Of a stretch of 64,000 bases of DNA, positions 1 through 64,000 are shown one piece after another; the first letter of the stretch is position 1, and every line of letters starts with the position of its first letter. The translations under genes and the position numbers were made by a program. This DNA is from Candidatus Yonathbacteria bacterium RIFCSPLOWO2_01_FULL_43_27 (lineage in GTDB: Bacteria > Patescibacteriota > Minisyncoccia > Phycocordibacterales > UBA1550): the NCBI GenBank assembly GCA_001823545.1, contig MHUV01000005.1, forward strand, positions 15,910-79,909. The letters run 5' to 3'. The notes under the pieces were generated by a model. That model saw only the letters and a list, made by a program, of their open reading frames with translations, was not told where the DNA came from and did no database searches.

Positions 1-773
1 CCAACGCCATTGAGAACTCTACTCTAACTCTCAAGGAAACCGAGAAAATTCTTTTGGATATGGAAGTCTCACGGGATGTTTCCTTGCGTGAAGTCTACGA
101 GGCCAAAAACTTGGCTCGTGTTATCGGGTACATTCGTAATAAGAGCAAGGAGACGGAAGCGAACAAAGAGACGATTCTACTTTTACACCAGATGCTTATT
201 GGTGGAATTGACGACAAGATTGCTGGCCGTTTTAGAAAGCTTGGTGAGTATGTTCGTGTTGGAACCCACATAGCCCCGGCACCGGAACATGTTGAACGAA
301 TGATTGAGGCGATTATTACTGAGTACACAGGTGATCTATCTAACTACTTTTTAGACAAGATTGCCAAATTCCATTTAGATTTTGAAACCATCCATCCATT
401 TAACGATGGCAACGGCCGTATTGGCCGTGTACTTATTTGCTTCCAACTGCAACGTCTCGGTCTTCCTATAATTATTATCCGTGATCGCGAGAAAAAAGAA
501 TACTACAAATCTTTTGCTGAATACCGTGACAAACATAATGCCAAGACGATGGAGAAAGTTATTGCCTTAGCATTAATGGAATCATTAAATAAACGAAACA
601 CATATCTCAAGGGCCAGAAGGTTATTACTCTGTCTGAATATACAAGAAATAACAACTTGTCTGCCTCAGGAATGACTAATGCTGCTCGTCGTCAAAACAT
701 TCCGGCTTTTCGAGAAAAAGGTGTTTGGAAAATTGGCGAGGATTTTATTTATAACTCTCACAAAGAAAAATAA
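1..773 (+). CDS. fic: Fic/Doc family protein (adenylyltransferase-like), 5'-partial (reading frame open to window start)
   Basis: The canonical Fic motif HPFxDGNGRxxR is present as HPFNDGNGRIGR. The N-terminal region reads ...NAIENSTLTLKETEKIL, and there is no in-frame stop upstream to position 1. Confidence 0.8.
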   Translation, partial: NAIENSTLTLKETEKILLDMEVSRDVSLREVYEAKNLARVIGYIRNKSKETEANKETILLLHQMLIGGIDDKIAGRFRKLGEYVRVGTHIAPAPEHVERMIEAIITEYTGDLSNYFLDKIAKFHLDFETIHPFNDGNGRIGRVLICFQLQRLGLPIIIIRDREKKEYYKSFAEYRDKHNAKTMEKVIALALMESLNKRNTYLKGQKVITLSEYTRNNNLSASGMTNAARRQNIPAFREKGVWKIGEDFIYNSHKEK

Positions 774-957
774 AAGCGGTATTTACCCCGGGGCAAGCCC
801 CGGACAAAATGTTGTTCACTTCGTTGTTATGGGTCTTTTTCCGCTGAAAAAGCCCGCTACCCCACCTCGCGCCGTAGCGCTCTGGTCTTGCGAAACTCCA
901 TGTATTCGCTTCTCACACATTTACCGTCCCAGAGGGGCGGGGTATTATACCCTTGTA

Positions 958-1023
958 TTAGCTCCTCGGCTCGGAAATAAGAAAGATTACTTTCTCACTT
1001 CGCTCGCTCTACGTCGCTAATAA
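958..1023 (-). promoter_or_regulatory. Leader-like conserved element, copy A (homologous to the lysS 5' leader); no downstream gene
   Basis: About 85% identical to 14771..14834. In minus orientation it contains a 12-bp hairpin followed by CCGAGCCGAGGAGCUAAU, but only a 14-codon ORF follows. Confidence 0.4.
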
Positions 1024-1036
1024 ATATAGACGATCA

Positions 1037-1066
1037 AAAAGCGCCCTTTGGGCGCTTTTTTGTTTT
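1037..1066. terminator. Bidirectional rho-independent terminator
   Basis: GCGCCC-TTT-GGGCGC hairpin flanked by A-run and T-run. Confidence 0.6.
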
Positions 1067-1068
1067 TA

Positions 1069-1628
1069 CTATTTTATCACCTCTTCCAGCAACTCAGGAA
1101 ATTTTTCGGTTTTCATATCGTTAAAACAGAAGTGACCGTAGTTTTGAAAATCTCGAACAACGATATTTTTTACTTTGTTTTTTATAATTTCTACACTCTT
1201 TTTCATTTCCTCATCATCGTCAGTAGAATTAAAAATTGTTATACCATTTGTTTTAGACACTACATTCTCGTCTATATTAAATTCAAACATCTGAGTATCC
1301 TCTGTTTTAAATGGGTTGATCCACGGTGCAACTAAAACTACCTACCCAACTTTTACATCATTTTCACTTAGGTAGCGGAGCAAGAAACCAGCCCCGCAAC
1401 TGTGACCAATGAGCTGAGTATCACTGTCAATAACAAACTGTTTAAAGACAGAACACCATTTGGCATAGTCGGGACTATACGGCTCGGGCATTTCTGGAGT
1501 TTGTGCAAGAACACCCTTCAGGATGAGCTGTTTTTGAATCCAAGGGATCCAATGCTTATTGGACGAAGATCAGGATTAAAGTACTCTTCCTTCGGCGGCA
1601 TACCGTGAATTATAATTGCTGTTTTCAT
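1069..1628 (-). pseudogene. YdeN/RBBP9-like alpha/beta serine hydrolase gene, disrupted by a frameshift and an in-frame TAG
   Basis: The minus-strand translation begins MKTAIIIHGMPPKEEYFNPDLRP, then shifts frame into NKHWIPWIQKQL...LIGHSCGAGFLLRYLSENDVKVG. An in-frame TAG at 1342-1344 follows, and the same frame then continues VVLVAPWINPF...MFEFNID.... The HWxPWL and GHSxG motifs are those of the YdeN family. The total span of 560 nt is not a multiple of 3. Confidence 0.6.
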
Positions 1629-1762
1629 ATAGATGATTTTAGCGGGAAATACGCAGTTTTGCTAGTAAGTTAATATTTAATCAAAAGCTCTTGACCCATC
1701 CTTCCGTTCGCGTGTGGATAAAACCCAGCTCGTAAAGACGAGAGGAGTGAGGGCGGGGCTCC

Positions 1763-4531
1763 CTAGTCAATATTCAATTTTTGCATTCGTTTTTTAAGTG
1801 CATCTCCGCCCCCCTCAAGAATACTCACAATATCATCTCTAATCTGTTTATATTCAATTCCACCGTTGTGATATTTGAGATTATTGTTTTCATTTTCCGC
1901 AACTATCACATTCTCAGAGTCGGTTAGTAGTAAAAGATTAGGACTATGGGTCGCCACTATCACTTGACGTCTTTCTTTCTGGTCTAATACAAGCTTTCTT
2001 AGGTCATTTGAAATTCCGGAGACATCGATATCATTTTCTGGCTGATCAATAATTATCGGATATACACTTTTTGACAGATTGAATATGAGATCCAAAAGTG
2101 CCATCGCTTTCTGTCCACCAGTCATATTTTCAAAATCTATCAATTCCTCGCCATTCTTATATTTAACAGATTTTGTGAAATCAATATCATACCTACAGCT
2201 CAACAATGTCAGCAATGCACTCTCCTTATCACCACCTGTGACCTTCAATTTTGCAGTAGATGCATCAATGACAATATCTTTAATAATTTGAACTATTTCA
2301 GATTTATCAAAATCCCTTTTTTCATCAAAAAACTTTTTGAAACGGTCCCCAGATCGTCCATCAATATACACATCAAAAAACCTACTCTTATATTCATCTA
2401 CACTGTAACTCACTGTAAAATGGAATGTTATGAAAGTAAAATTATCAAATGCATCTTTGAGAGTTTGAACTATTCCCTCAATTTTGCTCTTAAAAGATAG
2501 GTACAAATCGGCTACTTCGTCAATTACTACTTCTTCTTTTTGACCAAATTCTTTGACAAATTTATCCAGTTTTTCTATCTCTTTTTTCTCGGCACTAAGC
2601 TTGTTTATTTCCTTTAGTATTTTTTCAATGGTTTTATTTTGCTGTAATTTCTCTGTTATTGGAACTAACTCTTTTTCGACAGTAATTTTTCTATCTTTTT
2701 TATTTTTAGTCTTTGACGCCAAGTCATTTAGCAACTCACTTAAATACTCTTTGATTTCTTGACCAGAAAGTTTTTCAATATGCTTTTCAATTAACTCTAA
2801 GGTTATCTGAGATAATCCAAAGAACACTTCACTGTCAACTGTGATGAAATTTACATCACTACCGCTATTGATGTTCTTTATAATCTGGAAATCTTGCTCC
2901 AATAACTTAATTTCTTTGATAAGTGATTCTATTTCCGAAAAATATTTTGTTTGATTTTCAATATCCGCGTCGGTTATATCAATCTTTCCAATCTTATTAA
3001 TTTCTTCTTGTTTAATTTTTATTGCACTGTCTTTATCTTCAGATTTCCCAAGTGGTTTTAGCTGGCTAGTTGTATCTACAATCTGCCTATGTGTACTTAG
3101 TGCTTCTTTAACTTTTGCATTAATTTTTAGTTCTATCGAATCTACAGCATCAGTCTTGCTTGTATCGGCGTTTTTGAATAAATCATTATTGAACAACCGC
3201 GCCTTGAGCATTTCGTCTCGTTTATCATAGTCTCTACCATCTTCATAAGTGATAGTCGATAGATAGTTTTGTGGTATGAATTCAACAAATTTATTCTCAG
3301 AGGTATCGTCGTACCAATGAATTTTAAAATCTTGTAACTTAAATATCTTTTTAACGTCAGGTTGTTCTTGCTCGCCGAGCACATTAAAAGCAATATGTTT
3401 GAGTAAAACAGATTTTCCGGCACCCCGTTTACCAATAACAGAATTTATATCCTTGTTAAAATAAATTGTGTGAATTTTACTGTTTTGCTTATATTCCACT
3501 CTGTCGATAAAAAGTTCTGGAGATGAATTTTTGTTTTCTGAGGGGTTTCTTTCTTGTATTAAAACTCTGTTTGCATAATCTACAACTACTTGTCTTAGTG
3601 TCTCAAAAGTAGTATCTCCCTTAATCCATGTAAAACAATGCCCTAAATCTTTAGGATTGGTATTAAAAAAATCAAATTTTACAACACCCTCATCTCCTGT
3701 TTGTTTAATAGTATGTGCATCACTGCAATGTAATAAACGACTATTTGCTGATTGAGTGTTTAATGAATCTATATTTTTATTTGTTTGCTTTGCACTTGGT
3801 GAAGCAGAAAAAACAATATGAGCATTGTTGATTATGTCCTTTTTGTCTACAGGAGACCCTGTCCACCTAAAATCTTCCCATTCTGATTTTCCAATAGCTT
3901 TTATATATTTACCTCTTAGATATGTGTTTGGTTCCTTTATCTCACCTAGACATTCTTTGAGTTTATCGAGACTGTAGCTTAAATTATTAAAGCCTATTTC
4001 AAAGTGATTATCGCTCTCTCTTTTATCTTCTGGAGTAGTGTCATATACATGTTTACCAAGATCAATTAAACTTTCTCTTGTAACAACTCCGCCCCAAGTG
4101 GTGCTACCCACATTATTCACATCAAGGTTGCATGATGATCTAAAACAATTTAAAAACTGTGCTTCTATTGTTTCAATATCAAGAATGCTCTGTTCCGCAA
4201 AGATAACATGGTAGTTAATTTTTTTTAATTGCTCATTACCCACAAACTCCTTTAATCTAAATTCTACAACAGGCAAAATTAAATCTATATTTTTCAGTCT
4301 GTTCACATTTTTATATTCTATTACTTTTTTGTAACCATCCAGAAACAGATAATCGTTAATACCTATAACTTTTATATCTTTGGGCAAACTTTCTAATCCA
4401 TTAATGAAATTCTCCCATTTTTTTTCTTCTGTCGCACCGGGATACTCCGATGTATGAGAAAACGGCGTGTGAACATGCAAATCCCACTTTCTCCATTCAG
4501 ACCCTTTGTTGTATTTTTGATCCTCTTCCAT
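1763..4531 (-). CDS. PHP-domain phosphoesterase fused to Rad50/SbcC-like coiled-coil ABC ATPase (candidate defence nuclease-ATPase)
   Basis: The N-terminus carries the PHP motif WDLHVHTPFSHTS. A Walker A (GKRGAGKS) is followed by a long K/E-rich coiled-coil segment of roughly 300 aa. The C-terminus carries an ABC signature (MTGGQKAMALLDL), Walker B (IIIDQPENDID) and H-loop (VATHSP). The start at Met56 of the ORF lies 4 nt after the stop of the upstream gene. Confidence 0.7.
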   Translation of the reverse strand: MEEDQKYNKGSEWRKWDLHVHTPFSHTSEYPGATEEKKWENFINGLESLPKDIKVIGINDYLFLDGYKKVIEYKNVNRLKNIDLILPVVEFRLKEFVGNEQLKKINYHVIFAEQSILDIETIEAQFLNCFRSSCNLDVNNVGSTTWGGVVTRESLIDLGKHVYDTTPEDKRESDNHFEIGFNNLSYSLDKLKECLGEIKEPNTYLRGKYIKAIGKSEWEDFRWTGSPVDKKDIINNAHIVFSASPSAKQTNKNIDSLNTQSANSRLLHCSDAHTIKQTGDEGVVKFDFFNTNPKDLGHCFTWIKGDTTFETLRQVVVDYANRVLIQERNPSENKNSSPELFIDRVEYKQNSKIHTIYFNKDINSVIGKRGAGKSVLLKHIAFNVLGEQEQPDVKKIFKLQDFKIHWYDDTSENKFVEFIPQNYLSTITYEDGRDYDKRDEMLKARLFNNDLFKNADTSKTDAVDSIELKINAKVKEALSTHRQIVDTTSQLKPLGKSEDKDSAIKIKQEEINKIGKIDITDADIENQTKYFSEIESLIKEIKLLEQDFQIIKNINSGSDVNFITVDSEVFFGLSQITLELIEKHIEKLSGQEIKEYLSELLNDLASKTKNKKDRKITVEKELVPITEKLQQNKTIEKILKEINKLSAEKKEIEKLDKFVKEFGQKEEVVIDEVADLYLSFKSKIEGIVQTLKDAFDNFTFITFHFTVSYSVDEYKSRFFDVYIDGRSGDRFKKFFDEKRDFDKSEIVQIIKDIVIDASTAKLKVTGGDKESALLTLLSCRYDIDFTKSVKYKNGEELIDFENMTGGQKAMALLDLIFNLSKSVYPIIIDQPENDIDVSGISNDLRKLVLDQKERRQVIVATHSPNLLLLTDSENVIVAENENNNLKYHNGGIEYKQIRDDIVSILEGGGDALKKRMQKLNID

Positions 4532-4535
4532 AATT

Positions 4536-5618
4536 CTATTTTCCAGACTTAGTTCTGTTGTCTTGCTTGCACAACATTTTGCAGTTTGTCGCGATTGTTT
4601 TCCCTCCCTCATGCCAAGGCTTAATATGATCCGCTTCCATTTCCTCGATCTCAAAGCGCTTTTTACACTTAGAGCAAATGCCTTTCTGTCTCTCATATGC
4701 CTCGCGCTTCATTTTGTCATTAAAGGCGCGGATATTTAACGCTCTTTCACTCCCAGTCAAAACATATTCGTAGATGCCAGACTTTTTAGTTACATCCTCA
4801 TCTTGCATCAGCTTTGTTATTTCTTTTTCCAATTTCTTAGCATCAAATTCTTTACCTTTTACTTTGTTGTATAAAGTTCCAAAAGGCACGCCTTTCATTT
4901 CCTTGCGATAGTTAGGAAAAACCGCCTTGACCCAATTTATTACACTCTGAAAATAAAGCCATAATTCGTTGGCGTTAGGTTTGTGCTGATGGTCTGCCAT
5001 GTATTGTTCAATTTTTCCATCGCTTATCCAATCTATTGTAGTTTCTAGGTAGTCTTGGCGGATTGCTGAACCATTTAAATAATCACTTCCAATGTTATAA
5101 GCGGGACAGCCAGTTTTACTAAAGTGTCTTTTTGCATCAGTTAGCCAAGTGCCAGTATAAATAGCATTTCTCAATTCTTGATCTGTTAATTTTTCCCCAG
5201 CAATGTTTATCGTCTTAAACCAATCCAATTTTTCTTTATCATTTCCTTCGCAGAAGTAAATCATCAGCTTGTAATTAAGAATCTGCTCTTTTTCGGTTTC
5301 TTCAAGATTGTGAAAATATTGGAAATTTAAGGAGAATTTACCCGCTATATATTCGCAAATACTTATAGTTCTTTGCTGTCCATCCATCACTTCATAAGTT
5401 CCATCTTCACTTTCAACCCAATACATTACATTCAAAGGAAAATTCTTTCTGACAGTTTCGATGACGGCATCTCTTTGATGATCCTTATAAACGAATTCTC
5501 TTTGATATTTAGGGCGGATATTTAATTTTCCACCATACCCAACAACACCTTCCTCGTTGTCATTAACATATTTATTTGAAACTTCTTTAATTGTGATTTC
5601 TTTTAGTTTAATTTTCAT
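4536..5618 (-). CDS. DUF262 (ParB/GmrS-like NTPase, DGQQR motif) fused to C-terminal HNH endonuclease
   Basis: The DUF262 signature DGQQR is present as VMDGQQRTISICEY. The C-terminal HNH motif reads EADHIKPWHEGGKTIATNCKMLCKQDNRTK. The probable start MKIKLKEITIK has an AGGA upstream. Confidence 0.75.
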   Translation of the reverse strand: MKIKLKEITIKEVSNKYVNDNEEGVVGYGGKLNIRPKYQREFVYKDHQRDAVIETVRKNFPLNVMYWVESEDGTYEVMDGQQRTISICEYIAGKFSLNFQYFHNLEETEKEQILNYKLMIYFCEGNDKEKLDWFKTINIAGEKLTDQELRNAIYTGTWLTDAKRHFSKTGCPAYNIGSDYLNGSAIRQDYLETTIDWISDGKIEQYMADHQHKPNANELWLYFQSVINWVKAVFPNYRKEMKGVPFGTLYNKVKGKEFDAKKLEKEITKLMQDEDVTKKSGIYEYVLTGSERALNIRAFNDKMKREAYERQKGICSKCKKRFEIEEMEADHIKPWHEGGKTIATNCKMLCKQDNRTKSGK

Positions 5619-5622
5619 AAAT

Positions 5623-6723
5623 TTATATTTTCCTATTTCTAATAATGACTCGAGCATAAATGCTTGAATATAGTTCTCCTGTTTCAGTATCCTTAAACGC
5701 AGGCGTTTTATCTGTTAGTGGATTGTATAAACGATATAATGTGCCTTTTGCGTTAAACGTATATTTTCCAGTAGGTGCCCCACTTTTGTCCAAAATCTCC
5801 ATTTTTTTATTAGAAGCAAAATCAATTGATCCAATTATTCCTAAAGCAACTAATTCAAATTGATCAGGACTGTACTTGTCCAAAAAAGTAATAGGAACAC
5901 CAATAGCACCCTTATAATCCACAGGAATATCTTTTGTTACATCAACATTTATAGCATCATAATTTTTATATTTGGGATATTCATTTTCATGTCCGTGATA
6001 CTCTTTATAAAGTATCAAGTCGTCGTGGCGTTCTTTATAATCCAAATTTGTAAACCAACGAACACCCTTAACTCGAATAAATTTATTTCCATTTTCATCA
6101 ATTCTATTTCCAGCAGAATTCAGAGGGTAAGATTCTGGAACTCTAAATTCCCTATCCCCGCTATGTATGCTTTGACCAAGCCAAATTTTGTTCTCCTTGA
6201 TCAATTTGAAAGTTTCTTTATAAGTTATAGCGTTCAAATTGCCGATAATAATAAATTTCTTTTTGTATTCAAATAATTGAGCTAGATATTCTCTAAATAA
6301 TGAAAAAGGTGGATTCGTAACAACAATGTCCGCTTCTTTTAGAATTTCAACACACTCGGGACTTCTAAAATCACCATCCTGTTTTAGTGGGGTTTTGATT
6401 GTATCTAATTTATTTATTTTTCCATCTTTATTTGTGTCTTTTACAATTTCCAATTTATAAGGCGATTCTTTTGTAAGCAAATTTGCATCTTTGTAATGAG
6501 TAGAGATGAGCTTCTTTAGTCCAAGGAATTCAAAATTTAAAGCAAAGTAATTCCAAAAATTGCTTTCTTCTGGGTCATCGCAATTACAAAATATGACTTT
6601 ATTTTTTAAGTGATCTTTATAATTTTTTAATTCTTTTTCAATATCAGACAACTGTGTATAAAACTCGTCGCTTTTTGCTCGGTTTGCCGTCTTTAAGTTT
6701 GCATTTGAGGATTTCTTTTTCAT
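5623..6723 (-). CDS. N6-adenine DNA methyltransferase (NPPF catalytic motif; EcoRI-methylase-like N-terminal DEFYT motif)
   Basis: The catalytic tetrapeptide NPPF appears as VVTNPPFS, with KSDEFYTQL near the N-terminus. It is the first gene of the minus-strand operon, downstream of an AT-rich promoter region. Confidence 0.65.
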   Translation of the reverse strand: MKKKSSNANLKTANRAKSDEFYTQLSDIEKELKNYKDHLKNKVIFCNCDDPEESNFWNYFALNFEFLGLKKLISTHYKDANLLTKESPYKLEIVKDTNKDGKINKLDTIKTPLKQDGDFRSPECVEILKEADIVVTNPPFSLFREYLAQLFEYKKKFIIIGNLNAITYKETFKLIKENKIWLGQSIHSGDREFRVPESYPLNSAGNRIDENGNKFIRVKGVRWFTNLDYKERHDDLILYKEYHGHENEYPKYKNYDAINVDVTKDIPVDYKGAIGVPITFLDKYSPDQFELVALGIIGSIDFASNKKMEILDKSGAPTGKYTFNAKGTLYRLYNPLTDKTPAFKDTETGELYSSIYARVIIRNRKI

Positions 6724-7008
6724 AAAATTATTTCAAAAGTTCGCTACTGGAAATTCCTAAAGCTCCAGCGTTTTTTCAGCTACTTTTGACGATATATATC
6801 AGAGTAATACTCTTTATTATCCTTATTTTTACAATACTTTATCAAATTTAGTATTCTCATTTATGAGAGAGTTTAACACATTTTGTTACAGAAAACCACT
6901 TCAAAAAAAGGGCATAACCCCTTTCCCTACAATATCGACAATATACTAGAATAACAACAATTATGATCCTATTAAATTAAAAATTATTATAGTATAATTA
7001 AACATATT

Positions 7009-7545
7009 ATGAAAAAATTTCTAAGTGTTTTGGTACGAATATTGGTCACTATCATAATAGCTACTGGTGTTTGCTATCTCATATATTCATATAGTAGTAA
7101 TTGGCGATATCTTGATCAAAAGAATCTTGTTTTTACTGTTGAAGATGCGAAGGGCGGTGAAGCTTTTGATGTTGTTGTTACAAAAGATCAGTTTAGTAAA
7201 TTACCTAATGCAACGACAACGATAAATAAATTAAGAAAAGGCGTTTATTCGAAAAATTGGGGAAATGAGGATACTTTAGTTGTAAAAGCAGTTGACTGGT
7301 ATAACTGTGGAGCTGGTCAAATATGGGGAAGTTATAAAATCGAAGACGATAAAATAACCATATTTAGTGGTAAAAAAAGTTTTGGACTCAAATTAATAAA
7401 CGTAGCAGAGGCTTGTATATATAGCTATGTGATGACCTACGAAATTTCAAATCTTGAATATAAAGATTACCAGATAACATATGTTCGGGCGCCTTACAAG
7501 CGAGGCTTTTTTGATTCCTTCATACCACAACCACGCTCCTTGTAA
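7009..7545 (+). CDS. Hypothetical membrane-anchored protein (N-terminal TM helix)
   Basis: A 178-aa ORF with a hydrophobic N-terminus (LVRILVTIIIATGVCYLIY). It is transcribed divergently from the methyltransferase operon and is AT-rich. Confidence 0.45.
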   Translation: MKKFLSVLVRILVTIIIATGVCYLIYSYSSNWRYLDQKNLVFTVEDAKGGEAFDVVVTKDQFSKLPNATTTINKLRKGVYSKNWGNEDTLVVKAVDWYNCGAGQIWGSYKIEDDKITIFSGKKSFGLKLINVAEACIYSYVMTYEISNLEYKDYQITYVRAPYKRGFFDSFIPQPRSL

Positions 7546-7587
7546 TTAAAGATGGGAGTTGTTCATATTAAAAACGAACAAGGAACA

Positions 7588-7744
7588 TTGACTCGCTTCG
7601 CTCGCCTCACTTTGTGTGGTCACAAATCACTAACCTACGGGGAAGCTCGCGATGTTCGCGGATCGGTCACAGATATTTTTCTGCTGAAAATAAATATATT
7701 GACTCGCTCCGCTCGCCTCACTTTGCGTGGTCACAAATCACTAA
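7588..7744. repeat. Two 46-nt direct repeats (7588..7633 and 7699..7744) plus hairpin motifs of the form TTTTTCnnnnGAAAAA
   Basis: TTGACTCGCTTCGCTCGCCTCACTTTGTGTGGTCACAAATCACTAA is repeated with 2 mismatches. Related short motifs recur at 829-853 and 7805-7825. Confidence 0.6.
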
Positions 7745-7847
7745 GTATAATTTTTCGCTGCGCTCAAATTCTACGTAAGTGTTTGCCGACCCCGGCTCGG
7801 CAATTTTTCTTCTGAAAAATTATGCCTGCGCCTTCACAAAAGCGAAA

Positions 7848-7872
7848 AAGACTGGAGCAGTCCAGTCTTTTT
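7848..7872. terminator. Rho-independent terminator (bidirectional)
   Basis: AAGACTGGA-GCAG-TCCAGTCTT hairpin followed by TTTTT. Confidence 0.6.
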
Positions 7873-7887
7873 ACTCTCACGCTTTTG

Positions 7888-7959
7888 TGACCCTACGGGG
7901 AATCGAACCCCGGTTTAAAGCTTGAAAAGCTTCTGTCCTAACCGTTAGACGATAGGGCC
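7888..7959 (-). tRNA. trnE: tRNA-Glu (anticodon UUC)
   Basis: The cloverleaf has acceptor GGCCCTA/TAGGGTC, anticodon stem GAAGC/GCTTT, loop TTTTCAA, T-arm CGGGG-TTCGATT-CCCCG and discriminator A. CCA is not encoded. Confidence 0.8.
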
Positions 7960-8067
7960 ATCCTTATATAAAACATAACAACAAGCCATTGAACAATATG
8001 ACTGTTTTATGCTCTTAAATAACTTTTGCAGTATACCAATTTTTGCCAAAAATGCAAAAATGATGTC

Positions 8068-9360
8068 CTACGAGCGTGCTTTCCACTCGGGCTCTTGGCG
8101 TACGAGGGTGAGATATGCCTTTTCTGGGTGTTGCATAAGTTCTTCTACAGCGCGCTCCATACGCATCGCCTGTGAACCTTTTACGAGGATTACATCTCCT
8201 TCTTTCAACATCCCCTCGAGGTACTTCCCTGCCTTTTGTGCATCATCAAACTCAAGAATATGCTTTTCGCTCATACCGCCTTCGAGCGCGCCCTCGGCAA
8301 TATACTTTGCCCGTGGGCCAACCGCGAAAAGCATATCTGCATTTTCTCCTACCGCAATGCCAAGCTTTTTATGTTCATCGACAGCAAATTTACCAAGCTC
8401 GAGCATATCACCCAAAACGGCAATCCTACGCGCCTTGGTCTTCACATCGCCAAGCACGAGCACTGCAGCGAGTGCCGCAGAAGGTGACGAGTTGTAAGTA
8501 TCATCAATAATGGTTGTGTTTTTAATACCCTCAATCACGCGCATACGGCCAGGGGGACTTTCATGTGCGGAAAGCGCATTTATACTATCCACAATATTCA
8601 GTTTCAAGTACGTGCCAACCGCAAGCGCTGCGAGTGCCGCATACACCGGCTGGGTACCAAGAACACCACGCACGGTCACGGGGAACGTATTACCGTTATA
8701 CTCAAGCTTAAACGTCGTACCTACGGGACGACTTTTTTCATACACAATGTGCGCATTGGTTGCGCGGAACATTGCCTGCTCGTCAAAACCAAAGGTAATA
8801 ACGCGTGCTTTGGTTTTTTCACGGAGCGCAAGCACGCGTTCGTCGTCGGCATTCAGTACGAGCATGCCCGTCTTTTTTAACCCTTTTACAATTTCTTCTT
8901 TTTCTTCAAAAAGTTCTTTGACTGATTTAAAAAACTCCACGTGTGCCGGCACGTCCCCAAAGTATGTCATCACGACAATATCTGAGTGCATCCATTTTGC
9001 AATACGTGCAATATCCCCTGGTTTTCCCGCAGCAATTTCAAGGACAAGCCACTTTGGATAATGCACGCGCGCCAGAAGCTGTACCAAACCGTGCACAAGG
9101 TTATTGAACCAGAGAACTGGATTTGCCCATGCATTTTCACAGCCGAGCACGGTGAGCGGAACACCGATCTCGCTGTTGAAACTCTTTGCACTTTTACGCG
9201 CAACGAGTGGGCGACCGATCACGGTAAAGATAGCATCCTTAGTAGAAGTCTTCCCTACACTTCCCGTTACAGAAACTATTTTTGGTTTATATTTACGAAG
9301 AACAAGTTTTGCTTCTCCTTCAAGGAGCGTGATAGCAAGAGGGCGTAAAAGTGATTTCAT
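8068..9360 (-). CDS. murF: UDP-N-acetylmuramoyl-tripeptide--D-alanyl-D-alanine ligase
   Basis: Mur ligase motifs VTGSVGKTSTK and DDTYNSSP are present, and the gene sits in the dcw cluster. Confidence 0.85.
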   Translation of the reverse strand: MKSLLRPLAITLLEGEAKLVLRKYKPKIVSVTGSVGKTSTKDAIFTVIGRPLVARKSAKSFNSEIGVPLTVLGCENAWANPVLWFNNLVHGLVQLLARVHYPKWLVLEIAAGKPGDIARIAKWMHSDIVVMTYFGDVPAHVEFFKSVKELFEEKEEIVKGLKKTGMLVLNADDERVLALREKTKARVITFGFDEQAMFRATNAHIVYEKSRPVGTTFKLEYNGNTFPVTVRGVLGTQPVYAALAALAVGTYLKLNIVDSINALSAHESPPGRMRVIEGIKNTTIIDDTYNSSPSAALAAVLVLGDVKTKARRIAVLGDMLELGKFAVDEHKKLGIAVGENADMLFAVGPRAKYIAEGALEGGMSEKHILEFDDAQKAGKYLEGMLKEGDVILVKGSQAMRMERAVEELMQHPEKAYLTLVRQEPEWKARS

Positions 9361-9420
9361 ATTTCAAAAGTAATACTTACAAAAAGTCAGATTGGTAATA
9401 CATACCGGCACATTCATTTC

Positions 9421-11136
9421 TTATCGATCGGGCGGTATCTCATAATAGTTTATCAGAAATTTCGCAATTTGCGTAAACGGTTTTGCGAGCGTATGTGATG
9501 CATACTGTTCTTTCTGAGGATTGCGCACGGCGAGAAAAACGACAAACTTTGGTGCGTACGAAGGAAAATATCCGACAAACGTGTGCAGATAATCCGTTTC
9601 AGAATATTTTCCATTTACCACCTGTTGTGCAGTTCCTGTTTTGGCGGCAATAGAGTAGTGCTCTTGTTTAAGGGAACCGTCGAGAAGTGCCGTGTCGACC
9701 GCCTTGGTCAACATACGAGAAATTTCTTGCGAAGTTTCTTTACTGATGACACGTCGCTCTCCCCCTGGAACAAACTCGCGTACCGACCCAAACCCGTATT
9801 CCACGCGTTTTACGACGTGCGGTGATACAAGCACGCCACCATTTCCCAGCGCGGCAAACGCGCGGATCGTCGCGATCGGGGTAAGTGAAATTCCTTGCCC
9901 AAATGATGCCGTCGCAAACTCGATATCACGATCACTATCAAGGTTCTCGAGGTTCCCTAACCCTTCGTTTGGAAGATCGATTCCTGTTTCCTCTCCAAGC
10001 CCAAATGACTCAAAATAGCTACGAAAACGCTCTTTTCCCAAGCGCTCCATTGCAAACGCTGAGCCAGTATTGAGTGACTGATTCAACACTACCTGCATAT
10101 TCACAACACCGCGCGCCTTGTCATCAAAGTTCGATATTTTTTTTGTATTGAAAATACGAAATCCTTTATCGTCGTACGTCGTCTGCGCGGTGATGACGCG
10201 CGCGTCAAGACCCGCAGCGATCGTAAATGCTTTTATGATTGATCCCATTTCGTACACGCCCTCGACAAGTGGATTTACAAAAACATTTTGATTGCGTTCT
10301 TTTGAAAAATTATTTGGGTCAAAGGAGGGTGTTGATGCCATTGCTACGATAGCTCCTGTTGTAGGATCCATAATAATCCCCATTGCTTGTCCTGCGTGAT
10401 ATTTTTTTAACACGTCTTCTTCAAGCGCGCGTTCGAGCATCCCCTGTACGGTTGGTTCGATGGTCATTACCAACTCCCCTGCACGAGCGCGATCGAGAAT
10501 AATAGCTTCTCCGGCTTTCAAAAAAAGGTTGGCAAAGAACCCTAGTGAACCATCCGCATCTTTACGAAAGAGTGTTCCATTATAATAGCGTTCGAGCCCA
10601 TACTGCCCTTCCACGGGGCCACCGTTCGAACCGATAAAGCCAATGACTTGCGACGCGGTACGTCCGAGCGGATAGAAACGCTTTTTATCTTTTTTTAGGA
10701 CGAACGCCTGTTCACCAAGTGCTTTAATCTGATCTGCCTCTTTCTCTGAAAGATGTTTTTTAATTTCCTTATATCGACTTCCTGTTTGTACTGCCTTTGC
10801 AATAAAATCTGCTCGGTCGAAGGAGTCTATGAATGGCGCGAGTTTATCCGCAAGTGCTTCTACACCACCCGCCTTTATGAGTGAGGGGTCAATCGCGAGC
10901 GTATAGTCAGGCACAACGGTTGCTGCAGAAATAGTACGTCCTGTTTTCTCTTCAAAGAAAATAGAGCCGCGATCAAAAAATCCGCCTTCAGGAAGCGTGT
11001 ATTGACGTTCTGCTTTTACACGATATGTTTCGCCCTGCACAATTTGAATGTAACCCAATTTAGCAACAAGAACAACGGTTAACAAAAGAATTCCCGTATT
11101 AATGAACCAAATGTTTCTCAGTGTGCCATTCTTCAT
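9421..11136 (-). CDS. ftsI: Penicillin-binding protein, transpeptidase (FtsI-like)
   Basis: SxxK (GSIIKAF), SxN (NQSLNTG) and KTG (AKTGTA) motifs are present, with an N-terminal TM helix, in dcw cluster position. Confidence 0.8.
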   Translation of the reverse strand: MKNGTLRNIWFINTGILLLTVVLVAKLGYIQIVQGETYRVKAERQYTLPEGGFFDRGSIFFEEKTGRTISAATVVPDYTLAIDPSLIKAGGVEALADKLAPFIDSFDRADFIAKAVQTGSRYKEIKKHLSEKEADQIKALGEQAFVLKKDKKRFYPLGRTASQVIGFIGSNGGPVEGQYGLERYYNGTLFRKDADGSLGFFANLFLKAGEAIILDRARAGELVMTIEPTVQGMLERALEEDVLKKYHAGQAMGIIMDPTTGAIVAMASTPSFDPNNFSKERNQNVFVNPLVEGVYEMGSIIKAFTIAAGLDARVITAQTTYDDKGFRIFNTKKISNFDDKARGVVNMQVVLNQSLNTGSAFAMERLGKERFRSYFESFGLGEETGIDLPNEGLGNLENLDSDRDIEFATASFGQGISLTPIATIRAFAALGNGGVLVSPHVVKRVEYGFGSVREFVPGGERRVISKETSQEISRMLTKAVDTALLDGSLKQEHYSIAAKTGTAQQVVNGKYSETDYLHTFVGYFPSYAPKFVVFLAVRNPQKEQYASHTLAKPFTQIAKFLINYYEIPPDR

Positions 11137-11438
11137 TATTGCGCTAAAGAAAACTTATCATGCGTAGTATGAGAAAATTTTGCCGTCACCTCCTTGAAAC
11201 CGAGGTCACTTGCGTGCGCAAGTGTAACGCTATTTTGAAGGTGCATGTATTCCTGCTCAAGCATACTTGCCTGTGTGGTCATTTCACGCATCTGAGAAAC
11301 AACACGGTCACGCTCAACACCGGCCACGGTGAGCGAAATGACAAAATAAAAATATAAAAAGAATGACAACCCTAAAAATCCCACAAGGAGCCAGAATAAT
11401 TTTCTTTCGAGATTGTTGACGAGAATTTTTGTGGTCAT
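11136..11438 (-). CDS. ftsL: Cell division protein FtsL-like (small bitopic membrane protein)
   Basis: A 100-aa protein with a single TM helix plus a coiled region, located between rsmH and ftsI. Confidence 0.5.
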   Translation of the reverse strand: MTTKILVNNLERKLFWLLVGFLGLSFFLYFYFVISLTVAGVERDRVVSQMREMTTQASMLEQEYMHLQNSVTLAHASDLGFKEVTAKFSHTTHDKFSLAQ

Positions 11439-11441
11439 ATA

Positions 11442-12347
11442 TTAAGGTGTTGTTGTAGATAGTTTTTCAATGATACGTAACTTTGCACTGCGGGACTTTG
11501 GATTTCGTTCGAGTTCTTCGTCACTCGGGGTAATGGGTCTCTTTACCACAAGGGTACCTTTCCCTTCATCCGCATATGTTCTAAAAAAATTCTTCACCAT
11601 GCGGTCTTCTAAACTATGAAATGAGATGATCGCCATACGCCCTCCTGGTGCTAGGCGCGCGAACCCTTTCGTGATCCCATCGCGGAGCGCACCCAGCTCA
11701 TCATTTACGGCAATGCGAATTGCTTGAAACACTTTGGTTGCGGGGTGAATCTTTCCGAATCGCGCAAATACCGGTACGGCATTTTTTACAATCTCGGCAA
11801 GCTCCCCCGTGGTCTCGATAGGTTTTGCGGTGCGTGCGCTTACAATTGCTTGTGCAATACGCCATGCAAATCGTTCCTCTCCATACCCTGTAAAAATATC
11901 AGTGAGAGTATCTGCACCCCACTCGTTGACGATTTCGCGCGCGGTGAGGTCGTCCTCACGCGGGGTCACACGAAATGTCATACGAAGTGGCTCGTCGCGC
12001 TTGAAAGAAAACCCTCTCCCTGGTTCCTCAAGCTGAAGATTGGAAAGACCGATATCAAAAAGCATCTTATCAACAAAAGGCATGCCTTCTTCGTCGAGCA
12101 CGCGGTCAAGATTTCTAAAATTTTCTAATTTAAAAATCTTCTTGCAAGAATAGGGAGCTAAACGCTCCTCGGCGCGTGCGAGGGCATTTTCGTCCTCGTC
12201 AGTACCAACGTACACTCCCTCGGCGCCAATCTTTTTGCAGATTTCTTCGCTATGCCCACCAAGACCAACGGTCCCTTCAAAGACACGGTCTCCGGTCTGT
12301 AGCACAAGTCCATCAAGTGTTTCTTGTAAAAGAACAGGGATATGCAT
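11442..12347 (-). CDS. rsmH: 16S rRNA (cytosine1402-N4)-methyltransferase
   Basis: Begins MHIPVLLQETLDGL and carries the DGTVGLGGHS motif. Confidence 0.85.
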   Translation of the reverse strand: MHIPVLLQETLDGLVLQTGDRVFEGTVGLGGHSEEICKKIGAEGVYVGTDEDENALARAEERLAPYSCKKIFKLENFRNLDRVLDEEGMPFVDKMLFDIGLSNLQLEEPGRGFSFKRDEPLRMTFRVTPREDDLTAREIVNEWGADTLTDIFTGYGEERFAWRIAQAIVSARTAKPIETTGELAEIVKNAVPVFARFGKIHPATKVFQAIRIAVNDELGALRDGITKGFARLAPGGRMAIISFHSLEDRMVKNFFRTYADEGKGTLVVKRPITPSDEELERNPKSRSAKLRIIEKLSTTTP

Positions 12348-12352
12348 ACGGT

Positions 12353-12787
12353 TTACAATATCCCAACCTCTCCTAATTTCTCGGCCAACGCATCTGCTTG
12401 CTTTTCAATGCGCTCCTTATACGCACCCCATACTTTTTCATCCCACAACTCAACACGATCGTGGACACCAATAACAGCTACTGATGTCTGGAACCCTGCA
12501 AATGTTTTCAAAAAATCGGGGACCAAAATACGACCAATTGAATCTATATCACTTTCAACAGCACCTGCGAGCATAAAGCGCCCAAACCCGCGTGTATCTG
12601 CTTGCCCCATCGGAAGGAGCGCAATTTTCTCACTCACCTTTTGCCATGCCTTGAGTGGATATACAAAAAGACAGTTGTCTAATCCACGCGTAATGACCAC
12701 TTTCTTGCCAAGTTCTTTACGAAACTTGGACGGAAGCGCGAGGCGCTTTTTTGGGTCAAGTGTGTGAATGTATTCTCCGATAAGCAT
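12353..12787 (-). CDS. mraZ: Transcriptional regulator MraZ
   Basis: Duplicated DxxxR motifs (LDPKKRLALP... / DSIGRILVP) in a 144-aa protein; first gene of the dcw cluster. Confidence 0.8.
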   Translation of the reverse strand: MLIGEYIHTLDPKKRLALPSKFRKELGKKVVITRGLDNCLFVYPLKAWQKVSEKIALLPMGQADTRGFGRFMLAGAVESDIDSIGRILVPDFLKTFAGFQTSVAVIGVHDRVELWDEKVWGAYKERIEKQADALAEKLGEVGIL

Positions 12788-13003
12788 GAAGATATTCTTA
12801 GTGAGTGAAGCGAGGAATGACCACCACCACAGCCCTAGTTTTGAATTATCGAAATTTCAATCACTCAAAACTAGAGCTGGATGGAAATTTAAACAGTCGC
12901 TTACGCTCTTTTTAAATTATCCACTTCATCCCACTTATCTACTATTTTATAGCACTTCACCCCACTCTGCAAGAAAAGTTATCCACACATCTACACAAAA
13001 AAA

Positions 13004-13026
13004 GGCCCAAGAAACTGGGCCTTTTT
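13004..13026. terminator. Bidirectional rho-independent terminator
   Basis: AAAAAAA-GGCCCA-agaaac-TGGGCC-TTTTT. Confidence 0.65.
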
Positions 13027-13054
13027 ACAAAAAAATAATAAAACGTAGTTACCG

Positions 13055-13210
13055 TTACTCCTCCTCGCCGACAAGGGCAAAGGGAGTATCATCGAAAAAG
13101 AGCTTGCGAACATCTTTCCTGTTCATGGCATGGGGGCGCTCAGCCAGAGGCTTCGTTTTTTCCCTGTTCAGTTTGTTCAGGTTCATTGTAATCTCTCCTT
13201 TCGTCGCCAT
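13055..13210 (-). CDS. Hypothetical small protein (51 aa) between lysS and the terminator
   Basis: GGAGGAGCGTGCAATG gives an RBS ahead of MATKGEITMNLNKLNREKTKPLAERPHAMNRKDVRKLFFDDTPFALVGEEE, and the terminator follows directly. Confidence 0.3.
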   Translation of the reverse strand: MATKGEITMNLNKLNREKTKPLAERPHAMNRKDVRKLFFDDTPFALVGEEE

Positions 13211-13290
13211 TGCACGCTCCTCCTTTTTTTAGAGTTACTAGTTGAACTGCAAAAATCTGAAAAAAATTATAGCACACTCACAGAAAATTA

Positions 13291-14769
13291 CTATCCTTGT
13301 TTTGGGCGCACAAGGGGGAATGCTTGTGTGTCGCGAAGTGGCTTATCAGAAAGAAAAGCAAACAATCGGTCACCAAAACCAAAGCCACACGTTGGAGGCA
13401 TTCCGTGTTCAAGCATTTCGACAAAATCCCAATCAGCCATCATTGCTTCTTTGTCTCCTTTTGCTAAAAGTTCCTGCTGAACTTCAAAACGCTTTCTCTG
13501 ATCGAGAGGATCATTGAGCTCGCTGTACCCCTTTCCTAACTCACTACCCGCAAGAATAGGTTGAAAGACTTGCGCCGTCGTGCCATCAATATTCTTTTTT
13601 GCAAGCGGTGCAACAAGGAGTGGATGATTTACCAAAAATGCGGGGCCAGCAATATTTTTTCGGCAGTACTTCCACAACGTATCGGTCAAACGTTCACGAT
13701 TATTGCCATCGTATTTTACTTTGAGCTCGGCGAGTTTATTCTTGATGTCATCATCAGATGCCGTAGCAAGATCAATGCCCGTTTGTCGCAATACCTCTTC
13801 TCGGTAATCAACTTTCCGCCATTCATCCGCAAGATCAAATGTATGTCCACGCGTCGTAAATGTTGTAGTGCCAAAAACCTCACGCGCAATCGTGCGATAG
13901 AGCTCTTGTACAAGCTTCATACCATCATCATAGTTTGCGTACGCCATATAAAATTCACAGTTTGTAAATTCTTGCATATGCTCAGGCGAAGAACCTTCAT
14001 TGCGATACACGCGACCAACTTCAAATGTTTTAGGAAACCCAGCGGACATCAATCGCTTTTGCCAAAGTTCACCAACAGAAATACGCATAAATACATCGAG
14101 ATCAAAGTCATTATGATGCGTCATAAACGGACGTGCCTCAGCACCACCGGTGGTAACCTCGAGCGTTGGTGTTTCAACTTCCAAGAAACCTTTCTCAATC
14201 AAAAAGGTTCGAATGGTTTGCCAAAATTTTGCCTTGCGTTCAAACATCTCACGAAGTTCTGGGCTCGTGAGAATATCGAGGTAGCGCAAACGAAGACGGA
14301 GTTCTTCGTCCTGAAGACCATGATATTTATCAGGAAGTGGGAGAAGTGCTTTTGAAAGCATCGATACGTCCCGTCCAAGAATACTTTTTTGTCCTGTTTT
14401 AGTAGCAAAGAGTATACCGCGTACTTCAATAAAATCTCCGATATCAACAAACCGTTCATAAAAATCACGAACAGATTCTGGTGTCTCGGGAAGCTTGATG
14501 ACGACTTGGAGTTTTGCGGTACCATCAAAGAGATCTGCAAAGATGAGTGCGCCTTGTCCACGTGACGCCATCACGCGTCCTGCCACGACTACTTCTTCTT
14601 CACGAGAAGCACGTGCATCAAAATCGTCTAAAATATCACGGATGAAATGAGTTTTTTGAGAAGTTGCTGGATACGCCGAAACACCCTCAGAGATGAGATC
14701 GTTTAATTTCTTCAAGCGCTCAGCGCGAATTTCTTCAAGAGAAGCCATGTGAGAATATACGAAATCCAT
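13291..14769 (-). CDS. lysS: Lysyl-tRNA synthetase (class II)
   Basis: Class II motifs are present, for example FEVGRVYRNEGSSPEHMQEFTNCEFYMAY, along with an anticodon-binding OB N-terminus. Confidence 0.9.
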   Translation of the reverse strand: MDFVYSHMASLEEIRAERLKKLNDLISEGVSAYPATSQKTHFIRDILDDFDARASREEEVVVAGRVMASRGQGALIFADLFDGTAKLQVVIKLPETPESVRDFYERFVDIGDFIEVRGILFATKTGQKSILGRDVSMLSKALLPLPDKYHGLQDEELRLRLRYLDILTSPELREMFERKAKFWQTIRTFLIEKGFLEVETPTLEVTTGGAEARPFMTHHNDFDLDVFMRISVGELWQKRLMSAGFPKTFEVGRVYRNEGSSPEHMQEFTNCEFYMAYANYDDGMKLVQELYRTIAREVFGTTTFTTRGHTFDLADEWRKVDYREEVLRQTGIDLATASDDDIKNKLAELKVKYDGNNRERLTDTLWKYCRKNIAGPAFLVNHPLLVAPLAKKNIDGTTAQVFQPILAGSELGKGYSELNDPLDQRKRFEVQQELLAKGDKEAMMADWDFVEMLEHGMPPTCGFGFGDRLFAFLSDKPLRDTQAFPLVRPKQG

Positions 14770-14770
14770 A

Positions 14771-14834
14771 TTAGCTCCTCGGCTCGGAAATGGAAAGAGT
14801 ACTTTTCATTTCACTCGCTCTACGTCGCTAATAA
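14771..14834 (-). promoter_or_regulatory. lysS 5' leader element, copy B: hairpin plus GGAGG RBS
   Basis: In minus orientation it reads UUAUUAGCGACGUAGAGCGAG-[GAAAUGAAAAG/CUCUUUCCAUUUC hairpin]-CGAGCCGAGGAGCUAAU-AUG(lysS). Confidence 0.5.
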
Positions 14835-14863
14835 TGGGCGCACTGACCCTAAAACGTGATGAA

Positions 14864-15367
14864 TTATTTTACATCCACCACCACACACGAAACCATACCA
14901 TTTGGCGTCTCACAAGATACCTTGTCACCTTTTTCTTTACCAATGAGTGCTGCACCGAGAGGTGACTTATTTGAGATTTTTCCTTCGCGTGTATTTGCCT
15001 CCTCTGAGCCTACAATGCGATACACATGTTCTTTTTTATCGCTACCCTTTTGGATCGTGACGGTCGAACCAATCCCAACAACACCATTCTTGTGTTTACT
15101 GGTAATTTCAACACTTTTAAGGAGCGTTTCAAGCTTCAAAATACGCTCTTCTGTTTCTGCCTGATTTTGGCGTGCCTCGTGATATTCAGCATTTTCTGAA
15201 AGATCACCAAGACCCTTTGCGAACTCGAGCTGTTCTGCAATCTCCTTACGGCGTACGCTTTTTAAGTGATTAAGCTCTTTCTCAAGCTCATTAAATTTTT
15301 CTTGGCTCAAATATTCTTTTTCGTTTGACATAATGACTATAGTATTCGTTTTTGGGTCAAAAGTCAA
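14864..15367 (-). CDS. greA: Transcription elongation factor GreA
   Basis: An N-terminal coiled-coil (YLSQEKFNELEKELNHLK, DLSENAEYHEARQ) is followed by a C-terminal FKBP-like domain. Confidence 0.85.
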   Translation of the reverse strand: MTFDPKTNTIVIMSNEKEYLSQEKFNELEKELNHLKSVRRKEIAEQLEFAKGLGDLSENAEYHEARQNQAETEERILKLETLLKSVEITSKHKNGVVGIGSTVTIQKGSDKKEHVYRIVGSEEANTREGKISNKSPLGAALIGKEKGDKVSCETPNGMVSCVVVDVK

Positions 15368-15385
15368 ACTAAGGGTAAAACAGGA

Positions 15386-16210
15386 TTAGACACCACTAAG
15401 GGCAACAAGATTTCGAAAAATCATCGCCACCGTAAGTGGACCAACCCCTCCTGGTACAGAGGTGAACAAACGCGCGATATCTTCACAGCGAGGATCGGCG
15501 TCTCCCACAATCACCCCTTTAGACTCGCTCGTTCCTGCGTCAATAAGCACTACCCCCTCTTTAAGCATCTCGGGTTTGAGGTATCCTGCCTGCCCCATAC
15601 CAGAAACCACAATGTCCGCTTCGCGAAGGCATGCGTGCATCAAGCTTGCTTCTGTTGTTTTATCAAAAACACTTACGCGTCCACCACACGCACGGAACCA
15701 CACCTCTGCCGGCGCACCAACAAGCCGACCACTCCCAAGGACTGCAACGTTACGCCCTTGTATCTCAACATCATATCGACGACAAATTTCCGCAATCGCT
15801 CCGACCACGGGTGGCAATACATCGAATGCCCCATCTGAAAAAAGTCGATTCGCGTGCGAAGACAGAACATCAACATCTTTTGATGACGCAATAAGGTCGA
15901 GCACCTTTGTCGTATCGAGATGAGGAGAAAGGGGTAACTGTATAATGATGCCTGTTACGGATGGATCAGTATTGAGGTCTTGTATTGTTTTTTCAAGAAG
16001 AGTAAACGAAACATCTGCCGAAAACGTTTTTTCAGAAAACGCTACGCCAATATGTTCTGCAAACCCTCGTTTAATATTTACAAATTTTTGCACAACAGGA
16101 TCGTCCCCCACTGATATCACGACGAGATGATACGACTTCCCACTCTGTGCGAGACCCTCTCGCAGTTCTTGTTTTAGAATATCCCGAATTTCATTTCCGT
16201 TGATACGCAT
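15386..16210 (-). CDS. folD: Methylenetetrahydrofolate dehydrogenase/cyclohydrolase
   Basis: GRNVAVLGSGRLVGAP and SVPGGVGPLTVAMI motifs are present. Confidence 0.85.
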   Translation of the reverse strand: MRINGNEIRDILKQELREGLAQSGKSYHLVVISVGDDPVVQKFVNIKRGFAEHIGVAFSEKTFSADVSFTLLEKTIQDLNTDPSVTGIIIQLPLSPHLDTTKVLDLIASSKDVDVLSSHANRLFSDGAFDVLPPVVGAIAEICRRYDVEIQGRNVAVLGSGRLVGAPAEVWFRACGGRVSVFDKTTEASLMHACLREADIVVSGMGQAGYLKPEMLKEGVVLIDAGTSESKGVIVGDADPRCEDIARLFTSVPGGVGPLTVAMIFRNLVALSGV

Positions 16211-16215
16211 AGGAA

Positions 16216-17994
16216 CTAATTTTTATTCGCTGTTACGTATTCCGGTGCGTTCGCGTGTATCCAATCAAGCAACGTTCGCATTACAAACACGCCTCCAATA
16301 GAATTATCATGGGGACCACGCTCCATTACTACCGCGAATGCATATTTCGGTTTATCATACGGAAAAAAACCAACAACCCATGAGTTAATATATTTTTTCT
16401 GACTGCCGAGCTCAGCAGTACCCGTCTTTCCTGCTACCTCTACATAAGGAACGTTGAGGCCGACAACCGTACCGTCAGTCACGGCATCACGCATACCCGC
16501 ACGTACGACTTCGAAATGCTGTGTGGGGATAGAAATCTGTACTGGAGAAAGTACAGGCGCGGGATCACGAACTAAATGTGGCGTAACAAGCGTTCCATTA
16601 TTTGCGACGCCTGCCACCATACGCACCGCTTGAATAAGTGTCGCCTGAAATCCATACTGACCAATAACGGTATGATAGGTATTCCCCAGGCGCCACGGCT
16701 CGCCATTGAATGTTTTTGCTTTCCACGCAGGGCTAGGAATGGTTCCCTCTTTTTCTCCCGCAATATCAATTCCCGTGGGAGCACCGAGTCCAAATAACCG
16801 CGCGTATTTTTCAATATTTTCAATACCCATACCACGCTGACTCTCATACCCACCACCGATACTGTAAAAATATACGTCAGAAGAAACAGCGAGCGCACGT
16901 CGCATATCAGTCCACCCGTGAACCTTCCAGTCGTTAAAAACGGTCTTCGTTGCTGGATTGTATGGATTGGGAATCGAAATCGAACCCGCACTCAAAATCT
17001 GCTTTTCTGGAGAAATAATGCCTTCATTGAGCGCAGCAATTGCCATCACGGGTTTTATAATAGAACCTGGTGTGTAAAGTCCGGACACGGCACGATCAAG
17101 GAACACCGCACGCTTATCTAATTGATATTCTTGAATTTTTTTCTTATTCGTACCATCAGAAAGAATCGAACTTTCATATTCAGGATAGCTCGTCATCGCA
17201 ATAAGTTCCCCTGTCTCAACATCCATGAGCGCTCCCGAACCCGCCATATACCCATGACTCTCTGCAAGATCTCTGATGGTAGTGTAGAGTTTTTCTTGCA
17301 CTTTTGCATCAACACTTAAGACGAGTGCTCTCCCATCCTTCGGCTCGTCAATAATACTCCCCGGCTGAACAACACCGAGCGCATCACGCTCTACAATCTG
17401 AATACCATTTTCGCCTGCGATAATATCTTGATACTGCTCTTCAAGACCATCTTTACCGAGATACTCTTCTTGATAAAAATTTCCTTTTCTATCCTGTTTT
17501 GGATAGCTTACGTACCCAAGAAGATGCCCAAACCCTGGGGATGAAATATAGCGTCGTTCGGGGAACGGAAGCTGTGTTGTAGTAGTTCCGCTCGGAGAAG
17601 AAAGAACTTCATCGCCAAATGAATTCCATGTAAGGAATGTTTTGTTACGATCAGAAATAATCCCTCGCATAGCAAATAACGGGGAATGATCAAGGCGGTT
17701 GTTTTCACTTTTCGAATAAAACTCTTCACCATGCACCACCTGCAAACTAATAACTTTTGTAAAAAAAATAATTTCAATAAGGAGAAACGCTATCGCAACA
17801 CCGATAGCAGTTCCCGTACCAAGGGGTTGCTCGATACGTCCCTCAAATTGGTCTTTATCAAAGTTGGGAAGATTTTTTGCATCAAGAAAAATCTCGTCGG
17901 GATCAATGTCACGAGAAAGCTGTTTGAGGTATTGAGATGAAAGTGGTCTTCTTTTAAAATTAAACATTTTTATTTCGGGGAACATCACACACAA
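16216..17994 (-). CDS. mrdA: Penicillin-binding protein 2 (elongasome transpeptidase)
   Basis: SxxK (GSIIKPV) and KTG (AGKTGTAE) motifs are present, and the gene follows mreBCD. Confidence 0.8.
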   Translation of the reverse strand: MCVMFPEIKMFNFKRRPLSSQYLKQLSRDIDPDEIFLDAKNLPNFDKDQFEGRIEQPLGTGTAIGVAIAFLLIEIIFFTKVISLQVVHGEEFYSKSENNRLDHSPLFAMRGIISDRNKTFLTWNSFGDEVLSSPSGTTTTQLPFPERRYISSPGFGHLLGYVSYPKQDRKGNFYQEEYLGKDGLEEQYQDIIAGENGIQIVERDALGVVQPGSIIDEPKDGRALVLSVDAKVQEKLYTTIRDLAESHGYMAGSGALMDVETGELIAMTSYPEYESSILSDGTNKKKIQEYQLDKRAVFLDRAVSGLYTPGSIIKPVMAIAALNEGIISPEKQILSAGSISIPNPYNPATKTVFNDWKVHGWTDMRRALAVSSDVYFYSIGGGYESQRGMGIENIEKYARLFGLGAPTGIDIAGEKEGTIPSPAWKAKTFNGEPWRLGNTYHTVIGQYGFQATLIQAVRMVAGVANNGTLVTPHLVRDPAPVLSPVQISIPTQHFEVVRAGMRDAVTDGTVVGLNVPYVEVAGKTGTAELGSQKKYINSWVVGFFPYDKPKYAFAVVMERGPHDNSIGGVFVMRTLLDWIHANAPEYVTANKN

Positions 17995-17997
17995 GCA

Positions 17998-18270
17998 CTA
18001 CCGCAACTCTTTCTTGATTTTTTCAATAATCACAAACAGCACAAACGCGCCTATCACACCCATTATGCCATATCCTGCCATTACTCCACCCCGTGTCCCA
18101 TACAAGAGATCGAACACGATCCCGAGTACGATCATTTCATAATAATTCTTAAAGTAAAAAGTACCTAACGCGATGCCAGTGAGCGCCATCCACCATGGCG
18201 AATATAAAATAAGTGCAACAAAAAATAGAGTAAGGAGTATGCGTGTAGTCATAAGTTCTATTCCAAACAA
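17998..18270 (-). CDS. mreD: MreD-like small polytopic membrane protein
   Basis: A 90-aa hydrophobic protein in the canonical position between mreC and mrdA. Confidence 0.45.
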   Translation of the reverse strand: MFGIELMTTRILLTLFFVALILYSPWWMALTGIALGTFYFKNYYEMIVLGIVFDLLYGTRGGVMAGYGIMGVIGAFVLFVIIEKIKKELR

Positions 18271-18274
18271 TACA

Positions 18275-19078
18275 TTAAATGCCCTTTAACACTTCTACTG
18301 TTTTCATTTCGGTAATATTAAATGGCGTCAAAAAAAGAACACGCACATACGGAAGTGTGTCGTCTCGCACTACGGCACCAATAATTCCTATAATTAAATC
18401 ATCAGGGGTAATAACTTCGTCGCCCTCATGAACCAAACTTTCGCGCGGTACGTGCGCCTCAAAATTCCCCATACCACGACCCTCTGCGATTATCGGCATC
18501 GTTGAGGTACCAAGGAGTACTGATATCTTTTGACCCGGAAACGACAAGAGTTTTACCTTTGAAGAATGTGAATACACTTCCGATACTTCCCCTACCACCC
18601 CCGAACCTGCGTACACAACACGGTCACCAGAAGCAATCAAATGATCATCTCCCACATCAATAATAAGTGTGTCGTATGATGAACGAGGAGGACCCGCGAG
18701 CACATTAGCAACAATACGCTGTTCTCTGTGTTCACGACCGAGTATTTTTTCCAGTGTAACATTTTTTTCTTTCAAAAGATTGCGGTCAAGAACTTCTGCA
18801 CGTAGACGTGAGTTCTCTTCACGTAAAAGTACATTTTCTTCTACCATGGTGCGCTTTGAAGCAAATGCTCCTATAAACGAACTTCCTGCGTTGCCTACGT
18901 TCTCTCCGGTCTCCCACATTTGTGGTCCCGCAATGTGTAGCAATTGCGTAAAAGAATTTCTCAAAGGACTAATCAAAATAACCAATATTCCTACGAACAA
19001 AATACCCGCGCCGATGGCAATCTTTTTACGGATACTACGTCTATCATTATTCTGGAGATACGTCTGTTTCATAACCAA
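18275..19078 (-). CDS. mreC: Rod shape-determining protein MreC
   Basis: An N-terminal TM helix, a coiled-coil (LREENSRLRAEVLDRNLLKEKNVTLEKIL) and beta domains. Confidence 0.75.
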   Translation of the reverse strand: MVMKQTYLQNNDRRSIRKKIAIGAGILFVGILVILISPLRNSFTQLLHIAGPQMWETGENVGNAGSSFIGAFASKRTMVEENVLLREENSRLRAEVLDRNLLKEKNVTLEKILGREHREQRIVANVLAGPPRSSYDTLIIDVGDDHLIASGDRVVYAGSGVVGEVSEVYSHSSKVKLLSFPGQKISVLLGTSTMPIIAEGRGMGNFEAHVPRESLVHEGDEVITPDDLIIGIIGAVVRDDTLPYVRVLFLTPFNITEMKTVEVLKGI

Positions 19079-20096
19079 TTAATACATCTTTATAGATATC
19101 CATGTTCTCAAGGACAATTCCTGCACCCCGCGCAACGGCCGTGAGAGGATCGTTCGCCACATAGATCGGCACGTTGAGCATCTGAATGAGCAAGGTATCA
19201 AGTCCACGGAGAAGTGCGCCACCTCCCACCAGAATAATACCACGACTCATCACATCCGAAAGAACCTCAGGCGGAGTTGTTTCTATCACTTCTTTCACCG
19301 CGTCAACGAGACCCATGATCGAAGGGGCAAGTGCCTCGCGAATATCAGTATCGGTAACAATCACTTCACGAGGAAGTCCCGTAACCAAATCACGACCGCG
19401 AATGACCGCTTCCATTGGCCCCGCACCTTTTGCCGCACTACCAATAGCAATCTTTACACTCTCTGCAGTACGCTCGCCGATGAGGACACGAAACTCATCA
19501 CGCACATAGTTAATAACGTCATTATTCAAGCGATCCCCAGCTATATGCAAATTTTTCGAACGCACAATACCACCAAGAGAGATCACGGCAATGTCCGTCG
19601 TTCCTCCACCGATATCGATGACCATATTTCCTACAGGCTCTTTTACGGGAAGATTGATACCAATTGCTGCCGCCATTGGTTCCTCAATAATATACACCTC
19701 GCGTGCACCTGCATTTTTTGCCGCATCATACACTGCCCGTGTCTCAACGCTCGTAATTCCCGACGGCACGCCAATAACCACACGTGGACGAACACTCTTT
19801 TTTGAAACGGTGTTCGCTTTTCCAATCAAATAAGAAAGCATTTCTTCCGTCACTTCAAAATTTGAGATAACCCCATCCACCAGAGGTCGTATTGCAATCA
19901 CGTGTCCTGGGGTGCGCCCTAACATTTGTTTTGCCTGAGAACCAATAGCAACCACCGAACCAGTTTTTTTATTAAGTGCTACAACCGACGGCTCGTTAAG
20001 GACAATGCCGTGATCACGCACATACACCAACGTATTCGCCGTTCCAAGGTCAATACCGATATCATTAGAAAATAGTTGGTAAAATTTTTCAAACAT
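19047..20096 (-). CDS. mreB: Rod shape-determining protein MreB (actin homologue)
   Basis: Begins DIGIDLGTANTLVY, with actin-fold phosphate loops. Confidence 0.9.
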   Translation of the reverse strand: MFEKFYQLFSNDIGIDLGTANTLVYVRDHGIVLNEPSVVALNKKTGSVVAIGSQAKQMLGRTPGHVIAIRPLVDGVISNFEVTEEMLSYLIGKANTVSKKSVRPRVVIGVPSGITSVETRAVYDAAKNAGAREVYIIEEPMAAAIGINLPVKEPVGNMVIDIGGGTTDIAVISLGGIVRSKNLHIAGDRLNNDVINYVRDEFRVLIGERTAESVKIAIGSAAKGAGPMEAVIRGRDLVTGLPREVIVTDTDIREALAPSIMGLVDAVKEVIETTPPEVLSDVMSRGIILVGGGALLRGLDTLLIQMLNVPIYVANDPLTAVARGAGIVLENMDIYKDVLIGYETDVSPE

Positions 20097-20114
20097 ACAT
20101 TATAAATATTACGA

Positions 20115-21362
20115 TTACACCGCAAACAATTTGAACAATTCATCACGCGTACGCATTGACACTTCACCCGTAATACGCTCTTTCACCTCAACCGTTTCTC
20201 CCGCGAGCGTTTTTTCGGATACTACCACACGAAATGGTATTCCCAAAAGGTCGCTCTCTGCAAATTTTTCTCCTGCGCGCAAATCGCGATCATCCCAAAG
20301 GACCTCCACGCCACGCGCCGTCAATTCGTTATAAAGTTTCTCTGCTTCCGCGCGCACGTTTGCATCTGCGGAAGGTATTTCCACGAGGTGTACCGTAAAT
20401 GGCGCAATCGCGCGTGGCCATACGAGTCCCTTGTCATCGCCATACACTTCAACCACCGTGCCCAGTACGCGACCGAGGCCGATACCGTAGCAACCCATTA
20501 GTACCGTCACGTCTCCCCCACTTTCATCTTTATACGTTAAATTAAATGGTGCGGAGTATTTTGTTTTAAGTTCAAAAATATTACCAACTTCTACAGAAGT
20601 TTCTGTGCGAAGATCTTCATTGCCACAGATTGGACACATATGCTTTTGATCATCAATAATCTCCTTGTTAATTGCTATGTGACACGTATCGCAAATATAG
20701 ATAACGTCCTCCCCTGCTTCCGTAAGTGTCTGAAATTCGTGTGAATATTTCGAGAAACTACCACCACTCGCATACGTAAGGTACGTACGTGCGCCAATTC
20801 CCATACGTTCGAAAATGTGCGCATATGATTTTTTCATTCGTTCATAGTACGCCTTCATATCCTCCTCGGTACGATGGAACGAGTACATATCCTTCATAAT
20901 AAATTCTCTCCCGCGAAGGATGCCTGACTTTGCGCGAAGCTCCATACGAAATTTATTTTGAAATTGATACACTGCAAATGGCAAATCTCGATACGAGGAG
21001 ATAAATTGCTTCACGAGCGGAACGACCACTTCTTCGTGGGTGGCACCAAGTGCATTTTCTCTTCCCGACGCATCTGTTACCTTATAGAGATCGTCCATCG
21101 AATCCCAGCGTCCGGTTGTTTGCCAAAGTTCCTTAGGGTGAAGCGACGGCATCAGTATTTCCTGTCCTTCCTCCTTATTCATTTCTTCACGAATAATCTG
21201 TTCAATCTTTTTTAATACACGAAGACCGAGAGGTAAATACGTGTATACACCTGCTTGAAGTTTATCCACAAACCCTGCGCGCATAAGCAATTTTGCGTTT
21301 TTTGCCACCTCGTCTGCAGGAGCTTCTTTGCGTGTTTTTATGAAGAATTTTGATTGTCGCAT
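20115..21362 (-). CDS. proS: Prolyl-tRNA synthetase (short form lacking the editing insertion)
   Basis: A class II core with a C-terminal anticodon-binding domain; 415 aa. Confidence 0.75.
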   Translation of the reverse strand: MRQSKFFIKTRKEAPADEVAKNAKLLMRAGFVDKLQAGVYTYLPLGLRVLKKIEQIIREEMNKEEGQEILMPSLHPKELWQTTGRWDSMDDLYKVTDASGRENALGATHEEVVVPLVKQFISSYRDLPFAVYQFQNKFRMELRAKSGILRGREFIMKDMYSFHRTEEDMKAYYERMKKSYAHIFERMGIGARTYLTYASGGSFSKYSHEFQTLTEAGEDVIYICDTCHIAINKEIIDDQKHMCPICGNEDLRTETSVEVGNIFELKTKYSAPFNLTYKDESGGDVTVLMGCYGIGLGRVLGTVVEVYGDDKGLVWPRAIAPFTVHLVEIPSADANVRAEAEKLYNELTARGVEVLWDDRDLRAGEKFAESDLLGIPFRVVVSEKTLAGETVEVKERITGEVSMRTRDELFKLFAV

Positions 21363-21404
21363 ATGGGTGTATATTACCTTAAAATAAAGACATCACCAAG
21401 TCTA

Positions 21405-21433
21405 TTGACATTATATCTAATATTTGTTATAAT
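21405..21433 (+). promoter_or_regulatory. Sigma70-type promoter (TTGACA-17-TATAAT)
   Basis: TTGACA at 21405-21410, a 17-nt spacer, TATAAT at 21428-21433, then the RBS AAGGAGGAAG before the ATG at 21472. Confidence 0.6.
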
Positions 21434-21471
21434 GTATTAAGATATAAAAAATACCTCAAGGAGGAAGTTTT

Positions 21472-21864
21472 ATGGAATTCGTACGCATCGAAAAGTTAGA
21501 CCCGCATAAGCTGTACAAGGTCTGCCAAATCACTATCGACGGTAAACCGTTGATATACTTCGTTGAGGATAGCCGTGGTTGCTATCACAAAAACATCCTC
21601 AATGAAGTACTTACCCTTAACGCTCTCCCCCACACCGTTATTAGAAAACTCGGTGATGAAGGCTATACGTTCCACGGAGAAGGCTTCGTGATAGAGGGTA
21701 TGGGTGGCGCAAAGCTGTTGTCTGAGAAGAACATCCTTCTTTTTGGAAACAGCGCCAATTACAATATGAGTATTTCAAAAACTCATGTAGAAAAGTACAT
21801 GAGGAGTAATCCTGAATGGGAGTTCAAAATACCGTCAAACCCCAGGAAAAGTCTCGCGTCGTAG
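21472..21864 (+). CDS. Hypothetical protein (130 aa), orphan plus-strand gene with a strong promoter/RBS
   Basis: Strong RBS and promoter with the terminator immediately downstream; no recognisable motif. Confidence 0.5.
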   Translation: MEFVRIEKLDPHKLYKVCQITIDGKPLIYFVEDSRGCYHKNILNEVLTLNALPHTVIRKLGDEGYTFHGEGFVIEGMGGAKLLSEKNILLFGNSANYNMSISKTHVEKYMRSNPEWEFKIPSNPRKSLAS

Positions 21865-21877
21865 ATCTATGTTTAAC

Positions 21878-21912
21878 AAAGAGGCCGCACATGTGCGGCC
21901 TCTTTTCTTTTT
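21878..21912. terminator. Bidirectional rho-independent terminator
   Basis: AAAGAGGCCGCACATGTGCGGCCTCTTT palindrome plus a T-run. Confidence 0.75.
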
Positions 21913-23007
21913 TTATCCTGTGACAATTTTTACAATATCGCTATAGGTAATCAGAACCATCAAAAGGATGAGGATGATGAACCCGATACCATTAACCGCA
22001 TTCGTGACCACGGGTTTGATAGGTGATCTCTTGATAGTTTCAATAATGATGAAGAAAAGTCGTCCGCCATCAAGAGCAGGAAATGGGAAGAGGTTGATAA
22101 CGGCAAGGTTGATAGAAATAAGCGCAGTGAGTGAAATAAGATGCACTAATCCTAATACCGAAGCATCGCTCACAATGCGCACAATCCCCACAGGACCTGA
22201 AACACTCGAGAAATCAGCATTCCCTACGATCATCTGTTTAAAAAAATCAAGAAGTCCAATAATCGTCTGCTTCGTGAGAGAGAGGGTCGTAGTGAACCCC
22301 ATCACAGCCGCATCATAAACGGGGAGTGTAAGAATTCCCGTTATATCCATAGTAATACCGATCGCACGACGCCCATCCATAAGACCGGCCACGGGGTGCA
22401 CAATGGTAGTCTTTACCTCATCTCCCCGCTCATAGGTAAGAATAATTTCTTCGTGCGCAGAAATAAAATTTTGCACCAACTGCATTTCTTGTGTTTGTAA
22501 TATTTCTTTTCCTGCCGTGAGAGACACAATATGATCACCACTTTTAAGCCCTGACGAAAAAGCTGGGGAATGCTCGGCGACGGAAATAATAGTAAGTTCG
22601 GCATGCTCCACACGTGAACCATAGTATGAATCATCCACTGAATATGGTACTCCGACCATAAAGCCAACCGAGAGAAGCATCCATGCAAACAATATATTAA
22701 AAATAACTCCCGCACTTACCACCGCTGCTTGCTGCCATTTTGGTTTATGTACAAAACTGCGCGCGCTATCGTTGCCCCGTATCGACTCTTCGTCAGGATT
22801 TTCTCCAAAAATTTTAACAAAACCGCCCACCGGAAATGCATTGACCGAATACACGGTCTCACCAACTTTTTTACTCCATAACCGTGGCGGAAACCCAATG
22901 CCAAATTCATCAACACGAATTCCTGCACGTTTAGCAACGAGAAAATGACCAAGTTCATGCACAAAAATAAGAAGTGCGAGAATGACAACAAAAAGTACAA
23001 TAGACAT
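21913..23007 (-). CDS. rseP: RIP metalloprotease RseP (site-2 protease, M50)
   Basis: HELGHFLVAK (HExxH) sits in the first TM helix, with a PDZ-like middle and a C-terminal LDGG motif. Confidence 0.85.
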   Translation of the reverse strand: MSIVLFVVILALLIFVHELGHFLVAKRAGIRVDEFGIGFPPRLWSKKVGETVYSVNAFPVGGFVKIFGENPDEESIRGNDSARSFVHKPKWQQAAVVSAGVIFNILFAWMLLSVGFMVGVPYSVDDSYYGSRVEHAELTIISVAEHSPAFSSGLKSGDHIVSLTAGKEILQTQEMQLVQNFISAHEEIILTYERGDEVKTTIVHPVAGLMDGRRAIGITMDITGILTLPVYDAAVMGFTTTLSLTKQTIIGLLDFFKQMIVGNADFSSVSGPVGIVRIVSDASVLGLVHLISLTALISINLAVINLFPFPALDGGRLFFIIIETIKRSPIKPVVTNAVNGIGFIILILLMVLITYSDIVKIVTG

Positions 23008-23015
23008 ATAAAATG

Positions 23016-23570
23016 TTATTCACCCAATATTTCTTTTTCCTTTTTCTCTCCTGTTAGTTCAAGGGCATTGTTTGCCTCATCAACAAATTTTTGAAGATCC
23101 TCAAGTGCACGAGTCTTTTCATCCTCGCTCAATGAACCCTCGCGCTCTGACGCAATGATGTCATTTTTTGTCTTTTCACGATCCCCTTTAATCTCAATAC
23201 GTGACTCCTCTACTTTTTCACGCACGATTTTAACATAGGCAACGCGACGCTCCGTCGTAAGAGGTGGGAAAAAGATACGTAGTCCTGCGTCATCGATAGA
23301 AACAGAGACACCAAGGTTTGCGGCATTAATAGCCCGTTCAATTTCTTTACTGTTTGTTTTGTCCCACGGCACAATGCGAAGGGTACGAGGGTCTTCGGTT
23401 GCGATCGTTGCAATATGTGAAATAGCAAGACGTGCGCCGTATGATTCGACAAAAACACCATCCAAAAGTGCGATGCTTGCACGTCCCGTATGAATAGACG
23501 AGAGTTCTTTTGCGAGGTGTTCCCCAATTTCTTTTGTGCGTTTTTTAAATGGATTAAAATCGTATGCCAT
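23016..23570 (-). CDS. frr: Ribosome recycling factor
   Basis: The length (184 aa) and sequence are conserved RRF, with the VPWDKTNSK...RRV pattern. Confidence 0.85.
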   Translation of the reverse strand: MAYDFNPFKKRTKEIGEHLAKELSSIHTGRASIALLDGVFVESYGARLAISHIATIATEDPRTLRIVPWDKTNSKEIERAINAANLGVSVSIDDAGLRIFFPPLTTERRVAYVKIVREKVEESRIEIKGDREKTKNDIIASEREGSLSEDEKTRALEDLQKFVDEANNALELTGEKKEKEILGE

Positions 23571-23603
23571 AATTTAGTATTGTATCATAAGAGCCTATAA
23601 AAG

Positions 23604-24332
23604 TTAATTGAATTCTGGAACAACTATCGCAAGGTGCTCAAGAAGCATTTTGGGTGAAGAACCACGATCGGCAAGATAGTTTTTTGCCTGATATATTTCG
23701 TGAAAAATGCTTGTGGTGTCCTTTTTCCCCGCAAGGCGCGTATAGAGAATCCTCTCAAGATGATCAAGAATAATGCGAACCATTTCACGATTTATTGGCA
23801 CGTCTTTTTTAGTTTCCGTGATTTTCTTTATCATTGCAAATCGTTCACTTCGCGTACTTTGCAAGAATTTTTCTGCAATCGCACCTTCTTCTTTTTTTTT
23901 CTCAGAAAAGTCCTGAGCATCAAAGAACACCACGCGCGACTTAAGTGTCGCGAGAATAGTATCCGCACGCGGTACAACAAAAAAGAAATGCGTCCCTACC
24001 GTTGGCTCCTCGAAAGTCTTTAGAAGTGCGGTCTGCGCCTCGCGCGTTATCGAGTCCGTACCCACTATGAAAAACTTTCGCGCAATGTCACTCTCACCCT
24101 TGGATGAACTGAAACTTGCGCGTGTTTGCATCTCTGAAAGATTACGACTTTCATCAATACCAAACGTACGAAGCGACAAAAACGTAACATCGGGATTATT
24201 ATGAGCATGTACGCCCATATGTTTCTCGAGGAGGTGCGTCAGTGCTGGCATTACGTCCTCGTGTGTTCCTTGAATAAGATGCGCGTGATGCAAGTATCCT
24301 GTTCTCTTATAATTTTCAAAAAGAGAATCCAT
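23604..24332 (-). CDS. holB: DNA polymerase III delta'-like subunit
   Basis: EAQTALLKTFEEP and LKSR motifs characteristic of clamp-loader delta/delta'. Confidence 0.55.
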   Translation of the reverse strand: MDSLFENYKRTGYLHHAHLIQGTHEDVMPALTHLLEKHMGVHAHNNPDVTFLSLRTFGIDESRNLSEMQTRASFSSSKGESDIARKFFIVGTDSITREAQTALLKTFEEPTVGTHFFFVVPRADTILATLKSRVVFFDAQDFSEKKKEEGAIAEKFLQSTRSERFAMIKKITETKKDVPINREMVRIILDHLERILYTRLAGKKDTTSIFHEIYQAKNYLADRGSSPKMLLEHLAIVVPEFN

Positions 24333-24337
24333 AAGAA

Positions 24338-24781
24338 TTATAAATTATCGATCTTAGTGTTCCTTTTCTGATGACGTCCCGCACCACTGAATGGTGTCTC
24401 AAGCCATACACGTACAACTTCTCGCGCTTCCTCGTCTTCAATAAAACGTGCTCCCAACGAAAGGATGTTCGCATCATTATGTTCGCGTGAAAGTACCGCA
24501 ATATCCACGGCGCCACCATAGTACACTGCCGCGCGCACATGAGGCACCCTGTTTGCGCATATTGCTTCCCCTTGCCCTGATCCACCCAAAATAATACCTC
24601 GCGCTTCTGTGTCACGCGCGATTGCCTCGGCTACCGGTCGAATGAAATCTGGATAGTCGTCTTGGTCATCATACGTATGCGCGCCGAGATCTTCGACCGT
24701 ATGCCCAAGCTCACGTAAAAAAACCACTAATTTTTCTTTAAGTTCAAACCCTGCGTGATCGGTACCAATATAAATTCGCAT
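24338..24781 (-). CDS. rpiB: Ribose-5-phosphate isomerase B
   Basis: Begins MRIYIGTDHAGFELKEKL, with GGSGQGEAICANRV. Confidence 0.85.
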   Translation of the reverse strand: MRIYIGTDHAGFELKEKLVVFLRELGHTVEDLGAHTYDDQDDYPDFIRPVAEAIARDTEARGIILGGSGQGEAICANRVPHVRAAVYYGGAVDIAVLSREHNDANILSLGARFIEDEEAREVVRVWLETPFSGAGRHQKRNTKIDNL

Positions 24782-24787
24782 AAATAA

Positions 24788-25822
24788 TTACAAAGATTCT
24801 GCTACTTTCACCACGTGTTTTACGAGGGTGCTGGTGTATCCCATCTCGTTGTCGTACCATGCTAATACCTTTACAAGATTACCATCCACAACGCGGGTCA
24901 TTTCGAGGTCTGCAATAGAGCCATACAATTCTCCCACAATATCTGATGAAACAATAGGTTCTTCGCTCACCTTAAAGATGCCTTCCCAACGAGGGTCACG
25001 CGCTGCATCACGCAAAATCTGATTGACCTCTTCCACCGACGTATTTCTTTTTGCAAGAAACGTAACATCTGCAAGAGAACCCGTAATCACCGGTACGCGC
25101 ACGGCAATACCATCAAACTTTCCTTTAAGATCGGGAACAACTTCAGTCACTGAAATCGCTGCACCCGTTGAAGCAGGAATCATATTCTGCGCTCCGGCAC
25201 GTCCACCGCGAAGATCTTTACCTCCCGGACCATCAACGATCTTTTGTGTTCCCGTGTATGCATGCGTAGTATTCAAGAGTGCTTTTTCAATACCAATTTT
25301 TTCATTCAAAATACAAATAACAGGACTTGCGGCGTTCGTGGTACACGAAGCATTTGAAGAGATTTTTGCATGTGCAAGTTCACCATCGTTAATACCCATA
25401 AGTGCGGTGACGCATGCCACATCAGGAAGAGAACCTCCCTTCATAGGCGCCGTAATCACGACACGTTTTGCGCCCTGATCGAGATGAACTTTGGAAGCTT
25501 CTGCACTTGTAAAAAAACCGGTTGATTCAACCACGATATCGATATCATACTTTGCCCAGGGAAGTTTTGTTGCATCTTTTTCTTGCACAAGATGTACCTT
25601 CTGCCCACCAACAATAAAACCAGGTTCATCACCAGCAACTACATCAACATCAAAATCTGCCTTCCCGTATGCGGTGTCGTATTTAAGGAGATACGCCATA
25701 TTGCTCGGATCGCCAAGATCGTTCACTGCAACAACCTCGAGTTCTGGTCGTGTACGTGCTAATTTATAAAAAGCTCTTCCAATTCGTCCAAAACCATTGA
25801 TTGCCACGCGTGTTTTTTTCAT
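24788..25822 (-). CDS. gap: Glyceraldehyde-3-phosphate dehydrogenase
   Basis: INGFGRIGR NAD motif and catalytic SNASCTTN. Confidence 0.9.
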   Translation of the reverse strand: MKKTRVAINGFGRIGRAFYKLARTRPELEVVAVNDLGDPSNMAYLLKYDTAYGKADFDVDVVAGDEPGFIVGGQKVHLVQEKDATKLPWAKYDIDIVVESTGFFTSAEASKVHLDQGAKRVVITAPMKGGSLPDVACVTALMGINDGELAHAKISSNASCTTNAASPVICILNEKIGIEKALLNTTHAYTGTQKIVDGPGGKDLRGGRAGAQNMIPASTGAAISVTEVVPDLKGKFDGIAVRVPVITGSLADVTFLAKRNTSVEEVNQILRDAARDPRWEGIFKVSEEPIVSSDIVGELYGSIADLEMTRVVDGNLVKVLAWYDNEMGYTSTLVKHVVKVAESL

Positions 25823-25933
25823 AAAATATCGTTAGTTAATTTTCTCTAATTACGTCCTGTATTTTACCACGGAAACGCCCAGAGTTACAAAAGCTCTGTT
25901 ATATCGGTTGAATTCCGCGAAACTATGCATCTT

Positions 25934-26593
25934 TTATTTGAGAATAGTCAAAACAAGTGAACGCAATTCTTCACGTGCGGTGCCGGTGAAATTGTGGTCT
26001 GCAGAGAGCAGTACGATGTTCGATGAACCGAACACTTCTTCCGCGGTTTCGTTGGATACCACTTCATCATTACGTGCGATAACTACCGTTGTTTCGTGCG
26101 AAGAAATATATTCTTTATACAGCGCTTGGTAATCGATACGCGCGCGATCCTCCCAATATCGAGCGGGCACAAAAGTTGACGTGCCATCCTTCCTCGCAAA
26201 CCGAGACACTCCGTTTATATCCACCACACTCTCGGGGTTACGCGAAAAATATGCAATGGTCCTTTCGGGGTTATTTTCGATTGGTGGCGCAAGAAAGATT
26301 GTTGTTCGGATAGCAGGAATATGTGCGAGCGTAGCCACCACACAACCTTGAGAGTGGCATACGATGTCAACCATAGAACCGTCACTATGTTCACGTTCAT
26401 ATGTTTCCGTAAGTATGCGTGCTTGCTCTGACAATGAATTCACATAGATATTCCCCTCTTCGTGTTTTTCGTTAAGATCTATGAGTATGGATGTTACTCC
26501 ATGCTCTCGGAAAACATCCGCGAGCTCGGTGAACATTCCGCGTGAATCTTTCATCACGCCAAAACCATGAACAAATAATATTTTTCTCTGCAT
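25934..26593 (-). CDS. Alpha/beta hydrolase fold protein
   Basis: A GxSxG nucleophile elbow (CHSQGC) follows a FVHGFG N-terminal strand. Confidence 0.5.
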   Translation of the reverse strand: MQRKILFVHGFGVMKDSRGMFTELADVFREHGVTSILIDLNEKHEEGNIYVNSLSEQARILTETYEREHSDGSMVDIVCHSQGCVVATLAHIPAIRTTIFLAPPIENNPERTIAYFSRNPESVVDINGVSRFARKDGTSTFVPARYWEDRARIDYQALYKEYISSHETTVVIARNDEVVSNETAEEVFGSSNIVLLSADHNFTGTAREELRSLVLTILK

Positions 26594-26611
26594 ATGATAA
26601 TGCGTTCGTTT

Positions 26612-28027
26612 TTATTTCCCCAAAGCTTCTTCAAAAAGTTTTTTGAGTGCTTCAGGATTTGCACTTCCGCGCGAGAGTTTCATTCCTTGCCCAATAAAAA
26701 ACTGGAACGCCGATGCTTTGCCTCCCTTAAATTCTGCGACCACCGTAGGATTTTCTTCGATAATTTTGGCAACCATTACCTTGAGTGCTCCTTCATCGTT
26801 CTGTTGAATGAACCCTTTCTCTTTTGCAATTACCTCGGGTTCACCGCCTTCTGCATACACCACCGCAAGCGTATCTTTGGCACCACGTGAAGAAAGCTCG
26901 CCCTTCTTGATCATCATCACGATTTTTGCAAGTGCTTCCCCTGTTACCTGCCCCAACGACGCACTACCTTTCATCAAACCCACAAGGTCAGACGTAATAT
27001 AATTCTCAACAAGAGCGATTGAAGATTTGTCATCTTTTACCAACACCACGGTGTCTTCAAAAAGTTTCCCCAGAATAATATCTGTCGTAAATATTTCTGC
27101 ATTTTCTGGTTTAATACCAAAGTCACGTACGAGACGTGCACGCTTTTCCCACGGAAGTTCGGGAAGTTCTTTTGCAAGGTTTTCTTTTGAAAATTCAGGA
27201 ATTTCTGAAAGTTTTAATTTTGGAAGATCGGGATCAGGGAAATAACGATAATCGTGAGCGCTTTCTTTTTTGCGCTGTGAAAATGTCGCTTGTTTGTTTT
27301 CGTCCCATCCGCGCGTTTCCTGCACGATCTCGCCACTACCACCATCCAAAATCTTGGTCATACGCTCCACCTCGAACATAATTGCGCGTTCAACAGAACG
27401 GAATGAATTGAGATTTTTTACTTCAACCTTCGTACCAAATACATCAGTTTTTGAAATAGAAATATTTGCTTCTACACGCATCTCACCTTTTTCCATATTT
27501 GCATCAGAAACGCCAAGCGTACGCAAGAGGAGTTGCAGTTCGCGCGCAAAAGCTCCTGCTTCTTCGGCGCTTTTGATGACTGGTTTGGTCACGAGCTCCA
27601 TAAGGGGTACTCCCGCGCGATTGAAATCAACGAGGCTTCCCTCTCCTCCTTCATGTGAAGAGCTTGCAGTATCTTCCTCGAGATGAATGCGTTCAAGAGC
27701 GACGTCATTCAACAAACCACCTGAAACAAGCGGATGTTTATATTGACTGATCTGATACCCTTTCGGAATATCGGGATAAAAATAATTCTTACGATCAAAC
27801 TCGGTGAAGTCCGCGAGGTTTCCTCCCACGGCAAGCCCCACCTTAAGAACGTGTTTTACCGCCTCTTTGTTAATAACCGGAAGTGTCCCCGGGTGTGCCA
27901 TACACACAGGGCAAATGTGGGTATTCGGCGCAGCTTCGAACGGATCGTTCGCCGAATTACAGAACATTTTTGTTTTAGTTTTTAGTTCAGCGTGAATTTC
28001 CAAGCCGACCGTAAGTTTGTAGCTCAT
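26612..28027 (-). CDS. gatB: Asp-tRNA(Asn)/Glu-tRNA(Gln) amidotransferase subunit B
   Basis: Begins LTVGLEIHAELKTKTKMFC...CPVCMAHPGTLP. Confidence 0.9.
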   Translation of the reverse strand: MSYKLTVGLEIHAELKTKTKMFCNSANDPFEAAPNTHICPVCMAHPGTLPVINKEAVKHVLKVGLAVGGNLADFTEFDRKNYFYPDIPKGYQISQYKHPLVSGGLLNDVALERIHLEEDTASSSHEGGEGSLVDFNRAGVPLMELVTKPVIKSAEEAGAFARELQLLLRTLGVSDANMEKGEMRVEANISISKTDVFGTKVEVKNLNSFRSVERAIMFEVERMTKILDGGSGEIVQETRGWDENKQATFSQRKKESAHDYRYFPDPDLPKLKLSEIPEFSKENLAKELPELPWEKRARLVRDFGIKPENAEIFTTDIILGKLFEDTVVLVKDDKSSIALVENYITSDLVGLMKGSASLGQVTGEALAKIVMMIKKGELSSRGAKDTLAVVYAEGGEPEVIAKEKGFIQQNDEGALKVMVAKIIEENPTVVAEFKGGKASAFQFFIGQGMKLSRGSANPEALKKLFEEALGK

Positions 28028-28054
28028 ACCAGAGAGTATATCACAGAAAATTTC

Positions 28055-29035
28055 TTACTCAGCACTTCTCAAAAGCTTCATGAGCTCGTCACGGAACGTC
28101 TTCATTCTGTCGTCATCAAGGATTGAAATAGTATAAATATCCGAAGAAGGATATGTTTTCTTCATCGCCGTTTCAACTTCTTTTACACGCTCGGGGGTGA
28201 CCATATCAGTCTTGGTAAGAATGATAATCTCGTGTTTCTCTGCCAGCACCTTGTCGTACGCGACGAGTTCTTTGCGTACAGTTTCATACACCGCAAGAGG
28301 ATCCTCATTTTCAAGTGATACTAAATGTGCGAGCATTTTCGTACGACGCACATGACGAAGAAATTTGTGCCCAAGTCCTTTTCCTTCGGACGCACCTTCG
28401 ATGAGCCCTGGAATATCGGCAAGGATAAATCCAAAAAATTCTCCGAGGTTTGGTTCGAGCGTGGTAAAAGGATAGTCTGCAGTCTTTGCGTCCGCGCGAG
28501 AGAGTGTGTTGAGCAAACTCGATTTACCTGCGTTAGGAAGACCAATCAAACCAATATCTGCCACGAGCTGAAGCTCGAGCGTAAAATTACCCTCTATCCC
28601 TTTTTGTCCTGGAATAAACTCCTTGGGAGAACGATTTACCGAACTCTTGAAATGTTCATTACCGTATCCGCCACGGCCACCCTTAAGCAAAATAACTTTA
28701 TCACCCTCAGCAAGAAGTGATACCTCGGCACCAGTATCAATATTTTTAACAACAGAACCAATAGGAATATCGAGAACATAATCTTTTCCATTTGCGCCGT
28801 GAAGACTATTACTCCCGCCATTACCACCACGCTCCGCGATAAATTCTTTTTCGTTACGATACTTGGAAAGAATGTGCACGTCACGTACCGCGCGCACATA
28901 CACGTCCCCACCCTTACCACCGTCACCGCCTGCGGGACCACCAAATTCTTTTCCTTTTTCATGAAGCCAGCGCACCACGCCGTTACCGCCGTCGCCCGCC
29001 TTCATATACATTGTCATTTCATCAATAAAAGCCAT
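28055..29035 (-). CDS. obg: GTPase Obg
   Basis: A glycine-rich Obg fold (GDGGNGVV, GGDGGKGGDV) is followed by the G1 motif GLPNAGKSSL. Confidence 0.9.
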   Translation of the reverse strand: MAFIDEMTMYMKAGDGGNGVVRWLHEKGKEFGGPAGGDGGKGGDVYVRAVRDVHILSKYRNEKEFIAERGGNGGSNSLHGANGKDYVLDIPIGSVVKNIDTGAEVSLLAEGDKVILLKGGRGGYGNEHFKSSVNRSPKEFIPGQKGIEGNFTLELQLVADIGLIGLPNAGKSSLLNTLSRADAKTADYPFTTLEPNLGEFFGFILADIPGLIEGASEGKGLGHKFLRHVRRTKMLAHLVSLENEDPLAVYETVRKELVAYDKVLAEKHEIIILTKTDMVTPERVKEVETAMKKTYPSSDIYTISILDDDRMKTFRDELMKLLRSAE

Positions 29036-29050
29036 AGATTTAAAATTAAA

Positions 29051-29950
29051 TTATTCGTTATGTTCTACCGCACGTCGCGCGAGCAAAAGCGCCCCCTCCT
29101 TTGAACTTGCAACCGCGATAAAGCGTTTATTATGACAAAAGGTTGCATCTGAAACACCAGAGATCTGCGCGAGTTCCCCATCTTTTTTCCCTGCCCACGC
29201 AAGGGGAAGGTTTTTTCTGTTTTTAAATGAATGGGTGTCGTCGCGCACGGCTTCAACTTTCCATTGACCATCGGTCTCTCTGTTTGGCTTAACGACAAAC
29301 AATGGCTCAGGATAATTTTTTAAAACACCGTACCATGAGTAATGACTATCAATAATTATAATGCGCTTGTCTTCTGCGTGCGCATACGCTTCTTCGGTAC
29401 GACGAGTTCCCTCTTCTTCTCCTTGTGCAAGGACGATCTCTCGTTTGAGAATTTGGAGCGCAACAAGAAATGCTTCGTGAAAACCAAGATCGCCCGTACG
29501 CTTTTCATTCCACGCTGGACGGAAGGAACCAATAACATCACTTATCAAGTATGGTGACACATCGCCATGTCGTGTATATGTCTCGACGCCATTATCACCC
29601 GCGTCAATCGGTTGTACGAGACGTTCATCTATAACGCGCGCAGCATACGCCGATCCAGCAACCTTTTCACCAAAATGCTTCCAAATGAGTCCGAATGATG
29701 CATATGGTATGCCATTTTCACGAGCTTCAGAAAAACCTTCTTGATGATGGTCAAAACGGAGTTGTGCTTCGTCATAGACAGACCCAACATCTAAAACGAC
29801 ATCACCTGTTTCCCATACCTTTGGGTCGCGACTTCGCACGATTTCAATCGCGCCGTCAAACAACAAGGAGAGCGTAGCGCACGCAAAAATCTCATCAGCA
29901 TGGAAATTACCGCTGTGGGTAACGATTTTTTTGATACTTACGGCGTTCAT
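29051..29950 (-). CDS. MYG1/UPF0160 family metal-dependent hydrolase
   Basis: N-terminal THSGNFHADE motif. Confidence 0.65.
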   Translation of the reverse strand: MNAVSIKKIVTHSGNFHADEIFACATLSLLFDGAIEIVRSRDPKVWETGDVVLDVGSVYDEAQLRFDHHQEGFSEARENGIPYASFGLIWKHFGEKVAGSAYAARVIDERLVQPIDAGDNGVETYTRHGDVSPYLISDVIGSFRPAWNEKRTGDLGFHEAFLVALQILKREIVLAQGEEEGTRRTEEAYAHAEDKRIIIIDSHYSWYGVLKNYPEPLFVVKPNRETDGQWKVEAVRDDTHSFKNRKNLPLAWAGKKDGELAQISGVSDATFCHNKRFIAVASSKEGALLLARRAVEHNE

Positions 29951-30533
29951 AGAGGTAGACGAGAAACTTTTGCAACAAAATAAATACTACCACAAAAAGG
30001 ATGGTTATCAAAACAAAACGAGAAGCCTTATGGGTAATCTGAATAGCGGCATACCCAAATAAATACCCCACAATGGAGTGAAAACTTACCCATACAACTG
30101 AGGCAAGTGTCTCAGCTTTAACAAAGAGAGGGAAATTAATCCTCATAACTCCCGACATAAACACCACGGCATGATTCACGCCATAAATAAATTTAGAAAA
30201 GAAAATTGAAGTAAAAGGTTTTTCACGAAAATGAGGCAAAAAATAACATATAGCACGTTCTGCGCGCGGAAGGATAACTCTCCCTACAAATTTATTTCTG
30301 CTTGCAATAATACCAATGTAGTACCACACCATATTACCCAAAACAACACCGAGAAGCGCGATGGCTATCACATCTCCGAAATCAAACGCCCCTACGTGCG
30401 AAAGAATAGCGGCAAAAATTAAAACGATTTCGCCCTCGAACATCATCGCCAAAAAAAGAAGCACGTACCCAAGGTATCGGTGCGCTTCTATAAAAGGAAC
30501 GAAATGTTCGATCGTGAGATTTTCCATAATCAA
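29907..30533 (-). CDS. DedA/TVP38-like membrane protein (putative)
   Basis: A polytopic membrane protein with an FEGE motif near TM1. The 44-nt overlap suggests a later start. Confidence 0.4.
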   Translation of the reverse strand: MIMENLTIEHFVPFIEAHRYLGYVLLFLAMMFEGEIVLIFAAILSHVGAFDFGDVIAIALLGVVLGNMVWYYIGIIASRNKFVGRVILPRAERAICYFLPHFREKPFTSIFFSKFIYGVNHAVVFMSGVMRINFPLFVKAETLASVVWVSFHSIVGYLFGYAAIQITHKASRFVLITILFVVVFILLQKFLVYLYERRKYQKNRYPQR

Positions 30534-30536
30534 CTA

Positions 30537-30887
30537 CTATTCTTCACGCTCTTTTACAATAGCGTTTATCAACATTCCAGCACCTGAAAGAATAAGTGCG
30601 CCCAAAAATGCGGGGATAAAACCATCGACTGAAAACCCTTGTATAATATTTCCAATACCCCACAGGAGGAGCGCATTCACTACGAACGTAAAAAGTCCCA
30701 AGGTAATGAGATTGATCGGCAACAACACCAAAAGAACAATCGGGCGAACGAGCGACTGCGCAACACCCCAAAAAAATGCTACAAGAAGCGCCGTACCAAA
30801 GGACGCCGTAATCGTAATACCAGAAATAATCTCGGGAAGTGCGAGGAACAACAGCGCTATGATAATCCATTTTGCAAGTAGACGCAT
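30537..30887 (-). CDS. Small 4-TM membrane protein, YvlD/DUF360 (phage-holin-4_2-like) family
   Basis: 116 aa with 4 predicted TM helices and glycine-zipper-like spacing. Confidence 0.4.
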   Translation of the reverse strand: MRLLAKWIIIALLFLALPEIISGITITASFGTALLVAFFWGVAQSLVRPIVLLVLLPINLITLGLFTFVVNALLLWGIGNIIQGFSVDGFIPAFLGALILSGAGMLINAIVKEREE

Positions 30888-30946
30888 AAAATATAAATGT
30901 AATTATTCAATAAATAACCGCAACGCACACTGCACCTCTCGCACGT

Positions 30947-31954
30947 TTATATTTTTACTATATTTTTTTCCTCACCTCGCGTAAACGCCTGAATGTTGTC
31001 AGTTGCCGTGTCCAAAATACGTTTTATTGCTTCGATTGTATTAAACGCATTATGAGGTGAGATGATCGCGTGCGGATGTTCAATGAGGTAGTGGTTTGCC
31101 AGTGTCGTTTTCAAACTCTCTTCATTAGGGTGCGCACTGAAAAGCAATCTCGTTTCGTCTTCAATAAACCCCTCTTCTTCCAGCACATCAAGACCTACAC
31201 CAGAAAGAATTCCCTCTCGAAGTCCCTTTACTAATGCTGCCGTTTCTACCAGACCCCCACGCGCGGTGTTAATGAGAACACTTCCCTTTTTAATTTTATC
31301 AACATTGTCCACGTTGATAATATGATGCGTTTCCTTCATGTATGGTAAATGCATCGTAATCACGTCTGATTGTGCCAAAAGTTCATCGAATGAAACGTAA
31401 GAAAAACCAAGCTCGCGTGCAAGATCTTCTTTAGGGTGCGCATCAAATGCAATAACATTCATACCAAACCCTTTCGCCATACGGATAACATGTACTCCAA
31501 TACGTCCCGTACCCAAAACACCAATAGTCTTCCCCATGAGATCAAACCCGCGCAACCCTTCTTGAGAAAAAAGTCCCTCTTCGCGTACCTTATTAATACT
31601 TTCGTACAACTTGCGTGACACGGTAAGGAGTAGTCCGAACGTAAATTCAGCAACCGTATTCTCTCCATATCCTGGAACAGAGGAAACAGAAATTCCGCGT
31701 GCTTTTGCTTCTGCACAATCAATATGATCAAACCCTGTTGAGCGCGTAGCGATATGCTTTAATTTTGGAAAACGATCAAGCGTTGCCTTGTCGACAGGAG
31801 AATTTACAAAAACAGAAAGAATCTCCGCCTGATCATCCTTAAGGTCGGCATAATCTGTCGTGCACCCTTTAAGCAACGAAACTTCGTGATTCGAAAGTCG
31901 TTCGCGTGCATACGCTGCCTCCCACTCTTCATTGTAAAAATATAGAATTCTCAT
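30947..31954 (-). CDS. D-isomer-specific 2-hydroxyacid dehydrogenase (D-lactate dehydrogenase-like)
   Basis: NAD-binding motif GVLGTGRIGV, with catalytic domain order typical of the family. Confidence 0.75.
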   Translation of the reverse strand: MRILYFYNEEWEAAYARERLSNHEVSLLKGCTTDYADLKDDQAEILSVFVNSPVDKATLDRFPKLKHIATRSTGFDHIDCAEAKARGISVSSVPGYGENTVAEFTFGLLLTVSRKLYESINKVREEGLFSQEGLRGFDLMGKTIGVLGTGRIGVHVIRMAKGFGMNVIAFDAHPKEDLARELGFSYVSFDELLAQSDVITMHLPYMKETHHIINVDNVDKIKKGSVLINTARGGLVETAALVKGLREGILSGVGLDVLEEEGFIEDETRLLFSAHPNEESLKTTLANHYLIEHPHAIISPHNAFNTIEAIKRILDTATDNIQAFTRGEEKNIVKI

Positions 31955-31983
31955 AGGGTCATCATATCATAAAGATTTTTTAA

Positions 31984-33183
31984 TTACGATGTACGCTCTT
32001 GTTCGATAGCAAGCAAGCGTTCATATTTCACAGCACGCACACGCTGAGATGGCGCACCCGCTTTAAGTCCGTAGGCGCCAACCCCTACCGCAAGATCAGC
32101 AATAAATGAGTCTTCTGTCTCTCCCGAACGATGAGAAACAATGGTCTTCCATCCTGCCGTATGTGCAAGACGTACCGTATCATACACCTCCGTAAGGGTG
32201 CCAATTTGATTAGGCTTCACAATAAGCGCATTCCCTGCGTGCATCGAAATCATTTCCTTGAGAACTTCTGAATTCGTAACCGTGAGGTCGTCCCCGACTA
32301 CAATAAGATCTTTTGGTGAACAAGAAAGAAGATTGGAAAATCCCTCAGTATCGTCTTCCGCAAAAGGATCTTCAATACTTCTCAAACTAAATTTTTCAAT
32401 GAGTGCAAGATAGGTATCCACAAGCTCTGCACGAGTGTATGTCGTTCCTAGCATCTTGTAATTCCCCTGTTCAGAAAATTCTGTCGCTGCAGCATCGATA
32501 GCGAGAAACATTTCATCTTCTCCGTGAATAAGTTCATTTAATATTTCAAATGGACGCTCAAGCATACTGAACTGTGGTGAATATCCACCCTCGTCACCCA
32601 TCGGAACCTCCCCCACTGCCGCACGAATAACATCACCAAGTGTTTTAAAAACTTCTTTTGCACGGTCGTATGCCTCTCTAGGCTTCCCTCCTACCACCAC
32701 AATGTATTCCTGAAATGGAAGTCGGAAATCTGCGTGAGCACCACCATTCATTACATTCATATAGAGTCGAGGGTATGAAGGGGTGAATGTTTCGCTCTCG
32801 GCAATATGTTGCCATAGTGGAACACCTGCCTCTTTCGCAGAAAGTTTTGCAAACGCAATACTTACCGCCAACATACCATTCGCACCTAACCGTGCCTTGT
32901 TTTTCGTACCATCAAGCTCTATGAGAAATGTATCGAGTGCGCGTTGATCTGTGAATTCACGCGACAACAACACCGGAAATATTTCTTCACGAAGGAGACG
33001 ACATACATCGCTCACCCCGCGTCCATCAGCATCACGTTTTTCAAGTGCCTCCTTCGATCCCGTACTTTTCCCTGAGGGCACACTCGCGGTGATGGTGTGC
33101 ACGCGAGTTCCGAGCGTCACCTCTACCGTTGGCATTCCGCGTGAATCTAAAATTTCTTGTACCTCTGCTGTTTCAATGTTCAT
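31984..33183 (-). CDS. eno: Enolase
   Basis: SHRSGETEDSFIADLAV and MNVMNGGAHAD. The start at MNIETAE avoids overlap with the upstream gene. Confidence 0.9.
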   Translation of the reverse strand: MNIETAEVQEILDSRGMPTVEVTLGTRVHTITASVPSGKSTGSKEALEKRDADGRGVSDVCRLLREEIFPVLLSREFTDQRALDTFLIELDGTKNKARLGANGMLAVSIAFAKLSAKEAGVPLWQHIAESETFTPSYPRLYMNVMNGGAHADFRLPFQEYIVVVGGKPREAYDRAKEVFKTLGDVIRAAVGEVPMGDEGGYSPQFSMLERPFEILNELIHGEDEMFLAIDAAATEFSEQGNYKMLGTTYTRAELVDTYLALIEKFSLRSIEDPFAEDDTEGFSNLLSCSPKDLIVVGDDLTVTNSEVLKEMISMHAGNALIVKPNQIGTLTEVYDTVRLAHTAGWKTIVSHRSGETEDSFIADLAVGVGAYGLKAGAPSQRVRAVKYERLLAIEQERTS

Positions 33184-33188
33184 AAAAA

Positions 33189-34475
33189 TTATTGTGTTAA
33201 CGTAATATACCAATCAGATACATTTGCTCCCGTACGCCCCGTATCAATGTGTGAACCAACTTTTTCAAAAAAATCATACGCCTGATTGTTTTCACTTGCG
33301 GTCAAGGGGTCGAGTCCAAGCTCACGTGCACGCTCGAGCGTCACGGGGTCACCGATAGCTCCCGCAAACGGCGTATTGTCCCAACCGTCTGAGGTCGCCG
33401 CGATACAAAGCACGCCATCCTTAATATTCGTAAGTGCGCCAAGCACGGCTTCCTGACATCGACCGCCTCTCCCTTCTTTGTTAACCAACACGGTTGTCTC
33501 ACCACCCCACAAGCGACAGGTTTTTGGTGCAGTCGCTTGACCAACAAGATGTTGCCCTACCGCCCGCGCTTCACCTTGAAGCTCCGCACTCACAATCTCT
33601 GCGTAGTATCCGAGACGTTCGGCTTCACGACGCATTGCCTCCAGAGCTTTTTTTGTCGTGATAAATAAAATATTATTTACGCGCAAAAAGTATTCGGGAT
33701 CTTTGGGTGTTTCCACGAGCTCACACTCAGGAAGTTTACAGAGTTTTTCAATATCATACTTTTCAAGAACCGCGCGCGCATCGGCAATATTCGTCGTATC
33801 GAGCACTGTTGGTCCCGATGCCACCGTTGCAATATCATCGCCTGGTACATCAGAAAAAATAAGGGACACTACGGTTGCGGGGTATGCAAGCTTAGCAAAT
33901 TGCCCACCTTGTATTTTCGACGTATGTTTGCGAAATGTATTAATTTCATCAATCGTCGCTCCTTTACCCATGAGGGTCTTCGTAATGAGTCCAATCGTTT
34001 CGCACGTAAGATCGTACGGCAAACACAACAGCGATGACGCACCACCCGAGATAACCGTTATCAAAAGATCGGTATCTGTTAAACCTTCAAGCAGGTCAGC
34101 AATTGACTGTGATGCCTCTACATTTTGCTCTGAAGGAAATGGGTGTGTACCTATCTTGGAACGAAGTTTTTTTAAGGTCGCGCCACGTACGTCGAGAATA
34201 ATACCGTCCGTAAGCCACGAGCCAAGTTTCTCCTCGAACACTTCTCCCGCATCAAGCGCGCATTTACCAATACCCACAAAAAAGATGCGCTTAAAAACAC
34301 CAAGCGCAATCACGCGTTCACCAATACGCAAATACTGACCATTAACCTCAACCTCGCTCTCTACTACCTCTTTCGTGAGAATTGCCTGATACCCTGCTTC
34401 GAGAATTTCGAGGGCATCACGACGGAGTGGTGTCGTCGCAAGCGCAGAGCTATTTTTAATTACAGAAAAATTCAT
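33189..34475 (-). CDS. Glycerate 2-kinase (MOFRL family)
   Basis: DUF4147-like N-terminus with a MOFRL C-terminus, and ITVISGGASSLL. Confidence 0.6.
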   Translation of the reverse strand: MNFSVIKNSSALATTPLRRDALEILEAGYQAILTKEVVESEVEVNGQYLRIGERVIALGVFKRIFFVGIGKCALDAGEVFEEKLGSWLTDGIILDVRGATLKKLRSKIGTHPFPSEQNVEASQSIADLLEGLTDTDLLITVISGGASSLLCLPYDLTCETIGLITKTLMGKGATIDEINTFRKHTSKIQGGQFAKLAYPATVVSLIFSDVPGDDIATVASGPTVLDTTNIADARAVLEKYDIEKLCKLPECELVETPKDPEYFLRVNNILFITTKKALEAMRREAERLGYYAEIVSAELQGEARAVGQHLVGQATAPKTCRLWGGETTVLVNKEGRGGRCQEAVLGALTNIKDGVLCIAATSDGWDNTPFAGAIGDPVTLERARELGLDPLTASENNQAYDFFEKVGSHIDTGRTGANVSDWYITLTQ

Positions 34476-34617
34476 ACGCTAAATTGTACCACATATTTAA
34501 GAGAACATAATGAGATACTTCTTTCTGTAAGAGGTGTGGCTCTTGGTGGACAATTTGCTGAAAATTTGGCATAGTGAGTTTTAACAAGTAATTTGTTGCA
34601 AAAGCGACAATCCACCT

Positions 34618-35859
34618 ATGGTAGAAGCATTTTTCAGCGGTATTCTTTACGTTTTTCTATTTATTACCCTCTACCTCGAGGTCTTTTTTCTTATTACTTT
34701 TTTTGAGGAACGGCTCGCTCTTCAAGAAAAGCCCCATCGCACGAAACTCCCTCACTACCCTTCAGTGACGATTATTGTCCCATGCTGGAATGAAGAAAAA
34801 ACAGTCACGGGAACTATTCACTCACTTCTCGATCTCAACTATCCAAAAGAGAAACTGAAGATTTTTATCGTCGACGATGGTTCAACAGACAGCACATGGG
34901 AGGTAATACAAAAATTCGCACACGAACCACAGGTTGCACTCATTCATAAAGAAAATGGAGGGAAACACACCGCCGTTAATCTTGGTATAGAAAAAACAAA
35001 TACCGATCTCATCGGCTGTCTGGACGCAGATTCTTTTGTAGAAAAAAATGCGCTCATTGAAATTGCGCACGCGTTTAATGAAGACCCTTCAATGATGGCA
35101 GCAACACCCGTACTCATTGTACACAACCCAAAAACCATTCTGCAAAAAATGCAAAAGACTGAGTACCATACGGGAGCATTTCTTAAACGAATGCTCTCGC
35201 CCCTTGATGCAATCAATGTAACACCAGGGCCTTTTTCTATTTTTCGTAAAGAAGTATTTGAAAAAATCGGCCTCTATAAAAAAGCACACAATACAGAAGA
35301 TATGGAATTTGCGCTTCGTATGCAGGCACACCATCTGCGTATTCGCAACGTACACACAGCCCACGTGCACACCTCAACACCAGGCACACTGTATAAATTG
35401 TATCGCCAGCGTCTTCGTTGGGCATATGGCACGATGAAAAATACGCTCGATTACCGCTTTATGCTTTTCAGACGCGAGTACGGTATCCTCGGAACGATAA
35501 CGCTTCCCCTTTCTTTCTTTGGAGTGTTTATCTTTTTATATAATTTTGGTTTCATCGCCTTTCATGCGATACAAAGCATTATTGAAAAAATAATTGAAAT
35601 AAGCACTGCAGGATTCATTTTTGCTCTTCCTCGTTTTGATATATTTTTCTTCAACACCGACTTTATGGCGATCCTTGCGTACATATTTATTGGGCTTGCG
35701 CTCGTCATTATTTGGAACGGTACCAAGCTTGCTGAAGGACGCTTTCGTCCAAGTTTGAGTATCTTTTACTTCCTTGTTTTCTATGGTATGGTAGCACCAT
35801 TATGGTTCTGTCGTGCGATCATCAACATCATTTTATCGAAAGGTACTAAATGGAGATAA
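34618..35859 (+). CDS. Family 2 glycosyltransferase, processive membrane-integrated type
   Basis: IIVPCWNEE, DDGSTDST, a DAD motif and QRLRWAYG (QxxRW), with TM helices at both ends. Confidence 0.75.
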   Translation: MVEAFFSGILYVFLFITLYLEVFFLITFFEERLALQEKPHRTKLPHYPSVTIIVPCWNEEKTVTGTIHSLLDLNYPKEKLKIFIVDDGSTDSTWEVIQKFAHEPQVALIHKENGGKHTAVNLGIEKTNTDLIGCLDADSFVEKNALIEIAHAFNEDPSMMAATPVLIVHNPKTILQKMQKTEYHTGAFLKRMLSPLDAINVTPGPFSIFRKEVFEKIGLYKKAHNTEDMEFALRMQAHHLRIRNVHTAHVHTSTPGTLYKLYRQRLRWAYGTMKNTLDYRFMLFRREYGILGTITLPLSFFGVFIFLYNFGFIAFHAIQSIIEKIIEISTAGFIFALPRFDIFFFNTDFMAILAYIFIGLALVIIWNGTKLAEGRFRPSLSIFYFLVFYGMVAPLWFCRAIINIILSKGTKWR

Positions 35860-35879
35860 TGTAATAATATTTAAAATTT

Positions 35880-36581
35880 ATGCGCGCAAAAATCGACACA
35901 AAAAAATATATGCTTGCGTTTGTGGTTACTGCACTTGTTTTTTTTGGTGCGCTCCTCATCAGCAACCGCTTTTCACAAAAACGCATTGAAGAGATCAAAT
36001 CAATTGAAAACAATATCGCCCTCGATATTCTTGCGTCAGAGACACAGTTCGCCCTCCTCAAAGAATCGTCATGTAGAACAGTCGACCACCGTACCGCATT
36101 TTCAGAAGAGCTCAACAACCTTGCACAGAAACTTTCCTATACAGAAGAAAATCTTGGTGACAAAAATAAAGAAGTAATTGATCTCAAAAAATATTATTCC
36201 CTCCTCCAAGTGAAGGACTATCTTCTCGTAGGCAAGATCAATGAAAAGTGTGGCATCAAGCCCATCACTATTATGTACTTTTATTCCAACGCAGGTGATT
36301 GCGATGACTGCAAACGCGAAGGCTACGTACTCACCAAGCTCCGTGAAGAGTTCCCTGAGATTCGTATTTATTCATTCGATTACAATCTCGATCTCTCTGT
36401 CGTAAAGACAATGAAGTCTATCTACGGGATTAAGAACACTCTTCCTGCGCTCGTCATTTGGGACGAAGCATACTACGGATTCAAAAGCCCTGAGGATATA
36501 GAAAAAATTATTCCACAACTCAAAAAATTTCGCGCAGCTCAAGAAAAAGAAAAGAACGCCACAAATACCTCGACGCAATAG
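35880..36581 (+). CDS. Hypothetical membrane-anchored protein with a CxxC motif (thioredoxin-like?)
   Basis: An N-terminal TM helix and a GDCDDC motif; no firm family assignment. Confidence 0.4.
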   Translation: MRAKIDTKKYMLAFVVTALVFFGALLISNRFSQKRIEEIKSIENNIALDILASETQFALLKESSCRTVDHRTAFSEELNNLAQKLSYTEENLGDKNKEVIDLKKYYSLLQVKDYLLVGKINEKCGIKPITIMYFYSNAGDCDDCKREGYVLTKLREEFPEIRIYSFDYNLDLSVVKTMKSIYGIKNTLPALVIWDEAYYGFKSPEDIEKIIPQLKKFRAAQEKEKNATNTSTQ

Positions 36582-36620
36582 TATCTGAAAATAACAAAGG
36601 GATGTGGTATACTTTTTCCC

Positions 36621-37334
36621 ATGACACATTATCTTTTTTTTGACACAGAAACAACTGGTAACACCGAGAATGATTTTATCTGCCAGCTCGCCTACAAACA
36701 GGATAGTGAGGAATTTTCAGAGCTCTACAAGCCATCCATTCCTATTCCTCCAGAAGCAAGCGCCGTGCACCATATTACCAACAAAATGATTGCGGATAAA
36801 CTATCCTTCAAAGAGAGTGCTGGCTACGCAACCATAAAATCTCTTTTTCAAAAAAGTGATGTCATTCCCGTGGCGCACAATGCAAAATTTGATATCGCGA
36901 TGCTCAAAAAAGAAGGTATCGAAATTCCTCGCTCCATCTGCACCCTTCGTCTCGCACGCTACCTCGACAGAGAAAATAAAATTCCTCGATACAATCTACA
37001 ATTCTTGCGCTACTATCTCAATATTGATGTTGAAGCACAGGCGCACGACGCACTGGGCGATGTGAGGGTTCTTGAAGCACTCTTTGGACGTCTTAAAAAG
37101 AAGATAACCGATGAAGTTGGTGGTGATGAAGAAAAAGCGCTCGCAGAAATGCTTGCAATCTCTGCGCGTCCATCCATGATTTCAATATTCACGTTTGGTA
37201 AACACAATGAGAAGCTCGTTGCCGATGTTGCAAAAACAGATCGTGGGTACCTCGAATGGCTCCTTGCACAAAAACTTCAAAATGAGACTGATGAGGAAGA
37301 TTGGATTTACACGTTGAAATATTATTTAGGATAA
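36621..37334 (+). CDS. DEDD-family 3'-5' exonuclease (DnaQ-like)
   Basis: Exo I FFDTETTG, Exo II VAHNAKFD and Exo III AHDALGDV. Confidence 0.7.
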   Translation: MTHYLFFDTETTGNTENDFICQLAYKQDSEEFSELYKPSIPIPPEASAVHHITNKMIADKLSFKESAGYATIKSLFQKSDVIPVAHNAKFDIAMLKKEGIEIPRSICTLRLARYLDRENKIPRYNLQFLRYYLNIDVEAQAHDALGDVRVLEALFGRLKKKITDEVGGDEEKALAEMLAISARPSMISIFTFGKHNEKLVADVAKTDRGYLEWLLAQKLQNETDEEDWIYTLKYYLG

Positions 37335-37409
37335 TTGTTCCTTGTTTCATTTTCTCAATACTCAAAAACAAAAACCGCACTAATAAATAGTGCGGCAAAA
37401 AAGTATCTC

Positions 37410-37622
37410 CTACTTATTTTTAAATATTCGCCAGAATGACCAGCCTACAAGGCGCATAATAAAATAAGCAAGAACAGCTGCGATAAACATCCTGAGAATT
37501 TCATTGCTTTTTTCAGGACCGAGGTCAAGACGGAGGACTACTGCAATCACGACGATGACCCACAATCCTGTAAGTGAACAAGCATACGAAAACCACTTTT
37601 TCAACAACGTTCGTATCTCCAT
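37410..37622 (-). CDS. Hypothetical small membrane protein
   Basis: A 70-aa ORF with 2 TM helices; no motif. Confidence 0.3.
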   Translation of the reverse strand: MEIRTLLKKWFSYACSLTGLWVIVVIAVVLRLDLGPEKSNEILRMFIAAVLAYFIMRLVGWSFWRIFKNK

Positions 37623-37749
37623 TTTTATCCTCCCATTTTTTATCTCGCGTGGTACGCGAGGAACTTATCTATGTATATGATAGCATATTATGACCTATTT
37701 GTCAATACACACAAAACAAAAAAAATGTTACATTAAAAGCATATATTTT

Positions 37750-39504
37750 ATGGAAACAAACGAAAAACTTCACAATATTCGCCACTCGTTGGCACATTTA
37801 CTCGCTATGGCAGTTCTTGAAAAAGATCCTGCCGCAAAGTTCGGCATCGGCCCTGTTATCGACAATGGGTTCTATTACGATTTTGAATTTTCGAAAGATT
37901 TCACCCTCTCCCCTGACGTTCTCAAAGACATCCAAAAATCGATAAAGAAAATGACGAACAAAGACATCGTCTTTGAAGGCAAGGAAATTAGCGCGAGTGA
38001 TGCAAAAAAAATGTTTGCAGACCAACCGTACAAACTCGAACTCATCGAGGGACTTGAAAAAGATGGCAAAGATATTACCATCTACACCTCTGGCACGTTC
38101 TCTGATTTGTGCAAAGGTGGACACGTACACTCTGTCAAAGAAATTGACCCCGAAGCATTCGCGATCACCCACACCGCGGGTGCATATTGGAAGGGTGATG
38201 AAAAGAATCCGATGCTTACCCGCATCTATGGTCTTGCATTCAACACCGCAGAGGAACTTGATGCATATCTAAAACAGCAAGAAGAAGCCAAGAAGCGCGA
38301 TCATCGTATTATTGGAGCACAACTCAAACTTTTTACCACTTCCCCACTTATTGGCGCCGGACTTCCCCTTATGCAACCGAAAGGAATGATCATCCGCAAG
38401 GAAATCGAAGACTACCTTTGGGAACTTCATCAACACAAGGGATACTCGCGTGTGTGGACTCCGCACATTGCAAAAGAGGACCTTTATATCACTTCAGGAC
38501 ACGCAGCAAAATTTGGTGACGAACTTTTCCGCGTTCAAGGGAAAGAGGATAAATTTATTATGAAGCCAATGAACTGCCCGCACCATATGCAAATCTTTGC
38601 GGACAATCAGTTTTCGTACCGAAATATGCCGGTGCGCTATTTTGAACCTGCAACCGTATATCGCGATGAAAAATCAGGACAACTAGGCGGTCTTACCCGC
38701 GTACGCGCTATCACCCAAGACGATGGGCATCTTTTCTGTCGACAGGACCAAATTGAAGAAGAGGTTTCAACGATCGTAGGTATCATCAAGGAATTCTATA
38801 CGAACTTCAATCTTATGGATGGATATTGGGTATCGCTTTCAGTACGCGGAGAAGATCGAAGTAAGTATCTTGGCAGTGATGAGGTATGGGATATCGCTGA
38901 AAATTCTCTTGAAAAAGCTGCGCAAGCTAACAAGCTCAATTACAAACGAATTGAAGGTGAAGCGGCATTCTACGGACCAAAACTCGACTTTATGTTCAAA
39001 GACGCTATTGGACGTCCGTGGCAACTTGCAACCATTCAGTGTGACTTCAATCTTCCCGAGCGCTTTGACCTCTCATTTGCAAACAACAAAAACGAGAAAG
39101 AGCGCCCCGTGGTAATTCATCGCGCCATCGCAGGTTCCTTGGAACGCTTTATGGGTATTATGATCGAACACGTGGCAGGCAACTTCCCTCTTTGGCTCTC
39201 ACCCGTACAGGTAAAGATTTTACCGGTAAGTGAAAAGCATAGTGAGTATGCACAAAAAGTATTTGCTGAACTCGCAAAGAATGGTGTTCGTGTAGAACTC
39301 GATGATTCAAACGAAAGTCTTGGAAAACGTATCCGTGTTGCGAAAACTGAAAAAGTTCCCTACCTTCTCGTTCTTGGCGACAAAGAAGTCGAAGCAGGAA
39401 CCGTAACGGCAGAACGTCGCGATGGCGCACACATCGACGCATGTCCTCTCGCCGATTTCATTACACAAACAAAGAAAGAGATTACAACAAAAGAAATTTG
39501 GTAG
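37750..39504 (+). CDS. thrS: Threonyl-tRNA synthetase
   Basis: A class II core with CPHHMQIF zinc site residues and a C-terminal anticodon domain. The probable start is METNEKL. Confidence 0.9.
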   Translation: METNEKLHNIRHSLAHLLAMAVLEKDPAAKFGIGPVIDNGFYYDFEFSKDFTLSPDVLKDIQKSIKKMTNKDIVFEGKEISASDAKKMFADQPYKLELIEGLEKDGKDITIYTSGTFSDLCKGGHVHSVKEIDPEAFAITHTAGAYWKGDEKNPMLTRIYGLAFNTAEELDAYLKQQEEAKKRDHRIIGAQLKLFTTSPLIGAGLPLMQPKGMIIRKEIEDYLWELHQHKGYSRVWTPHIAKEDLYITSGHAAKFGDELFRVQGKEDKFIMKPMNCPHHMQIFADNQFSYRNMPVRYFEPATVYRDEKSGQLGGLTRVRAITQDDGHLFCRQDQIEEEVSTIVGIIKEFYTNFNLMDGYWVSLSVRGEDRSKYLGSDEVWDIAENSLEKAAQANKLNYKRIEGEAAFYGPKLDFMFKDAIGRPWQLATIQCDFNLPERFDLSFANNKNEKERPVVIHRAIAGSLERFMGIMIEHVAGNFPLWLSPVQVKILPVSEKHSEYAQKVFAELAKNGVRVELDDSNESLGKRIRVAKTEKVPYLLVLGDKEVEAGTVTAERRDGAHIDACPLADFITQTKKEITTKEIW

Positions 39505-39531
39505 GATGTTTTTTGATATAGCGTAGACAAC

Positions 39532-39570
39532 AAAAAGACCGACCTTTTCAGAAAAGGTCGGTCTTTTTGT
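39532..39570. terminator. Bidirectional rho-independent terminator
   Basis: AGACCGACCTTTT-cag-AAAAGGTCGGTCT plus TTTTT. Confidence 0.75.
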
Positions 39571-39587
39571 TGTCTGAATATCAGAAA

Positions 39588-39773
39588 TTATTTACATTCC
39601 TCACAACCTTCTTCACATCCTTCACATTTGTTCTCGGTGCTATTTTTCCCTTCACAGCAGGTATCGTCGGTGCACACATGTTTTTCTTCCTGTGTAGTTT
39701 CTTCCACCTTATTTTCCTTGCAACCACAACCACAGGTGTGCTCTTTCTTTTGTTCTTCGTTCATAAATATCAT
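39588..39773 (-). CDS. Cysteine-rich small protein (61 aa, 14 Cys; metallothionein-like or modified-peptide precursor?)
   Basis: The sequence is MIFMNEEQKKEHTCGCGCKENKVEETTQEEKHVCTDDTCCEGKNSTENKCEGCEEGCEECK. It is on the same strand as gyrB and the upstream gene, with the terminator 20 nt downstream. Confidence 0.4.
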   Translation of the reverse strand: MIFMNEEQKKEHTCGCGCKENKVEETTQEEKHVCTDDTCCEGKNSTENKCEGCEEGCEECK

Positions 39774-39813
39774 TATTTAATACCTAGTAATACACCTATT
39801 TTATCACAAAAAC

Positions 39814-40281
39814 CTATTTCACAATAATATTTCCCCCATCACGCTGGTACAGGCGGTTCATATAACGCCATGTCCCTGTACCTGTAAACGTGACACTAAA
39901 GGTACCCCCGCGAACGATTGAGCCTTTTTGATTAAGGAGTGTTACTCCGAATCCACCAATATCAGTCGAAGCAACTGAAAGTTCTCTACTTGAATTGTTA
40001 ACGAATTTAATCGTGCTTCCCAGCTTAACTTCAATAACCCCTGGACTAAATCCTGCGTCAGTATACGAAACCGTATATGCGCCAATCTTTGGTGCTGCAG
40101 GAGTTGAGGTCTTTTTCACGACAGGTTTAGGCGCTGTCGTAGTAGACGATGTTGTGGTTGCTACTTCCAACTTTTTTGCATCTTGCGCATTGGGTGCGAG
40201 TGCACTATCTTTAAACAAAAGGGACGATGCGTACAAAACAACGAGAACTGCAATGACTAAGATGATATATTTTTTATTCAT
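39814..40281 (-). CDS. Secreted/membrane-anchored protein with a cupredoxin-like beta domain (hypothetical)
   Basis: An N-terminal TM helix (MNKKYIILVIAVLVVL), a Thr/Ser-rich linker, and a C-terminal EVKLGSTIKFVNNSS beta-sandwich-like segment. Confidence 0.4.
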   Translation of the reverse strand: MNKKYIILVIAVLVVLYASSLLFKDSALAPNAQDAKKLEVATTTSSTTTAPKPVVKKTSTPAAPKIGAYTVSYTDAGFSPGVIEVKLGSTIKFVNNSSRELSVASTDIGGFGVTLLNQKGSIVRGGTFSVTFTGTGTWRYMNRLYQRDGGNIIVK

Positions 40282-40317
40282 ATGGTGATTGCAATTTCTT
40301 GATGCGTAACCTCTCAT

Positions 40318-42378
40318 CTACACATCAATATTTGCCATTTTTGCATTAGATTGGATAAATGACTTACGTGAAGCAACATCCTCACCCATCAATACGTCAA
40401 AGGCACGATCGGCGTCTACCGCATCGAGGATTGTTACCTGCTTCAACACACGACTACGAGGATCCATCGTCGTTTCCCAGAGCTCTTCTGGGTTCATTTC
40501 TCCAAGACCCTTGTAGCGTTGCAACGAAGTCTTTGCTTCACGCTTCTTTCCTTTTTCCTCTTCTTCCTCTGCTTCTTCTTCAGAAGTTTTTCCTTCTTCT
40601 GCTTGCGTTTCTTCTGCCACCTCAAGCATACTTACATCTTTGCCAAGGAATTTAATTTTTTCCTCCTCGCTGTATACATAGGTGATCTCCTTTCCTCTCT
40701 TAATTTTATACAAAGGTGGTTGCGCGATATAGATAAAACCGCCTTCAATGACTGGCTTAAAGTAACGATAGAAAAGGGTAAGGAGTAACGTGCGAATGTG
40801 CGCGCCGTCGACGTCAGCATCTGTCGCAATGATGATCTTGTGATAGCGAAGTTTAGAAATATCAAAAATGTCCCCAATACCCGTACCCATAGCAACCACG
40901 AGTGAACGGATCTCTACCGACGCAAGCATTTTATCTAGGCGCGCGCGCTCCACGTTCAAAATTTTACCCTTGAGCGGAAGGATTGCCTGCGTGCGTCTAT
41001 CACGTCCTTGTTTTGAGGAACCACCTGCAGAATCTCCCTCTACAATAAAGATTTCAGATTCTTCAGCTTTTGAGGTCTGACAATCAGCAAGCTTTCCAGG
41101 GAGTGTAAGTCCTTCAAGTGCACCCTTACGAAGTACGCTTTCCTTTGCAGCTTTTGCTGCCTTGCGTGCTCGAAGTGCAAGAATAACCTTGTTTACAATA
41201 GCGCGTGCATCTTCAGGGTTTTCTTCAAGAAATTGTCCGAGCGCTTCACCAAAAACTTTTTCGACAGCACCGCGTGCTTCTACGGAACCGAGTTTTCCTT
41301 TCGTCTGACCCTCGAACTGAATTTCATGAAGCTTGACCGAGATAGCTGAAGTCAGACCCTCGCGCACATCGTCAGCCGTAAAATTCTCATCATTTTCCTT
41401 GATAAAATTATTTTTGCGTCCGTATTCATTAAGCTTGCGCGTAAGTGCCGTACGAAAACCGGTCACGTGCGTTCCACCCTCTGCATTGTAGGTATTGTTT
41501 GCAAACGCAAGTTCACGAGATGAGATATCATCGATATACTGGATCGCCACCTCAACCTGCACACCGTCGACTTCTTTTTCTACGTAACAAATATTTTTGT
41601 GTACGGGCTTCTGATGCTGGTTATAAAAACGCACAAGAGAAACGAGGCCTCCGTCAAAATAAAATGACATTGAGGGAACTTCAAATCCCATATCCCTGAG
41701 ATATACTTCGTTATCAAGTTTGAGCTTTCCAGCATATTCTCGTAGGTCAAGAATATCGATATGGAGTGCCTTGATGAGGTACGCCTGTTGGCGAAGATGA
41801 TTGACGATTTGATTCCAATTCCATGCGATCTCTTTGAAGATTAATTCATCTGGCTCGAACGTAACCACCGTACCACGGAATTTTGTCGTACCAACTTTTT
41901 TCACCGGAGCTTTTTTCTTTCCACGCTCATACTCCTGCATATGGACCCCTTTGTCCTGATGGACTTCAACTTTGGTATACACCGAAAGTGCGTTTACTAC
42001 TGAGGCACCTACTCCGTGAAGACCGCCCGACACCTTGTATCCTTTGCCCTCAAATTTACCGCCCGCATGGAGCGTCGTCATAATAGTTTCAAGCGCAGAA
42101 ACTTTTGTTTTAGGATGAATACCCACAGGGATACCGCGACCGTTGTCTACGACACGAACTCGATTCCCTGGAAGAAGGGCGACTTCAATACGGTCAGAAA
42201 AACCACCCATCGCTTCATCACGCGAGTTATCAAAGATCTCCCAAATGAGATGGTGCAACCCCTCGGGGCCCGTAGATCCGATATACATACCCGGGCGCTT
42301 GCGTACCGGTTCAAGACCTTCAAGGACCAGGATGTCCTCTGCTCCATATCCTGTTGTTTTTTCTTCTTTTTTGGCCAT
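40318..42378 (-). CDS. gyrB: DNA gyrase subunit B
   Basis: GHKL ATPase motifs, Toprim EGDSAGGS and PLKGKILNVE. There is an acidic insertion (EEEAEEEEEKGKK) near the C-terminus. Confidence 0.9.
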   Translation of the reverse strand: MAKKEEKTTGYGAEDILVLEGLEPVRKRPGMYIGSTGPEGLHHLIWEIFDNSRDEAMGGFSDRIEVALLPGNRVRVVDNGRGIPVGIHPKTKVSALETIMTTLHAGGKFEGKGYKVSGGLHGVGASVVNALSVYTKVEVHQDKGVHMQEYERGKKKAPVKKVGTTKFRGTVVTFEPDELIFKEIAWNWNQIVNHLRQQAYLIKALHIDILDLREYAGKLKLDNEVYLRDMGFEVPSMSFYFDGGLVSLVRFYNQHQKPVHKNICYVEKEVDGVQVEVAIQYIDDISSRELAFANNTYNAEGGTHVTGFRTALTRKLNEYGRKNNFIKENDENFTADDVREGLTSAISVKLHEIQFEGQTKGKLGSVEARGAVEKVFGEALGQFLEENPEDARAIVNKVILALRARKAAKAAKESVLRKGALEGLTLPGKLADCQTSKAEESEIFIVEGDSAGGSSKQGRDRRTQAILPLKGKILNVERARLDKMLASVEIRSLVVAMGTGIGDIFDISKLRYHKIIIATDADVDGAHIRTLLLTLFYRYFKPVIEGGFIYIAQPPLYKIKRGKEITYVYSEEEKIKFLGKDVSMLEVAEETQAEEGKTSEEEAEEEEEKGKKREAKTSLQRYKGLGEMNPEELWETTMDPRSRVLKQVTILDAVDADRAFDVLMGEDVASRKSFIQSNAKMANIDV

Positions 42379-42483
42379 AAAACTAACAAACCACCTTTAA
42401 AAGGTGACTATTTATATATGTCTATTATAGCACAAAATCCTATTCCATAAAAGGAAAATTGGTGCTTATTTACCAAGGTAAAT

Positions 42484-42520
42484 CTAAAAAACAAACCCCC
42501 TTGAGATAGACTCAGGGGGG
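42484..42520 (-). terminator. Rho-independent terminator downstream of the VanX-like gene
   Basis: On the minus strand: CCCCCTGAG-tctatc-TCAAGGGGG plus TTTGTTTTTT. Confidence 0.6.
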
Positions 42521-42552
42521 TTCAAGAACAAAAGAAGATTGTTGATTTTTCG

Positions 42553-43260
42553 CTATTTTTTTGCTGGACCATATATGGCACATTTTCTTCCTGTATACGC
42601 AGCCCACATTTGGTCGCCAAATGAGTAATGCCACCATTCCCCAGGGTAATACGAAAATCCTACTGACTGCATTATCTTTCTCAGTTGCTTTCTCTGTTTC
42701 TGCTGTTCAGTATTTATTGATTTCGTGTACATGGGCGTAGCATCATTGTGCGCACAATACTCAGAACCGAAATCAAGAAAATTTCCATTCTTATCCACAA
42801 TCAGTACATCCACCGCACCTCCTGTTTGATGAGGCCCGTTGCCGTTTGGTAACGCAGAATACTTGCGAGCCAAGCTCTCAACTTCATCAGGTGTAAAATC
42901 TGGATTCTTTTGCTTTACTTCTACACATACATCATTCCAGAATTTTTTCTGAACGCACACACTTCGATACCCATATCGTATAAAGAGCTTTAAGTCCGGC
43001 GGGAGCATCGAACTAGCAACGACGAGTTTATCAAGAACGCTTTTTCTTACAAGGACCCCTCTCTCTTCAGGACAAGACACAACTATCCTATTTGCACCTA
43101 ATGAAGATATTTTTACCAAAATATCTTCATTCTCACAAACGGGGATATTTCTAATGTACATACTTGGTATCATCGTAATAAAACCAAGTTTGTAACTTGC
43201 CCTATATACGAAACCAATCCATCCTATCTCCTTGAGTATTTTTTTAAGAATTTGCTTCAT
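42553..43260 (-). CDS. D-alanyl-D-alanine dipeptidase (VanX/DdpX, M15D)
   Basis: HQTGGAVDV and GEWWHYS motifs; AT-rich gene. Confidence 0.65.
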   Translation of the reverse strand: MKQILKKILKEIGWIGFVYRASYKLGFITMIPSMYIRNIPVCENEDILVKISSLGANRIVVSCPEERGVLVRKSVLDKLVVASSMLPPDLKLFIRYGYRSVCVQKKFWNDVCVEVKQKNPDFTPDEVESLARKYSALPNGNGPHQTGGAVDVLIVDKNGNFLDFGSEYCAHNDATPMYTKSINTEQQKQRKQLRKIMQSVGFSYYPGEWWHYSFGDQMWAAYTGRKCAIYGPAKK

Positions 43261-43282
43261 AAAATAATTCTCTTATTTATTG

Positions 43283-45151
43283 TTACCGAATTACCATCGT
43301 TTTTCCTATATAGATATCGTGCCAGAGTGCAAGGAGGAGAAGGAGGTAGAGTTTGCGCGCGTTGTCAGCACGACCAGAAATATGATCAGCGATAAGTTGC
43401 TCAATTATAGGAATATTAAAATGCTCAATAATGTACGTATTTTTTACAATACGAGTATAGAGTTCTGTTTGGGATGCATCAAACCATTTTTTTACCGGCG
43501 TAGGAAATCCAAGTTTTTTGCGTCGTGAAATTTCTGTAGTAAGGAGCTTGTCCGCAACTCTTCTCAATAAATATTTCGTCGTATAGTTTTTCCACTTGAG
43601 TGATGGTGGAATATTACGCGCAAAATTTTGTACCTCACGATCAAGAAATGGTACGCGAAGTTCGAGTGAATGCGCCATGGTCATTTTGTCTGCCTTTGCC
43701 AAAATGTCTCCAGGAAGCCATGTATTGATATCGATATACTGCATTTTTTCTGAGTCCTGACGTCCGGCAACTTTATGATAAAGAGGCGCGAGACTGAGGC
43801 GGGGACCCCCCTTCCCCTTCCATAAATCACCAATCTCTTTATGAGAAAAAATTTGTGCGTTACCAATATACCAATCCTCAATATTACTGAAAAAACGAAT
43901 GAGAAAATTCTTTCCACGAAATGAGAGTTTCGAACCTGCAAGCGGTCGCAAGAAATATTCTCGAATGAATTTTGGCACCACCATCAGACGGCGACGCGCG
44001 TACGATTCAAGGTAGATATTATAGCCACCAAAAAGCTCATCAGCACCTTCGCCTGACATTACTACTTTTACTTTTTTACGCGCCTCGCGTGCTACGAAAT
44101 AAAGTGCCGCCGCGGAAGGATCGGCAACAGGTTCATCAAAATGCCATACGATTTTGGGAAGTTCTTTGAAATATTCTTTGCGTGATATGGTAATAGCTTT
44201 GTGGCTCGTGCCGATGCGACGCGCCGTCACCTCTGCCTCGCGCGCTTCGGTCACTTCATCAAAACCAATCGTAAAGGTGGAGAGTTTTCTATTTTTGAGA
44301 TTTTTCTGTGCGAGTGCCGCGATAATACCACTATCAATACCCCCACTCAAAAAAGAGCCGACAGGAACATCACTCACCATATGATGCTTCACAGAATCGT
44401 CCAGCACGGCAATGAGCTCCTGTGTCCATTTTTCTTCGCTTATTTCGGTACCGTTATTTTCTTTTGCGGTAGCTTCAAAGTTAAATTCTGCGTAACGCTT
44501 TTCAATGAACGTGCCCTGCGCGAGATCGATGTCGAGAAAACTTCCTGGCGTAAGTTTGAAAATATTTTTGAAAAATGTTTCTTTCAGAGGATTGTATTGA
44601 AACGAAAGATAGTTCATAACAGCCTCATCGTTCACCACGCGAGGCACACCCGGAATCGTTAGGATGCTTTTTATCTCAGATCCAAACGCCGTAATACGTC
44701 CATCCTCAACATAGTAGTACAATGGCTTGATGCCAAAAAAATCGCGCGCAATAAATAGTTTTTGTTTGCGTTTGTCAAAAATAGCGAACGCAAACATACC
44801 TCGCAGTTTGCCCAAGCACGCAGACCCTTCTTCTTCAAAAAGATGGAGGATAACCTCGGTGTCAGTATGCGTTTTAAATTTGTATCCACGTTTAATCAAC
44901 TGCTCGCGAAGAGCTTTATAGTTGTAAATTTCTCCGTTGAACACAATAACAAAATTTTCGTTCTGTGACGTGATAGGCTGTTTTCCTCCCTCAAGGTCAA
45001 TAATAGAAAGTCGGCGCATACCGAGCGCAAGCGTAGCGTCCACATAATGTCCCTCGTCATCAGGCCCACGATGAAAAATAGCATCCGTCATTACACGAAT
45101 AAGTTCTTTGTTTTGCTCTCCTTTGCCAATGATGCCTGCGATACCACACAT
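43283..45151 (-). CDS. asnB: Asparagine synthetase (glutamine-hydrolysing)
   Basis: An N-terminal MCGIAG nucleophile and the SGGIDS PP-loop. Confidence 0.9.
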   Translation of the reverse strand: MCGIAGIIGKGEQNKELIRVMTDAIFHRGPDDEGHYVDATLALGMRRLSIIDLEGGKQPITSQNENFVIVFNGEIYNYKALREQLIKRGYKFKTHTDTEVILHLFEEEGSACLGKLRGMFAFAIFDKRKQKLFIARDFFGIKPLYYYVEDGRITAFGSEIKSILTIPGVPRVVNDEAVMNYLSFQYNPLKETFFKNIFKLTPGSFLDIDLAQGTFIEKRYAEFNFEATAKENNGTEISEEKWTQELIAVLDDSVKHHMVSDVPVGSFLSGGIDSGIIAALAQKNLKNRKLSTFTIGFDEVTEAREAEVTARRIGTSHKAITISRKEYFKELPKIVWHFDEPVADPSAAALYFVAREARKKVKVVMSGEGADELFGGYNIYLESYARRRLMVVPKFIREYFLRPLAGSKLSFRGKNFLIRFFSNIEDWYIGNAQIFSHKEIGDLWKGKGGPRLSLAPLYHKVAGRQDSEKMQYIDINTWLPGDILAKADKMTMAHSLELRVPFLDREVQNFARNIPPSLKWKNYTTKYLLRRVADKLLTTEISRRKKLGFPTPVKKWFDASQTELYTRIVKNTYIIEHFNIPIIEQLIADHISGRADNARKLYLLLLLALWHDIYIGKTMVIR

Positions 45152-45174
45152 ATGTTAGGATGATTTGAAAAATA

Positions 45175-46263
45175 TTATTTACTAAGCAATGCCAATATTA
45201 CCCCCACCACGACCGATACCATTGCAATAACCCAATAGCGCATTACGACCTTGTACTTTGACCACCCGAGTGCCTCGAAATGATGATGAAGTGGCGCAAC
45301 CAGAAAAACTTTTTTTCCACCACGAAACTTTTTAGAAAGTAATTGCACAATGACCGAAAAAGATGTTGCGACGAGCGGAAGCGCAATGATCGGCAAAATA
45401 AATACCGTATCGGTCATAAATGCAAGCACGGAGAGTACTACGGTGAGCGCTAACATTCCTGTTTCTCCCATATAAAAACGTGCCGGCGGTATGTTGAACC
45501 ACAAAAAGGCGAGCGTGCCTCCGGATACCGCCGAGGTAAACGCAGCAAGGTCATTCTGGTGATTCAGAAACGCAATTGCCGCATACCCCATAAATATCGG
45601 CGCAAGGACACCTGCCGAAAGACCATCAATACCGTCAATCACGCTCGCAGAAAACGTTGCCAACATAACCATAATGAAAAAAAGTATATAGAAAATTCCA
45701 AAATCAAGAGAACCGTAAAAGGGAATATGCACCGCAGTCACGCCAAGCTTAAACACAAACCACCAGCCGATAAAAAGTCCTATAAGAATGATAGTTCCCG
45801 CTTTGATCTTTCGGTATTTACTGTGATCATTTGCATAGTTTCCTTTTCCAAAGATCTGTAGCAAATCATCAGAAAGCCCGATGAGCGCAGCGGCGATAAG
45901 CGCAAAAAGAGGAATGAAGGTTTGGTTACGACTCAAAAAATTTAACTTTTCAGCAAGTGATGTAGGGAAAATCCATGACACGAGTGCAAAAAGAATTATC
46001 ACTAAAAAAACAGAAAGCCAAATAACTATGCCTCCCACGCGTGGAGTAGAAAGCTCCCCTGCCTCGTTATGTATCTGCTTAAATGCCACTGATTTATCAT
46101 CACTCTTGCGAGAGACCTTTTTCCACATCTGATACTTCACAAAATAGTGCATCAAAAGTGGCGTAATAAAAATCCCCACGGCAAAGGTAAGTGCTGCCGG
46201 AATAAATATTTTGAGTAATGTGAGGGTACCTATTTCAGTCATAGTAGTTATCGGACTTCCCAA
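45175..46263 (-). CDS. mraY: Phospho-N-acetylmuramoyl-pentapeptide transferase
   Basis: The APLHHHFE motif in a polytopic membrane topology. Confidence 0.85.
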   Translation of the reverse strand: MGSPITTMTEIGTLTLLKIFIPAALTFAVGIFITPLLMHYFVKYQMWKKVSRKSDDKSVAFKQIHNEAGELSTPRVGGIVIWLSVFLVIILFALVSWIFPTSLAEKLNFLSRNQTFIPLFALIAAALIGLSDDLLQIFGKGNYANDHSKYRKIKAGTIILIGLFIGWWFVFKLGVTAVHIPFYGSLDFGIFYILFFIMVMLATFSASVIDGIDGLSAGVLAPIFMGYAAIAFLNHQNDLAAFTSAVSGGTLAFLWFNIPPARFYMGETGMLALTVVLSVLAFMTDTVFILPIIALPLVATSFSVIVQLLSKKFRGGKKVFLVAPLHHHFEALGWSKYKVVMRYWVIAMVSVVVGVILALLSK

Positions 46264-48167
46264 CCACGTGCACGGAGCGCAATCGTGATGCGGAGCATAC
46301 TGTTATTAATTTCTTCATCCGAGAGTGTCTTTTCGTACGACTGGAAAACAAGATTAAATGCGTATGAGGTTCTTTTACCCTCGGGGAACTCTTTGGTAAA
46401 AACATCAAACAAGCGCTTCGTGCGAAGAAGGTCTCCTCCTTCGTGAACAATTATTGCGAGAACTTCGTCATTTGGTATTCCCTCAGGAACCCAAAGTGCA
46501 ATGTCTCGCAGCATAAATGGATACGCAGAAATTTTCTGATAACGAGTGCCCACCGAAACAAACGGCGCGCCAACCTTTGGCTCAGGCAACGTGTCCAAGA
46601 GAGCACCGAGATCAAGCTCGAAAACATTTGTCGTAAATACTCCTTCGATGGCAACACCAAGCACTTCACCGATAACGGTACGGACTTCTTCAAGCGCCTC
46701 GCGGGTCATCGTATCTTTCTTTTTACCAGCCTTGGTGAGTTCTATACCAACAGCACACAATAATTTTTCTTCCATCACCCCAGGGAACGCTTTCCCTATT
46801 TCAAAAATTCTTATTTCATCCAAACCAAGAAGGGGTGCGTTGCGAACATTGAGCTCAAGCGCCTGTTCAATATTCATTGCCAAATTCTTGCGCAAAAAAG
46901 CCTTGTCTTCTGCAAGCGGATTTAATACGGCAAATTCCCCCTCTTTTTGAAATGAAGAAGTATATACCTCAGAAAAACCGCGCGCTACGAGGGTGTCACG
47001 GATAAGGTTCGCATAATAATATGCCTTGAGTGGACGTGCAGTAAATGCAAAATCAGGAAGTGGTGCATCGGTAATTTTATAAAAACCATACACACGGCCA
47101 ATTTCCTCTGCAATGTCCTCTTTAATCGAAAGGTCGAGGCGCACCAAAGGTGGCGTAATGGTGAACGTCTCACCATCTCTCGTATGTGTAAAACCTAACC
47201 GCACAACGATTCCTTCAACTTCATCAGGAGAAAGGGTACTTCCTAAAATACCATTTATGTCCGAGACCGTAATAACAATTGTTTGCGCCTGTTGTGGCTC
47301 TGGATACACGTCGACTATTTCTCCTACACGCGCTTGCGGATACATCTCGAGGAGGAGTTTGGTTGCAAGGTGTATAGCCTCTTCAGTAAGTGAGGGAGAA
47401 AGACCGTGTTCATAACGTCGTGATGAGTCCGTGCGAATTCCTACGCGTTGTGATGTCTTGCGCGTACTTACGGCGTTAAAGTTTGCTGATTCAAACACGA
47501 TACTCGTCGTTCCAGCTTCTACACCCGCGTCCTTGCCTCCTTTTACGCCAGCAATCGCGAGTGCCTGCTTACTATCCGCAATCACCAGTGTTTCGGGAGT
47601 AAGCGTAATATCTTTATTATCGAGCGTCATCATCTTTTCACCTTCATGCGCTTTGCGAACAAATATTTCTGCTCCCGAAAGCTTGCGCAAATCGAATGCA
47701 TGCATCGGCTGTCCAAGTTCCAACATAACAAAGTTCGTAATATCTACGATGTTGTTAATCGAGCGTTGCCCCACTGACTCAAGGCGCGCACGGAGCCATG
47801 CAGGTGATTCTCCTACGCCCACATTTTCAATAACACGACCCATATATCGTGGACAAAGATGCGCATCTGATACCGAAACCTTGAGAATTGCTTCTGTTTT
47901 TTCAAAAGACTGTTGATACTCTGTCGGTATTTTTTTGAATGGCACACCAGAGAGCACCGACACCTCACGCGCAATTCCGTGATGTGACAAGAGGTCGTGT
48001 CCCCGATCTGGTAAAATTTTGAAATCAAAAATAGTGTCATCATTCCGAACCTCCATCCCCTCTACTTCACACAAGTGTTTCGTAAGGAGTGTGGCAATCT
48101 CGTTAGGCGCAGGAATATCCTTCTCAAAATGTACACGGAGCCAATTGTAGGAAATAGGGATATTCAT
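46248..48167 (-). CDS. pheT: Phenylalanyl-tRNA synthetase beta subunit (short form)
   Basis: B3/B4, B5 and catalytic-like domains; 639 aa; immediately downstream of pheS. Confidence 0.8.
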   Translation of the reverse strand: MNIPISYNWLRVHFEKDIPAPNEIATLLTKHLCEVEGMEVRNDDTIFDFKILPDRGHDLLSHHGIAREVSVLSGVPFKKIPTEYQQSFEKTEAILKVSVSDAHLCPRYMGRVIENVGVGESPAWLRARLESVGQRSINNIVDITNFVMLELGQPMHAFDLRKLSGAEIFVRKAHEGEKMMTLDNKDITLTPETLVIADSKQALAIAGVKGGKDAGVEAGTTSIVFESANFNAVSTRKTSQRVGIRTDSSRRYEHGLSPSLTEEAIHLATKLLLEMYPQARVGEIVDVYPEPQQAQTIVITVSDINGILGSTLSPDEVEGIVVRLGFTHTRDGETFTITPPLVRLDLSIKEDIAEEIGRVYGFYKITDAPLPDFAFTARPLKAYYYANLIRDTLVARGFSEVYTSSFQKEGEFAVLNPLAEDKAFLRKNLAMNIEQALELNVRNAPLLGLDEIRIFEIGKAFPGVMEEKLLCAVGIELTKAGKKKDTMTREALEEVRTVIGEVLGVAIEGVFTTNVFELDLGALLDTLPEPKVGAPFVSVGTRYQKISAYPFMLRDIALWVPEGIPNDEVLAIIVHEGGDLLRTKRLFDVFTKEFPEGKRTSYAFNLVFQSYEKTLSDEEINNSMLRITIALRARGWEVR

Positions 48168-48169
48168 AA

Positions 48170-48967
48170 TTAAAATTGATTAACGAGACGCAAGTCACCC
48201 GAATACAAATAACGAATGTCATCAATACCGTATTTGAGCATAACGAGACGGTCAACACCCATACCAAATGCAAATCCACGATACTTTTGAGGATCAATGC
48301 CTGATGCCGTGAGCACATTAGGGTGTACCATACCTGCACCCATTACTTCGATAAAACCTGTTTGCTTGCACATGCCACATCCTTTACCACTACATTTTAC
48401 ACACGATACGTCAACCTCTACACCCGGTTCTACAAACGGAAAGAACGACGGTCGAAAACGAATAGTCGCTTGCGTGCCGTATAATCGTTTAAAAAATTCA
48501 TTGAGGGTGTACTGTAAATGAGAAAGAGAAATCCCCTCACCTACCACCAGTCCCTCAATCTGATGGAACTGCGCTTCATGTGTTGCGTCGGTTGCTTCAC
48601 AGCGGAATACCTTACCTGGCACAATAATTTTAAATGGAGGCTTTTGCGTTTCCATATAACGCGCCTGCACAGAAGATGTATGAGTACGGAGCACTGTCTG
48701 CGATACCCCTTTTAGCCCTACACCACTCGTAGAGTGGTTGGGCGAACCATCTTCAGATGGTTTTAGCCAAAACGTATCCTGCATATCACGCGAAGGATGA
48801 TCTTTGGGAACGTTGAGTACATCAAAATTATAGTGCTCGCTCTCCACCTCGGGACCATCGGCAACCTCGAACCCCATCGCCACGAACGAGTCAACGATTT
48901 CGCGCACGATCTGTGTGAGAGGGTGCAAATGCCCTTGTGCTCCCTTGTTATTACGAGAATCGGTCAT
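48170..48967 (-). CDS. pheS: Phenylalanyl-tRNA synthetase alpha subunit (short form)
   Basis: Class II motifs [12 protein letters not shown] and [10 protein letters not shown]. Confidence 0.85.
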
Positions 48968-49030
48968 TTACCTATCATACACAAAAAACACATTCTTTCA
49001 AAATCGAGTGTAATACCAATGTTTGTTGAG

Positions 49031-50740
49031 TTATGTAGTACCCAAAACCCTCACTACTGAACAATACTGCTTAATCTTTCCGAGTGCATTTTTCAATTTC
49101 TTGTCGTCTGGTTTTGCCTCAACTTCGACAAAAAAACAGTAGTCCCATCCGTCTGTTTCCGAAATCTTTGAATGAAGTTTTGATAAGTTAAGATTATCAT
49201 CTGCAAAAACACTCAGAATGTCGCGCAGAACACCAGGTCTGTCATACACCGCAAGAAGCAAGAATGTTTTTTGTGCATTAAGCGACGCACTAACCTTTGA
49301 GGCCTCACTTTTAGATACCACATAAAACTGCGTAATGTTATTTTTTTTATCCTCAATATTCTCCGCCAAGATTGTAAGTCCGTATGTTAATGCAGCCTCT
49401 CTGTCTGCGATAAACGCAACTTCTGGGTCAGTCGTCGAAAGAATTGCCTTTACTGAACTTGCTTCGGGTTCAAGCACCGCCTTAGGAACATTTCTTTGTA
49501 GCCAACCTTTTGCTTGCGCAAATGGTTGTGCGTGGGACTTAATAAACTTTATCTTTGAAATGTCATTCGTTCGCGCGAGAAGACATAAATGAATTGGCAG
49601 CTCATATGAACCAACAATATGAAGAGGGTGACGAATCAAATTATCGAGCGTTTCTTGTATAAGACCACCCGTTGAATTTTCAACTGGCACTACTCCTAAA
49701 TCAACTTCTTGCTGTATTATTTTCTCAAAAACACCGCTTATGGTAGTGCTGGGGACCTCAGCATATTTTTGCTCAAAGATATCTCGAACTGCCTTATGAG
49801 AAAAAGTGCCCTCGGGACCAAGAAATGCAATCTTGGTACCTTTTTTCAACGAAGACATCTTGGCTGATTCTTTAAGTGTTACGGTTTGTCGATCAAGGAG
49901 TGCAAAAAGATCGACAGATTTTGTTTGCGCAATAGGAATAAACGCCTTCATAGAAGAAGCAACGGAGTTGAACATTTTAACAAACGAACGTTTATCCTTC
50001 TTTTTAATATACACCGCACACGAAGCAAGAAGGCGCTGATAATCTGCGAGCACATGCTTAAAAAGAGGATTCTCCATAATGAGATTGGCCGAAAGTTCCG
50101 CACTCCCTCCAAGAATTCTCCCCGCTAAAATACTTTGTAGACGAAAAACGGGTGTTGAATACGCCTGGAAAACTTCACCTTTTTGTTTTTGCACTGTATG
50201 AGCAAAAATAATATTAGTAAGATGTGTGAGCGCTTGCACAATTGCCATTTGGCGATCATGCTCTCGTGCTTTTGAAAAGACAACTCGTGCACCTTTATTT
50301 GTAAAAAATTCTTTTAAAAAGGTAGTCCACATATTGTCTCTTCCTGAACAAAAGACAATCGTCTGACCAGCAAGACTAGGCACAAGAGGTCCAAAAAGAG
50401 GGTGAATCCCCGTCACGCCACATCGAGACTTTGTTTTGAGCATCTCCTTGAGTGGTACTTCTTTTACTGAAGTAAGGTCACACAAAAGTGCATCCTTTCG
50501 TACAGAATCACGAACCTCACGAATAACTGATACCGTATCCGCAAGAGACACGCACACAATTACAATATCCGCACGCTGTGCTAATTCTTTTGGCGTAAGT
50601 ATTGTCTTCCTGCTTGCAACCAGCACCTCAAACCCACTAGCCTCAAAGAGGCCTCGAAACCATGAACCAAACCTTCCATTTCCACCAATAATGCCAATTG
50701 TTGGTTTGTTGTTATTATTTACTATTTCCGTTTTTTTCAT
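49031..50740 (-). CDS. tyrA-pheA: Fused prephenate dehydrogenase / prephenate dehydratase / ACT domain protein
   Basis: An N-terminal Rossmann segment (IGIIGGNGRFG) is followed by a PDT domain (KIAFLGPEGTFSH) and a C-terminal ACT domain. Confidence 0.7.
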   Translation of the reverse strand: MKKTEIVNNNNKPTIGIIGGNGRFGSWFRGLFEASGFEVLVASRKTILTPKELAQRADIVIVCVSLADTVSVIREVRDSVRKDALLCDLTSVKEVPLKEMLKTKSRCGVTGIHPLFGPLVPSLAGQTIVFCSGRDNMWTTFLKEFFTNKGARVVFSKAREHDRQMAIVQALTHLTNIIFAHTVQKQKGEVFQAYSTPVFRLQSILAGRILGGSAELSANLIMENPLFKHVLADYQRLLASCAVYIKKKDKRSFVKMFNSVASSMKAFIPIAQTKSVDLFALLDRQTVTLKESAKMSSLKKGTKIAFLGPEGTFSHKAVRDIFEQKYAEVPSTTISGVFEKIIQQEVDLGVVPVENSTGGLIQETLDNLIRHPLHIVGSYELPIHLCLLARTNDISKIKFIKSHAQPFAQAKGWLQRNVPKAVLEPEASSVKAILSTTDPEVAFIADREAALTYGLTILAENIEDKKNNITQFYVVSKSEASKVSASLNAQKTFLLLAVYDRPGVLRDILSVFADDNLNLSKLHSKISETDGWDYCFFVEVEAKPDDKKLKNALGKIKQYCSVVRVLGTT

Positions 50741-51002
50741 AACGATGATTTTTTCGTGTTTCTGCCATTACGAGCTTAAAAATTTTTTCAACAAGCAACG
50801 GATTTATGTTGTATTTTTTCGCAAGAAGTTTTTTATTTTCTAAAATTTCACTCTCTCGTTTTTTATCAAATGAAGGCACATCAAACTGTGCCTTATAAAC
50901 CCCTACCTTGTGTGTTATCTTAAAACGACGTGCAAGAACGGACACGAGCTCACGGTCAACGATATCTATTTCTTTTCGTAGTTCTTTGAGAATATTTGAC
51001 AT
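50715..51002 (-). CDS. aroQ: Chorismate mutase (AroQ class)
   Basis: LRKEIDIVDRELVSVLARR; 95 aa. Confidence 0.8.
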   Translation of the reverse strand: MSNILKELRKEIDIVDRELVSVLARRFKITHKVGVYKAQFDVPSFDKKRESEILENKKLLAKKYNINPLLVEKIFKLVMAETRKNHRYEKNGNSK

Positions 51003-51057
51003 ATATACTAATAACCTATATCATTTTAGACAGAAAATCAAATTTAAGGAGGTAACA

Positions 51058-51222
51058 ATGACGAGAACCATATTCGCTGGACTAAAAGAGGAGCTCTCTA
51101 AAAAACATCCGAACGGCGCAACATATGAAGACATAAATACGTTCTGCGACGAGCACCCGGTCCTTCGCCATCCACAGGCACGAATGGATTTCAATGCGTA
51201 CATCCTATGTGCTGGAGAGTAG
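51058..51222 (+). CDS. Small protein paralogue 1 (54 aa), hypothetical
   Basis: Strong RBS AAGGAGGTAACAATG ahead of MTRTIFAGLKEELSKKHPNGATYEDINTFCDEHPVLRHPQARMDFNAYILCAGE, followed by the terminator CCCCTCTTTTGCAAGAGGGG-T-run. Confidence 0.55.
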   Translation: MTRTIFAGLKEELSKKHPNGATYEDINTFCDEHPVLRHPQARMDFNAYILCAGE

Positions 51223-51337
51223 CACATGCACCCCCATCCCTACCCCTCTTTTGCAAGAGGGGTATTTTTTAATTATGTTGACTTATGACTCGGTAAGGAA
51301 TATTATAATACCAGAAAAAATTTAAAAGGGGGTTGCT

Positions 51338-51499
51338 ATGTCGTCTAAAATTTTTAGTGATTTAGAGCAGGAGTTTTTAAAAAAGTATCCTCAAGGGCCG
51401 ACAGACGAGGATATTAACAAGTTCTGTAATGAATATTCATTTCTCCGTTGCGGCAAGAGAAAAGCTGAATTTATCAAATATATTTTTAGAAAAGACTAA
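51338..51499 (+). CDS. Small protein paralogue 2 (53 aa), hypothetical
   Basis: RBS AAGGGGGTTGCTATG ahead of MSSKIFSDLEQEFLKKYPQGPTDEDINKFCNEYSFLRCGKRKAEFIKYIFRKD, which shares the F..L..E..KK.P.G.T.EDIN.FC.E pattern with paralogue 1. It has its own terminator, GCCCTTCTCGTCGAGAAGGGC-T-run. Confidence 0.55.
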   Translation: MSSKIFSDLEQEFLKKYPQGPTDEDINKFCNEYSFLRCGKRKAEFIKYIFRKD

Positions 51500-51543
51500 A
51501 AATTAATTTTTACCCGCGCCCTTCTCGTCGAGAAGGGCTTTTT

Positions 51544-52434
51544 TTAATACGAGAGCCAGTTTTTATGTCGCGGATATTCTCCAGAGACAAGACGTTGATA
51601 GGTCTCACGAATATTTTTCGTTACCACTCCTTCTTTCCCTATGCCAACGATTTCCCCATCAATATTTCCAATAGCAGTTATTTCCGCCGCTGTGCCAGTA
51701 AAAAAAGCTTCGTTGTATTTCTTGATATCCCGTGGTTTTATGTCTTTTTCAATAACCTCATATCCGAGGTCACGCGCAAGAGCCATTACGGTGTTACGAG
51801 TGATTCCCGAGAGAATTGCATTGGTAGATGGTAAATAAACGGTATTTCCTTTAACGAAAAAAATATTTTCTCCAGGACCTTCCGCTATATTACCTTTATA
51901 ATCCAAAAAAAGTGCTTCATCATATTTTGCTTTTTTTGCCTCAAGTGTCGACAAAATTGAATTGGCGTAATGTCCAGAAATTTTTGCACCCATATCACTA
52001 CTCTCAGGATGAATGCGTATGTATTTTGAAATCTTAACTTTTATTACCTCTTTTGCGAGATATTTCCCCCACGGCCAACATGCAATTGCCACATTCACGT
52101 CTGCCCCTGTTGGGTCAAGTCCCATTTTTGAACCATAGAAAACGATTGGTCTAATATATCCACTCGTTAATTTATTTTTCACGATAAGAGTCAGTACTGC
52201 ATCGCAAAGTTCTTTCTGGGAATACGGGATGTTCATACCCATCACCTTAGCAGAATAAAAAAGACGCTTAATATGATCCTCTAGGCGAAAGACCGCGGGT
52301 CCATTTTTTGTTTCATAAAATCTAATACCTTCAAACACCGCACTTCCGTAGTGTAGGCTGTGTGTTAACAGAGGAACTGATGCCTTTGCCCCGCTGACAA
52401 AACCCCCATTCATCCAAACAAATTTTATATTCAT
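51544..52434 (-). CDS. ilvE: Branched-chain/class IV aminotransferase
   Basis: PLP-fold type IV motifs and an EGxxxNiF-like segment (AEGPGENIFFV). Confidence 0.75.
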   Translation of the reverse strand: MNIKFVWMNGGFVSGAKASVPLLTHSLHYGSAVFEGIRFYETKNGPAVFRLEDHIKRLFYSAKVMGMNIPYSQKELCDAVLTLIVKNKLTSGYIRPIVFYGSKMGLDPTGADVNVAIACWPWGKYLAKEVIKVKISKYIRIHPESSDMGAKISGHYANSILSTLEAKKAKYDEALFLDYKGNIAEGPGENIFFVKGNTVYLPSTNAILSGITRNTVMALARDLGYEVIEKDIKPRDIKKYNEAFFTGTAAEITAIGNIDGEIVGIGKEGVVTKNIRETYQRLVSGEYPRHKNWLSY

Positions 52435-52476
52435 AAAAAGTAGTATACACTGAAAGTGAATGGAGTAAAAATAAGG

Positions 52477-52803
52477 CTAAGATTGTAACGTAAACCTAAT
52501 AATTTTCACGACACTTTCAGGGGCAACTTTATCCCCATAATATTTTCTATATTCTTCGTACATTTTTTCAGTACTTTCAAATTTTTCATGTCCTTCAAAA
52601 TCTGAGTCCTGAAGTTCTTTCAACATTTTCTCTTTTACAGAAACAATGAGTGCGCTACCAAACTGCTCTTTAGTATTCCAATTAAGCAAGAGAACATTAT
52701 CGCCCACCTGAATATCCTTGTCGTCAAAAAGCCGCCACGTACAATCCTTTTCTCCAGATAAAACAAGGGGGACGAGGTACTCTCTAAATTTAATAGTTTT
52801 CAT
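52477..52803 (-). CDS. ASCH domain protein
   Basis: A small beta-barrel pattern (TWRLFDDKDIQVGDNVLLLN) in a 108-aa protein. Confidence 0.55.
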   Translation of the reverse strand: MKTIKFREYLVPLVLSGEKDCTWRLFDDKDIQVGDNVLLLNWNTKEQFGSALIVSVKEKMLKELQDSDFEGHEKFESTEKMYEEYRKYYGDKVAPESVVKIIRFTLQS

Positions 52804-52826
52804 AAAGATACACTCACACGTTTATA

Positions 52827-52902
52827 TGGAGCCACCTCCCAGATTCGAACTGGGGACCTTTGCTTTACAAAAGCATTGCTCTACCAACTGAGCTAAGGTG
52901 GC
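52827..52902 (-). tRNA. trnT: tRNA-Thr (anticodon UGU), CCA encoded
   Basis: Acceptor GCCACCT/AGGTGGC, D-arm GCTC-AGTTGGTA-GAGC, anticodon loop TTTGTAA, T-arm CCCCAGTTCGAATCTGGG, and 3' TCCA. Confidence 0.8.
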
Positions 52903-52990
52903 ATATGAACCTACAACCAACTACTTACAACAAACAATTTATAACATCCTCGCAATACTTTTGTAAAGCATTGGCTATTTGTCTTTCTTG

Positions 52991-53010
52991 CCAACTGAGC
53001 TAAGGTGGCA
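52991..53010. repeat. 20-nt exact duplicate of the tRNA-Thr 5' end, with a degenerate anticodon-arm-like segment upstream
   Basis: CCAACTGAGCTAAGGTGGCA is identical to 52884..52903, and 52953-52969 resembles the tRNA anticodon stem-loop. Confidence 0.6.
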
Positions 53011-53060
53011 ATCAAATTTTCAATTTTTATATCATAGCACATTACCAAAAAACGTACACA

Positions 53061-53459
53061 CTACATAATTTCTGACTTAATTATTTTCTTATGTTCTGCG
53101 ATGTCACGCAAAAAGAAAGAAGCGGAACCCTTGTTTTTTATAACACCCTTCCCTTTTACCATATCGAGCCATGTACTTAAACGTCTTCGTATTTTTTGTC
53201 CTAGAATGAGCGCAACGTGAAGCACTTCGTGCGCAACCACGTAAAATACCATCAGAGCAAATGCCCGTGCTCGTGCCCAATATGTATCACGAAATACACC
53301 CCACCACATATGAGCAATATCGTAGAACTTACCATGAAGCTCACTCTCGATACCTTCAACAAGAGACAGTTTAAGAGAACGAAGTGATACAATCTTCCAC
53401 CCCACCATACCAACAATGATTACCAGAGAAAGATAGAACAATGTAATTATGATGAACAT
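53061..53459 (-). CDS. Hypothetical membrane protein
   Basis: 132 aa with 2-3 TM helices; no motif. Confidence 0.35.
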   Translation of the reverse strand: MFIIITLFYLSLVIIVGMVGWKIVSLRSLKLSLVEGIESELHGKFYDIAHMWWGVFRDTYWARARAFALMVFYVVAHEVLHVALILGQKIRRRLSTWLDMVKGKGVIKNKGSASFFLRDIAEHKKIIKSEIM

Positions 53460-53529
53460 AAGATAAAATTGTTTTTCAAAAGCTTTCGTTACCTGTTAAC
53501 GAAATACTTTATAAAAACGCTACCTCGTA

Positions 53530-54117
53530 CTATGCAAGTGCAAAACGCACAAAACGCGCGACCGCAATTTTTTCACCAAACTTCTGCACACCGCCATCTA
53601 TCAACTGCTTGATCGTAATGTCAGGATTTTTTACAAATGGCTGTGCAAGGAGCGTGCGTTCTGCAAAGTACGAAGCAAGCTTGCCTTCAATCATTTTTGT
53701 TTGGATGTCTGCTGGTTTCCCAGATTCATCAACTTCCTTTTTAAGCGTTGCTTCTACATGTGCACGAACCTCGTCGGTAATAGCAAACTCATCAACAAAT
53801 TCTGGAGCTGAAGCAGCAACGTGCATCGCAATATCGCGTGCAAGCGCTACGAACTCCTCGTTACGGGCAACAAAGTCAGTCTCGCATGAAAGTTCAACGA
53901 GTGCGCCGATTGATTTTGTGTTGTGGATATATGATTCGATAACGCCAGCACCAAGCTCGCGATCACTTTTCTTTGCAGCAATATCACCACTCTTTTTTCG
54001 AAGAATAGCAAGTGCTTTTTCTTTATCTCCCTCTGCCTCTTCGAGAGCTTTTTTACACTGCATTACCGAGATACCTGTCAGATCACGTAATTCCTTGATT
54101 TGTTCGGTAGAAATCAT
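53530..54117 (-). CDS. tsf: Elongation factor Ts (short form)
   Basis: Begins MISTEQIKELRDLTGISVMQCKKALEE, a UBA-like N-terminus, and sits downstream of rpsB. Confidence 0.85.
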   Translation of the reverse strand: MISTEQIKELRDLTGISVMQCKKALEEAEGDKEKALAILRKKSGDIAAKKSDRELGAGVIESYIHNTKSIGALVELSCETDFVARNEEFVALARDIAMHVAASAPEFVDEFAITDEVRAHVEATLKKEVDESGKPADIQTKMIEGKLASYFAERTLLAQPFVKNPDITIKQLIDGGVQKFGEKIAVARFVRFALA

Positions 54118-54164
54118 AATGTTAATTTTTATAGTTACGAACGCGTAACAATCACGAAGGAATG

Positions 54165-54944
54165 CTATTCCTTTGACTCACGACCATCTTTGAACGCCTG
54201 CGTGATTTGTCCAATAAAGAACGAGATACTTGAAACAGAACTGTCATTACCAGGGATAGGGAGTTCAATTTCTCTCAAGTTACAATCTGAGTTTGCAAGA
54301 GCAACTACAGGAATACCGAGGAACTGAGCTTCTTTTACCGCGATGATTTCCTTTTTAGGATCGATCACAAAAAGTGCTGCGGGCATATCCTTCATTGAAA
54401 CGAGACCTGCGAAATTTCTCTCGAGACGCTCGATATCTTTATCGATAAGAAGTCGCTCCTTTTTTGTGTACATTGAAAGCTCACCTTTTTCACGCTTTGC
54501 GCGGAGATCTTCAAGGAGCGCAATGCGTCGCTTGATCTCGGAAAAGTTGGTAAGGATACCACCTACCCATCGCTCTGCAACAAACGGCATATCGACAGAA
54601 AGCGCGCCATCCTCTACCGCTTTTTTCCCTTCGTTTTTTGTACCTACAAAAAGAAGTTGCTTACCACCTTTTGCTAAGGTTTTCACAAAATCCTTTGCAC
54701 GCTCAAGCTCTGCGCTTGTTTTTTCGAGATCAAGGATTTCTACGCCTCCCTTTGCACCAAAGATGAATTGGTTTACCGATGGGTGACGGCGTGAACGCGA
54801 ATAACCAAAATGCGCGCCTGCAGCGAACATATCAGTAATAAGCCCTTCGTTTTTTGATTTGATATCCATAAGTTCCACCAGCTTACCAAAAAGAGGTAAA
54901 AGATGCAAGCGCGGGACTACGCGCGTCGTTTTGATGCTCGCCAC
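54165..54944 (-). CDS. rpsB: 30S ribosomal protein S2
   Basis: S2 signature region; the rpsB-tsf pair is conserved. Confidence 0.9.
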   Translation of the reverse strand: MASIKTTRVVPRLHLLPLFGKLVELMDIKSKNEGLITDMFAAGAHFGYSRSRRHPSVNQFIFGAKGGVEILDLEKTSAELERAKDFVKTLAKGGKQLLFVGTKNEGKKAVEDGALSVDMPFVAERWVGGILTNFSEIKRRIALLEDLRAKREKGELSMYTKKERLLIDKDIERLERNFAGLVSMKDMPAALFVIDPKKEIIAVKEAQFLGIPVVALANSDCNLREIELPIPGNDSSVSSISFFIGQITQAFKDGRESKE

Positions 54945-55594
54945 GCCTCGATCTTCTTATGGTCGCCACCCAAGAGAACCTTGGGGACACGGTATTTTTT
55001 ACCTTTCCATTCGTAGACCTCGGGACGCGTATAACACTCAGGCGACGCCGTCTGGCCAGTTTGAGGACGTTCTTCCTCGAGTGATTCGTATGTACCGAGA
55101 ACTCCCTCGACCTGACGCGCGCATGCATCCACAACAATCATTGCAGGGATTTCCCCACCCGTCAAGACAAACGGCCCTACACTGATGTCTTCTGCTTTAA
55201 AAATTTTTTTCACGCGTGCGTCAACCCCCTCGTACCGTCCCGCAATGAGCACAATATCGGTATATTTTTTCACCAACGCTTTTGCATACACATTGGTAAA
55301 TTGTTTTCCTGAAGGTGAGAAGATAATAATTTTTGTTTTCGTATTTTTACGGCGTGCAATACTCTTTGCCACACTCTCGAGCGATCGCACCAAAGGATCA
55401 ACCATCATTACCATACCTGGACCTCCCGCATACGGACGATCATCTACTTTTCCCCATTTATTTTGTGCATATTCACGTGGATCAACGTACAAAACTTCGA
55501 GAAGATTTTTCTCCTGTGCTCGTCCAAGAATAGACGCCTCGCAATATGCGCGCACCATCTCAGGGAAAATGCTAACAATATGAAAACGAATCAT
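54917..55594 (-). CDS. trmD: tRNA (guanine37-N1)-methyltransferase
   Basis: Begins MIRFHIVSIFPEM, with a SPOUT knot GGPGMV-like motif. Confidence 0.85.
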   Translation of the reverse strand: MIRFHIVSIFPEMVRAYCEASILGRAQEKNLLEVLYVDPREYAQNKWGKVDDRPYAGGPGMVMMVDPLVRSLESVAKSIARRKNTKTKIIIFSPSGKQFTNVYAKALVKKYTDIVLIAGRYEGVDARVKKIFKAEDISVGPFVLTGGEIPAMIVVDACARQVEGVLGTYESLEEERPQTGQTASPECYTRPEVYEWKGKKYRVPKVLLGGDHKKIEAWRASKRRA

Positions 55595-55600
55595 ACGTAC

Positions 55601-55912
55601 CTATATCGCTAAATCGTCGATTGCCTCATCAACAGTCTTTACTGCACTTGAGCGCTTACCACCCTCGGGTTCATTAATCTTCAAATTCACGCGTGCGTTA
55701 TTCTTCATACCTACCGTACGAAGGAGTGTACGGATTGCCTTCGCGGTATTGCCGTCACGACCAATGATTTTACCCATATCACTTGGATTTACCTCAAGCG
55801 TAATAAGGACGCCCATTTCATCGACAATGCGATCTACGTGCACATCACTTGGATTATCTACGAGAGCTTTTACTACATATTCTAAAAATACTACATCTGG
55901 TTCTTGTGTCAT
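55601..55912 (-). CDS. KH-domain RNA-binding protein (YlqC/UPF0109 family)
   Basis: KH motif IIGRDGNTAKAIR. Confidence 0.75.
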   Translation of the reverse strand: MTQEPDVVFLEYVVKALVDNPSDVHVDRIVDEMGVLITLEVNPSDMGKIIGRDGNTAKAIRTLLRTVGMKNNARVNLKINEPEGGKRSSAVKTVDEAIDDLAI

Positions 55913-55957
55913 GGTTTTACAATCTTTAACTGGTAATGTATTTTCAATACGATTGCT

Positions 55958-56146
55958 TAGAGCTTGTTTAGAATCTAATGGCTGACCAAAATAACAAAAT
56001 TTCGAGCGAAAAACGAACTGGAGCTCAAGCCGTATCGAGATACGGTTTGAGCGAAGTGAAGTTTTGCAGCCGAGATTTTGTTGTTTTGGTAGCCAAGTAT
56101 GGTTTCCAAGGTTTATTTCACGATTAGATTCTAAACAGGCTCTTAC
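55958..56146. ncRNA. Candidate structured RNA: ~190-nt long imperfect hairpin with central bubble and terminal stem-loop (6S-RNA-like), or a MITE-like inverted repeat
   Basis: Outer 21-bp inverted repeats AGAGCTTGTTTAGAATCTAAT / ATTAGATTCTAAACAGGCTCT. An inner imperfect stem pairs GGCTGACCAAAATAACAAAAT with ATTTTGTTGTTTTGGTAGCC. Two ~22-nt unpaired arms enclose a terminal hairpin GCTCAAGCCGTATC-GAG-ATACGGTTTGAGC. Confidence 0.35.
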
Positions 56147-56215
56147 ATATTATACTACATATCGCCCCAGAAAACGCAACATATGATTAATCTTACGAGG
56201 TAGTATTCTTCTAAT

Positions 56216-56267
56216 TTCTAGTATCGACGTATAATATACTATAGTATATTATACGTCGATACTAGAA
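56216..56267. repeat. Perfect 52-bp palindrome (26 + 26) with imperfect extension to about 56199..56282
   Basis: TTCTAGTATCGACGTATAATATACTA | TAGTATATTATACGTCGATACTAGAA; the flanks GTAGTATTCTTC / GAAGAAAAAATACTAC extend the symmetry. Confidence 0.9.
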
Positions 56268-56375
56268 GAAAAAATACTACATGAGCTAGTTAAATGTTTA
56301 AATTGATCTGCTCTCTCAGTATGATATACAGATATTCCACAAGGTGGGAATCTGGTTCGCAAAAGTTTTCTTGTG

Positions 56376-57368
56376 CTAGTGTGTCGATGCAGAGGCGATA
56401 CACGCATTGAACGCCTGCACCTCGGCGTTATATTGCGCGATTAAAATTCTCGTTGCCTCGACGAGCGCATTATATATTGGCACGAGCGCATTATACTCCC
56501 CCACAACCACATTATATGAAGGGTTGTAGGGTGGTGTTGATTCAAGGAGTGCCTTCTTTATATCAAGTTCGTTCTTCAAAAAAGCTATTTGACTATTATT
56601 GTTATCAATAGTGGTTTTTGTTGCAGTATTAATTGTCGGGCACGATGATAAAGGTTTACCAAAACTCTGCACGGCGAGCCACGTCTCTCGCCCTTCATAC
56701 ATCCCCTTCCCAACGGCGATACCGATTTCTTGATATTGCGCATTGAGGATATTTGCACGATGTCCAGGACTTGCCATCCACGCATCCACCAACTTAGCGT
56801 TATTTTCAAAATTACCCAGTGCAAGATTTTCACCCACTACTACATACGCATACCCTACCGTTTTAGCAAGATCTGAAGGGCCAACTCCTATCGGCGAAAC
56901 ATGCTCGAAGTATTGTCTGGCAAACATATCTGCAAGTTTCAACTGTGCGCTATGTTCCAATGTCGTATTATAGAGAAGTGCGGGGAGAGCACCATTCTGC
57001 GCGCGCGCACTATTTGTATAAGAAAAAACGCCCTCTTTCGTAAGTGTTTGAGGTGAAGCAACCACACTACCTTCCTGAGTAATACGAAGTGGCCCTGGCG
57101 CCACCACTATTGTTTCTGTTTTTGCAGTAGTAACAGCAAGTGCGCCATTCGTTTTTGTGGGAGTATTAATTTTTGTAACGACCGGCGTTGTCTGTGTAGA
57201 TTTTGCTGATACGCTTTTCTGAGCAACGATAGGTGCCGACGTCGTCGCTGTTTTTTGTACAATACCAGGGGTAGTACTACGAGAATTCTCAAAGTAAGAG
57301 TACGACAAAAAACCTATAGCTAAAAATATTACAATCGATAAAAATGTTTTTATGAAATTAGCAAACAT
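56376..57368 (-). CDS. CAP/SCP/PR-1-like domain protein (YkwD family), membrane-anchored
   Basis: An N-terminal TM helix, a Thr-rich linker, and a C-terminal CAP domain (MASPGHRANILNAQYQEIGIAVG). Confidence 0.65.
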   Translation of the reverse strand: MFANFIKTFLSIVIFLAIGFLSYSYFENSRSTTPGIVQKTATTSAPIVAQKSVSAKSTQTTPVVTKINTPTKTNGALAVTTAKTETIVVAPGPLRITQEGSVVASPQTLTKEGVFSYTNSARAQNGALPALLYNTTLEHSAQLKLADMFARQYFEHVSPIGVGPSDLAKTVGYAYVVVGENLALGNFENNAKLVDAWMASPGHRANILNAQYQEIGIAVGKGMYEGRETWLAVQSFGKPLSSCPTINTATKTTIDNNNSQIAFLKNELDIKKALLESTPPYNPSYNVVVGEYNALVPIYNALVEATRILIAQYNAEVQAFNACIASASTH

Positions 57369-57371
57369 ATG

Positions 57372-58199
57372 TTATACAATTTTCTGTGCTTCCAAAAAGA
57401 GGAAGAGGGGGATTTCCTTTCGTGCGCGATCCTCGGCATTTTTTCGTGGACCTTTTTCGCTCTCTCGATGAGAAAGCCATTCTTCAAGACGCGCCACCGC
57501 AAATCCTGCGTTCGCCAAAATTTTGAAATAATACTGAAGAGGACGATGAAATGAAATCGTCTCGGCGGTTCCCGGTTTGCTTGGGTTCATATCGATGACG
57601 GCCTTACTCTCCGACATATAACGATCGATGCGACGGTATTGTGTCTTTGTTTCTTCGTCGAACCCCCACGCACTCGCTTTTGGAATACGAAATGCGGGAT
57701 GATTGAGCACAAGATAGAGCTTCCCCCCTTGCGTCAACACTCTGTTACACTCTTTGAAAACCTTGTGCGGTGCCTCAATGTTTTGAATAGCAAGCACAAT
57801 TGAAATTTTTTCAAAATAATTATCTTCAAACATGGCGAGGTCGTCCGCAGAACGAACAAAATATTTTATCTCTTTTGGTGATTGCTTTTTTGCACGCGTA
57901 ATGAGATCGCTCGCAATATCTACCCCTTGCACTTGAGTTCCTGCAAGATGAAACGCGCGCGTAAAAAACCCCTGTCCGCACGCAAGGTCAAGCACGCGCT
58001 CCCCTTTCTTGAGGTTCATCGCGCGCACGATATTTGGTAACACTACTTTTGTTTGATAGGTATCATCTCCTTTTTCAAGAAGCGCATCGTACCACCCTGC
58101 CACACCTCCCCACGATGTTGTGTGGGTTGCGCGAATCACCTTTTTTTCATTCTTTTTTCCTTCTGTCATATAGGTATGTATTGTATCATAAATGTTCAC
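57372..58199 (-). CDS. Class I SAM-dependent methyltransferase
   Basis: Motif I VLDLACGQGFF and post-I acidic residue GVDIASDL. Confidence 0.7.
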   Translation of the reverse strand: MNIYDTIHTYMTEGKKNEKKVIRATHTTSWGGVAGWYDALLEKGDDTYQTKVVLPNIVRAMNLKKGERVLDLACGQGFFTRAFHLAGTQVQGVDIASDLITRAKKQSPKEIKYFVRSADDLAMFEDNYFEKISIVLAIQNIEAPHKVFKECNRVLTQGGKLYLVLNHPAFRIPKASAWGFDEETKTQYRRIDRYMSESKAVIDMNPSKPGTAETISFHRPLQYYFKILANAGFAVARLEEWLSHRESEKGPRKNAEDRARKEIPLFLFLEAQKIV

Positions 58200-58253
58200 C
58201 TAGAACCCGTTTTAAAACAACAGAAGACCGCCAATCGCTTGACGGTCTTGGGC

Positions 58254-58712
58254 CTATGGAACAGGAATGACTTTCTTTCGAAAGAAGATTCCGAGTGGCA
58301 TACTAATAAAAGGAGGACGGAAATCTTTTACCCAAGCAGGGGCGATGGGGAGCCCATCCGAGAGCGAAAGAAATGAATTCAACCCCCCTGCCAGAAATTC
58401 TACCGTGCTACAGTCAACAACTATCTCTGCTAGGAGCGTAGGCAGGCCAATGATGTGCCCGCAATAGACATTCCTCTCCTTATTGAAGGACGTTGAGAGG
58501 GTAAACTTCTCATAGTTCTGAAGTTTCTTTGCGAAGCTTACGGCAAGTCCGCACCTCTCAAGAACATCTATGTCGGGATCAGTTCCAATACCTCCTGGAT
58601 ATGCACGAGGTAAAAAATCCTTATCCCGAAAATCAATACGATAGACTATGATATTGTACTCCCTTTTCCCATATTTTGCCTGAATTTTAGAATCCAGTAT
58701 TGAGTCTGCCAT
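58254..58712 (-). CDS. Hypothetical protein
   Basis: 152-aa ORF; no recognisable motif. Confidence 0.35.
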   Translation of the reverse strand: MADSILDSKIQAKYGKREYNIIVYRIDFRDKDFLPRAYPGGIGTDPDIDVLERCGLAVSFAKKLQNYEKFTLSTSFNKERNVYCGHIIGLPTLLAEIVVDCSTVEFLAGGLNSFLSLSDGLPIAPAWVKDFRPPFISMPLGIFFRKKVIPVP

Positions 58713-58787
58713 TTTCCACCTCCTTGTTATTAAACTTACTCTGAATTCAGCATACCACGAAAAATTAGAACTGCAAAGAAAGTGATG

Positions 58788-59177
58788 CTAGGCGATATTT
58801 GTATTCCCTTCTTCTTTTATCTCACGTATTTCTTCCTTGATCTCTTTTAAATCTTCCTTAATATCACGCAACGTTGCGAGCTCTGCTCGCACCTCATCTT
58901 CTGTTTTATCAATAACCTTTTTTTCTTTTTTGAGACCACTCAACACCAACTGATCTCCTACAAAATGAGAAACAAATACGCCGGAGGCAAGGAGAATCAC
59001 GAGCGAAAGGATGATGCTTGTGATACTTCCTACGTTCATTTCATCGAAAAGGATCCAGATCCCGCGGAAAAAAAGTACCGCGCCAATACCGGCAATAAGA
59101 CCGTACAAAATTGGGCGTCGAGAAAGCCACGAACGAATGATGTCCTCAAGGCGATCAAAAAATCTTACAATATTCAT
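58788..59177 (-). CDS. Hypothetical membrane protein with C-terminal coiled-coil
   Basis: 2 TM helices followed by a K/E-rich heptad segment. Confidence 0.4.
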   Translation of the reverse strand: MNIVRFFDRLEDIIRSWLSRRPILYGLIAGIGAVLFFRGIWILFDEMNVGSITSIILSLVILLASGVFVSHFVGDQLVLSGLKKEKKVIDKTEDEVRAELATLRDIKEDLKEIKEEIREIKEEGNTNIA

Positions 59178-59220
59178 AATGTCAGTTTATCATGAAGCCT
59201 CTCGGTAACGCAAAGTGTTG

Positions 59221-59661
59221 CTACAGTCCTTTGCACGTGCTCGACGGCGTATATCCGCGCGCTTCGGCATCCTCTTTTGTAGCAAAATAAATACGGTTTC
59301 CTTCAGCAATACGACTTACTCCCGAACACCACACATAATAATATTTTTTGCCATTCTTCGAGCCGACAAGTTGGCTACTACTCTTTTCAACAAAAGGTAC
59401 AGAACCTCCAGCATCGACAACTATTGCTTTTTGGGTAAATGTTTCTGCAGTTACTTTTGGCGCGTTTTCTATCCGAATAGGTGCCCGCGCTCCTTCGATA
59501 CGAGAAAGACGACCAAACCCAAAAGATCCAAACGCCACAAGGATAATAATAACTCCAAGGAATACCTCATTTGGGAGTGTGGGGAGTGCGCGAGGACGAA
59601 ACTGTAAACGGCGCGTTACCCCCTTGATTTTTTCTATCAAATCCTGTATAGTGCGTTTCAT
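59221..59661 (-). CDS. Hypothetical membrane-anchored protein with a C-terminal Ada-like metal-binding-domain remnant
   Basis: A TM helix and a C-terminal YYYVWCSGVSRIAEGNRIYFATKEDAEARGYTPSSTCKGL, which resembles the Ada Zn-binding fold with only some of the Cys ligands present. Confidence 0.35.
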   Translation of the reverse strand: MKRTIQDLIEKIKGVTRRLQFRPRALPTLPNEVFLGVIIILVAFGSFGFGRLSRIEGARAPIRIENAPKVTAETFTQKAIVVDAGGSVPFVEKSSSQLVGSKNGKKYYYVWCSGVSRIAEGNRIYFATKEDAEARGYTPSSTCKGL

Positions 59662-59697
59662 ATCAGCAAATTATAGCTATATTATCAATATAACACC

Positions 59698-59976
59698 ATG
59701 GCACATAAAAAGGCTGGCGGTTCCGCCAAAAACTTAACTGATTCCAATCCGCAATATCTCGGCGTGAAGCTCTATGCGGGCGAGATCGCTAAAGCGGGTG
59801 CTATTATCGTGCGCCAACGCGGTACAAAGATCCTTGCAGGAGAAAATGTAGGTATTGGTAAAGACCACACGCTTTTTGCTCTCAAAGAAGGAGTAGTGGG
59901 ATTCACCGAAAAGCGAAAGGGTAACTTCAATGGTACGTCAACCAAACGAAAAATGGCACACGTAGCAAAAGCTTAA
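59698..59976 (+). CDS. rpmA: 50S ribosomal protein L27
   Basis: Begins [24 protein letters not shown]. Confidence 0.9.
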
Positions 59977-60001
59977 TGATAAAAGTTAAGTTCATACAAA
60001 T

Positions 60002-60038
60002 AAAATAACGCATTCATTTTGAATGCGTTATTTTATTA
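60002..60038 (+). terminator. Rho-independent terminator
   Basis: AAAATAACGCATTCA-ttt-TGAATGCGTTATTTT plus a T-run. Confidence 0.7.
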
Positions 60039-60138
60039 ATAAACTCAACTTCAATATAAGCAATATCTTGACCTTTTTAACGATATATGTTTATCTATAT
60101 TTAGAACATAAAATATATTGTGCGGAGGAAATAAAAAT

Positions 60139-60969
60139 ATGCAGGGAAAAGGGCAATTGGTGCACTTTCTTGAATCAGTAATTTTACAGGAACATTCCTC
60201 AATTCCTCTTCGTAGTTCGTTTTCTCTAAGGGTACTTTCTCATTCAGAAAAAGAGCGAGACGGAGGAATTATTCTCAAAGAAAATGAAGGAGGAAGGACA
60301 TTGTTGAAGGTAAAGCCAGGCCATCTCAAAAAAAGGACCAACCTCATCCTCTGCGCTCAGCAGATAGTCTTTGGAGAATTCAACATCGTTGCCAGAAAGA
60401 TTGATGGTGTTGTTTCTGAGAGGATCGTCGAGTACGTTGAGCAGTACTACGGTAAATACCGCACCAACTGCGCCACTTTTGTGGAGTACATGAGGACAGG
60501 GTTCTTCACTAAATACGATTCAGGAAGCGATCATCAGATATTTTCTGCGGGAGTAAACTTGTACACCACGCAAAAAATAGAGCCGGGTGATACCCTTTGT
60601 GTTCTGTATTACAGAAAAGAGGTAACGAGACGCCACAAACGCTTGAGAGAGATACGGAAGCATTGCCGGCGGAACAAAAAACTCTCAGACCTGACACACA
60701 TTAACGAGAAGAGCTTATCTCGGACCCTGTCACCAAAAGAGATAACGAACCTTTGTCAGTCTACGATCTACGGAAATTACCATTTCTTGTACTGTATAGG
60801 CACTAACAACGGTGAGCCAATCTTGATTCACCAGATCGGCCTCATCGAACCGGAGGAACAAGAGCAGGAAAAACCTGCCATAGTAATATCGATAGGAACG
60901 ACAAATCTCTACACAAATTTTATCCCCGCCCACATGTTCATAAAGAAGGGCAGACTAAAGAGACCCTGA
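60139..60969 (+). CDS. Hypothetical protein (276 aa), AT-rich; possible Cys/His hydrolase fold (NCATFV...DHQ)
   Basis: GGAGGAAATAAAAATATG gives an RBS, and terminators lie on both sides. No firm family assignment. Confidence 0.45.
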   Translation: MQGKGQLVHFLESVILQEHSSIPLRSSFSLRVLSHSEKERDGGIILKENEGGRTLLKVKPGHLKKRTNLILCAQQIVFGEFNIVARKIDGVVSERIVEYVEQYYGKYRTNCATFVEYMRTGFFTKYDSGSDHQIFSAGVNLYTTQKIEPGDTLCVLYYRKEVTRRHKRLREIRKHCRRNKKLSDLTHINEKSLSRTLSPKEITNLCQSTIYGNYHFLYCIGTNNGEPILIHQIGLIEPEEQEQEKPAIVISIGTTNLYTNFIPAHMFIKKGRLKRP

Positions 60970-61004
60970 TTGCCCGCGAGCAGTCCTCGCATTTTTTAAG
61001 ACCA

Positions 61005-61039
61005 CAGGCGTCATCTTTTAAGATGACGCCTGTTTTTTG
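61005..61039 (+). terminator. Rho-independent terminator
   Basis: CAGGCGTCATCTT-tta-AGATGACGCCTG plus TTTTTT. Confidence 0.7.
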
Positions 61040-61483
61040 TTACTTTTCTGCCATTACGTTTACGGTGAGCACGGCGCGTGACTTACCCACAACCACAGGA
61101 ATCTGAAATTCACCAAGTTCTTTGAGTGGTTTGTCGAGTACAAGATAGTCAGGATGTAACTCGATACGCAGTGCGCGTTTGAGTTCAGCTAACACTTCTT
61201 CTCTGTGGATACTTGCAAAGAGGTGCCCTTTCTCATTTGCTTTACCGTAAAAAGTAATCGAGGCGCCATCGAGGGTGGCAAGGGTTTTCATCAAAAGTTC
61301 TTCATTCATTTTTTTCTGTGACACATCTGCAAGCTTCTTGGTTTCTATGCGCGTAAGCGCTTCTTTTGTTGCAAGTTCTGCAACCTTCTGCATAACCAAA
61401 TGCCTGCCATGTCCATCGGCAACATCTTTTACATCATATTTTTTAGCGATACGAGGCACATCTTTAAGGAATATAATTTTCAT
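61040..61483 (-). CDS. rplI: 50S ribosomal protein L9
   Basis: Begins MKIIFLKDVPRIAKKYDVKDVADGHGRHLV; 147 aa. Confidence 0.85.
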   Translation of the reverse strand: MKIIFLKDVPRIAKKYDVKDVADGHGRHLVMQKVAELATKEALTRIETKKLADVSQKKMNEELLMKTLATLDGASITFYGKANEKGHLFASIHREEVLAELKRALRIELHPDYLVLDKPLKELGEFQIPVVVGKSRAVLTVNVMAEK

Positions 61484-61489
61484 ACGTTA

Positions 61490-62722
61490 TTATGGTAATT
61501 TCTTTACTACGTCGACAGCTTTCTCTAATTGTGTATCATTCTTTTTTTCAACATCTTCTTTTTTCACTGCCACCTCAACATCAGGCTTGATCCCATTTTG
61601 CGAAATGGAATTCCCTAACGGTGTAAGCCAGTGCGCCACCGTCACCTTGAGTGTTGTTTCTGGGGTAATTTCTACCAGCTCTTGCACCGATCCTTTTCCG
61701 TAACTTTTTTCACCAACGATTGTCGCTATCCCTTGCTCCCCGAGCGCGCCCGCAAGAATTTCTGCCGCTGACGCTGAGCCTCCGTTGATAAGGACGACCA
61801 TTTTTAAGTTCTTGTTGAACACATTGTATCCCACACTTTTGTGAACCTTTCGAGGCATTTTCCCTTCACTATCTTCGATCACCACCACCTTCCCTACCGG
61901 AAGGAACCAGCTTGCCATATCGATTGCAGCTTCGAGGTAGCCTCCAGGGTTATTGCGAAGATCTAGCACCAGTTTGTCACTTCCTGAAAGAACAAACTCG
62001 CGAAGCGCCCCGCGAAACAACGAGGGAGAATTTGAGGAAAAATTATAGAGCGAGATAACAAACACGCCATCATCACGCAGCTTCGTATCAACCGTAGGAA
62101 CAACAATAGTATCACGCACAATCTTCACCTCTCGCGTCGTACCATTCTGTCTAATAGTAAGTATTACCGTAGTTCCTTTTGGCCCACGAATAATATCAAC
62201 AGCATCCTCGACGGTCATCCCTGAGGTAAAGGTGTCATCAATTTTAAGGATTAAGTCACCCGCCTTGAGGCCTGCACGTTCTCCGGGTGTCCCCTTCAGT
62301 GGCGCCACCACCGTGAGTACTTTTTCTTTAATACCAATTTCTACGCCGATACCACCAAAATCACCCCTTACATCATCTTCAAATTGCTGTGCCTCTTTAG
62401 GCGGAAAAAAGGTAGTATAAGGGTCGCCATATGATGCAGCGAGCCCCTCTATTGCACCCCATATTTTTTCTTGGTCAGTTGGGATACTTGATGAGGCAGT
62501 TGTTGCAACAAATTTTTCATCAAGCACTTCGAACACTTTCCAAAACGGCGCAAAATCAAGCTTGTCTTCTTGTAAAACAACAGAAGAAGAATTTGCTACT
62601 TCATTTTTTTGTAAATATTCCCCTACGGCAACTCCGCTTCCAAAAATACCTATAGCGCTTACAACAAGAAGTGCGGTGATATGATGCGTACGGAGTGAAT
62701 ACTTTGCAATGAGCCTTTTCAT
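61490..62722 (-). CDS. ctpA: Carboxyl-terminal processing protease (S41, PDZ)
   Basis: PDZ domain GLKAGDLILKIDD and S41 motifs LDLRNNPGG and GGSASAAEILAG. Confidence 0.8.
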   Translation of the reverse strand: MKRLIAKYSLRTHHITALLVVSAIGIFGSGVAVGEYLQKNEVANSSSVVLQEDKLDFAPFWKVFEVLDEKFVATTASSSIPTDQEKIWGAIEGLAASYGDPYTTFFPPKEAQQFEDDVRGDFGGIGVEIGIKEKVLTVVAPLKGTPGERAGLKAGDLILKIDDTFTSGMTVEDAVDIIRGPKGTTVILTIRQNGTTREVKIVRDTIVVPTVDTKLRDDGVFVISLYNFSSNSPSLFRGALREFVLSGSDKLVLDLRNNPGGYLEAAIDMASWFLPVGKVVVIEDSEGKMPRKVHKSVGYNVFNKNLKMVVLINGGSASAAEILAGALGEQGIATIVGEKSYGKGSVQELVEITPETTLKVTVAHWLTPLGNSISQNGIKPDVEVAVKKEDVEKKNDTQLEKAVDVVKKLP

Positions 62723-62816
62723 GTGGACAGTATTACAGAAGAACGAACAGAGGTCAACAACAGAAAAACGGCCTCATTGTTTGAAAGCAATTTCGAATCC
62801 ATGGTATACTTGCCCT

Positions 62817-63731
62817 ATGATTTCTCGCTATACGTACAAGGAACTCGTTTGGGTCGACCTAGAGTCTCCAACCCAAGATGAAGTACGCGGAATTATGGAA
62901 GAGTTTAGCGTGCACCCTCTCGCCGCAGAAGAACTCCTTGCCCCTACCCTTCGCCCTAAAGTAGATCTGTATCCAAACTTTATTTATCTCATCCTCCACT
63001 TCCCTTCAATCTCACATAAACACAACGGCGGATGCGAACAAGAAATAGATTTTATTGTAGGTAAAAATTTCATCATTACCACGCACTACGACCTCATTGA
63101 TTCTCTTCATGAATTTTCAAAAGTATTTGAGGTAAACTCTATTCTTGAAAAATCAAATATCGGTGACCACGCAGGATACATTCTCTTTTATATTTTAAAA
63201 GAGCTTTACAAAACTCTCGGCAACGAACTTAATCATATCGAGCGCGATTTCGCTGAAATTGAGCCAAGTATTTTTGGTGGCAAGGAGCGCGATATGGTTA
63301 CTGCTATTTCACACATCAACAGGGATCTTCTTAATTTCAAACAAATCATACGACCCCACAAGGAAGTACTTGATTCCCTAGAACTCTCTGGCACTAAATT
63401 CTTTGGAGTGGATTTTTCTTACTACCTACGCACGATTACTGGTGAATATTTTAAAGTTTCTTCAATCCTCGATGGTCATCGCGAGACGTTGCTCGAGCTC
63501 CGTAATACCAACGACTCACTCCTCACGACCAAGACGAATGACATTATGAAGACTATTGCGATTATTTCCTTTGTTACATTCCCTCTTTCGTTGGTTGCTA
63601 CTGTTTTCGGCATGAATGCCGACCATATTCCTATCGTGGGACGGACGGGTGACTTCTGGTTTATTATTGGTATTATGGTGGCTATTACACTCACTATTTT
63701 TGCTTACTTCAAACATAAACGATGGATTTAG
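62817..63731 (+). CDS. corA: Magnesium/cobalt transporter CorA
   Basis: The GMN-type motif FGMNADHIP precedes two C-terminal TM helices. Confidence 0.75.
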   Translation: MISRYTYKELVWVDLESPTQDEVRGIMEEFSVHPLAAEELLAPTLRPKVDLYPNFIYLILHFPSISHKHNGGCEQEIDFIVGKNFIITTHYDLIDSLHEFSKVFEVNSILEKSNIGDHAGYILFYILKELYKTLGNELNHIERDFAEIEPSIFGGKERDMVTAISHINRDLLNFKQIIRPHKEVLDSLELSGTKFFGVDFSYYLRTITGEYFKVSSILDGHRETLLELRNTNDSLLTTKTNDIMKTIAIISFVTFPLSLVATVFGMNADHIPIVGRTGDFWFIIGIMVAITLTIFAYFKHKRWI

Positions 63732-64000
63732 AAATTTTTCTCACGAACACGCTCTCAAAAAGGAAAGAGCTCTTCATTCCCATAACTCCCGGAAAGGTCA
63801 AACTCTATCAGTGTGGCCCCACGGTGTACTGGACCCAACATATTGGTAATATGCGCGCAGTCGTTATTACCGATTTGTTAGTGCGTACGTTTTCATACGT
63901 GGAATATGATGTTTCTTTCGCCAGAAACTATACCGATGTCGGGCACCTCACCAGCGACGAAGATTCGGGAGAGGACAAAATGGAGAAAGGAGCAAAACGC
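63722..64000 (+). CDS. cysS: Cysteinyl-tRNA synthetase, 3'-partial (runs off window)
   Basis: Begins MDLEIFLTNTLSKRKELFIPITPGKVKLYQCGPTVYWTQHIGNMR, which carries the class I HIGN motif. It overlaps the corA stop by 10 nt. Confidence 0.8.
   Translation, partial: MDLEIFLTNTLSKRKELFIPITPGKVKLYQCGPTVYWTQHIGNMRAVVITDLLVRTFSYVEYDVSFARNYTDVGHLTSDEDSGEDKMEKGAKR

Follow-up and report, generated by a model that had tools for sequence, protein, structure and literature searches.

Downstream of murF in the genome of a groundwater Candidatus Yonathbacteria (Parcubacteria, candidate phyla radiation, CPR), the conserved dcw cell-division cluster ends at a tRNA-Glu(UUC) gene and is followed by an AT-rich stretch, which raises the question whether this stretch was acquired horizontally and, if so, where it begins and ends, what it encodes and by which route it arrived. 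The window, that is the whole stretch of DNA analysed, comprises 64,000 nt, and an earlier note on its sequence had proposed a horizontally acquired island inserted beside the tRNA gene. Composition, absence from relatives, mosaic modules and an analogous locus in Nomurabacteria (L141) support this proposal, and positions 1650-7633 are probably a horizontally acquired defence island in which a restriction-modification system and a TrlF cassette share one operon. The island is part of a variable hotspot that starts just 3' of tRNA-Glu(UUC) (Table 1).

Table 1. Features of the island and its flanks (window positions; L008 is the nearest GTDB species).
Feature	Position	Strand	Remarks
Fic/DOC-family gene, class II type	1-773	+	HPFNDGNGRIGR motif; PF02661 9.7e-20; PADLOC PDC-S04/SoFic
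GC-rich structured spacer	774-1035	-	RNA fold z -4.4 on minus strand; no Rfam match
Hairpin terminator	1036-1060		11-bp stem and T-run; between spacer and hydrolase pseudogene
YdeN-like serine hydrolase pseudogene	1069-1628	-	7-nt deletion and in-frame TAG
Left junction	1650-1762		L008 homology ends at 1649; trlF-cassette homology begins at 1769
trlF, 922 aa	1763-4531	-	Last gene of operon; predicted N-terminal PHP phosphoesterase and SMC/Rad50-like ABC ATPase with long coiled coil
Restriction endonuclease, 360 aa	4536-5618	-	DUF262/GmrSD_N (ParB-like) N-terminal and HNH C-terminal domain
N6-adenine DNA methyltransferase, 366 aa, EcoRI_methylase family	5623-6723	-	First gene of operon; PF13651 9.9e-134; PADLOC MTase_II 9.2e-119
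Divergent intergenic region	6724-7008		~28% GC; promoter-like sites for restriction-modification operon and p178
p178, 178 aa	7009-7545	+	Near-orphan; N-terminal membrane helix; GC 0.335; not in L008
47-nt repeat, copy 1	7587-7633		Abuts tRNA-3'-end-like fragment
tRNA-end-like fragment	7634-7670	-	Kept in L008 (95% identity to L008 6798-6834)
47-nt repeat, copy 2	7698-7744		Strain L005 diverges inside, at 7727
Terminator hairpin	7845-7872	-	Just 3' of tRNA-Glu
tRNA-Glu(UUC), backbone gene	7887-7959	-	ARAGORN; Rfam tRNA 64.7 bits

Composition and extent of the block

Between 1763 and 7545 the GC content is 0.326 as compared with 0.433±0.012 (minimum 0.400) in 101 background windows of the same size (z ~ -9), and the dinucleotide distance reaches 97 versus 32.5±9.7 (maximum 61.5), which makes this block the extreme window in both measures. 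At the level of individual genes, the four genes in the block have a GC content of 31-35% against 44.1±2.2% in 44 background genes (z -3.9 to -5.9) and a GC3 of 24-35% against 39.8±3.6% (z down to -4.4). Instead of the uniform GC content and codon usage that would speak against an island, a strongly non-uniform pattern is found across the region. The AT-rich block of 5.9 kb, the gene content of which the earlier note had not named, consists of a minus-strand operon of three genes, encoding the methylase, the endonuclease and TrlF, and of the divergently oriented p178. The AT-rich segment that had been proposed to start at about 1050 is real, but its start has to be moved to about 1763, since 1050-1762 has a GC content of 37-48%.

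Relatives, flanks and the route of insertion

L008, the nearest species in GTDB (MurF 95% identical on the amino acid and ~87.5% on the nucleotide level), is the sole close relative in the presence/absence comparison. It keeps murF, tRNA-Glu, one copy of the 47-nt repeat, the YdeN-like pseudogene and p151, the next conserved gene, with YdeN and p151 being 82-93% identical on the nucleotide level, as are backbone genes. Between the repeat and the YdeN-like pseudogene L008 has 2.2 kb of different genes, and neither methylase, endonuclease, TrlF nor p178 is present at its locus; the window genome lacks, at the corresponding place, the tmRNA found after p151 in L008. Genes of the block were found near murF in none of the 45 loci from relatives (L008 and 44 more distant ones), and the syntenic presence in all relatives that, according to the earlier note, would refute an island is not observed. 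The linkage of murF and tRNA-Glu is kept across the order, and in about 30 relatives a tRNA-Glu gene follows murF at a distance of at most 3 kb. For the ORFs upstream of murF, the median number of other loci with a homolog is 18 of 27, as against 0 for the ORFs downstream, and the block starts ~250-340 nt 3' of tRNA-Glu(UUC). That the block was gained here rather than lost in L008 is suggested by composition and mosaicism, as distinct from a dated phylogeny.

A co-occurring strain (L005), 99.8% identical, diverges inside the second repeat copy (Table 1) and enters a protease gene, the closest relative of which (95% nucleotide identity) adjoins phage terminase genes. As the data are metagenomic and the L005 contig has 2.9x coverage and ends 740 bp past the breakpoint, the junctions could be thought to be artefacts of metagenome-bin assembly, with a foreign low-GC contig stitched beside tRNA-Glu. 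This explanation is hardly credible, as the junctions are identical in ENA, JGI and NCBI assemblies from different samples and assemblers, with all contigs read, 23 for MurF and 18 for TrlF, being collinear; the arrangement recurs at 99.8-100% identity in at least 18 independently sampled and assembled contigs, which is not compatible with a misassembly.

With respect to the left flank, a partial Fic gene, a leader-like repeat and a disrupted hydrolase gene had been taken as the edge of the island. All three lie outside the AT-rich block, as parts of a mosaic region of greater extent, the GC content of YdeN, Fic, p96 and p216 being 0.37-0.49, near the backbone, versus 0.31-0.36 in the block. 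The Fic gene is in fact not partial, but a complete gene of 300 aa (GC 0.40) that begins ~130 nt before the window, where the source contig holds the complete ORF, and is cut by the window start; it is located in a second variable segment, in which Fic, p96 and p216 are replaced by a 124-aa ORF in L008. The leader-like repeat exists, as 955-1023 duplicates, over ~65 nt, the sequence that immediately precedes the start codon of an aminoacyl-tRNA synthetase gene at 14769. The copies (repeat family D14, alignment A3) are invariant over TTATTAGCGACGTAGAGCGAG...TTTCCGAGCCGAGGAGCTAAT; no ORF is found downstream of the copy at 955-1023. The disruption of the YdeN-like gene was likewise confirmed, as its repaired translation matches PF06821 (Ser_hydrolase) with 37.1 bits against a cut-off of 22. 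The gene is 82% identical on the nucleotide level to L008 9083-9671, a copy which has a different 7-nt indel. As the pseudogene is common to L008, it is not part of the acquired block.

On the opposite side, tRNA-Glu and its terminator were found at the right edge as described in the earlier note. The two direct repeats reported there are genuine (45 of 47 positions identical, 111 nt apart, with nothing comparable in 100 shuffles), but they do not bound the island, since both copies are located on its tRNA side. Positions 7634-7644 duplicate the tRNA-Glu 3' end over 11 nt (TTCCCCGTAGG) and the L008 copy does so over 14 nt; judged from this resemblance the fragment at 7634-7670 may be the scar of an att site. 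In an Rfam scan of positions 1-9000 at E <= 1 the tRNA was the sole match, which shows that the 47-nt repeats and the leader copy are not known RNA families. The neighbouring p178 retrieved only itself among 5.8 billion proteins and, among 1.84 billion representatives, one 47%-identical relative along with weak partial matches; without a Pfam, PADLOC, NCBIfam or PHROG match, it has neither a family nor informative relatives.

A search for an integrase just outside the window had been suggested, but neither the island nor the ~10 kb to its left and right encodes an integrase, transposase or recombinase. Direct or inverted repeats that link the block ends do not exceed 11 nt, 9-11-mers occurring at chance level only, and att sites, target-site duplications and terminal inverted repeats were not found at the block ends. 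The 11-nt duplicate of the tRNA 3' end sits on the side of the block that faces the tRNA, and no second copy of this 3' end with three or fewer mismatches occurs in the window or in L141. The island thus resembles tRNA-flanked genomic and defence islands in being a compositional outlier 3' of a tRNA with defence cargo and mosaic modules, in its variation among strains and species and in the short duplicate of the tRNA 3' end, but differs from them in the lack of an integrase, of bracketing att repeats and of mobility genes within 10 kb, a large serine recombinase being present only at the analogous Nomurabacteria locus L141. Insertion would probably have occurred by site-specific recombination at the tRNA-Glu flank through a recombinase lost since, or by homologous recombination via the conserved flanks.

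A different delimitation would assign the block to the cargo end of a decayed prophage or integrative element of larger size, which reached from tRNA-Glu to p151, included YdeN, Fic, p96 and p216 and has lost its recombinase. A comparison of L008 with the window genome shows replacement of both segments that flank the YdeN pseudogene, the YdeN-like gene decays independently in the two species, which suggests a dispensable gene, and Fic genes recur in the neighbourhood as well as beside TrlF elsewhere. Moreover, a Ser_hydrolase gene lies near TrlF in locus L059, the serine recombinase and phage-like genes of L141 directly follow TrlF, L005 carries its phage-linked gene at the same junction, and the tRNA-3'-end fragment is present. 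Such an element is nevertheless unlikely, as the GC content of its four additional genes is near that of the backbone and unlike that of the block, as YdeN and p151 are common with L008 at the level of backbone genes, and as there are neither structural phage genes nor a recombinase.

Origin of the restriction-modification pair and the TrlF cassette

The first two genes of the operon, in which the gaps from methylase to endonuclease and from endonuclease to TrlF are 4 nt each, encode a methyltransferase with a PF13651 score of 446 bits, in which the NPPF motif within ...VVTNPPFS..., the catalytic motif of AdoMet-dependent N6-adenine methylation, is present, and an endonuclease that matches PF03235 (3.6e-21), PF01844 (HNH, 1.4e-10) and, over its full length, PADLOC REase_II (9.7e-145). 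Among 80 metagenome loci that carry the endonuclease, an EcoRI-family methylase is located upstream on the same strand in 72, mostly directly adjacent, and nearly all of the other 8 loci have almost no upstream sequence; TrlF is found at none of the 80. Homology of the pair to L062, L064 and L065 (86-88% on the nucleotide level) spans only 4512/4537-6776. The pair, which is present in many genomes, is predicted to be a self-contained type II restriction-modification unit.

As in type II systems with a methylase of the EcoRI_methylase family (PF13651), methylase (NPPF) and endonuclease are encoded by separate genes in one operon, but the endonuclease is of the DUF262/GmrSD_N-HNH type and not EcoRI-like (PD-D/ExK). 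The DUF262/GmrSD_N-HNH architecture is better known from the modification-dependent type IV enzymes GmrSD, BrxU and SspE. A palindrome-avoidance analysis for the recognition sequence showed no depletion of AATT-type sites, too weak a signal for GGCC in the island (0 observed versus 4.3 expected) and a strong depletion of CATG in the backbone (98 observed versus 186 expected) that is not attributable to this restriction-modification system. The positive control of the analysis worked, CCGG in L053, which encodes a HpaII system, being observed 0 times versus 7.1 expected. Sequence searches of the PDB with TrlF, endonuclease and methylase gave marginal matches only (AriA and one HNH protein).

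The third gene has relatives of its own. The homology of trlF amounts to 86% on the nucleotide level in L053, 83% in L054 and 73% in L055 and is confined to 1769-4542. With boundaries as gene-exact as these, TrlF appears as a separate one-gene cassette that was joined to the 3' end of the operon. All seven close TrlF homologs examined (73-88% amino acid identity) are located inside restriction operons, at most 4 nt from the upstream gene, the partners being an EcoRI-family methylase/HNH pair (twice), HpaII, DpnII, type III and type I (twice) systems; at the type I loci L054 and L055, trlF is inserted between hsdM and hsdS/hsdR. The arrangement in L141 is equivalent to that in the island, with the block 3' of the tRNA in the order tRNA-Glu(UUC), methylase, endonuclease, TrlF and large serine recombinase. 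Endonuclease and TrlF are 78% identical to the window on the nucleotide level over 3.8 kb, but MurF of the L141 genome is only 49% identical.

These distributions bear on the possibility that the block is ancestral here and that L008 and other relatives have lost it or exchanged it for other DNA, its AT-richness being intrinsic to restriction-modification genes. At 17 of 18 other loci the methylase-endonuclease pair exceeds its flanks in AT content, so that the module itself accounts for part of the low GC; L008 is the one close relative that informs on presence or absence; and the region beyond tRNA-Glu is unstable throughout, such that losses do occur. An ancestral block is nevertheless very unlikely. 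The modules have separate relatives of 86-88% nucleotide identity in CPR contigs of unrelated lineages, with homology that ends at gene boundaries, and as core genes of these hosts are only ~50% identical on the amino acid level, vertical descent is impossible. In addition, p178 and trlF, per gene, are as AT-rich as the methylase and endonuclease genes, and none of the 45 relatives has the block near murF. Horizontal acquisition of the island remains the preferred explanation.

A predicted end-processing nuclease in restriction operons

TrlF scores 398.9 bits with the profile NF045780 (TrlF_fam_ATP), the cut-off of which is 350, and its residues 9-919 cover profile positions 1-943 of 944. In 30 homologs the ATPase motifs are invariant, comprising Walker A (G372-K373), the Q-loop (Q421), the signature motif (G806), Walker B (D829/E832) and the H-loop (H862). 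According to the AlphaFold model (pLDDT 81.8), helices 450-689 form a coiled coil that splits the ATPase head, and the top fold matches are SMC, JetC, MukB, RecN, Rad50 and AriA. For the N-terminal domain, the metal-binding His/Asp residues of PHP phosphoesterases, D17/H19/H21/H108/D271/H273, are invariant and E90 is nearly so in the same 30 homologs, of which only one was matched by the weakly scoring Pfam PHP HMM. A sequence profile of this domain gave no meaningful match to the PDB; the N-terminal model (pLDDT 68) was matched by Foldseek to the PHP domain of RNase AM (E 7e-5, probability 1.0) and also of Pol III alpha. The PHP assignment draws on the conserved motifs and on this fold match of moderate confidence.

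The family extends to mobile DNA, as 229 plasmids carry TrlF, among them pNP40 and plasmids of Klebsiella; a query of IMG/VR viral contigs with this single protein retrieved no relatives. The pNP40 systems Rhea, Aristaios and Kamadhenu, considered as the TrlF gene of pNP40, are different genes according to the literature. TrlF of Photorhabdus, encoded in the trlR-trlF-trlG operon, has the same fusion of PHP domain and SMC-like ATPase (NF045780), with the match of the protein described here being full-length and above cut-off, but the island has no trlG (RecG-like helicase), no trlR and no small regulator, and its trlF neighbours restriction-modification genes, which the Photorhabdus TRL operon does not contain. 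The function of TrlF in Photorhabdus is not established, and no mutations mapped to trlF (PMC7554251).

A second point of comparison is Ppl of E. coli, a single-gene anti-phage system of PHP exonuclease and NTPase with a TrlF-like domain pair, for which an end-sensing 3'-5' exonuclease activity on ssDNA has been reported (review PMC12904381). The domain order is the same as in TrlF and the similarity is weak but significant in the C-terminal ATPase (PADLOC 6e-24), the best-scoring of two matched stretches being restricted to the last ~145 residues of the query, an ORF of 977 aa. With 88.9 bits against a cut-off of 1000 for NF042955 (Ppl), TrlF is not a Ppl equivalog, and Ppl is stand-alone, whereas TrlF is here embedded in an operon. 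By analogy, an end-dependent exonuclease activity common to Ppl and TrlF is plausible. Mre11-Rad50/SbcCD likewise combine a metal-dependent phosphoesterase nuclease with an SMC-like ATPase with long coiled coil, but TrlF fuses both predicted activities in one chain and its nuclease would be a PHP and not a calcineurin-like phosphoesterase.

In the proposed mechanism, the EcoRI-family adenine methylase would mark host DNA and the DUF262-HNH endonuclease would cut unmarked incoming DNA. TrlF would be a single-chain analogue of Mre11-Rad50/SbcCD, the SMC-like head and coiled coil of which might engage DNA or DNA ends to be degraded by the PHP domain; it may thereby finish off DNA cut by the coupled restriction enzyme, or constitute a co-expressed second layer of defence. 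Extended to the family, the CPR TrlF would be a portable processing module for any restriction type, a swapped one-gene cassette that destroys DNA ends made by restriction, a generalization that is tentative and on balance rather doubtful. A precedent for the location is given by PrrC/RloC in type I loci, where restriction operons harbour, internally or as their last gene, the gene of an ABC/Rad50-like ATPase-nuclease, but the candidate nuclease of TrlF is the N-terminal PHP domain and not an anticodon nuclease, no domain of which was detected in TrlF by Pfam, NCBIfam and PADLOC scans. No paper on a linkage of TrlF and restriction was found in the literature.

On the other hand, TrlF might be an independent single-gene defence like Ppl, which hitch-hikes in restriction operons to be transferred and expressed along with them and does not depend mechanistically on cleavage. 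Ppl works as a single gene, the Photorhabdus operon manages without restriction-modification genes, and distant TrlF homologs are not always located beside restriction genes (L058, L060, Klebsiella plasmids), some of them adjoining Fic, Gabija-like or Abi genes instead, so that the coupling may reflect co-location in defence islands and not a functional partnership. Furthermore, the pairing with types I, II and III argues against specific protein-protein contacts and makes a guard-type interaction with one particular enzyme unlikely. However, the invariable location of the seven close homologs in restriction operons, with gaps of at most 4 nt and including insertions between hsdM and hsdS/hsdR, is tighter than ordinary clustering in defence islands. 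Independence of TrlF is quite possible, if short of likely.

CPR mobile elements and immunity are poorly described, and the island itself, as textbook acquired defence cargo in a tRNA-flanked hotspot, provides a clean CPR example. The less ordinary point is the occurrence of a PHP-SMC fusion as a one-gene cassette in all major restriction types, in seven of seven close relatives. The end-degrading role proposed for TrlF is held elsewhere by RecBCD-type nucleases. If the proposed processing holds, 'restriction plus dedicated end-degrading nuclease' would be a distinct composite defence architecture. A functional coupling would provide a testable role for a widespread protein family so far named but not characterised and would bear on how small genomes dispose of restricted DNA.

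Composition and content of the AT-rich block

The AT-rich segment is real, and the block it covers is of a known kind, a defence island acquired at a hotspot beside a tRNA. Sliding-window GC is 0.28-0.34 at approximately 2000-7250 versus 0.42-0.50 in the murF/ftsI region, and the four genes of 1763-7545 have a GC content of 0.31-0.35 and a GC3 of 0.24-0.35, versus 0.441±0.022 and 0.398±0.036 for 44 background genes. The whole block (GC 0.326 versus 0.433±0.012 elsewhere, z about -9; dinucleotide signature distance 97 versus a background of 32.5±9.7 with a maximum of 61.5) deviates further on both measures than any other 5.8-kb window. The GC profile, gene GC/GC3 and dinucleotide distance bear out the AT-rich segment proposed in an earlier note, and its GC and codon usage check found the block strongly deviant (GC, GC3, dinucleotides); the low-GC stretch starts at approximately 1763 and not, as had been claimed, at 1050.

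Features of the window and of related loci (window positions unless a locus is named)
Feature	Location	Strand	Description
YdeN-like pseudogene	1069-1628; in L008 9083-9677
Methyltransferase		minus	366 aa, EcoRI_methylase-family N6-adenine; PF13651 9.9e-134
Endonuclease		minus	360 aa, DUF262/GmrSD_N domain and C-terminal HNH nuclease; PADLOC REase_II 9.7e-145, full length
TrlF		minus	922 aa; NCBIfam NF045780 'TrlF family AAA-like ATPase', full length, 398.9 bits
p178	7009-7545	divergent	178-aa near-orphan membrane protein
47-nt direct repeats	7587-7633 and 7698-7744		45/47 identical
Terminator of tRNA-Glu	7845-7872
tRNA-Glu(UUC)	7887-7959	minus
Leader copy; original leader	955-1023; 14770-14834	minus; minus
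Inverted repeat	39525-39575		25 nt, perfect
Palindrome	56203-56280		39 nt, perfect register, 85% complementary, arms abutting
Fic genes near the murF-tRNA-Glu junction	L022 3305-4150; L023 1644-2489; L008 7147-8049
Protease allele; phage-linked relative	L005 11635-12373; L057 1-3469
Close TrlF contexts	window and L141		EcoRI-family methylase/DUF262-HNH
	L053		HpaII/Dcm
	L142		DpnII
	L143		type III Mod/Res
	L054, L055/L056		type I, between hsdM and hsdS/hsdR
Distant TrlF contexts	L059		adjoins EcoRI/D12 restriction-modification pair
	Levilactobacillus brevis plasmid		adjoins type I hsdR
	L058 (Fic at 6011-6934)		adjoins Fic
	Klebsiella plasmids		adjoins Gabija-like and Abi genes
	L144, pNP40 (Lactococcus plasmid), record 12404-14944		adjoins DUF2130 gene, near cytosine methylases and Abi genes

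The minus-strand operon comprises three genes with 4-nt gaps between them and is a mosaic of two modules. Nucleotide homology of the trlF module spans exactly the trlF open reading frame (1769-4542; 86% to L053, 83% to L054, 78% to L141 and 73% to L055), while the methylase-endonuclease genes with their promoter have a separate homology of exactly 4512/4537-6776 at 86-88% to three other loci (L062, L064 and L065); the two modules meet within approximately 6 nt. Methylase and endonuclease are an obligate pair following standard type II logic. Among 80 metagenome endonuclease loci (67-96% amino acid identity) the methylase is upstream in 72, directly adjacent in most, and TrlF is absent from all 80; the pair is AT-richer than its own flanks in 17 of 18 loci.

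In the backbone (8001-64000) CATG is strongly under-represented (98 observed versus 186 expected, z about -8), as are ACGT, GGCC, CTAG and CCGG, a pattern suggestive of pressure exerted over a long time by further restriction systems (NlaIII-like and others) that are absent from the block. The backbone also carries a palindrome and an inverted repeat, the latter probably a terminator.

Variation and relics beside tRNA-Glu

The window has identical counterparts among metagenome contigs of Rifle groundwater, and it differs from NCBI MHUP01000034.1 only by two mismatches and three short gaps in the alignment. As its arrangement is repeated in contigs of many samples and assemblers, misassembly of the block is excluded.

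Comparison with relatives, as the earlier note had proposed, shows the block genes to be absent from the nearest GTDB species representative, L008 (MurF 95% identical in amino acids, about 87.5% in nucleotides). L008 keeps murF, tRNA-Glu(UUC), conserved short elements and one 47-nt unit, followed by a different 2.2-kb segment with a Fic gene in opposite orientation (48% identical) and 71-aa and 198-aa open reading frames, beyond which the YdeN-like gene recurs (82% nt), with the conserved p151 gene (93% nt) at a greater distance; methylase, endonuclease, TrlF and p178 are all missing. In a second differing segment Fic, p96 and p216 of the window genome stand against one 124-aa open reading frame in L008, and the interval from tRNA-Glu to p151 is therefore mosaic throughout. 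In a comparison of 28 loci with enough sequence, the median number of the 27 other loci holding a homolog was 18 for open reading frames upstream of murF and 0 for those downstream; the murF-tRNA-Glu linkage itself is kept in approximately 30 relatives. Across the window and loci L008-L052, the murF-linked tRNA-Glu has the anticodon UUC in the window species and L008 and CUC in approximately 30 more distant relatives.

A contig from another sample, L005 (2.9x coverage, ending 740 bp past the breakpoint), is 99.8% identical up to 7727, within repeat copy 2, and then continues into a trypsin-like protease gene, the closest relative of which (95% nt) adjoins the genes for both phage terminase subunits, large and small. 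At the junction beside tRNA-Glu, the restriction-TrlF island may thus alternate with an allele that is a prophage or derives from a phage.

Concerning the island edges, tRNA-Glu and its terminator are where they had been placed. The two direct repeats are present, but as both copies are on the tRNA side they bracket nothing. An adjoining fragment duplicates 11 nt from the 3' end of tRNA-Glu (in L008, 14 nt); tentatively, the 47-nt units and this fragment can be read as traces that earlier site-specific events left at the tRNA-Glu flank. At the other edge, the Fic gene is not partial but a complete 300-aa gene clipped by the window start. Fic genes recur near the murF-tRNA-Glu junction, and in two genomes homologs 63% identical to the window Fic lie between murF and the tRNA. 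The disrupted YdeN-like gene is indeed a pseudogene; this serine hydrolase gene is inactivated by a 7-nt deletion plus TAG in the window and another 7-nt indel in L008. The lesions are independent, and the decaying gene is a shared relic inside the mosaic interval. In L059, a distant TrlF locus, a Ser_hydrolase gene lies approximately 2 kb from TrlF.

The leader-like repeat is a real copy (approximately 65 nt, GGAG ribosome-binding site included) of the 5' leader directly preceding the start codon of an aminoacyl-tRNA synthetase gene (tRNA-synt_2 family) starting at 14769, but has no relation to the island boundary. No open reading frame follows the copy in the 262-nt Fic-YdeN spacer (774-1035), which has unusually strong minus-strand folding (z -4.4) and, like the copy, matches no Rfam family. 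The copy may represent a leader or regulatory RNA motif that has gone unrecognised, or else what is left of a duplication.

Of the classical marks of an island, the block lacks the integrase and att repeats; no recombinase, and thus not the integrase to be sought just outside the window, was found within 10 kb, and no bracketing repeats surround it. That it is an acquired island beside a tRNA is supported by composition, absence from L008 and mosaic modules. Particularly instructive is L141 (Nomurabacteria Ike-200m-9, MurF only 49% identical), where at 2832-10066 tRNA-Glu(UUC) is followed by HTH, T5orf172, EcoRI-family methylase, DUF262-HNH endonuclease and TrlF, beyond which come a large serine recombinase (425 aa) and genes of phage type, with a ParB-methylase gene and a terminase-small-like gene following the recombinase. 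Block orientation relative to the tRNA is identical to the window, GC falls from 0.50 to 0.32-0.41 across the block, and the 12 kb available contain no att repeat. Restriction-TrlF blocks can therefore reside, next to the same tRNA species, in an element that carries a recombinase. The UUC tRNA-Glu of L141 is distinct from the copy that is linked to murF in this genome.

TrlF as a restriction-associated cassette

By the curated NF045780 test (cut-off 350 bits), the protein is a member of the TrlF family, which owes its name to the temperature restriction locus of Photorhabdus; work on that locus did not settle what TrlF itself does there (PMC7554251). In an alignment of 30 homologs the PHP-type metal ligands (D17, H19, H21, H108, D271, H273) are invariant and the ABC-ATPase motif set (Walker A, Q-loop, signature, Walker B, H-loop) is complete. 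The AlphaFold model (pLDDT 81.8) shows an ATPase head divided by a coiled coil of approximately 240 residues, with fold matches to SMC, JetC, MukB, RecN, Rad50 and AriA; residues 1-335, modelled separately, give matches to the PHP domains of RNase AM and Pol III alpha. As the Pfam PHP model is barely detectable (1 of 30 members), the predicted N-terminal PHP domain depends on motifs plus fold. The domain pair is identical to that of E. coli Ppl; the Ppl equivalog was rejected for TrlF (88.9 bits versus a cut-off of 1000), as was a PrrC/RloC-type anticodon nuclease, with which TrlF shares the restriction-embedded position.

All seven close homologs read (73-88% aa, window included) are in a restriction operon, at most 4 nt from the upstream gene. 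Contexts of more distant homologs vary; in one, TrlF is 54% identical and has a Fic gene immediately upstream. In PLSDB, 229 plasmids carry an annotated TrlF-family gene, including many Klebsiella IncF/IncR plasmids (L145), with TrlF beside an AAA ATPase plus UvrD-helicase pair and an Abi gene, and pNP40. The latter is a classic phage-resistance plasmid, and its TrlF-family gene is not among the experimentally named pNP40 systems. No paper describing a TrlF-restriction linkage was found in open-access text.

TrlF is co-transcribed with methylase and endonuclease and its nuclease and ATPase sites are intact. Because of the architecture parallel to Mre11-Rad50/SbcCD and the report of Ppl as an end-sensing 3'-5' ssDNA exonuclease (PMC12904381), we infer that TrlF acts on and degrades DNA or DNA ends. 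The SMC/Rad50-like head and coiled coil would act on DNA or DNA ends which the PHP domain would degrade, either once restriction has cut the DNA or as a second layer working alongside it. A further point in favour is that one cassette works with type I, II and III systems, which suits a generic substrate (DNA ends, for instance) better than one particular partner protein. Ordinary as the island is, the recruitment of TrlF, cassette-like, into restriction operons of every type offers a concrete lead that can be tested.

What the first reader, a model, noticed from the sequence alone, without database searches (positions are those of the whole stretch)
958..1023. Orphan copy of the lysS leader element with a covarying hairpin
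The segments 958..1023 and 14771..14834 are about 85% identical. In minus orientation each forms UUAUUAGCGACGUAGAGCGAG, then an 11-12-bp hairpin, then CCGAGCCGAGGAGCUAAU. The two hairpins differ by compensatory changes (GAAGUGAGAAAG/CUUUCUUAUUUC versus GAAAUGAAAAG/CUCUUUCCAUUUC), which argues for a conserved RNA structure ahead of an RBS. Copy B drives lysS, whereas copy A is followed only by a 14-codon ORF (MEFRKTRALRREVG) and points antisense into the Fic gene. Copy A could be a relic promoter or leader left by island insertion, or a riboregulator producing an antisense transcript.
Basis: seen in the sequence. Interest (0 to 1): 0.55.

Follow-up and report, generated by a model that had tools for sequence, protein, structure and literature searches.

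The report
Mobile structured repeat of Patescibacteria
The two look-alike segments are not a lysS control element. They are two copies of a small hairpin-shaped mobile repeat, apparently undescribed, that is scattered between genes in many ultra-small (Patescibacteria/CPR) bacteria, and one copy was inserted in front of lysS only recently.

Summary
Copies at 956..1022(-) and 14769..14833(-) share exact 21-nt and 18-nt arms around a variable hairpin.

The element is not lysS-specific. An exact-core scan found at least 120 stretches, about 109 of them in Patescibacteria genomes of many candidate phyla. It lies between genes in every orientation and several times per genome.

Across 82 copies both helices covary strongly: 92% of cells are paired, and 272 double changes compare with 69 in shuffles. 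A 24-nt GA-rich internal-loop core stays fixed. It reads as three tandem G·A pairs and fits the kink-turn sequence pattern. No Rfam family matches.

Four close relatives (88-95% LysS identity) have a 31-40-nt greA-lysS spacer without the element. The window carries a 76-nt insertion flanked by TATT. The real lysS start is the second ATG.

Copy A is not an orphan. It is a ~255-nt mosaic composite (769..1026) ending at the Fic stop codon, and the "14-codon ORF" lies in a nested non-coding module.

Best reading: a non-autonomous mobile element that acts as a folded single strand. Its mobilising enzyme is unknown. No transposase is linked to it, and one Y1/RAYT clade was tested and excluded. An RNA-level function is not excluded.

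The parts
956..1022 (-). Copy A, module 1. P1 5' arm 1022-1016 (UAUUAGC). 5' core 1015-1002 (GACGUAGAGCGAG + 1 nt). P2 hairpin 1001-974 (12 bp, loop UAAU). 3' core 973-963 (its leading C is the last P2 base at 974). P1 3' arm 962-956 (GCUAAUA).
   Evidence: 88.5 bits, E 1e-28
1019..1024 (-). 5' flanking direct repeat TTTATT of copy A. It overlaps the P1 5' arm.
   Evidence: the same TTTAY motif is seen at 5' flank and 3' end in many copies
769..955 (-). Copy A, downstream domain (module 2 plus nested modules). It opens with ACAAGGGUAUAAUACC and a CCGCCCC/GGGACGG hairpin. Nested module Y is at 884-836. A GC-rich hairpin lies at 805-786. The domain closes with ACCGCUUUUAUU, and the 3' repeat TTTTATT (775-769) overlaps the Fic stop codon TAA (771-773 on +).
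   Evidence: (-97.9 kcal/mol, z -4.9). L085 has the same ends but lacks about 100 nt of the interior. Modules X and Y recur in L001/L116 and L089/L095.
14769..14833 (-). Copy B, module 1. P1 5' arm 14833-14827. 5' core 14826-14813. P2 hairpin 14812-14787 (11 bp with one A.C mismatch, loop UACU). 3' core 14786-14776. P1 3' arm 14775-14769.
   Evidence: 76.4 bits, E 3e-24
14754..14829 (-). The 76-nt insertion that is absent from close relatives (AGCGAC...GCUAAUAUGGAUUUCGUA + TATT). It is module 1 plus a minimal module-2 hairpin (AUAUG-gauuu-CGUAU). TATT is present at both junctions (14833-14830 and 14757-14754) and only once in the empty sites.
   Evidence: alignments A4 and A7. L124, an independent assembly of the same strain, carries it. 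L125, L121, L122 and L123 do not.
14767..14769 (-). Upstream in-frame ATG created by the insertion. It is the start of the mechanical 492-aa ORF.
13291..14748 (-). lysS (485 aa) starting at the second ATG, MASLEEIRAE...
   Evidence: this exact product is on record; homologues about 485 aa
14864..15367 (-). greA, the gene upstream of copy B.
   Evidence: GreA_GreB and GreA_GreB_N
54..773 (+). Fic-domain gene, convergent with copy A. Its stop codon lies in the terminal repeat of the composite.
1036..1060 (.). Terminator-like hairpin (AAAAAGCGCCC...GGGCGCTTTTT) immediately upstream of copy A on the minus strand.

Best explanation
The two segments are members of a family of small, non-autonomous, structured mobile elements of Patescibacteria (Parcubacteria group and Doudnabacteria).

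Anatomy (shown). The basic unit is about 75 nt. A short T-rich flank (TTTAY or TATT) comes first. Module 1 follows: helix P1, a fixed GA-rich internal-loop core (GACGUAGAGCGAG / CCGAGCCGAGGAG), and a variable A/U-rich hairpin P2 with a purine-rich 5' arm. Module 2 comes last. It is a second hairpin of very variable length whose 5' arm overlaps the P1 3' arm and whose 3' arm ends in the same TTTAY/TATT motif. Larger copies such as copy A are mosaics that hold extra nested modules.

Mobility (shown). Copy B entered the 40-nt greA-lysS spacer after the split from relatives that are 95% identical in LysS. TATT now lies at both junctions. Copy A sits between convergent genes.

Mechanism (inferred). 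The element is recognised as a folded single strand of one defined polarity, most likely single-stranded DNA during replication. It would be mobilised in trans by an enzyme encoded elsewhere, either an HUH-type (IS200/IS605/REP-like) enzyme or a recombinase acting on a folded site. The internal segment AAUA... can pair with both the 5' target motif and the 3' end. Effects on neighbouring genes are by-products. In copy B these are a strong Shine-Dalgarno-like GAGGAG and an in-frame ATG 21 nt ahead of the lysS start.
For: - Distribution: at least 120 exact-core stretches, about 109 in Patescibacteria MAGs of many candidate phyla and several per genome, e.g. UBA2135.
- Structure: 91.8% of cells paired against 77% in shuffles and 34-52% in slid controls. 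There are 272 double-change cells against 68.7 in shuffles (0 of 500 shuffles reach it). P2 is 96.6% paired. RNAalifold independently predicts the same helices.
- Core conservation: extra copies found by the model, without any exact-core requirement, mostly carry 0-1 changes in the 24-nt core while their stems differ freely.
- Mobility: four relatives show empty sites with a clean 76-nt difference and TATT at both junctions.
- Recent duplication: identical module-1 copies sit at different loci of one genome with different downstream parts (L042/L047 and L008/L054).
- Mosaicism: nested modules are shared between genomes. Tandem copies occur (L101, L106).
- A variant family forms a tandem array in relative L122 exactly where the window has an unoccupied site.
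- Not a gene-specific leader: flank orientations are 27/23/21/15. Between co-directional genes the element is sense in 24 cases and antisense in 19. The 150 nearest ORFs fall into 140 different Pfam families.
- Strand-specific folding: in P2, G.U outnumbers A.C by 31 to 11 (my tally of the pair-type counts). The 5' arm is purine-rich.
- Orientation: the element strand is the G-rich strand in 34 of 50 loci with clear skew (p 0.015) and the majority coding strand in 48 of 73 (p 0.01). Both window copies follow this.
- No Rfam family matches at E up to 10.
Against: - No transposase or recombinase is linked to the element. ORF clustering around 107 copies gave only housekeeping families.
- The two neighbouring Y1/RAYT-like genes carry their own, different hairpins. 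In 350 kb around 80 relatives of that Y1 clade the element appears at only 2 distinct loci.
- An invariant 24-nt core spread over several candidate phyla is unusual for a purely selfish repeat, which normally diverges between genera.
- Folded with DNA parameters the A/T-rich hairpin is weak: -8.5 kcal/mol, z -1.6, against z -5.5 as RNA. This favours an RNA form.
- The core fits the kink-turn sequence pattern, which is an RNA protein-binding motif.
- Only one clean filled/empty pair exists for the main family.
- The orientation bias cannot separate replication from transcription, because skew and coding strand correlate at r 0.74.
- Core invariance in the main set is partly forced by the exact-match search pattern.
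Confidence: 0.6

Rival explanations
1. The element is a host-useful structured RNA module. The GA-rich core would fold as a kink-turn or tandem sheared G.A platform bound by an L7Ae-family or other RNA-binding protein. It would serve transcript stability, processing, termination or translation, and its mobility would only be the way the module spreads (a domesticated repeat).
For: - The core follows the simple kink-turn pattern, judged from my own knowledge of that motif. There is a C-G pair, a 3-nt bulge GUA, then G.A and A.G, with two more tandem GA/AG steps.
- The RNA fold is far more significant than the DNA fold (z -5.5 against -1.6).
- G.U outnumbers A.C 31 to 11 in P2.
- The core is conserved across candidate phyla while the stems covary.
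- Copy B lies on the coding strand inside the closely spaced greA-lysS gene pair, so it would be transcribed with any greA-lysS read-through.
Against: - 19 of 43 copies between co-directional genes are antisense to both genes. Overall orientation relative to neighbours is near random.
- No promoter-like motif recurs in the 25 nt printed upstream of the copies.
- The element is absent from the same locus in close relatives, so it is not needed there.
- No recurrent neighbouring gene was found.
Confidence: 0.22
2. The elements are REPs in the strict sense, or IS200/IS605-derived palindrome-associated elements, mobilised by a cognate Y1 (HUH) transposase or RAYT encoded once per genome.
For: - GTAG lies in the invariant 5' core, and the element is strand-asymmetric.
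- The ends of the inserted unit are not inverted repeats. Hairpins lie near both ends, and the same short motif sits at the 5' flank and the 3' end.
- The orientation bias runs towards the G-rich strand, which is the lagging-strand template.
- Y1_Tnp genes do occur in these genomes, 2 among the 150 nearest neighbours.
Against: - The Y1 genes found are flanked by different hairpins.
- Loci of 80 relatives of that Y1 clade are not enriched for the element.
- GTAG is 7 nt from the stem rather than adjacent to it.
- Copy number is low: 2 per 64 kb here and 2 per 350 kb in the Y1 sample.
- REPs are normally restricted to a species or genus, whereas this core spans candidate phyla.
- The 5' and 3' hairpins are unlike each other.
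Confidence: 0.12
3. One reading: a leader or riboregulator of lysS (copy B), with an orphan or relic copy (copy A) that gives an antisense transcript into Fic.
For: Copy B lies directly upstream of lysS on the coding strand and contains GGAG followed by an ATG.
Against: - The element is absent upstream of lysS in four relatives at 88-95% LysS identity.
- The true start is 21 nt downstream.
- More than 100 other copies lie next to unrelated genes in all orientations.
- No lysine riboswitch or T-box match was found.
- Copy A ends at the Fic stop codon and overlaps no other part of that gene.
Confidence: 0.02
4. Module 1 is an undescribed small self-cleaving ribozyme, or another catalytic or ligand-binding RNA, carried by a mobile element. 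Hammerhead and twister motifs in repeats would be the analogy.
For: - The architecture is two covarying helices around a strictly conserved set of about 24 unpaired or non-canonical nucleotides.
- It is multi-copy and mobile, and it is absent from Rfam.
Against: - The conserved loops are explained more simply by tandem G.A pairs in a continuous irregular helix.
- No pseudoknot or junction is evident.
- The orientation data argue against obligatory transcription.
- Nothing was tested biochemically.
Confidence: 0.05

Closest known systems
REP / BIME / REPIN elements with RAYT (E. coli, Pseudomonas, Stenotrophomonas SMAG)
   Same: Both are short, structured, strand-asymmetric intergenic repeats. 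Both contain a GTAG motif, are non-autonomous and assemble into mosaic composites. Structure is maintained across copies in both.
   Different: - No RAYT is linked; one Y1 clade was tested and showed no association.
- The hairpin is A/U-rich and carries a large invariant GA-rich internal loop instead of being a GC-rich palindrome.
- GTAG is not adjacent to the stem.
- Copy number is low.
- The same core spans many candidate phyla rather than one genus.
IS200/IS605-derived palindrome-associated transposable elements (single-strand, HUH transposition)
   Same: - The inserted unit has no terminal inverted repeats.
- Hairpins lie near both ends.
- A short specific motif sits at the 5' flank and is repeated at the 3' end.
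- An internal segment can base-pair with both of those motifs.
- There is a moderate bias towards the lagging-strand template.
   Different: No TnpA or TnpB partner was found. The left and right hairpins are unrelated to each other. The pairing segment lies 3' of the first hairpin rather than 5' of each hairpin foot.
Modular MITE-like repeats that act when co-transcribed (Neisseria Correia, pneumococcal BOX, enterobacterial ERIC)
   Same: Both are modular and mosaic in build, lie between genes, and can donate ribosome-binding sites or start codons or alter transcripts.
   Different: Correia elements have 26-bp terminal inverted repeats and a TA duplication. BOX and ERIC are limited to narrow taxa. 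None has this GA-rich core.
Kink-turn RNA motifs (Kt-7, box C/D; L7Ae-family binding sites)
   Same: The sequence pattern agrees: a C-G pair, a 3-nt bulge, then tandem G.A and A.G pairs.
   Different: The canonical stem is a single pair followed by another tandem GA step. A third GA/AG step follows. Neither the geometry nor a protein partner was tested.
Integron attC sites
   Same: Both are recognised by fold rather than sequence and have a variable central part. Both show a direct-repeat / inverted-complement / direct-repeat layout at unit ends, and both occur as tandem units.
   Different: There are no RYYYAAC/GTTRRRY boxes, no integrase and no gene cargo.
TIGR-Tas stem-loop arrays / box C/D-like guide RNAs of CPR bacteria (PMC12045711)
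   Same: Both occur in CPR bacteria. Both are hairpin units with conserved short motifs and linkers, and both can be tandem.
   Different: Here the unpaired parts are invariant and the variable parts are base-paired, so no spacers are available as guides. Most copies are solitary, and units in arrays are identical. No Nop-domain gene recurs nearby.

Membership tests
lysS cis-regulatory leader (lysine riboswitch, T-box or other) | Match to a curated leader or riboswitch model | tested here: not met
   Rfam at gathering threshold on the whole window gave only 2 tRNAs. At E up to 10 on 14600-15000 there was nothing relevant.
lysS cis-regulatory leader (lysine riboswitch, T-box or other) | Conserved position upstream of lysS in related genomes | tested here: not met
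   Relatives at 95, 94, 91 and 88% LysS identity have 31-40-nt greA-lysS spacers without the element. The covariance model finds no main-family copy in L121-L123.
REP / RAYT system | Imperfect palindrome with a GTAG end | tested here: inconclusive
   GTAG is invariant in the 5' core but lies 7 nt from the P2 stem. The palindrome is interrupted by large internal loops.
REP / RAYT system | Cognate Y1 (RAYT) gene flanked by the repeats | tested here: not met
   The two neighbouring Y1 genes have other hairpins at their flanks. Eighty loci of that Y1 clade (350 kb) hold the element at 2 distinct loci only, not flanking the gene. Other Y1 clades were not tested.
REP / RAYT system | Very high copy number and genus-level restriction | tested here: not met
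   There are 2 copies in 64 kb and 2 in 350 kb. The same core appears in Yonath-, Kaiser-, Nomura-, Zambryski-, Taylor-, Komeili-, Buchanan- and Doudnabacteria.
IS200/IS605-type single-strand element (PATE) | No terminal inverted repeats; hairpins near both ends; one active strand | tested here: met
   The inserted unit runs AGCGAC... to ...CGTATATT. It has the P2 and module-2 hairpins. G.U outnumbers A.C 31 to 11 in P2.
IS200/IS605-type single-strand element (PATE) | Insertion 3' of a short specific target, without duplication | tested here: inconclusive
   TATT lies at both junctions of copy B and once in the empty sites. This fits either a 4-bp duplication or a target plus an identical element end.
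IS200/IS605-type single-strand element (PATE) | Orientation bias towards the lagging-strand template | tested here: inconclusive
   The counts are 53:34 overall and 34:16 where skew is clear. The signal is confounded with coding strand at r 0.74.
IS200/IS605-type single-strand element (PATE) | TnpA (Y1) that binds and cleaves the element's hairpins | not testable with these tools
   This needs whole-genome co-occurrence analysis and biochemistry.
Classical DDE-type MITE | Terminal inverted repeats at the ends of the mobile unit and a fixed-length target duplication | tested here: not met
   Only module 1 has 7-nt inverted arms. The 76-nt unit that actually inserted has unlike ends. The flanking repeats are 4 nt here and 9-11 nt in the variant array of L122.
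Kink-turn RNA | Canonical pair, 3-nt bulge, tandem G.A/A.G | tested here: met
   The core reads C-G, GUA, then G.A and A.G in every copy. This is a sequence-level check only, and the consensus comes from my own knowledge.
Kink-turn RNA | Kinked geometry and L7Ae-family binding | not testable with these tools
   This needs a structure or a binding assay.
TIGR / box C/D-like guide arrays | Variable unpaired spacers between conserved box motifs; array next to a Nop-domain gene | tested here: not met
   The unpaired parts are invariant and the variable parts are paired. Copies are mostly solitary. No recurrent neighbour family was found. The family is described in PMC12045711.
Known self-cleaving ribozymes and other Rfam families | Match to a covariance model | tested here: not met
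   No such match at E up to 10 around either copy. None at gathering score in 18 loci with elements.
Integron attC | R''/R' boxes RYYYAAC ... GTTRRRY | tested here: not met
   The ends read (A)ATAT... and ...ATATT or TTTAY, with no GTT core.

The most novel reading that the evidence does not exclude
The invariant 24-nt GA-rich core flanked by two covarying helices could be a new functional nucleic-acid module shared across the Parcubacteria radiation. One possibility is a kink-turn-type RNA platform or a new ribozyme that the cells use. The other is the recognition and guide structure of a new kind of minimal mobile element. In that case an internal segment would pair with both its target motif and its own 3' end, so targeting would be built into the element, and mobilisation would depend on an enzyme family not yet connected with transposition.
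Probability: 0.15. Interest if true: 0.8.

Novelty: new variant of a known kind. Interest (0 to 1): 0.6.

Why it matters
Patescibacteria have tiny, streamlined genomes and almost no experimentally described non-coding or mobile DNA. A structured element that keeps an identical 24-nt core across many candidate phyla, is still moving between close relatives, and is absent from Rfam would be useful in three ways:
- It is a marker of genome dynamics in this group.
- It is a source of annotation errors. Here it adds a false 7-codon extension to lysS.
- It gives a defined substrate for finding the protein that recognises it, whether transposase, recombinase or RNA-binding protein.

If the core proves to be an RNA kink-turn platform or a self-guided mobile unit, it would add a new class to the short list of bacterial interspersed structured repeats.

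Tried and rejected
- Rfam searches gave nothing but tRNAs and chance terminator-like hits: whole window at gathering score, both regions at E up to 10, and 18 related loci.
- The weaker covariance-model hits in the window (49108, 34861, 56214, 62984 and others) are coding sequence or unrelated palindromes.
- A promoter scan around copy A gave no more sites than shuffles. No promoter-like motif recurs in the 25 nt printed upstream of the copies.
- TIGR-Tas or box C/D-like guides: I read the paper and rejected the idea, because the unpaired parts are invariant and the copies are solitary.
- Search for a linked transposase: ORF clustering and Pfam on the 150 nearest ORFs gave housekeeping genes. 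The two Y1_Tnp neighbours have other hairpins. A metagenome scan for that Y1 clade showed no enrichment.
- Search for an autonomous long form, with the P1 partner far downstream: none found.
- Viral contigs: 5 hits, all chance matches in GC-rich coding DNA.
- Look-up of the Fic protein, to find an empty site for copy A: not on record with the ATG start I tried.
- Literature searches for CPR repeats, MITEs or RNA motifs found no description of this element. Absence from that library does not prove novelty.

Full report
**1. The observation**

- The 21-nt arm TTATTAGCGACGTAGAGCGAG and the 18-nt arm CCGAGCCGAGGAGCTAAT each occur exactly twice in 64 kb, on the minus strand. Shuffles give essentially zero expected matches.
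- On the minus strand each copy folds into an outer 7-bp helix (P1, UAUUAGC/GCUAAUA), GA-rich internal loops and an inner 11-12-bp hairpin (P2). The RNA energies are -26.7 and -20.9 kcal/mol (z -5.5 and -4.4).
- Between the two copies alone, the P2 differences are mostly one-sided (G.U to A-U or G-C) plus one base pair of length. Copy B has an A.C mismatch. The 'compensatory' claim is therefore weak for this pair by itself.

**2. It is a widespread family, not a lysS element**

- About 109 of these are in Patescibacteria MAGs: Yonath-, Kaiser-, Nomura-, Zambryski-, Taylor-, Komeili-, Buchanan- and Doudnabacteria, plus many bins with generic labels. The other 11 are chance matches inside GC-rich coding DNA.
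- Several genomes have multiple copies.
- Rfam 15 has no matching family, at gathering score or at E up to 10. Four literature searches found no description.
- LysS homologues place the window near Candidatus Yonathbacteria.

**3. Structure**

I aligned 82 copies (A2) and counted pairs for the proposed structure.
- 91.8% of cells are paired, against 77% in shuffles and 34-52% when partners are slid.
- 272 cells have changes on both sides, against 68.7 in shuffles (0 of 500 shuffles reach the observed value).
- P2 is 96.6% paired, and 11 of its 12 variable pairs show double changes. P1 also covaries (UUAG/CUAA, CUGG/CCAG, CGAG/CUCG, UAAG/CUUA and others).
- RNAalifold predicts the same helices on its own.

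The core GACGUAGAGCGAG / CCGAGCCGAGGAG is invariant in this set partly by construction. However, additional copies found by the covariance model, which needs no exact core, mostly carry 0-1 core changes while their stems differ freely.

The core can be read as a continuous irregular helix with three tandem G.A/A.G steps. Its middle part (C-G pair, bulge GUA, then G.A and A.G) fits the simple kink-turn pattern. That comparison rests on my own knowledge of the motif and is untested.

Variant families share the GAGCGAG/CGAGC theme with other P1 sequences and cores. One example is AGCGAGUGAGC ... GAGCGAGCGC in L122 and L117.

**4. Full anatomy**

Most copies continue beyond module 1. The P1 3' arm runs into a second hairpin domain (module 2), for example AAUAUAGGU...ACCUAUAUU. 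Its length ranges from about 18 to more than 200 nt, it often holds GC-rich hairpins, and it ends in TTTAT(T) or, in GC-richer lineages, TTTAC(N). The same motif immediately precedes module 1. The layout is therefore repeat / module 1 / complement of the repeat / loop / repeat.

- **Copy A** has this full form and spans about 769..1026 on the minus strand (fold -97.9 kcal/mol, z -4.9).
  - Its closest relative, L085, has the same ends but lacks about 100 nt of the interior.
  - The extra interior consists of modules that recur next to elements in other genomes. Module X (916-885) is in L001 and L116. Module Y (884-836) is in L089 and L095.
  - The composite starts right after a terminator-like hairpin (1036-1060). 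Its terminal TTTTATT (775-769) overlaps the Fic stop codon.
- **Copy B** has a minimal module 2, AUAUG-gauuu-CGUAU-AUU.

**5. Mobility**

- LysS homologues are about 485 aa against the 492-aa mechanical ORF. The 485-aa product from the second ATG is the one on record, in an independent assembly of the same strain that also carries the element (L124).
- Contigs of relatives at 95% (L125), 94% (L121), 91% (L122) and 88% (L123) LysS identity keep the folD-greA-lysS-mraZ order. Their greA-lysS spacers are only 31-40 nt and hold no element.
- The alignment shows one clean 76-nt difference. TATT is present once in the empty sites and at both junctions in the window. Copy B is therefore a recent insertion, and its first ATG (14769) lies inside the inserted DNA.
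- In the reverse direction, L122 carries a tandem array of a variant family in the lysS-mraZ spacer. At that exact position the window reads GTTATCCACACATC with no array (about 12977-12990).
- Identical module-1 copies with different downstream parts occur within single genomes (L042/L047 and L008/L054). Tandem and chimeric units also exist (L101, L106).

**6. Context and strand**

- Orientation relative to the two flanking ORFs is close to random: 27/23/21/15. Between co-directional genes it is 24 sense and 19 antisense.
- The 150 nearest ORFs fall into 140 Pfam families. This rules out a dedicated leader.
- The fold is strand-specific. In P2, G.U outnumbers A.C by 31 to 11 (my tally of the pair-type counts), and the 5' arm is purine-rich.
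- The element strand is the G-rich strand in 53 of 87 loci, and in 34 of 50 with clear skew (p 0.015). It is the majority coding strand in 48 of 73 loci (p 0.01).
- Both window copies lie on the G-rich strand, which also carries most of the genes.
- Skew and coding strand are correlated (r 0.74), so replication and transcription cannot be separated here.

**7. Search for a partner**

- No protein family recurs next to the element beyond housekeeping genes.
- Two neighbours are Y1/RAYT-like transposases, but each is flanked by its own different hairpins.
- In 350 kb around 80 relatives of that clade, the model finds the element at only two distinct loci.
- No copy was found in viral contigs, and no long autonomous form was seen.

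**8. Interpretation**

The evidence fits a non-autonomous mobile element that is recognised as a folded single strand and inserts at T-rich TATT/TTTAY sites between genes.
- Shown: the family, the covarying structure, the invariant core, the insertion polymorphism, the mosaic build, and the lack of gene specificity.
- Inferred: the single-strand DNA route and a trans-acting HUH-type enzyme or recombinase.
- The main rival is an RNA-level role, a kink-turn-type protein platform. It gains from the much stronger RNA than DNA fold statistics and from the phylum-wide core. It is weakened by the many copies that lie antisense to their neighbours.

**9. Verdict**

This is a real element that I could not find described in Rfam 15 or in the searched papers. 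It is best filed as a new variant of the known class of bacterial interspersed structured repeats (REP, PATE or MITE-like), with an unusual GA-rich core and an unknown mobiliser. Interest is moderate to high (0.6). The lysS-regulator idea should be dropped, and the 492-aa lysS ORF should be read as 485 aa.

Noticed in passing
window 7550-7885 (minus strand, just downstream of tRNA 7888-7959): An intergenic stretch built of repeat modules related to the element superfamily. It contains a 47-nt direct repeat (7587-7633 and 7698-7744, 96% identical) with GGCGAGCGAAGCGAG, small A/T hairpins and a CCGAGCCGGGG motif. Pieces of 22-26 nt recur next to elements in L042, L089 and L100.
   Followed up: partly
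window 12977-12990, compared with L122:2340-3235: The close relative L122 has a tandem array of identical units of a variant family in the lysS-mraZ spacer (at least two complete units read, beside an assembly-masked stretch). The units have P1 TATCCACA/TGTGGATA, cores AGCGAGUGAGC and GAGCGAGCGC, and linker TTGTACCCAGTTATA. The window has the unoccupied site GTTATCCACACATC. The 9-11-nt repeat at the array ends equals the P1 5' arm.
   Followed up: partly
window 1-8000: A low-GC block (34-36% against about 44% elsewhere) lies next to a tRNA gene and has defence-type content. It holds a Fic gene, a 977-aa protein with weak SMC_N and AAA_21 matches, a GmrSD_N + HNH nuclease and an EcoRI-type adenine methyltransferase. 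Two short ORFs (1069-1290 and 1342-1491) have no Pfam match; their sequences suggest to me fragments of one broken gene (not tested).
   Followed up: partly
window 56214-56268: A near-perfect 55-nt palindrome, CTAGTATCGACGTATAATATACTATAGTATATTATACGTCGATACTAG, in an intergenic region. It is unrelated to the element apart from a shared CGACGTA.
   Followed up: no
L041:4300-5110 and L021:6990-7900: Y1/RAYT-like transposase genes of Patescibacteria (HUH motif MPNHFHLL, then YIHxNP) are flanked by their own hairpin repeats. L041 has GAACCAGCAAGGCGACGCCTTGCTGGTT on both sides. L021 has GCGTCAAGGTGAGTCCTTGACC several times, including once inside the gene. At least 486 relatives were found in metagenomes.
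   Followed up: partly
window 13056-13211 (minus strand): A small 51-codon ORF (MATKGEITMNLNKLN...) directly after lysS is called as a gene in the same-strain assembly L124. Relatives have different small ORFs or repeat arrays in this spacer.
   Followed up: no
L042:3422-3721; L117:1332-2375: In two other genomes the element or its variants also lie within a few hundred bases of tRNA genes. The window's variant repeats at 7550-7885 do the same. A possible preference for tRNA-flanking regions was not tested.
   Followed up: no

What the first reader, a model, noticed from the sequence alone, without database searches (positions are those of the whole stretch)
1763..6723. Candidate uncharacterised defence operon: adenine MTase + DUF262-HNH nuclease + PHP-Rad50-like ATPase
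Three minus-strand genes are translationally coupled, with 4-nt gaps or overlaps between them. In transcription order they are an N6-adenine DNA methyltransferase (NPPF motif), a DUF262(DGQQR)-HNH protein, and a 923-aa PHP-phosphoesterase/SbcC-like ABC ATPase. They sit inside an AT-rich island next to a tRNA. The MTase implies self-DNA modification, and the other two genes each carry a nuclease domain (HNH; PHP) plus an NTPase (DUF262; ABC ATPase). I could not match this combination to BREX, DISARM, Dnd/Ssp, GmrSD or a classical type I-IV R-M layout, so it may be a new modification-linked restriction or abortive-infection module.
Basis: partly seen in the sequence, partly recalled or inferred. 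Interest (0 to 1): 0.9.

Follow-up and report, generated by a model that had tools for sequence, protein, structure and literature searches.

The report
Restriction system with a nuclease rider
The three genes are not one new defence system: they are an ordinary two-gene restriction-modification pair plus an attached nuclease-ATPase gene that, in this bacterial group, rides on restriction operons of every kind.

Summary
Three minus-strand genes (6723-1763) are joined by 4-nt gaps and lie in a low-GC stretch near tRNA-Glu.

The first two genes are an EcoRI-family N6-adenine methyltransferase and a DUF262-HNH nuclease. Together they form a self-contained type II restriction-modification (R-M) pair. 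PADLOC matches them as MTase_II and, end to end, as REase_II. The same pair occurs without the third gene in archaea, Flavobacterium, Paceibacterota and many plasmids.

The third gene is a TrlF-family protein that passes the NCBIfam cut-off. It combines an N-terminal PHP phosphoesterase fold with a Rad50/SMC-like ABC ATPase head and coiled coil. It is a distant relative of the single-gene defence Ppl.

Its close relatives (63-89% identical, Patescibacteria metagenomes) nearly always sit directly after a gene of an R-M operon. These operons are type I, type III and five unrelated type II kinds. DNA similarity is confined to the TrlF reading frame, and the TrlF tree does not follow R-M type. About 30% of distant relatives are also R-M-linked.

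My best reading is that TrlF is a portable second-layer effector, probably a nucleotide-gated exonuclease acting on DNA ends, co-expressed with whichever R-M system it joins. The mechanism is inferred. I class it as a new variant of a known kind, of moderate interest.

The parts
5623..6723 (-). EcoRI-family (NPPF) N6-adenine DNA methyltransferase, 366 aa; first gene of the operon
   Evidence: Pfam PF13651 EcoRI_methylase 9.9e-134 over the full length. PADLOC MTase_II 9.2e-119. Partner of the DUF262-HNH gene in every related locus examined.
4536..5618 (-). DUF262 (GmrS/ParB-like NTPase, DGQQR) + HNH restriction endonuclease, 360 aa
   Evidence: Pfam GmrSD_N 3.5e-21 and HNH 1.3e-10. PADLOC REase_II PDLC03418 8.5e-145, residues 1-360 against profile positions 1-372 of 372. 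The 120 best hits listed are 78-95% identical and span bacteria and archaea.
1763..4531 (-). TrlF-family protein, 922 aa: PHP phosphoesterase + Rad50/SMC-like ABC ATPase with a coiled-coil insert; the 'rider' cassette
   Evidence: NCBIfam NF045780 TrlF equivalog 398.9 bits (cut-off 350), residues 9-919. Weak Ppl matches covering the C-terminal half only. AF2 model with pLDDT 84. blastn similarity to other loci is limited to this ORF.
3527..4504 (-). PHP-fold phosphoesterase domain of TrlF (residues ~10-335), HxH motif at 4463-4486
3194..3514 (-). ABC ATPase head, N-terminal lobe with Walker A GKRGAGKS (3410-3433)
2450..3184 (-). Long antiparallel coiled-coil insert (residues ~450-694)
   Evidence: Helices 450-555 and 590-694 in the AF2 model. 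Best Foldseek hits are SMC, Rad50, JetC and RecN heads with coiled coils.
1778..2434 (-). ABC ATPase head, C-terminal lobe: signature MTGGQK, Walker B IIIDQPE (2036-2056, Gln in place of the catalytic Glu), H-loop ATHS
5619..5622 (-). 4-nt junction methyltransferase stop / nuclease start (TAAatttATG)
4532..4535 (-). 4-nt junction nuclease stop / TrlF start (TAGaattATG); the 'aattATGGAA' start context recurs in other loci
6816..6845 (-). Candidate sigma-70-type promoter (TTGATA-18-GATAAT) upstream of the methyltransferase; consensus match only

Best explanation
The operon is a composite of two independently mobile modules that are transcribed together.

**Module 1 (shown by comparison).** This is a type II restriction-modification pair. 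The EcoRI-family methyltransferase marks host adenines. The DUF262-HNH enzyme cuts unmarked DNA with its HNH site. Its DUF262 domain probably makes cutting nucleotide-dependent, as in GmrSD/BrxU.

**Module 2.** This is a TrlF-family 'rider'. It has a PHP-fold metal-dependent phosphoesterase fused to a Rad50/SMC-like ABC head with a coiled coil. It is translationally coupled to the last R-M gene.

**What is shown about the rider.** In this Patescibacteria clade the cassette sits in R-M operons of type I, type III and five unrelated type II kinds. Its DNA similarity to the other loci is confined almost entirely to the TrlF reading frame, and its phylogeny is not congruent with R-M type.

**What is inferred.** The partners share no protein, so TrlF cannot depend on a specific R-M protein. 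It most likely acts on what all R-M systems produce, namely free DNA ends in unmodified invader DNA. By analogy with E. coli Ppl, the ABC head would bind nucleotide and DNA ends, and would license the PHP domain to degrade DNA 3'->5'. Its Walker B carries Gln where the catalytic Glu normally sits, so it looks like a slow or non-hydrolysing nucleotide sensor. TrlF would then finish off restricted DNA, or kill the infected cell when restriction is overrun. That makes it a second defence layer riding on the first.
For: **Module 1.**
- PADLOC MTase_II and full-length REase_II; Pfam.
- The methyltransferase-nuclease pair stands alone, with 1-4-nt coupling in the Flavobacterium, plasmid and Paceibacterota copies, in Pacearchaeota, Flavobacterium, Paceibacterota and plasmids of Aeromonas, Gordonia and others.

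**Module 2, identity.**
- TrlF equivalog above cut-off.
- Catalytic PHP and Walker A residues are invariant in 55 homologues.

**Module 2, riding on R-M operons.**
- HpaII R-M + TrlF.
- Type I HsdM-TrlF-HsdS-HsdR.
- Type III Mod-Res-TrlF.
- IceA/NlaIII-type and DpnII-type.
- The same EcoRI-M/DUF262-HNH trio five more times.
- The TrlF start lies -11 to +6 nt from the upstream stop in most loci.
- Nucleotide similarity of 73-86% is restricted to the TrlF ORF.
- The NJ tree mixes R-M types, for example 92% identity between TrlF copies beside HpaII and beside DUF262-HNH.

**Distant relatives.**
- 21 of 73 species-level loci have an R-M-like gene within 3 kb.
- R-M-like ORF density falls 18-fold, from 0.090 per kb next to TrlF to 0.005 per kb at 7.5-10 kb.
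- Pfam on operon neighbours is dominated by ResIII, Methylase_S and N6_Mtase.
- HpaII-TrlF recurs at only 26% TrlF identity in viral contigs.

**Mechanistic analogy.**
[quoted passage not shown] It is inhibited by NTPs bound to its PHP and NTPase domains and needs 3'-OH ends (PMC12904381).
- Gln at the catalytic-Glu position aligns with engineered E->Q AriA and Rad50 mutants.
Against: - No experiment exists on this clade.
- Similarity to Ppl is weak and covers the C-terminal half only (88.9 bits against a cut-off of 1000).
- About 70% of distant TrlF relatives have no R-M gene nearby, and E. coli Ppl works alone. Dependence on restriction products is therefore not required by the family.
- In Photorhabdus, TrlF sits in a different operon (trlR-trlF-trlG) linked to temperature-dependent growth arrest, and no role for TrlF itself was shown.
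- Unrelated genes (a 567-aa ORF, Bro-N, RhuM) occupy the same slot in other R-M operons. This fits simple hitchhiking.
- The nuclease substrate (DNA or RNA) is not established; the nearest PHP structures include the RNase AM exoribonuclease.
Confidence: 0.55

Rival explanations
1. Pure hitchhiker. TrlF is an autonomous single-gene, Ppl-like defence or abortive-infection gene. It lands in R-M operons only because insertions there are tolerated and supply a promoter and linked transfer. It has no functional interplay with restriction.
For: - E. coli Ppl acts as a single gene.
- Most distant relatives are not next to R-M genes.
- On plasmids, TrlF sits beside Abi genes or DUF2130 rather than inside R-M operons.
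- Other unrelated genes occupy the same slot.
- Embedding of defence genes in R-M, BREX and DISARM systems is a general pattern (bioRxiv 10.1101/2024.01.29.577857).
Against: - In the close clade, every locus but one (L092, only 267 nt of upstream sequence) whose upstream DNA could be read (about 20 distinct loci) is R-M-embedded, with near-zero intergenic distance. That is a far tighter association than a passive sink predicts.
- The association recurs at 26% identity and decays sharply with distance.
Confidence: 0.25
2. PrrC-like guard. TrlF is held inactive by physical contact with the R-M proteins. It is released as a suicide nuclease when a phage anti-restriction protein inhibits them.
For: - PrrC and RloC are ABC-ATPase nucleases embedded in type I R-M loci, and PrrC is silenced by EcoprrI.
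- In type I loci TrlF sits between hsdM and hsdS.
Against: - TrlF copies 76-92% identical to one another sit beside unrelated partners (HsdM, Res, HpaII, DpnII-system methyltransferase, IceA-system methyltransferase, DUF262-HNH).
- The TrlF tree does not track the partner type. A specific protein-protein lock is therefore unlikely.
Confidence: 0.08
3. One integrated three-component system. The methyltransferase marks self DNA, and DUF262-HNH and PHP-ATPase are obligate partners of a new modification-linked restriction machine.
For: - Tight translational coupling.
- The trio recurs in five other contigs.
Against: - The methyltransferase + DUF262-HNH pair is common without TrlF.
- An operon whose DUF262-HNH nuclease is 95% identical carries an unrelated gene in the TrlF slot.
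- TrlF is found with seven other R-M kinds.
- Within the trio loci TrlF stays 76-89% identical, while the nuclease falls to 38-67% and the methyltransferase to 44-51%.
Confidence: 0.04
4. Self-protection or repair factor. TrlF is an SbcCD/Mre11-Rad50 analogue that processes accidental self-restriction breaks so the host survives carrying R-M systems.
For: - Rad50/SMC-like head and coiled coil plus a nuclease domain.
- Association with every R-M type that makes double-strand breaks.
Against: - The nearest characterised relative (Ppl) is an anti-phage effector.
- Family members sit in defence islands beside Abi genes on phage-resistance plasmids and on viral contigs.
- The Photorhabdus TRL operon causes growth arrest.
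- Gln replaces the catalytic Glu, which is atypical for a repair motor.
Confidence: 0.08

Closest known systems
Ppl (polymerase/histidinol-phosphatase-like single-gene anti-phage protein, E. coli)
   Same: Same two-part build: an N-terminal PHP-type nuclease and a C-terminal ABC-type NTPase. PADLOC Ppl 4.8e-24 and NCBIfam Ppl 2.1e-25 match the C-terminal half. Probably the same logic of a nucleotide-gated nuclease acting at DNA ends (PMC12904381).
   Different: Far below the Ppl family cut-off (88.9 against 1000 bits). The N-terminal half does not align to Ppl models. Here the gene is promoter-less and coupled to an R-M operon rather than standing alone.
TrlF of the Photorhabdus Temperature Restricting Locus (NCBIfam NF045780)
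   Same: The window protein passes the equivalog cut-off over its full length. RefSeq annotates plasmid homologues with the same name.
   Different: The Photorhabdus context is trlR-trlF-trlG, with an AlbA_2/HATPase_c_4 partner. It causes growth arrest at 36-37 C, and suppressor mutations arose in trlG only. No TrlG or TrlR lies within or directly beside this operon; the partners are R-M genes.
PrrC / RloC (ABC-ATPase anticodon nucleases linked to type I R-M loci)
   Same: An ABC ATPase fused to a nuclease and embedded in an R-M operon as a back-up defence. RloC also has a Rad50-like coiled coil.
   Different: The effector is an N-terminal PHP phosphoesterase, not a C-terminal HEPN-type tRNase. 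The partners include types I, II and III. Partner-independent shuffling argues against PrrC-style silencing by contact.
Classical type II R-M systems with EcoRI-family methyltransferases
   Same: Separate adjacent methyltransferase and nuclease genes, an NPPF gamma-class adenine methyltransferase, and a PADLOC REase_II profile hit.
   Different: The nuclease is HNH fused to a DUF262 NTPase-like domain rather than the PD-(D/E)XK fold of EcoRI/MunI (own knowledge). The recognition site is unknown; AATT-core sites are not depleted in the window.
GmrSD / BrxU / SspE (DUF262-containing type IV or modification-sensing nucleases)
   Same: N-terminal DUF262 with a DGQQR-type motif plus a His-Me/HNH nuclease (review PMC12707154).
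   Different: The C-terminal domain is PF01844 HNH, not DUF1524. The gene is always paired with a methyltransferase, which implies restriction of unmodified DNA rather than modified DNA.
SbcCD / Mre11-Rad50 and Wadjet JetC, PARIS AriA
   Same: ABC head with an inserted coiled coil; top structural and profile matches.
   Different: The nuclease is fused in cis and is of the PHP fold. The coiled coil is short (~240 residues). Walker B has Gln instead of Glu.

Membership tests
Type II restriction-modification system (genes 1 and 2) | Adjacent, separately encoded methyltransferase and endonuclease, conserved as a pair | tested here: met
   4-nt junction. The pair is conserved in archaea, Bacteroidota, Patescibacteria and plasmids of several phyla.
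Type II restriction-modification system (genes 1 and 2) | Methyltransferase with a SAM-dependent amino-methyltransferase catalytic motif (D/N)PP(Y/F) | tested here: met
   NPPF in the translation. PF13651 9.9e-134. PADLOC MTase_II.
Type II restriction-modification system (genes 1 and 2) | Endonuclease belonging to a recognised type II REase family | tested here: met
   PADLOC REase_II PDLC03418 8.5e-145, end to end. HNH 1.3e-10.
Type II restriction-modification system (genes 1 and 2) | Nuclease cuts at or near the site the methyltransferase modifies, and methylation blocks cutting | not testable with these tools
   Needs methylome and cleavage assays. Site-avoidance analysis of the 64-kb window gave no signal for AATT-core sites.
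TrlF family (NCBIfam NF045780 equivalog) | Score at or above the curated cut-off over the full length | tested here: met
   398.9 bits against a cut-off of 350; residues 9-919 on profile positions 1-943 of 944.
TrlF family (Photorhabdus TRL operon) | Operon partners TrlR and TrlG (AlbA_2 + HATPase_c_4) | tested here: not met
   The flanking genes are the HNH nuclease and a disrupted hydrolase gene. No such domains appeared among the neighbours scanned.
Ppl anti-phage protein | Score at or above the NCBIfam Ppl cut-off, or a full-length PADLOC Ppl match | tested here: not met
   88.9 bits against a cut-off of 1000. The matches cover residues ~495-918 only.
Ppl anti-phage protein | PHP nuclease domain + NTPase domain in one polypeptide | tested here: met
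   PHP fold. ABC head with Walker A, signature and Walker B motifs.
Ppl anti-phage protein | ssDNA 3'-5' exonuclease inhibited by NTPs and activated by 3'-OH ends | not testable with these tools
   Biochemistry is required. The property is taken from PMC12904381.
PrrC/RloC R-M-linked anticodon nucleases | C-terminal HEPN-type anticodon nuclease domain | tested here: not met
   No such domain was found. The nuclease is an N-terminal PHP fold.
PrrC/RloC R-M-linked anticodon nucleases | ABC ATPase gene embedded in an R-M operon | tested here: met
GmrSD type IV restriction | DUF262 + DUF1524 architecture with no cognate methyltransferase | tested here: not met
   The C-terminal domain is PF01844 HNH, and DUF1524 is absent. 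A methyltransferase is always adjacent.
BREX / DISARM / Dnd-Ssp / MADS | Signature genes (PglZ/BrxC, DrmA/B, DndA-E/SspA-D, MAD1-8) | tested here: not met
   The PADLOC scan of the operon gives only a partial mad3 hit (2.5e-12) on the ATPase and no other signature gene.

The most novel reading that the evidence does not exclude
TrlF in this candidate-phyla-radiation clade is a universal 'restriction amplifier'. It is a plug-in cassette that functionally depends on the DNA ends made by any R-M system (type I, II or III). It degrades the restricted DNA, or triggers cell suicide when the ends persist, and so supplies the post-restriction exonuclease role that RecBCD plays in E. coli. Its ABC head, with Gln in place of the catalytic Glu, would act as a nucleotide-level sensor rather than a motor.
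Probability: 0.25. Interest if true: 0.8.

Novelty: new variant of a known kind. Interest (0 to 1): 0.55.

Why it matters
**The R-M pair is routine.** On its own it needs no follow-up beyond finding its recognition site.

**The rider is the interesting part.** One nuclease-ATPase cassette, 73-92% conserved, has been grafted behind unrelated restriction systems of all three ATP-independent and ATP-dependent classes. It carries start-codon-precise boundaries. I found no description of this pattern in the libraries or papers searched.
- PADLOC v2 has no model for it beyond sub-threshold Ppl hits.
- PHROGs has none.
- The only paper naming TrlF concerns temperature restriction in Photorhabdus.

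**What follows if the link is functional.** It would be a clean natural example of layered immunity in which the second layer reads a generic product of the first (DNA ends) rather than a specific protein. It would also give a direct handle on how Ppl-type PHP-ABC effectors are triggered.

**A practical lesson.** Tight translational coupling does not by itself show that genes belong to one system.

Tried and rejected
- **Sequence searches against solved structures.** The three proteins gave nothing useful beyond AriA and a small HNH protein.
- **Pfam PHP models.** They do not detect the N-terminal domain in the window protein or in 8 of 9 relatives, even at E<=10. I used structure prediction instead.
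- **Origin of the TrlF name.** I first suspected the Helicobacter 'tRNA-associated locus trl'. That locus is unrelated. The name comes from Photorhabdus.
- **tRNA-targeted integration.** There is no repeat of the tRNA-Glu 3' end and no integrase within 1-8100, so I make no such claim.
- **Controller (C) protein.** None lies upstream of the methyltransferase, although related operons have one.
- **Recognition site by palindrome avoidance.** AATT-core sites are not depleted. Only CATG, TATA, ACGT and CTAG are, so the site is not inferred.
- **Non-coding RNA.** Rfam found only the two tRNAs. The fold of the 47-nt repeat region is not significant (z = -1.55).
- **Lactococcal antiphage papers.** They do not describe the pNP40 DUF2130-TrlF pair.
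- **The 567-aa protein in the TrlF slot of L131.** It is unrelated to TrlF and has no Pfam domain on record in the gene table and no PADLOC or PHROGs hit.

Full report
**1. What is in the sequence**

The region 1763-6723 carries three minus-strand ORFs.
- A 366-aa protein at 5623-6723.
- A 360-aa protein at 4536-5618, counted from the second ATG. The longest ORF starts at 5657 and would overlap the first gene.
- A 922-aa protein at 1763-4531.

Both junctions read stop codon, four bases, ATG: TAAatttATG and TAGaattATG. GC is 0.28-0.34 across 2001-7500, against 0.42-0.51 in the cell-division gene cluster from 8068 onward. tRNA-Glu(TTC) lies at 7887-7959 on the minus strand. Between it and the operon are a plus-strand 178-aa ORF with no family hit and a pair of 47-nt repeats. 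I found no integrase and no duplicate of the tRNA end.

**2. The first two genes are a classical restriction-modification (R-M) pair**

Family assignments:
- Gene 1 matches Pfam EcoRI_methylase (9.9e-134) and PADLOC MTase_II (9.2e-119), and carries NPPF.
- Gene 2 has DUF262/GmrSD_N (3.5e-21) and HNH (1.3e-10). It matches the PADLOC type II restriction enzyme profile PDLC03418 end to end at 8.5e-145.

Gene 2 is unusually conserved. The 120 best hits listed are 78-95% identical and almost all exactly 360 aa. They come from Patescibacteria, DPANN archaea and Flavobacterium.

The two-gene unit stands alone in several settings:

| Host or record | Nuclease identity to window | Methyltransferase identity |
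|---|---|---|
| Pacearchaeota | 81% | 64% |
| Flavobacterium | 79% | 58% |
| Paceibacterota contig, beside a serine recombinase | 86% | not measured |
| Plasmids of Aeromonas, Gordonia, Variovorax, Sulfitobacter, Macrococcus and others | 47-66% | not measured |

On the plasmids, RefSeq annotates the pair as 'DUF262 domain-containing protein | adenine-specific methyltransferase EcoRI family protein'. None of these loci has the third gene. The pair is an autonomous, highly mobile type II R-M module. Its recognition site remains unknown, and AATT-core palindromes are not depleted in the window.

**3. The third gene**

Sequence evidence:
- NCBIfam places it in the TrlF family, with 398.9 bits against a cut-off of 350 over the full length.
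- Matches to the anti-phage protein Ppl are weak and cover only residues ~495-918 (PADLOC 4.8e-24; NCBIfam 88.9 bits against a cut-off of 1000).
- Pfam sees only ABC/SMC-type ATPase fragments and no PHP domain, even at permissive thresholds.

Structural evidence:
- An AlphaFold2 model built on 55 homologues has mean pLDDT 84.
- A separate model of residues 1-335 (pLDDT 83, pTM 0.86) has only PHP proteins as significant Foldseek hits.

Conserved motifs:
- The PHP metal-ligand motifs (D17, H19, H21, E90, H108, D271, H273) are invariant.
- So are Walker A (GKRGAGKS), the signature (MTGGQK), Walker B and the H-loop.

One detail stands out. Walker B reads IIIDQPE, with an invariant Gln where ABC ATPases carry the catalytic Glu. 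The family profile aligns best to engineered E->Q trap mutants of AriA (8v46, LIDQPE; wild type LIDEPE) and of Rad50 (5dac).

**4. Where relatives of the third gene live**

This decides the interpretation. Close relatives (63-89% identity) are all from Patescibacteria-type metagenome contigs. I read their surroundings in about 23 distinct loci.

| R-M context of the close TrlF relative | Loci |
|---|---|
| Same EcoRI-type methyltransferase + DUF262-HNH + TrlF trio | L087, L093, L095, L097, L099 |
| C-protein + m5C methyltransferase + HpaII nuclease + TrlF | L081 |
| N4/N6 methyltransferase + IceA (NlaIII-like) + D12 methyltransferase + TrlF | L094 |
| D12 methyltransferase + DpnII + N4/N6 methyltransferase + TrlF | L121 |
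| Type III Mod + Res + TrlF | L088, L089, L091, L123 |
| Type I HsdM + TrlF + HsdS + HsdR | L082, L083, L096, L102, L103, L104 |

Further points:
- L100 shows an HsdM-like C-terminus directly upstream of TrlF.
- Only L092 shows no upstream gene, and just 267 nt of upstream sequence are available there.
- The TrlF start lies -11 to +6 nt from the preceding stop in most loci.
- blastn similarity between the window and these loci (73-86% identity) begins within about 10-25 nt of the TrlF start codon and ends within about 80 nt of its stop, while the flanks are unrelated.
- A neighbour-joining tree of TrlF proteins mixes the R-M types. The TrlF beside DUF262-HNH in L087 is closest (92%) to the one beside HpaII. 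A type I copy is closest (88%) to a type III copy.
- Within the trio loci TrlF stays 76-89% identical, while the nuclease falls to 38-67% and the methyltransferase to 44-51%.
- An operon whose nuclease is 95% identical to the window's carries an unrelated 567-aa gene in the TrlF slot.

**5. The wider family**

An exhaustive search finds 869 clusters at E<=1e-30. I examined 73 species-level loci with an intact gene, at 22-49% identity.
- None has a homologue of the window's methyltransferase or nuclease within 10 kb.
- 24 have some R-M-like gene within 10 kb, 21 within 3 kb, and 10 directly adjacent on the same strand.
- R-M-like ORF density falls from 0.090 per kb next to TrlF to 0.005 per kb at 7.5-10 kb.
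- Pfam families most common among 105 co-oriented neighbours are ResIII, Methylase_S, N6_Mtase, N6_N4_Mtase, Eco57I and HSDR_N.

TrlF-like genes also occur on viral contigs. Seven of 38 are next to R-M genes, including an HpaII-TrlF pair at only 26% TrlF identity. On plasmids they sit beside Abi genes, a DUF2130 gene (Lactococcus pNP40) or a type I HsdR.

**6. Interpretation**

The operon is a composite of a type II R-M pair and a portable TrlF cassette that uses the R-M operon for its expression. The partner proteins are unrelated and partners are exchanged faster than TrlF diverges. A PrrC-style lock by protein contact is therefore unlikely, and an obligate three-part machine is excluded.

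What all partners share is their product: breaks and ends in unmodified DNA. [quoted passage not shown] NTPs bound to its PHP and NTPase domains hold it off, and it needs 3'-OH ends (PMC12904381). I therefore infer that TrlF is a nucleotide-gated, end-binding PHP exonuclease acting as a second layer behind restriction. The Gln-for-Glu Walker B fits a sensor rather than a motor.

This step is inference. The conservative rival is that TrlF is autonomous and merely hitchhikes, as many genes embedded in R-M, BREX and DISARM systems may (bioRxiv 10.1101/2024.01.29.577857). That rival remains substantial.

**7. Comparison with known systems, and novelty**

The R-M pair is already known as a kind. 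The TrlF protein is a member of a named but functionally untested family. The name comes from the Photorhabdus Temperature Restricting Locus, where trlR-trlF-trlG causes growth arrest at 36-37 C and all suppressors map to trlG. TrlF works like, but is not a member of, Ppl.

R-M-embedded ABC-ATPase nucleases are a known theme (PrrC, RloC). The apparently new element is a PHP-ABC cassette that rides on type I, II and III systems alike, with ORF-precise boundaries. I found no description of it in the libraries and papers available here. I rate it a new variant of a known kind, with interest about 0.55. It stays above routine because of the rider.

Noticed in passing
window 2036-2056 (TrlF Walker B): Walker B reads IIIDQPE, with Gln invariant in 55 homologues at the position of the catalytic Glu. 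The family profile aligns best to engineered E->Q mutants of AriA (8v46) and Rad50 (5dac). This suggests a naturally hydrolysis-impaired, nucleotide-sensing ABC head.
   Followed up: partly
L131:2598-4301 (metagenome contig k141_62664, same sample as L081): An operon whose DUF262-HNH nuclease is 95% identical to the window's (HTH + EcoRI-type methyltransferase + DUF262-HNH) carries an unrelated 567-aa ORF, 3 nt after the nuclease stop, in the slot TrlF occupies here. It has no Pfam domain on record in the gene table and no PADLOC or PHROGs hit. It may be another uncharacterised R-M accessory gene.
   Followed up: partly
window 54-773 (+) and L124:5011-5934: A Fic-domain protein (HPFxDGNGR motif; PADLOC PDC-S04/SoFic-like) lies convergent to the operon about 1 kb beyond the TrlF stop. 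A 56%-identical Fic gene sits directly upstream of a 53%-identical TrlF in L124, which has no R-M genes. Fic-like hits also occur near TrlF in L062, L044 and L093.
   Followed up: partly
window 1069-1640 (-): A probable disrupted alpha/beta serine hydrolase gene (GHSCG motif, YdeN/RBBP9-like by eye). It has an in-frame TAG and an N-terminal frame break, and lies between the TrlF stop and a strong bidirectional hairpin at 1036-1060.
   Followed up: no
window 7587-7633 and 7698-7744: Two 47-nt direct repeats, 96% identical and 111 nt apart, lie between ORF 7009-7545 and tRNA-Glu. There is no other copy in the window, no Rfam hit, and the fold is not significant (z = -1.55).
   Followed up: partly
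whole window: CATG is strongly under-represented (108 observed, 202 expected, z = -6.6). TATA, ACGT and CTAG are also depleted. This is compatible with past pressure from NlaIII/IceA-type restriction, a system seen next to TrlF in the related contig L094.
   Followed up: no
window 4536-5618 and its homologues: The DUF262-HNH restriction enzyme is unusually conserved for a nuclease of this kind. The 120 best hits listed are 78-95% identical and almost all exactly 360 aa, across Patescibacteria, DPANN archaea and Flavobacterium. It is more conserved than its methyltransferase partner (80% against 58-64%).
   Followed up: partly
L127 (Lactococcus lactis pNP40, 11074-14944): The classical phage-resistance plasmid pNP40 carries a DUF2130 + TrlF gene pair, between two m5C methyltransferase genes and an Abi gene. 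DUF2130 also neighbours TrlF in two of the species-level loci. The lactococcal antiphage papers I could read do not mention the pair.
   Followed up: partly
window 7009-7545 (+): A 178-aa ORF with an N-terminal hydrophobic segment and low GC has no hit in Pfam, NCBIfam, PADLOC or PHROGs. It sits between the operon's promoter region and tRNA-Glu.
   Followed up: no
L082:6121-6999, L104:2970-3998, L105:716-1744, L123:1654-3311: Other genes share the R-M operons that host TrlF. They are Bro-N (PADLOC candidate PDC-S13), RhuM, and an HTH/peptidase M78 (RmrA-like) + DUF4411 pair. These operons appear to act as general docking sites for accessory genes in this lineage.
   Followed up: partly
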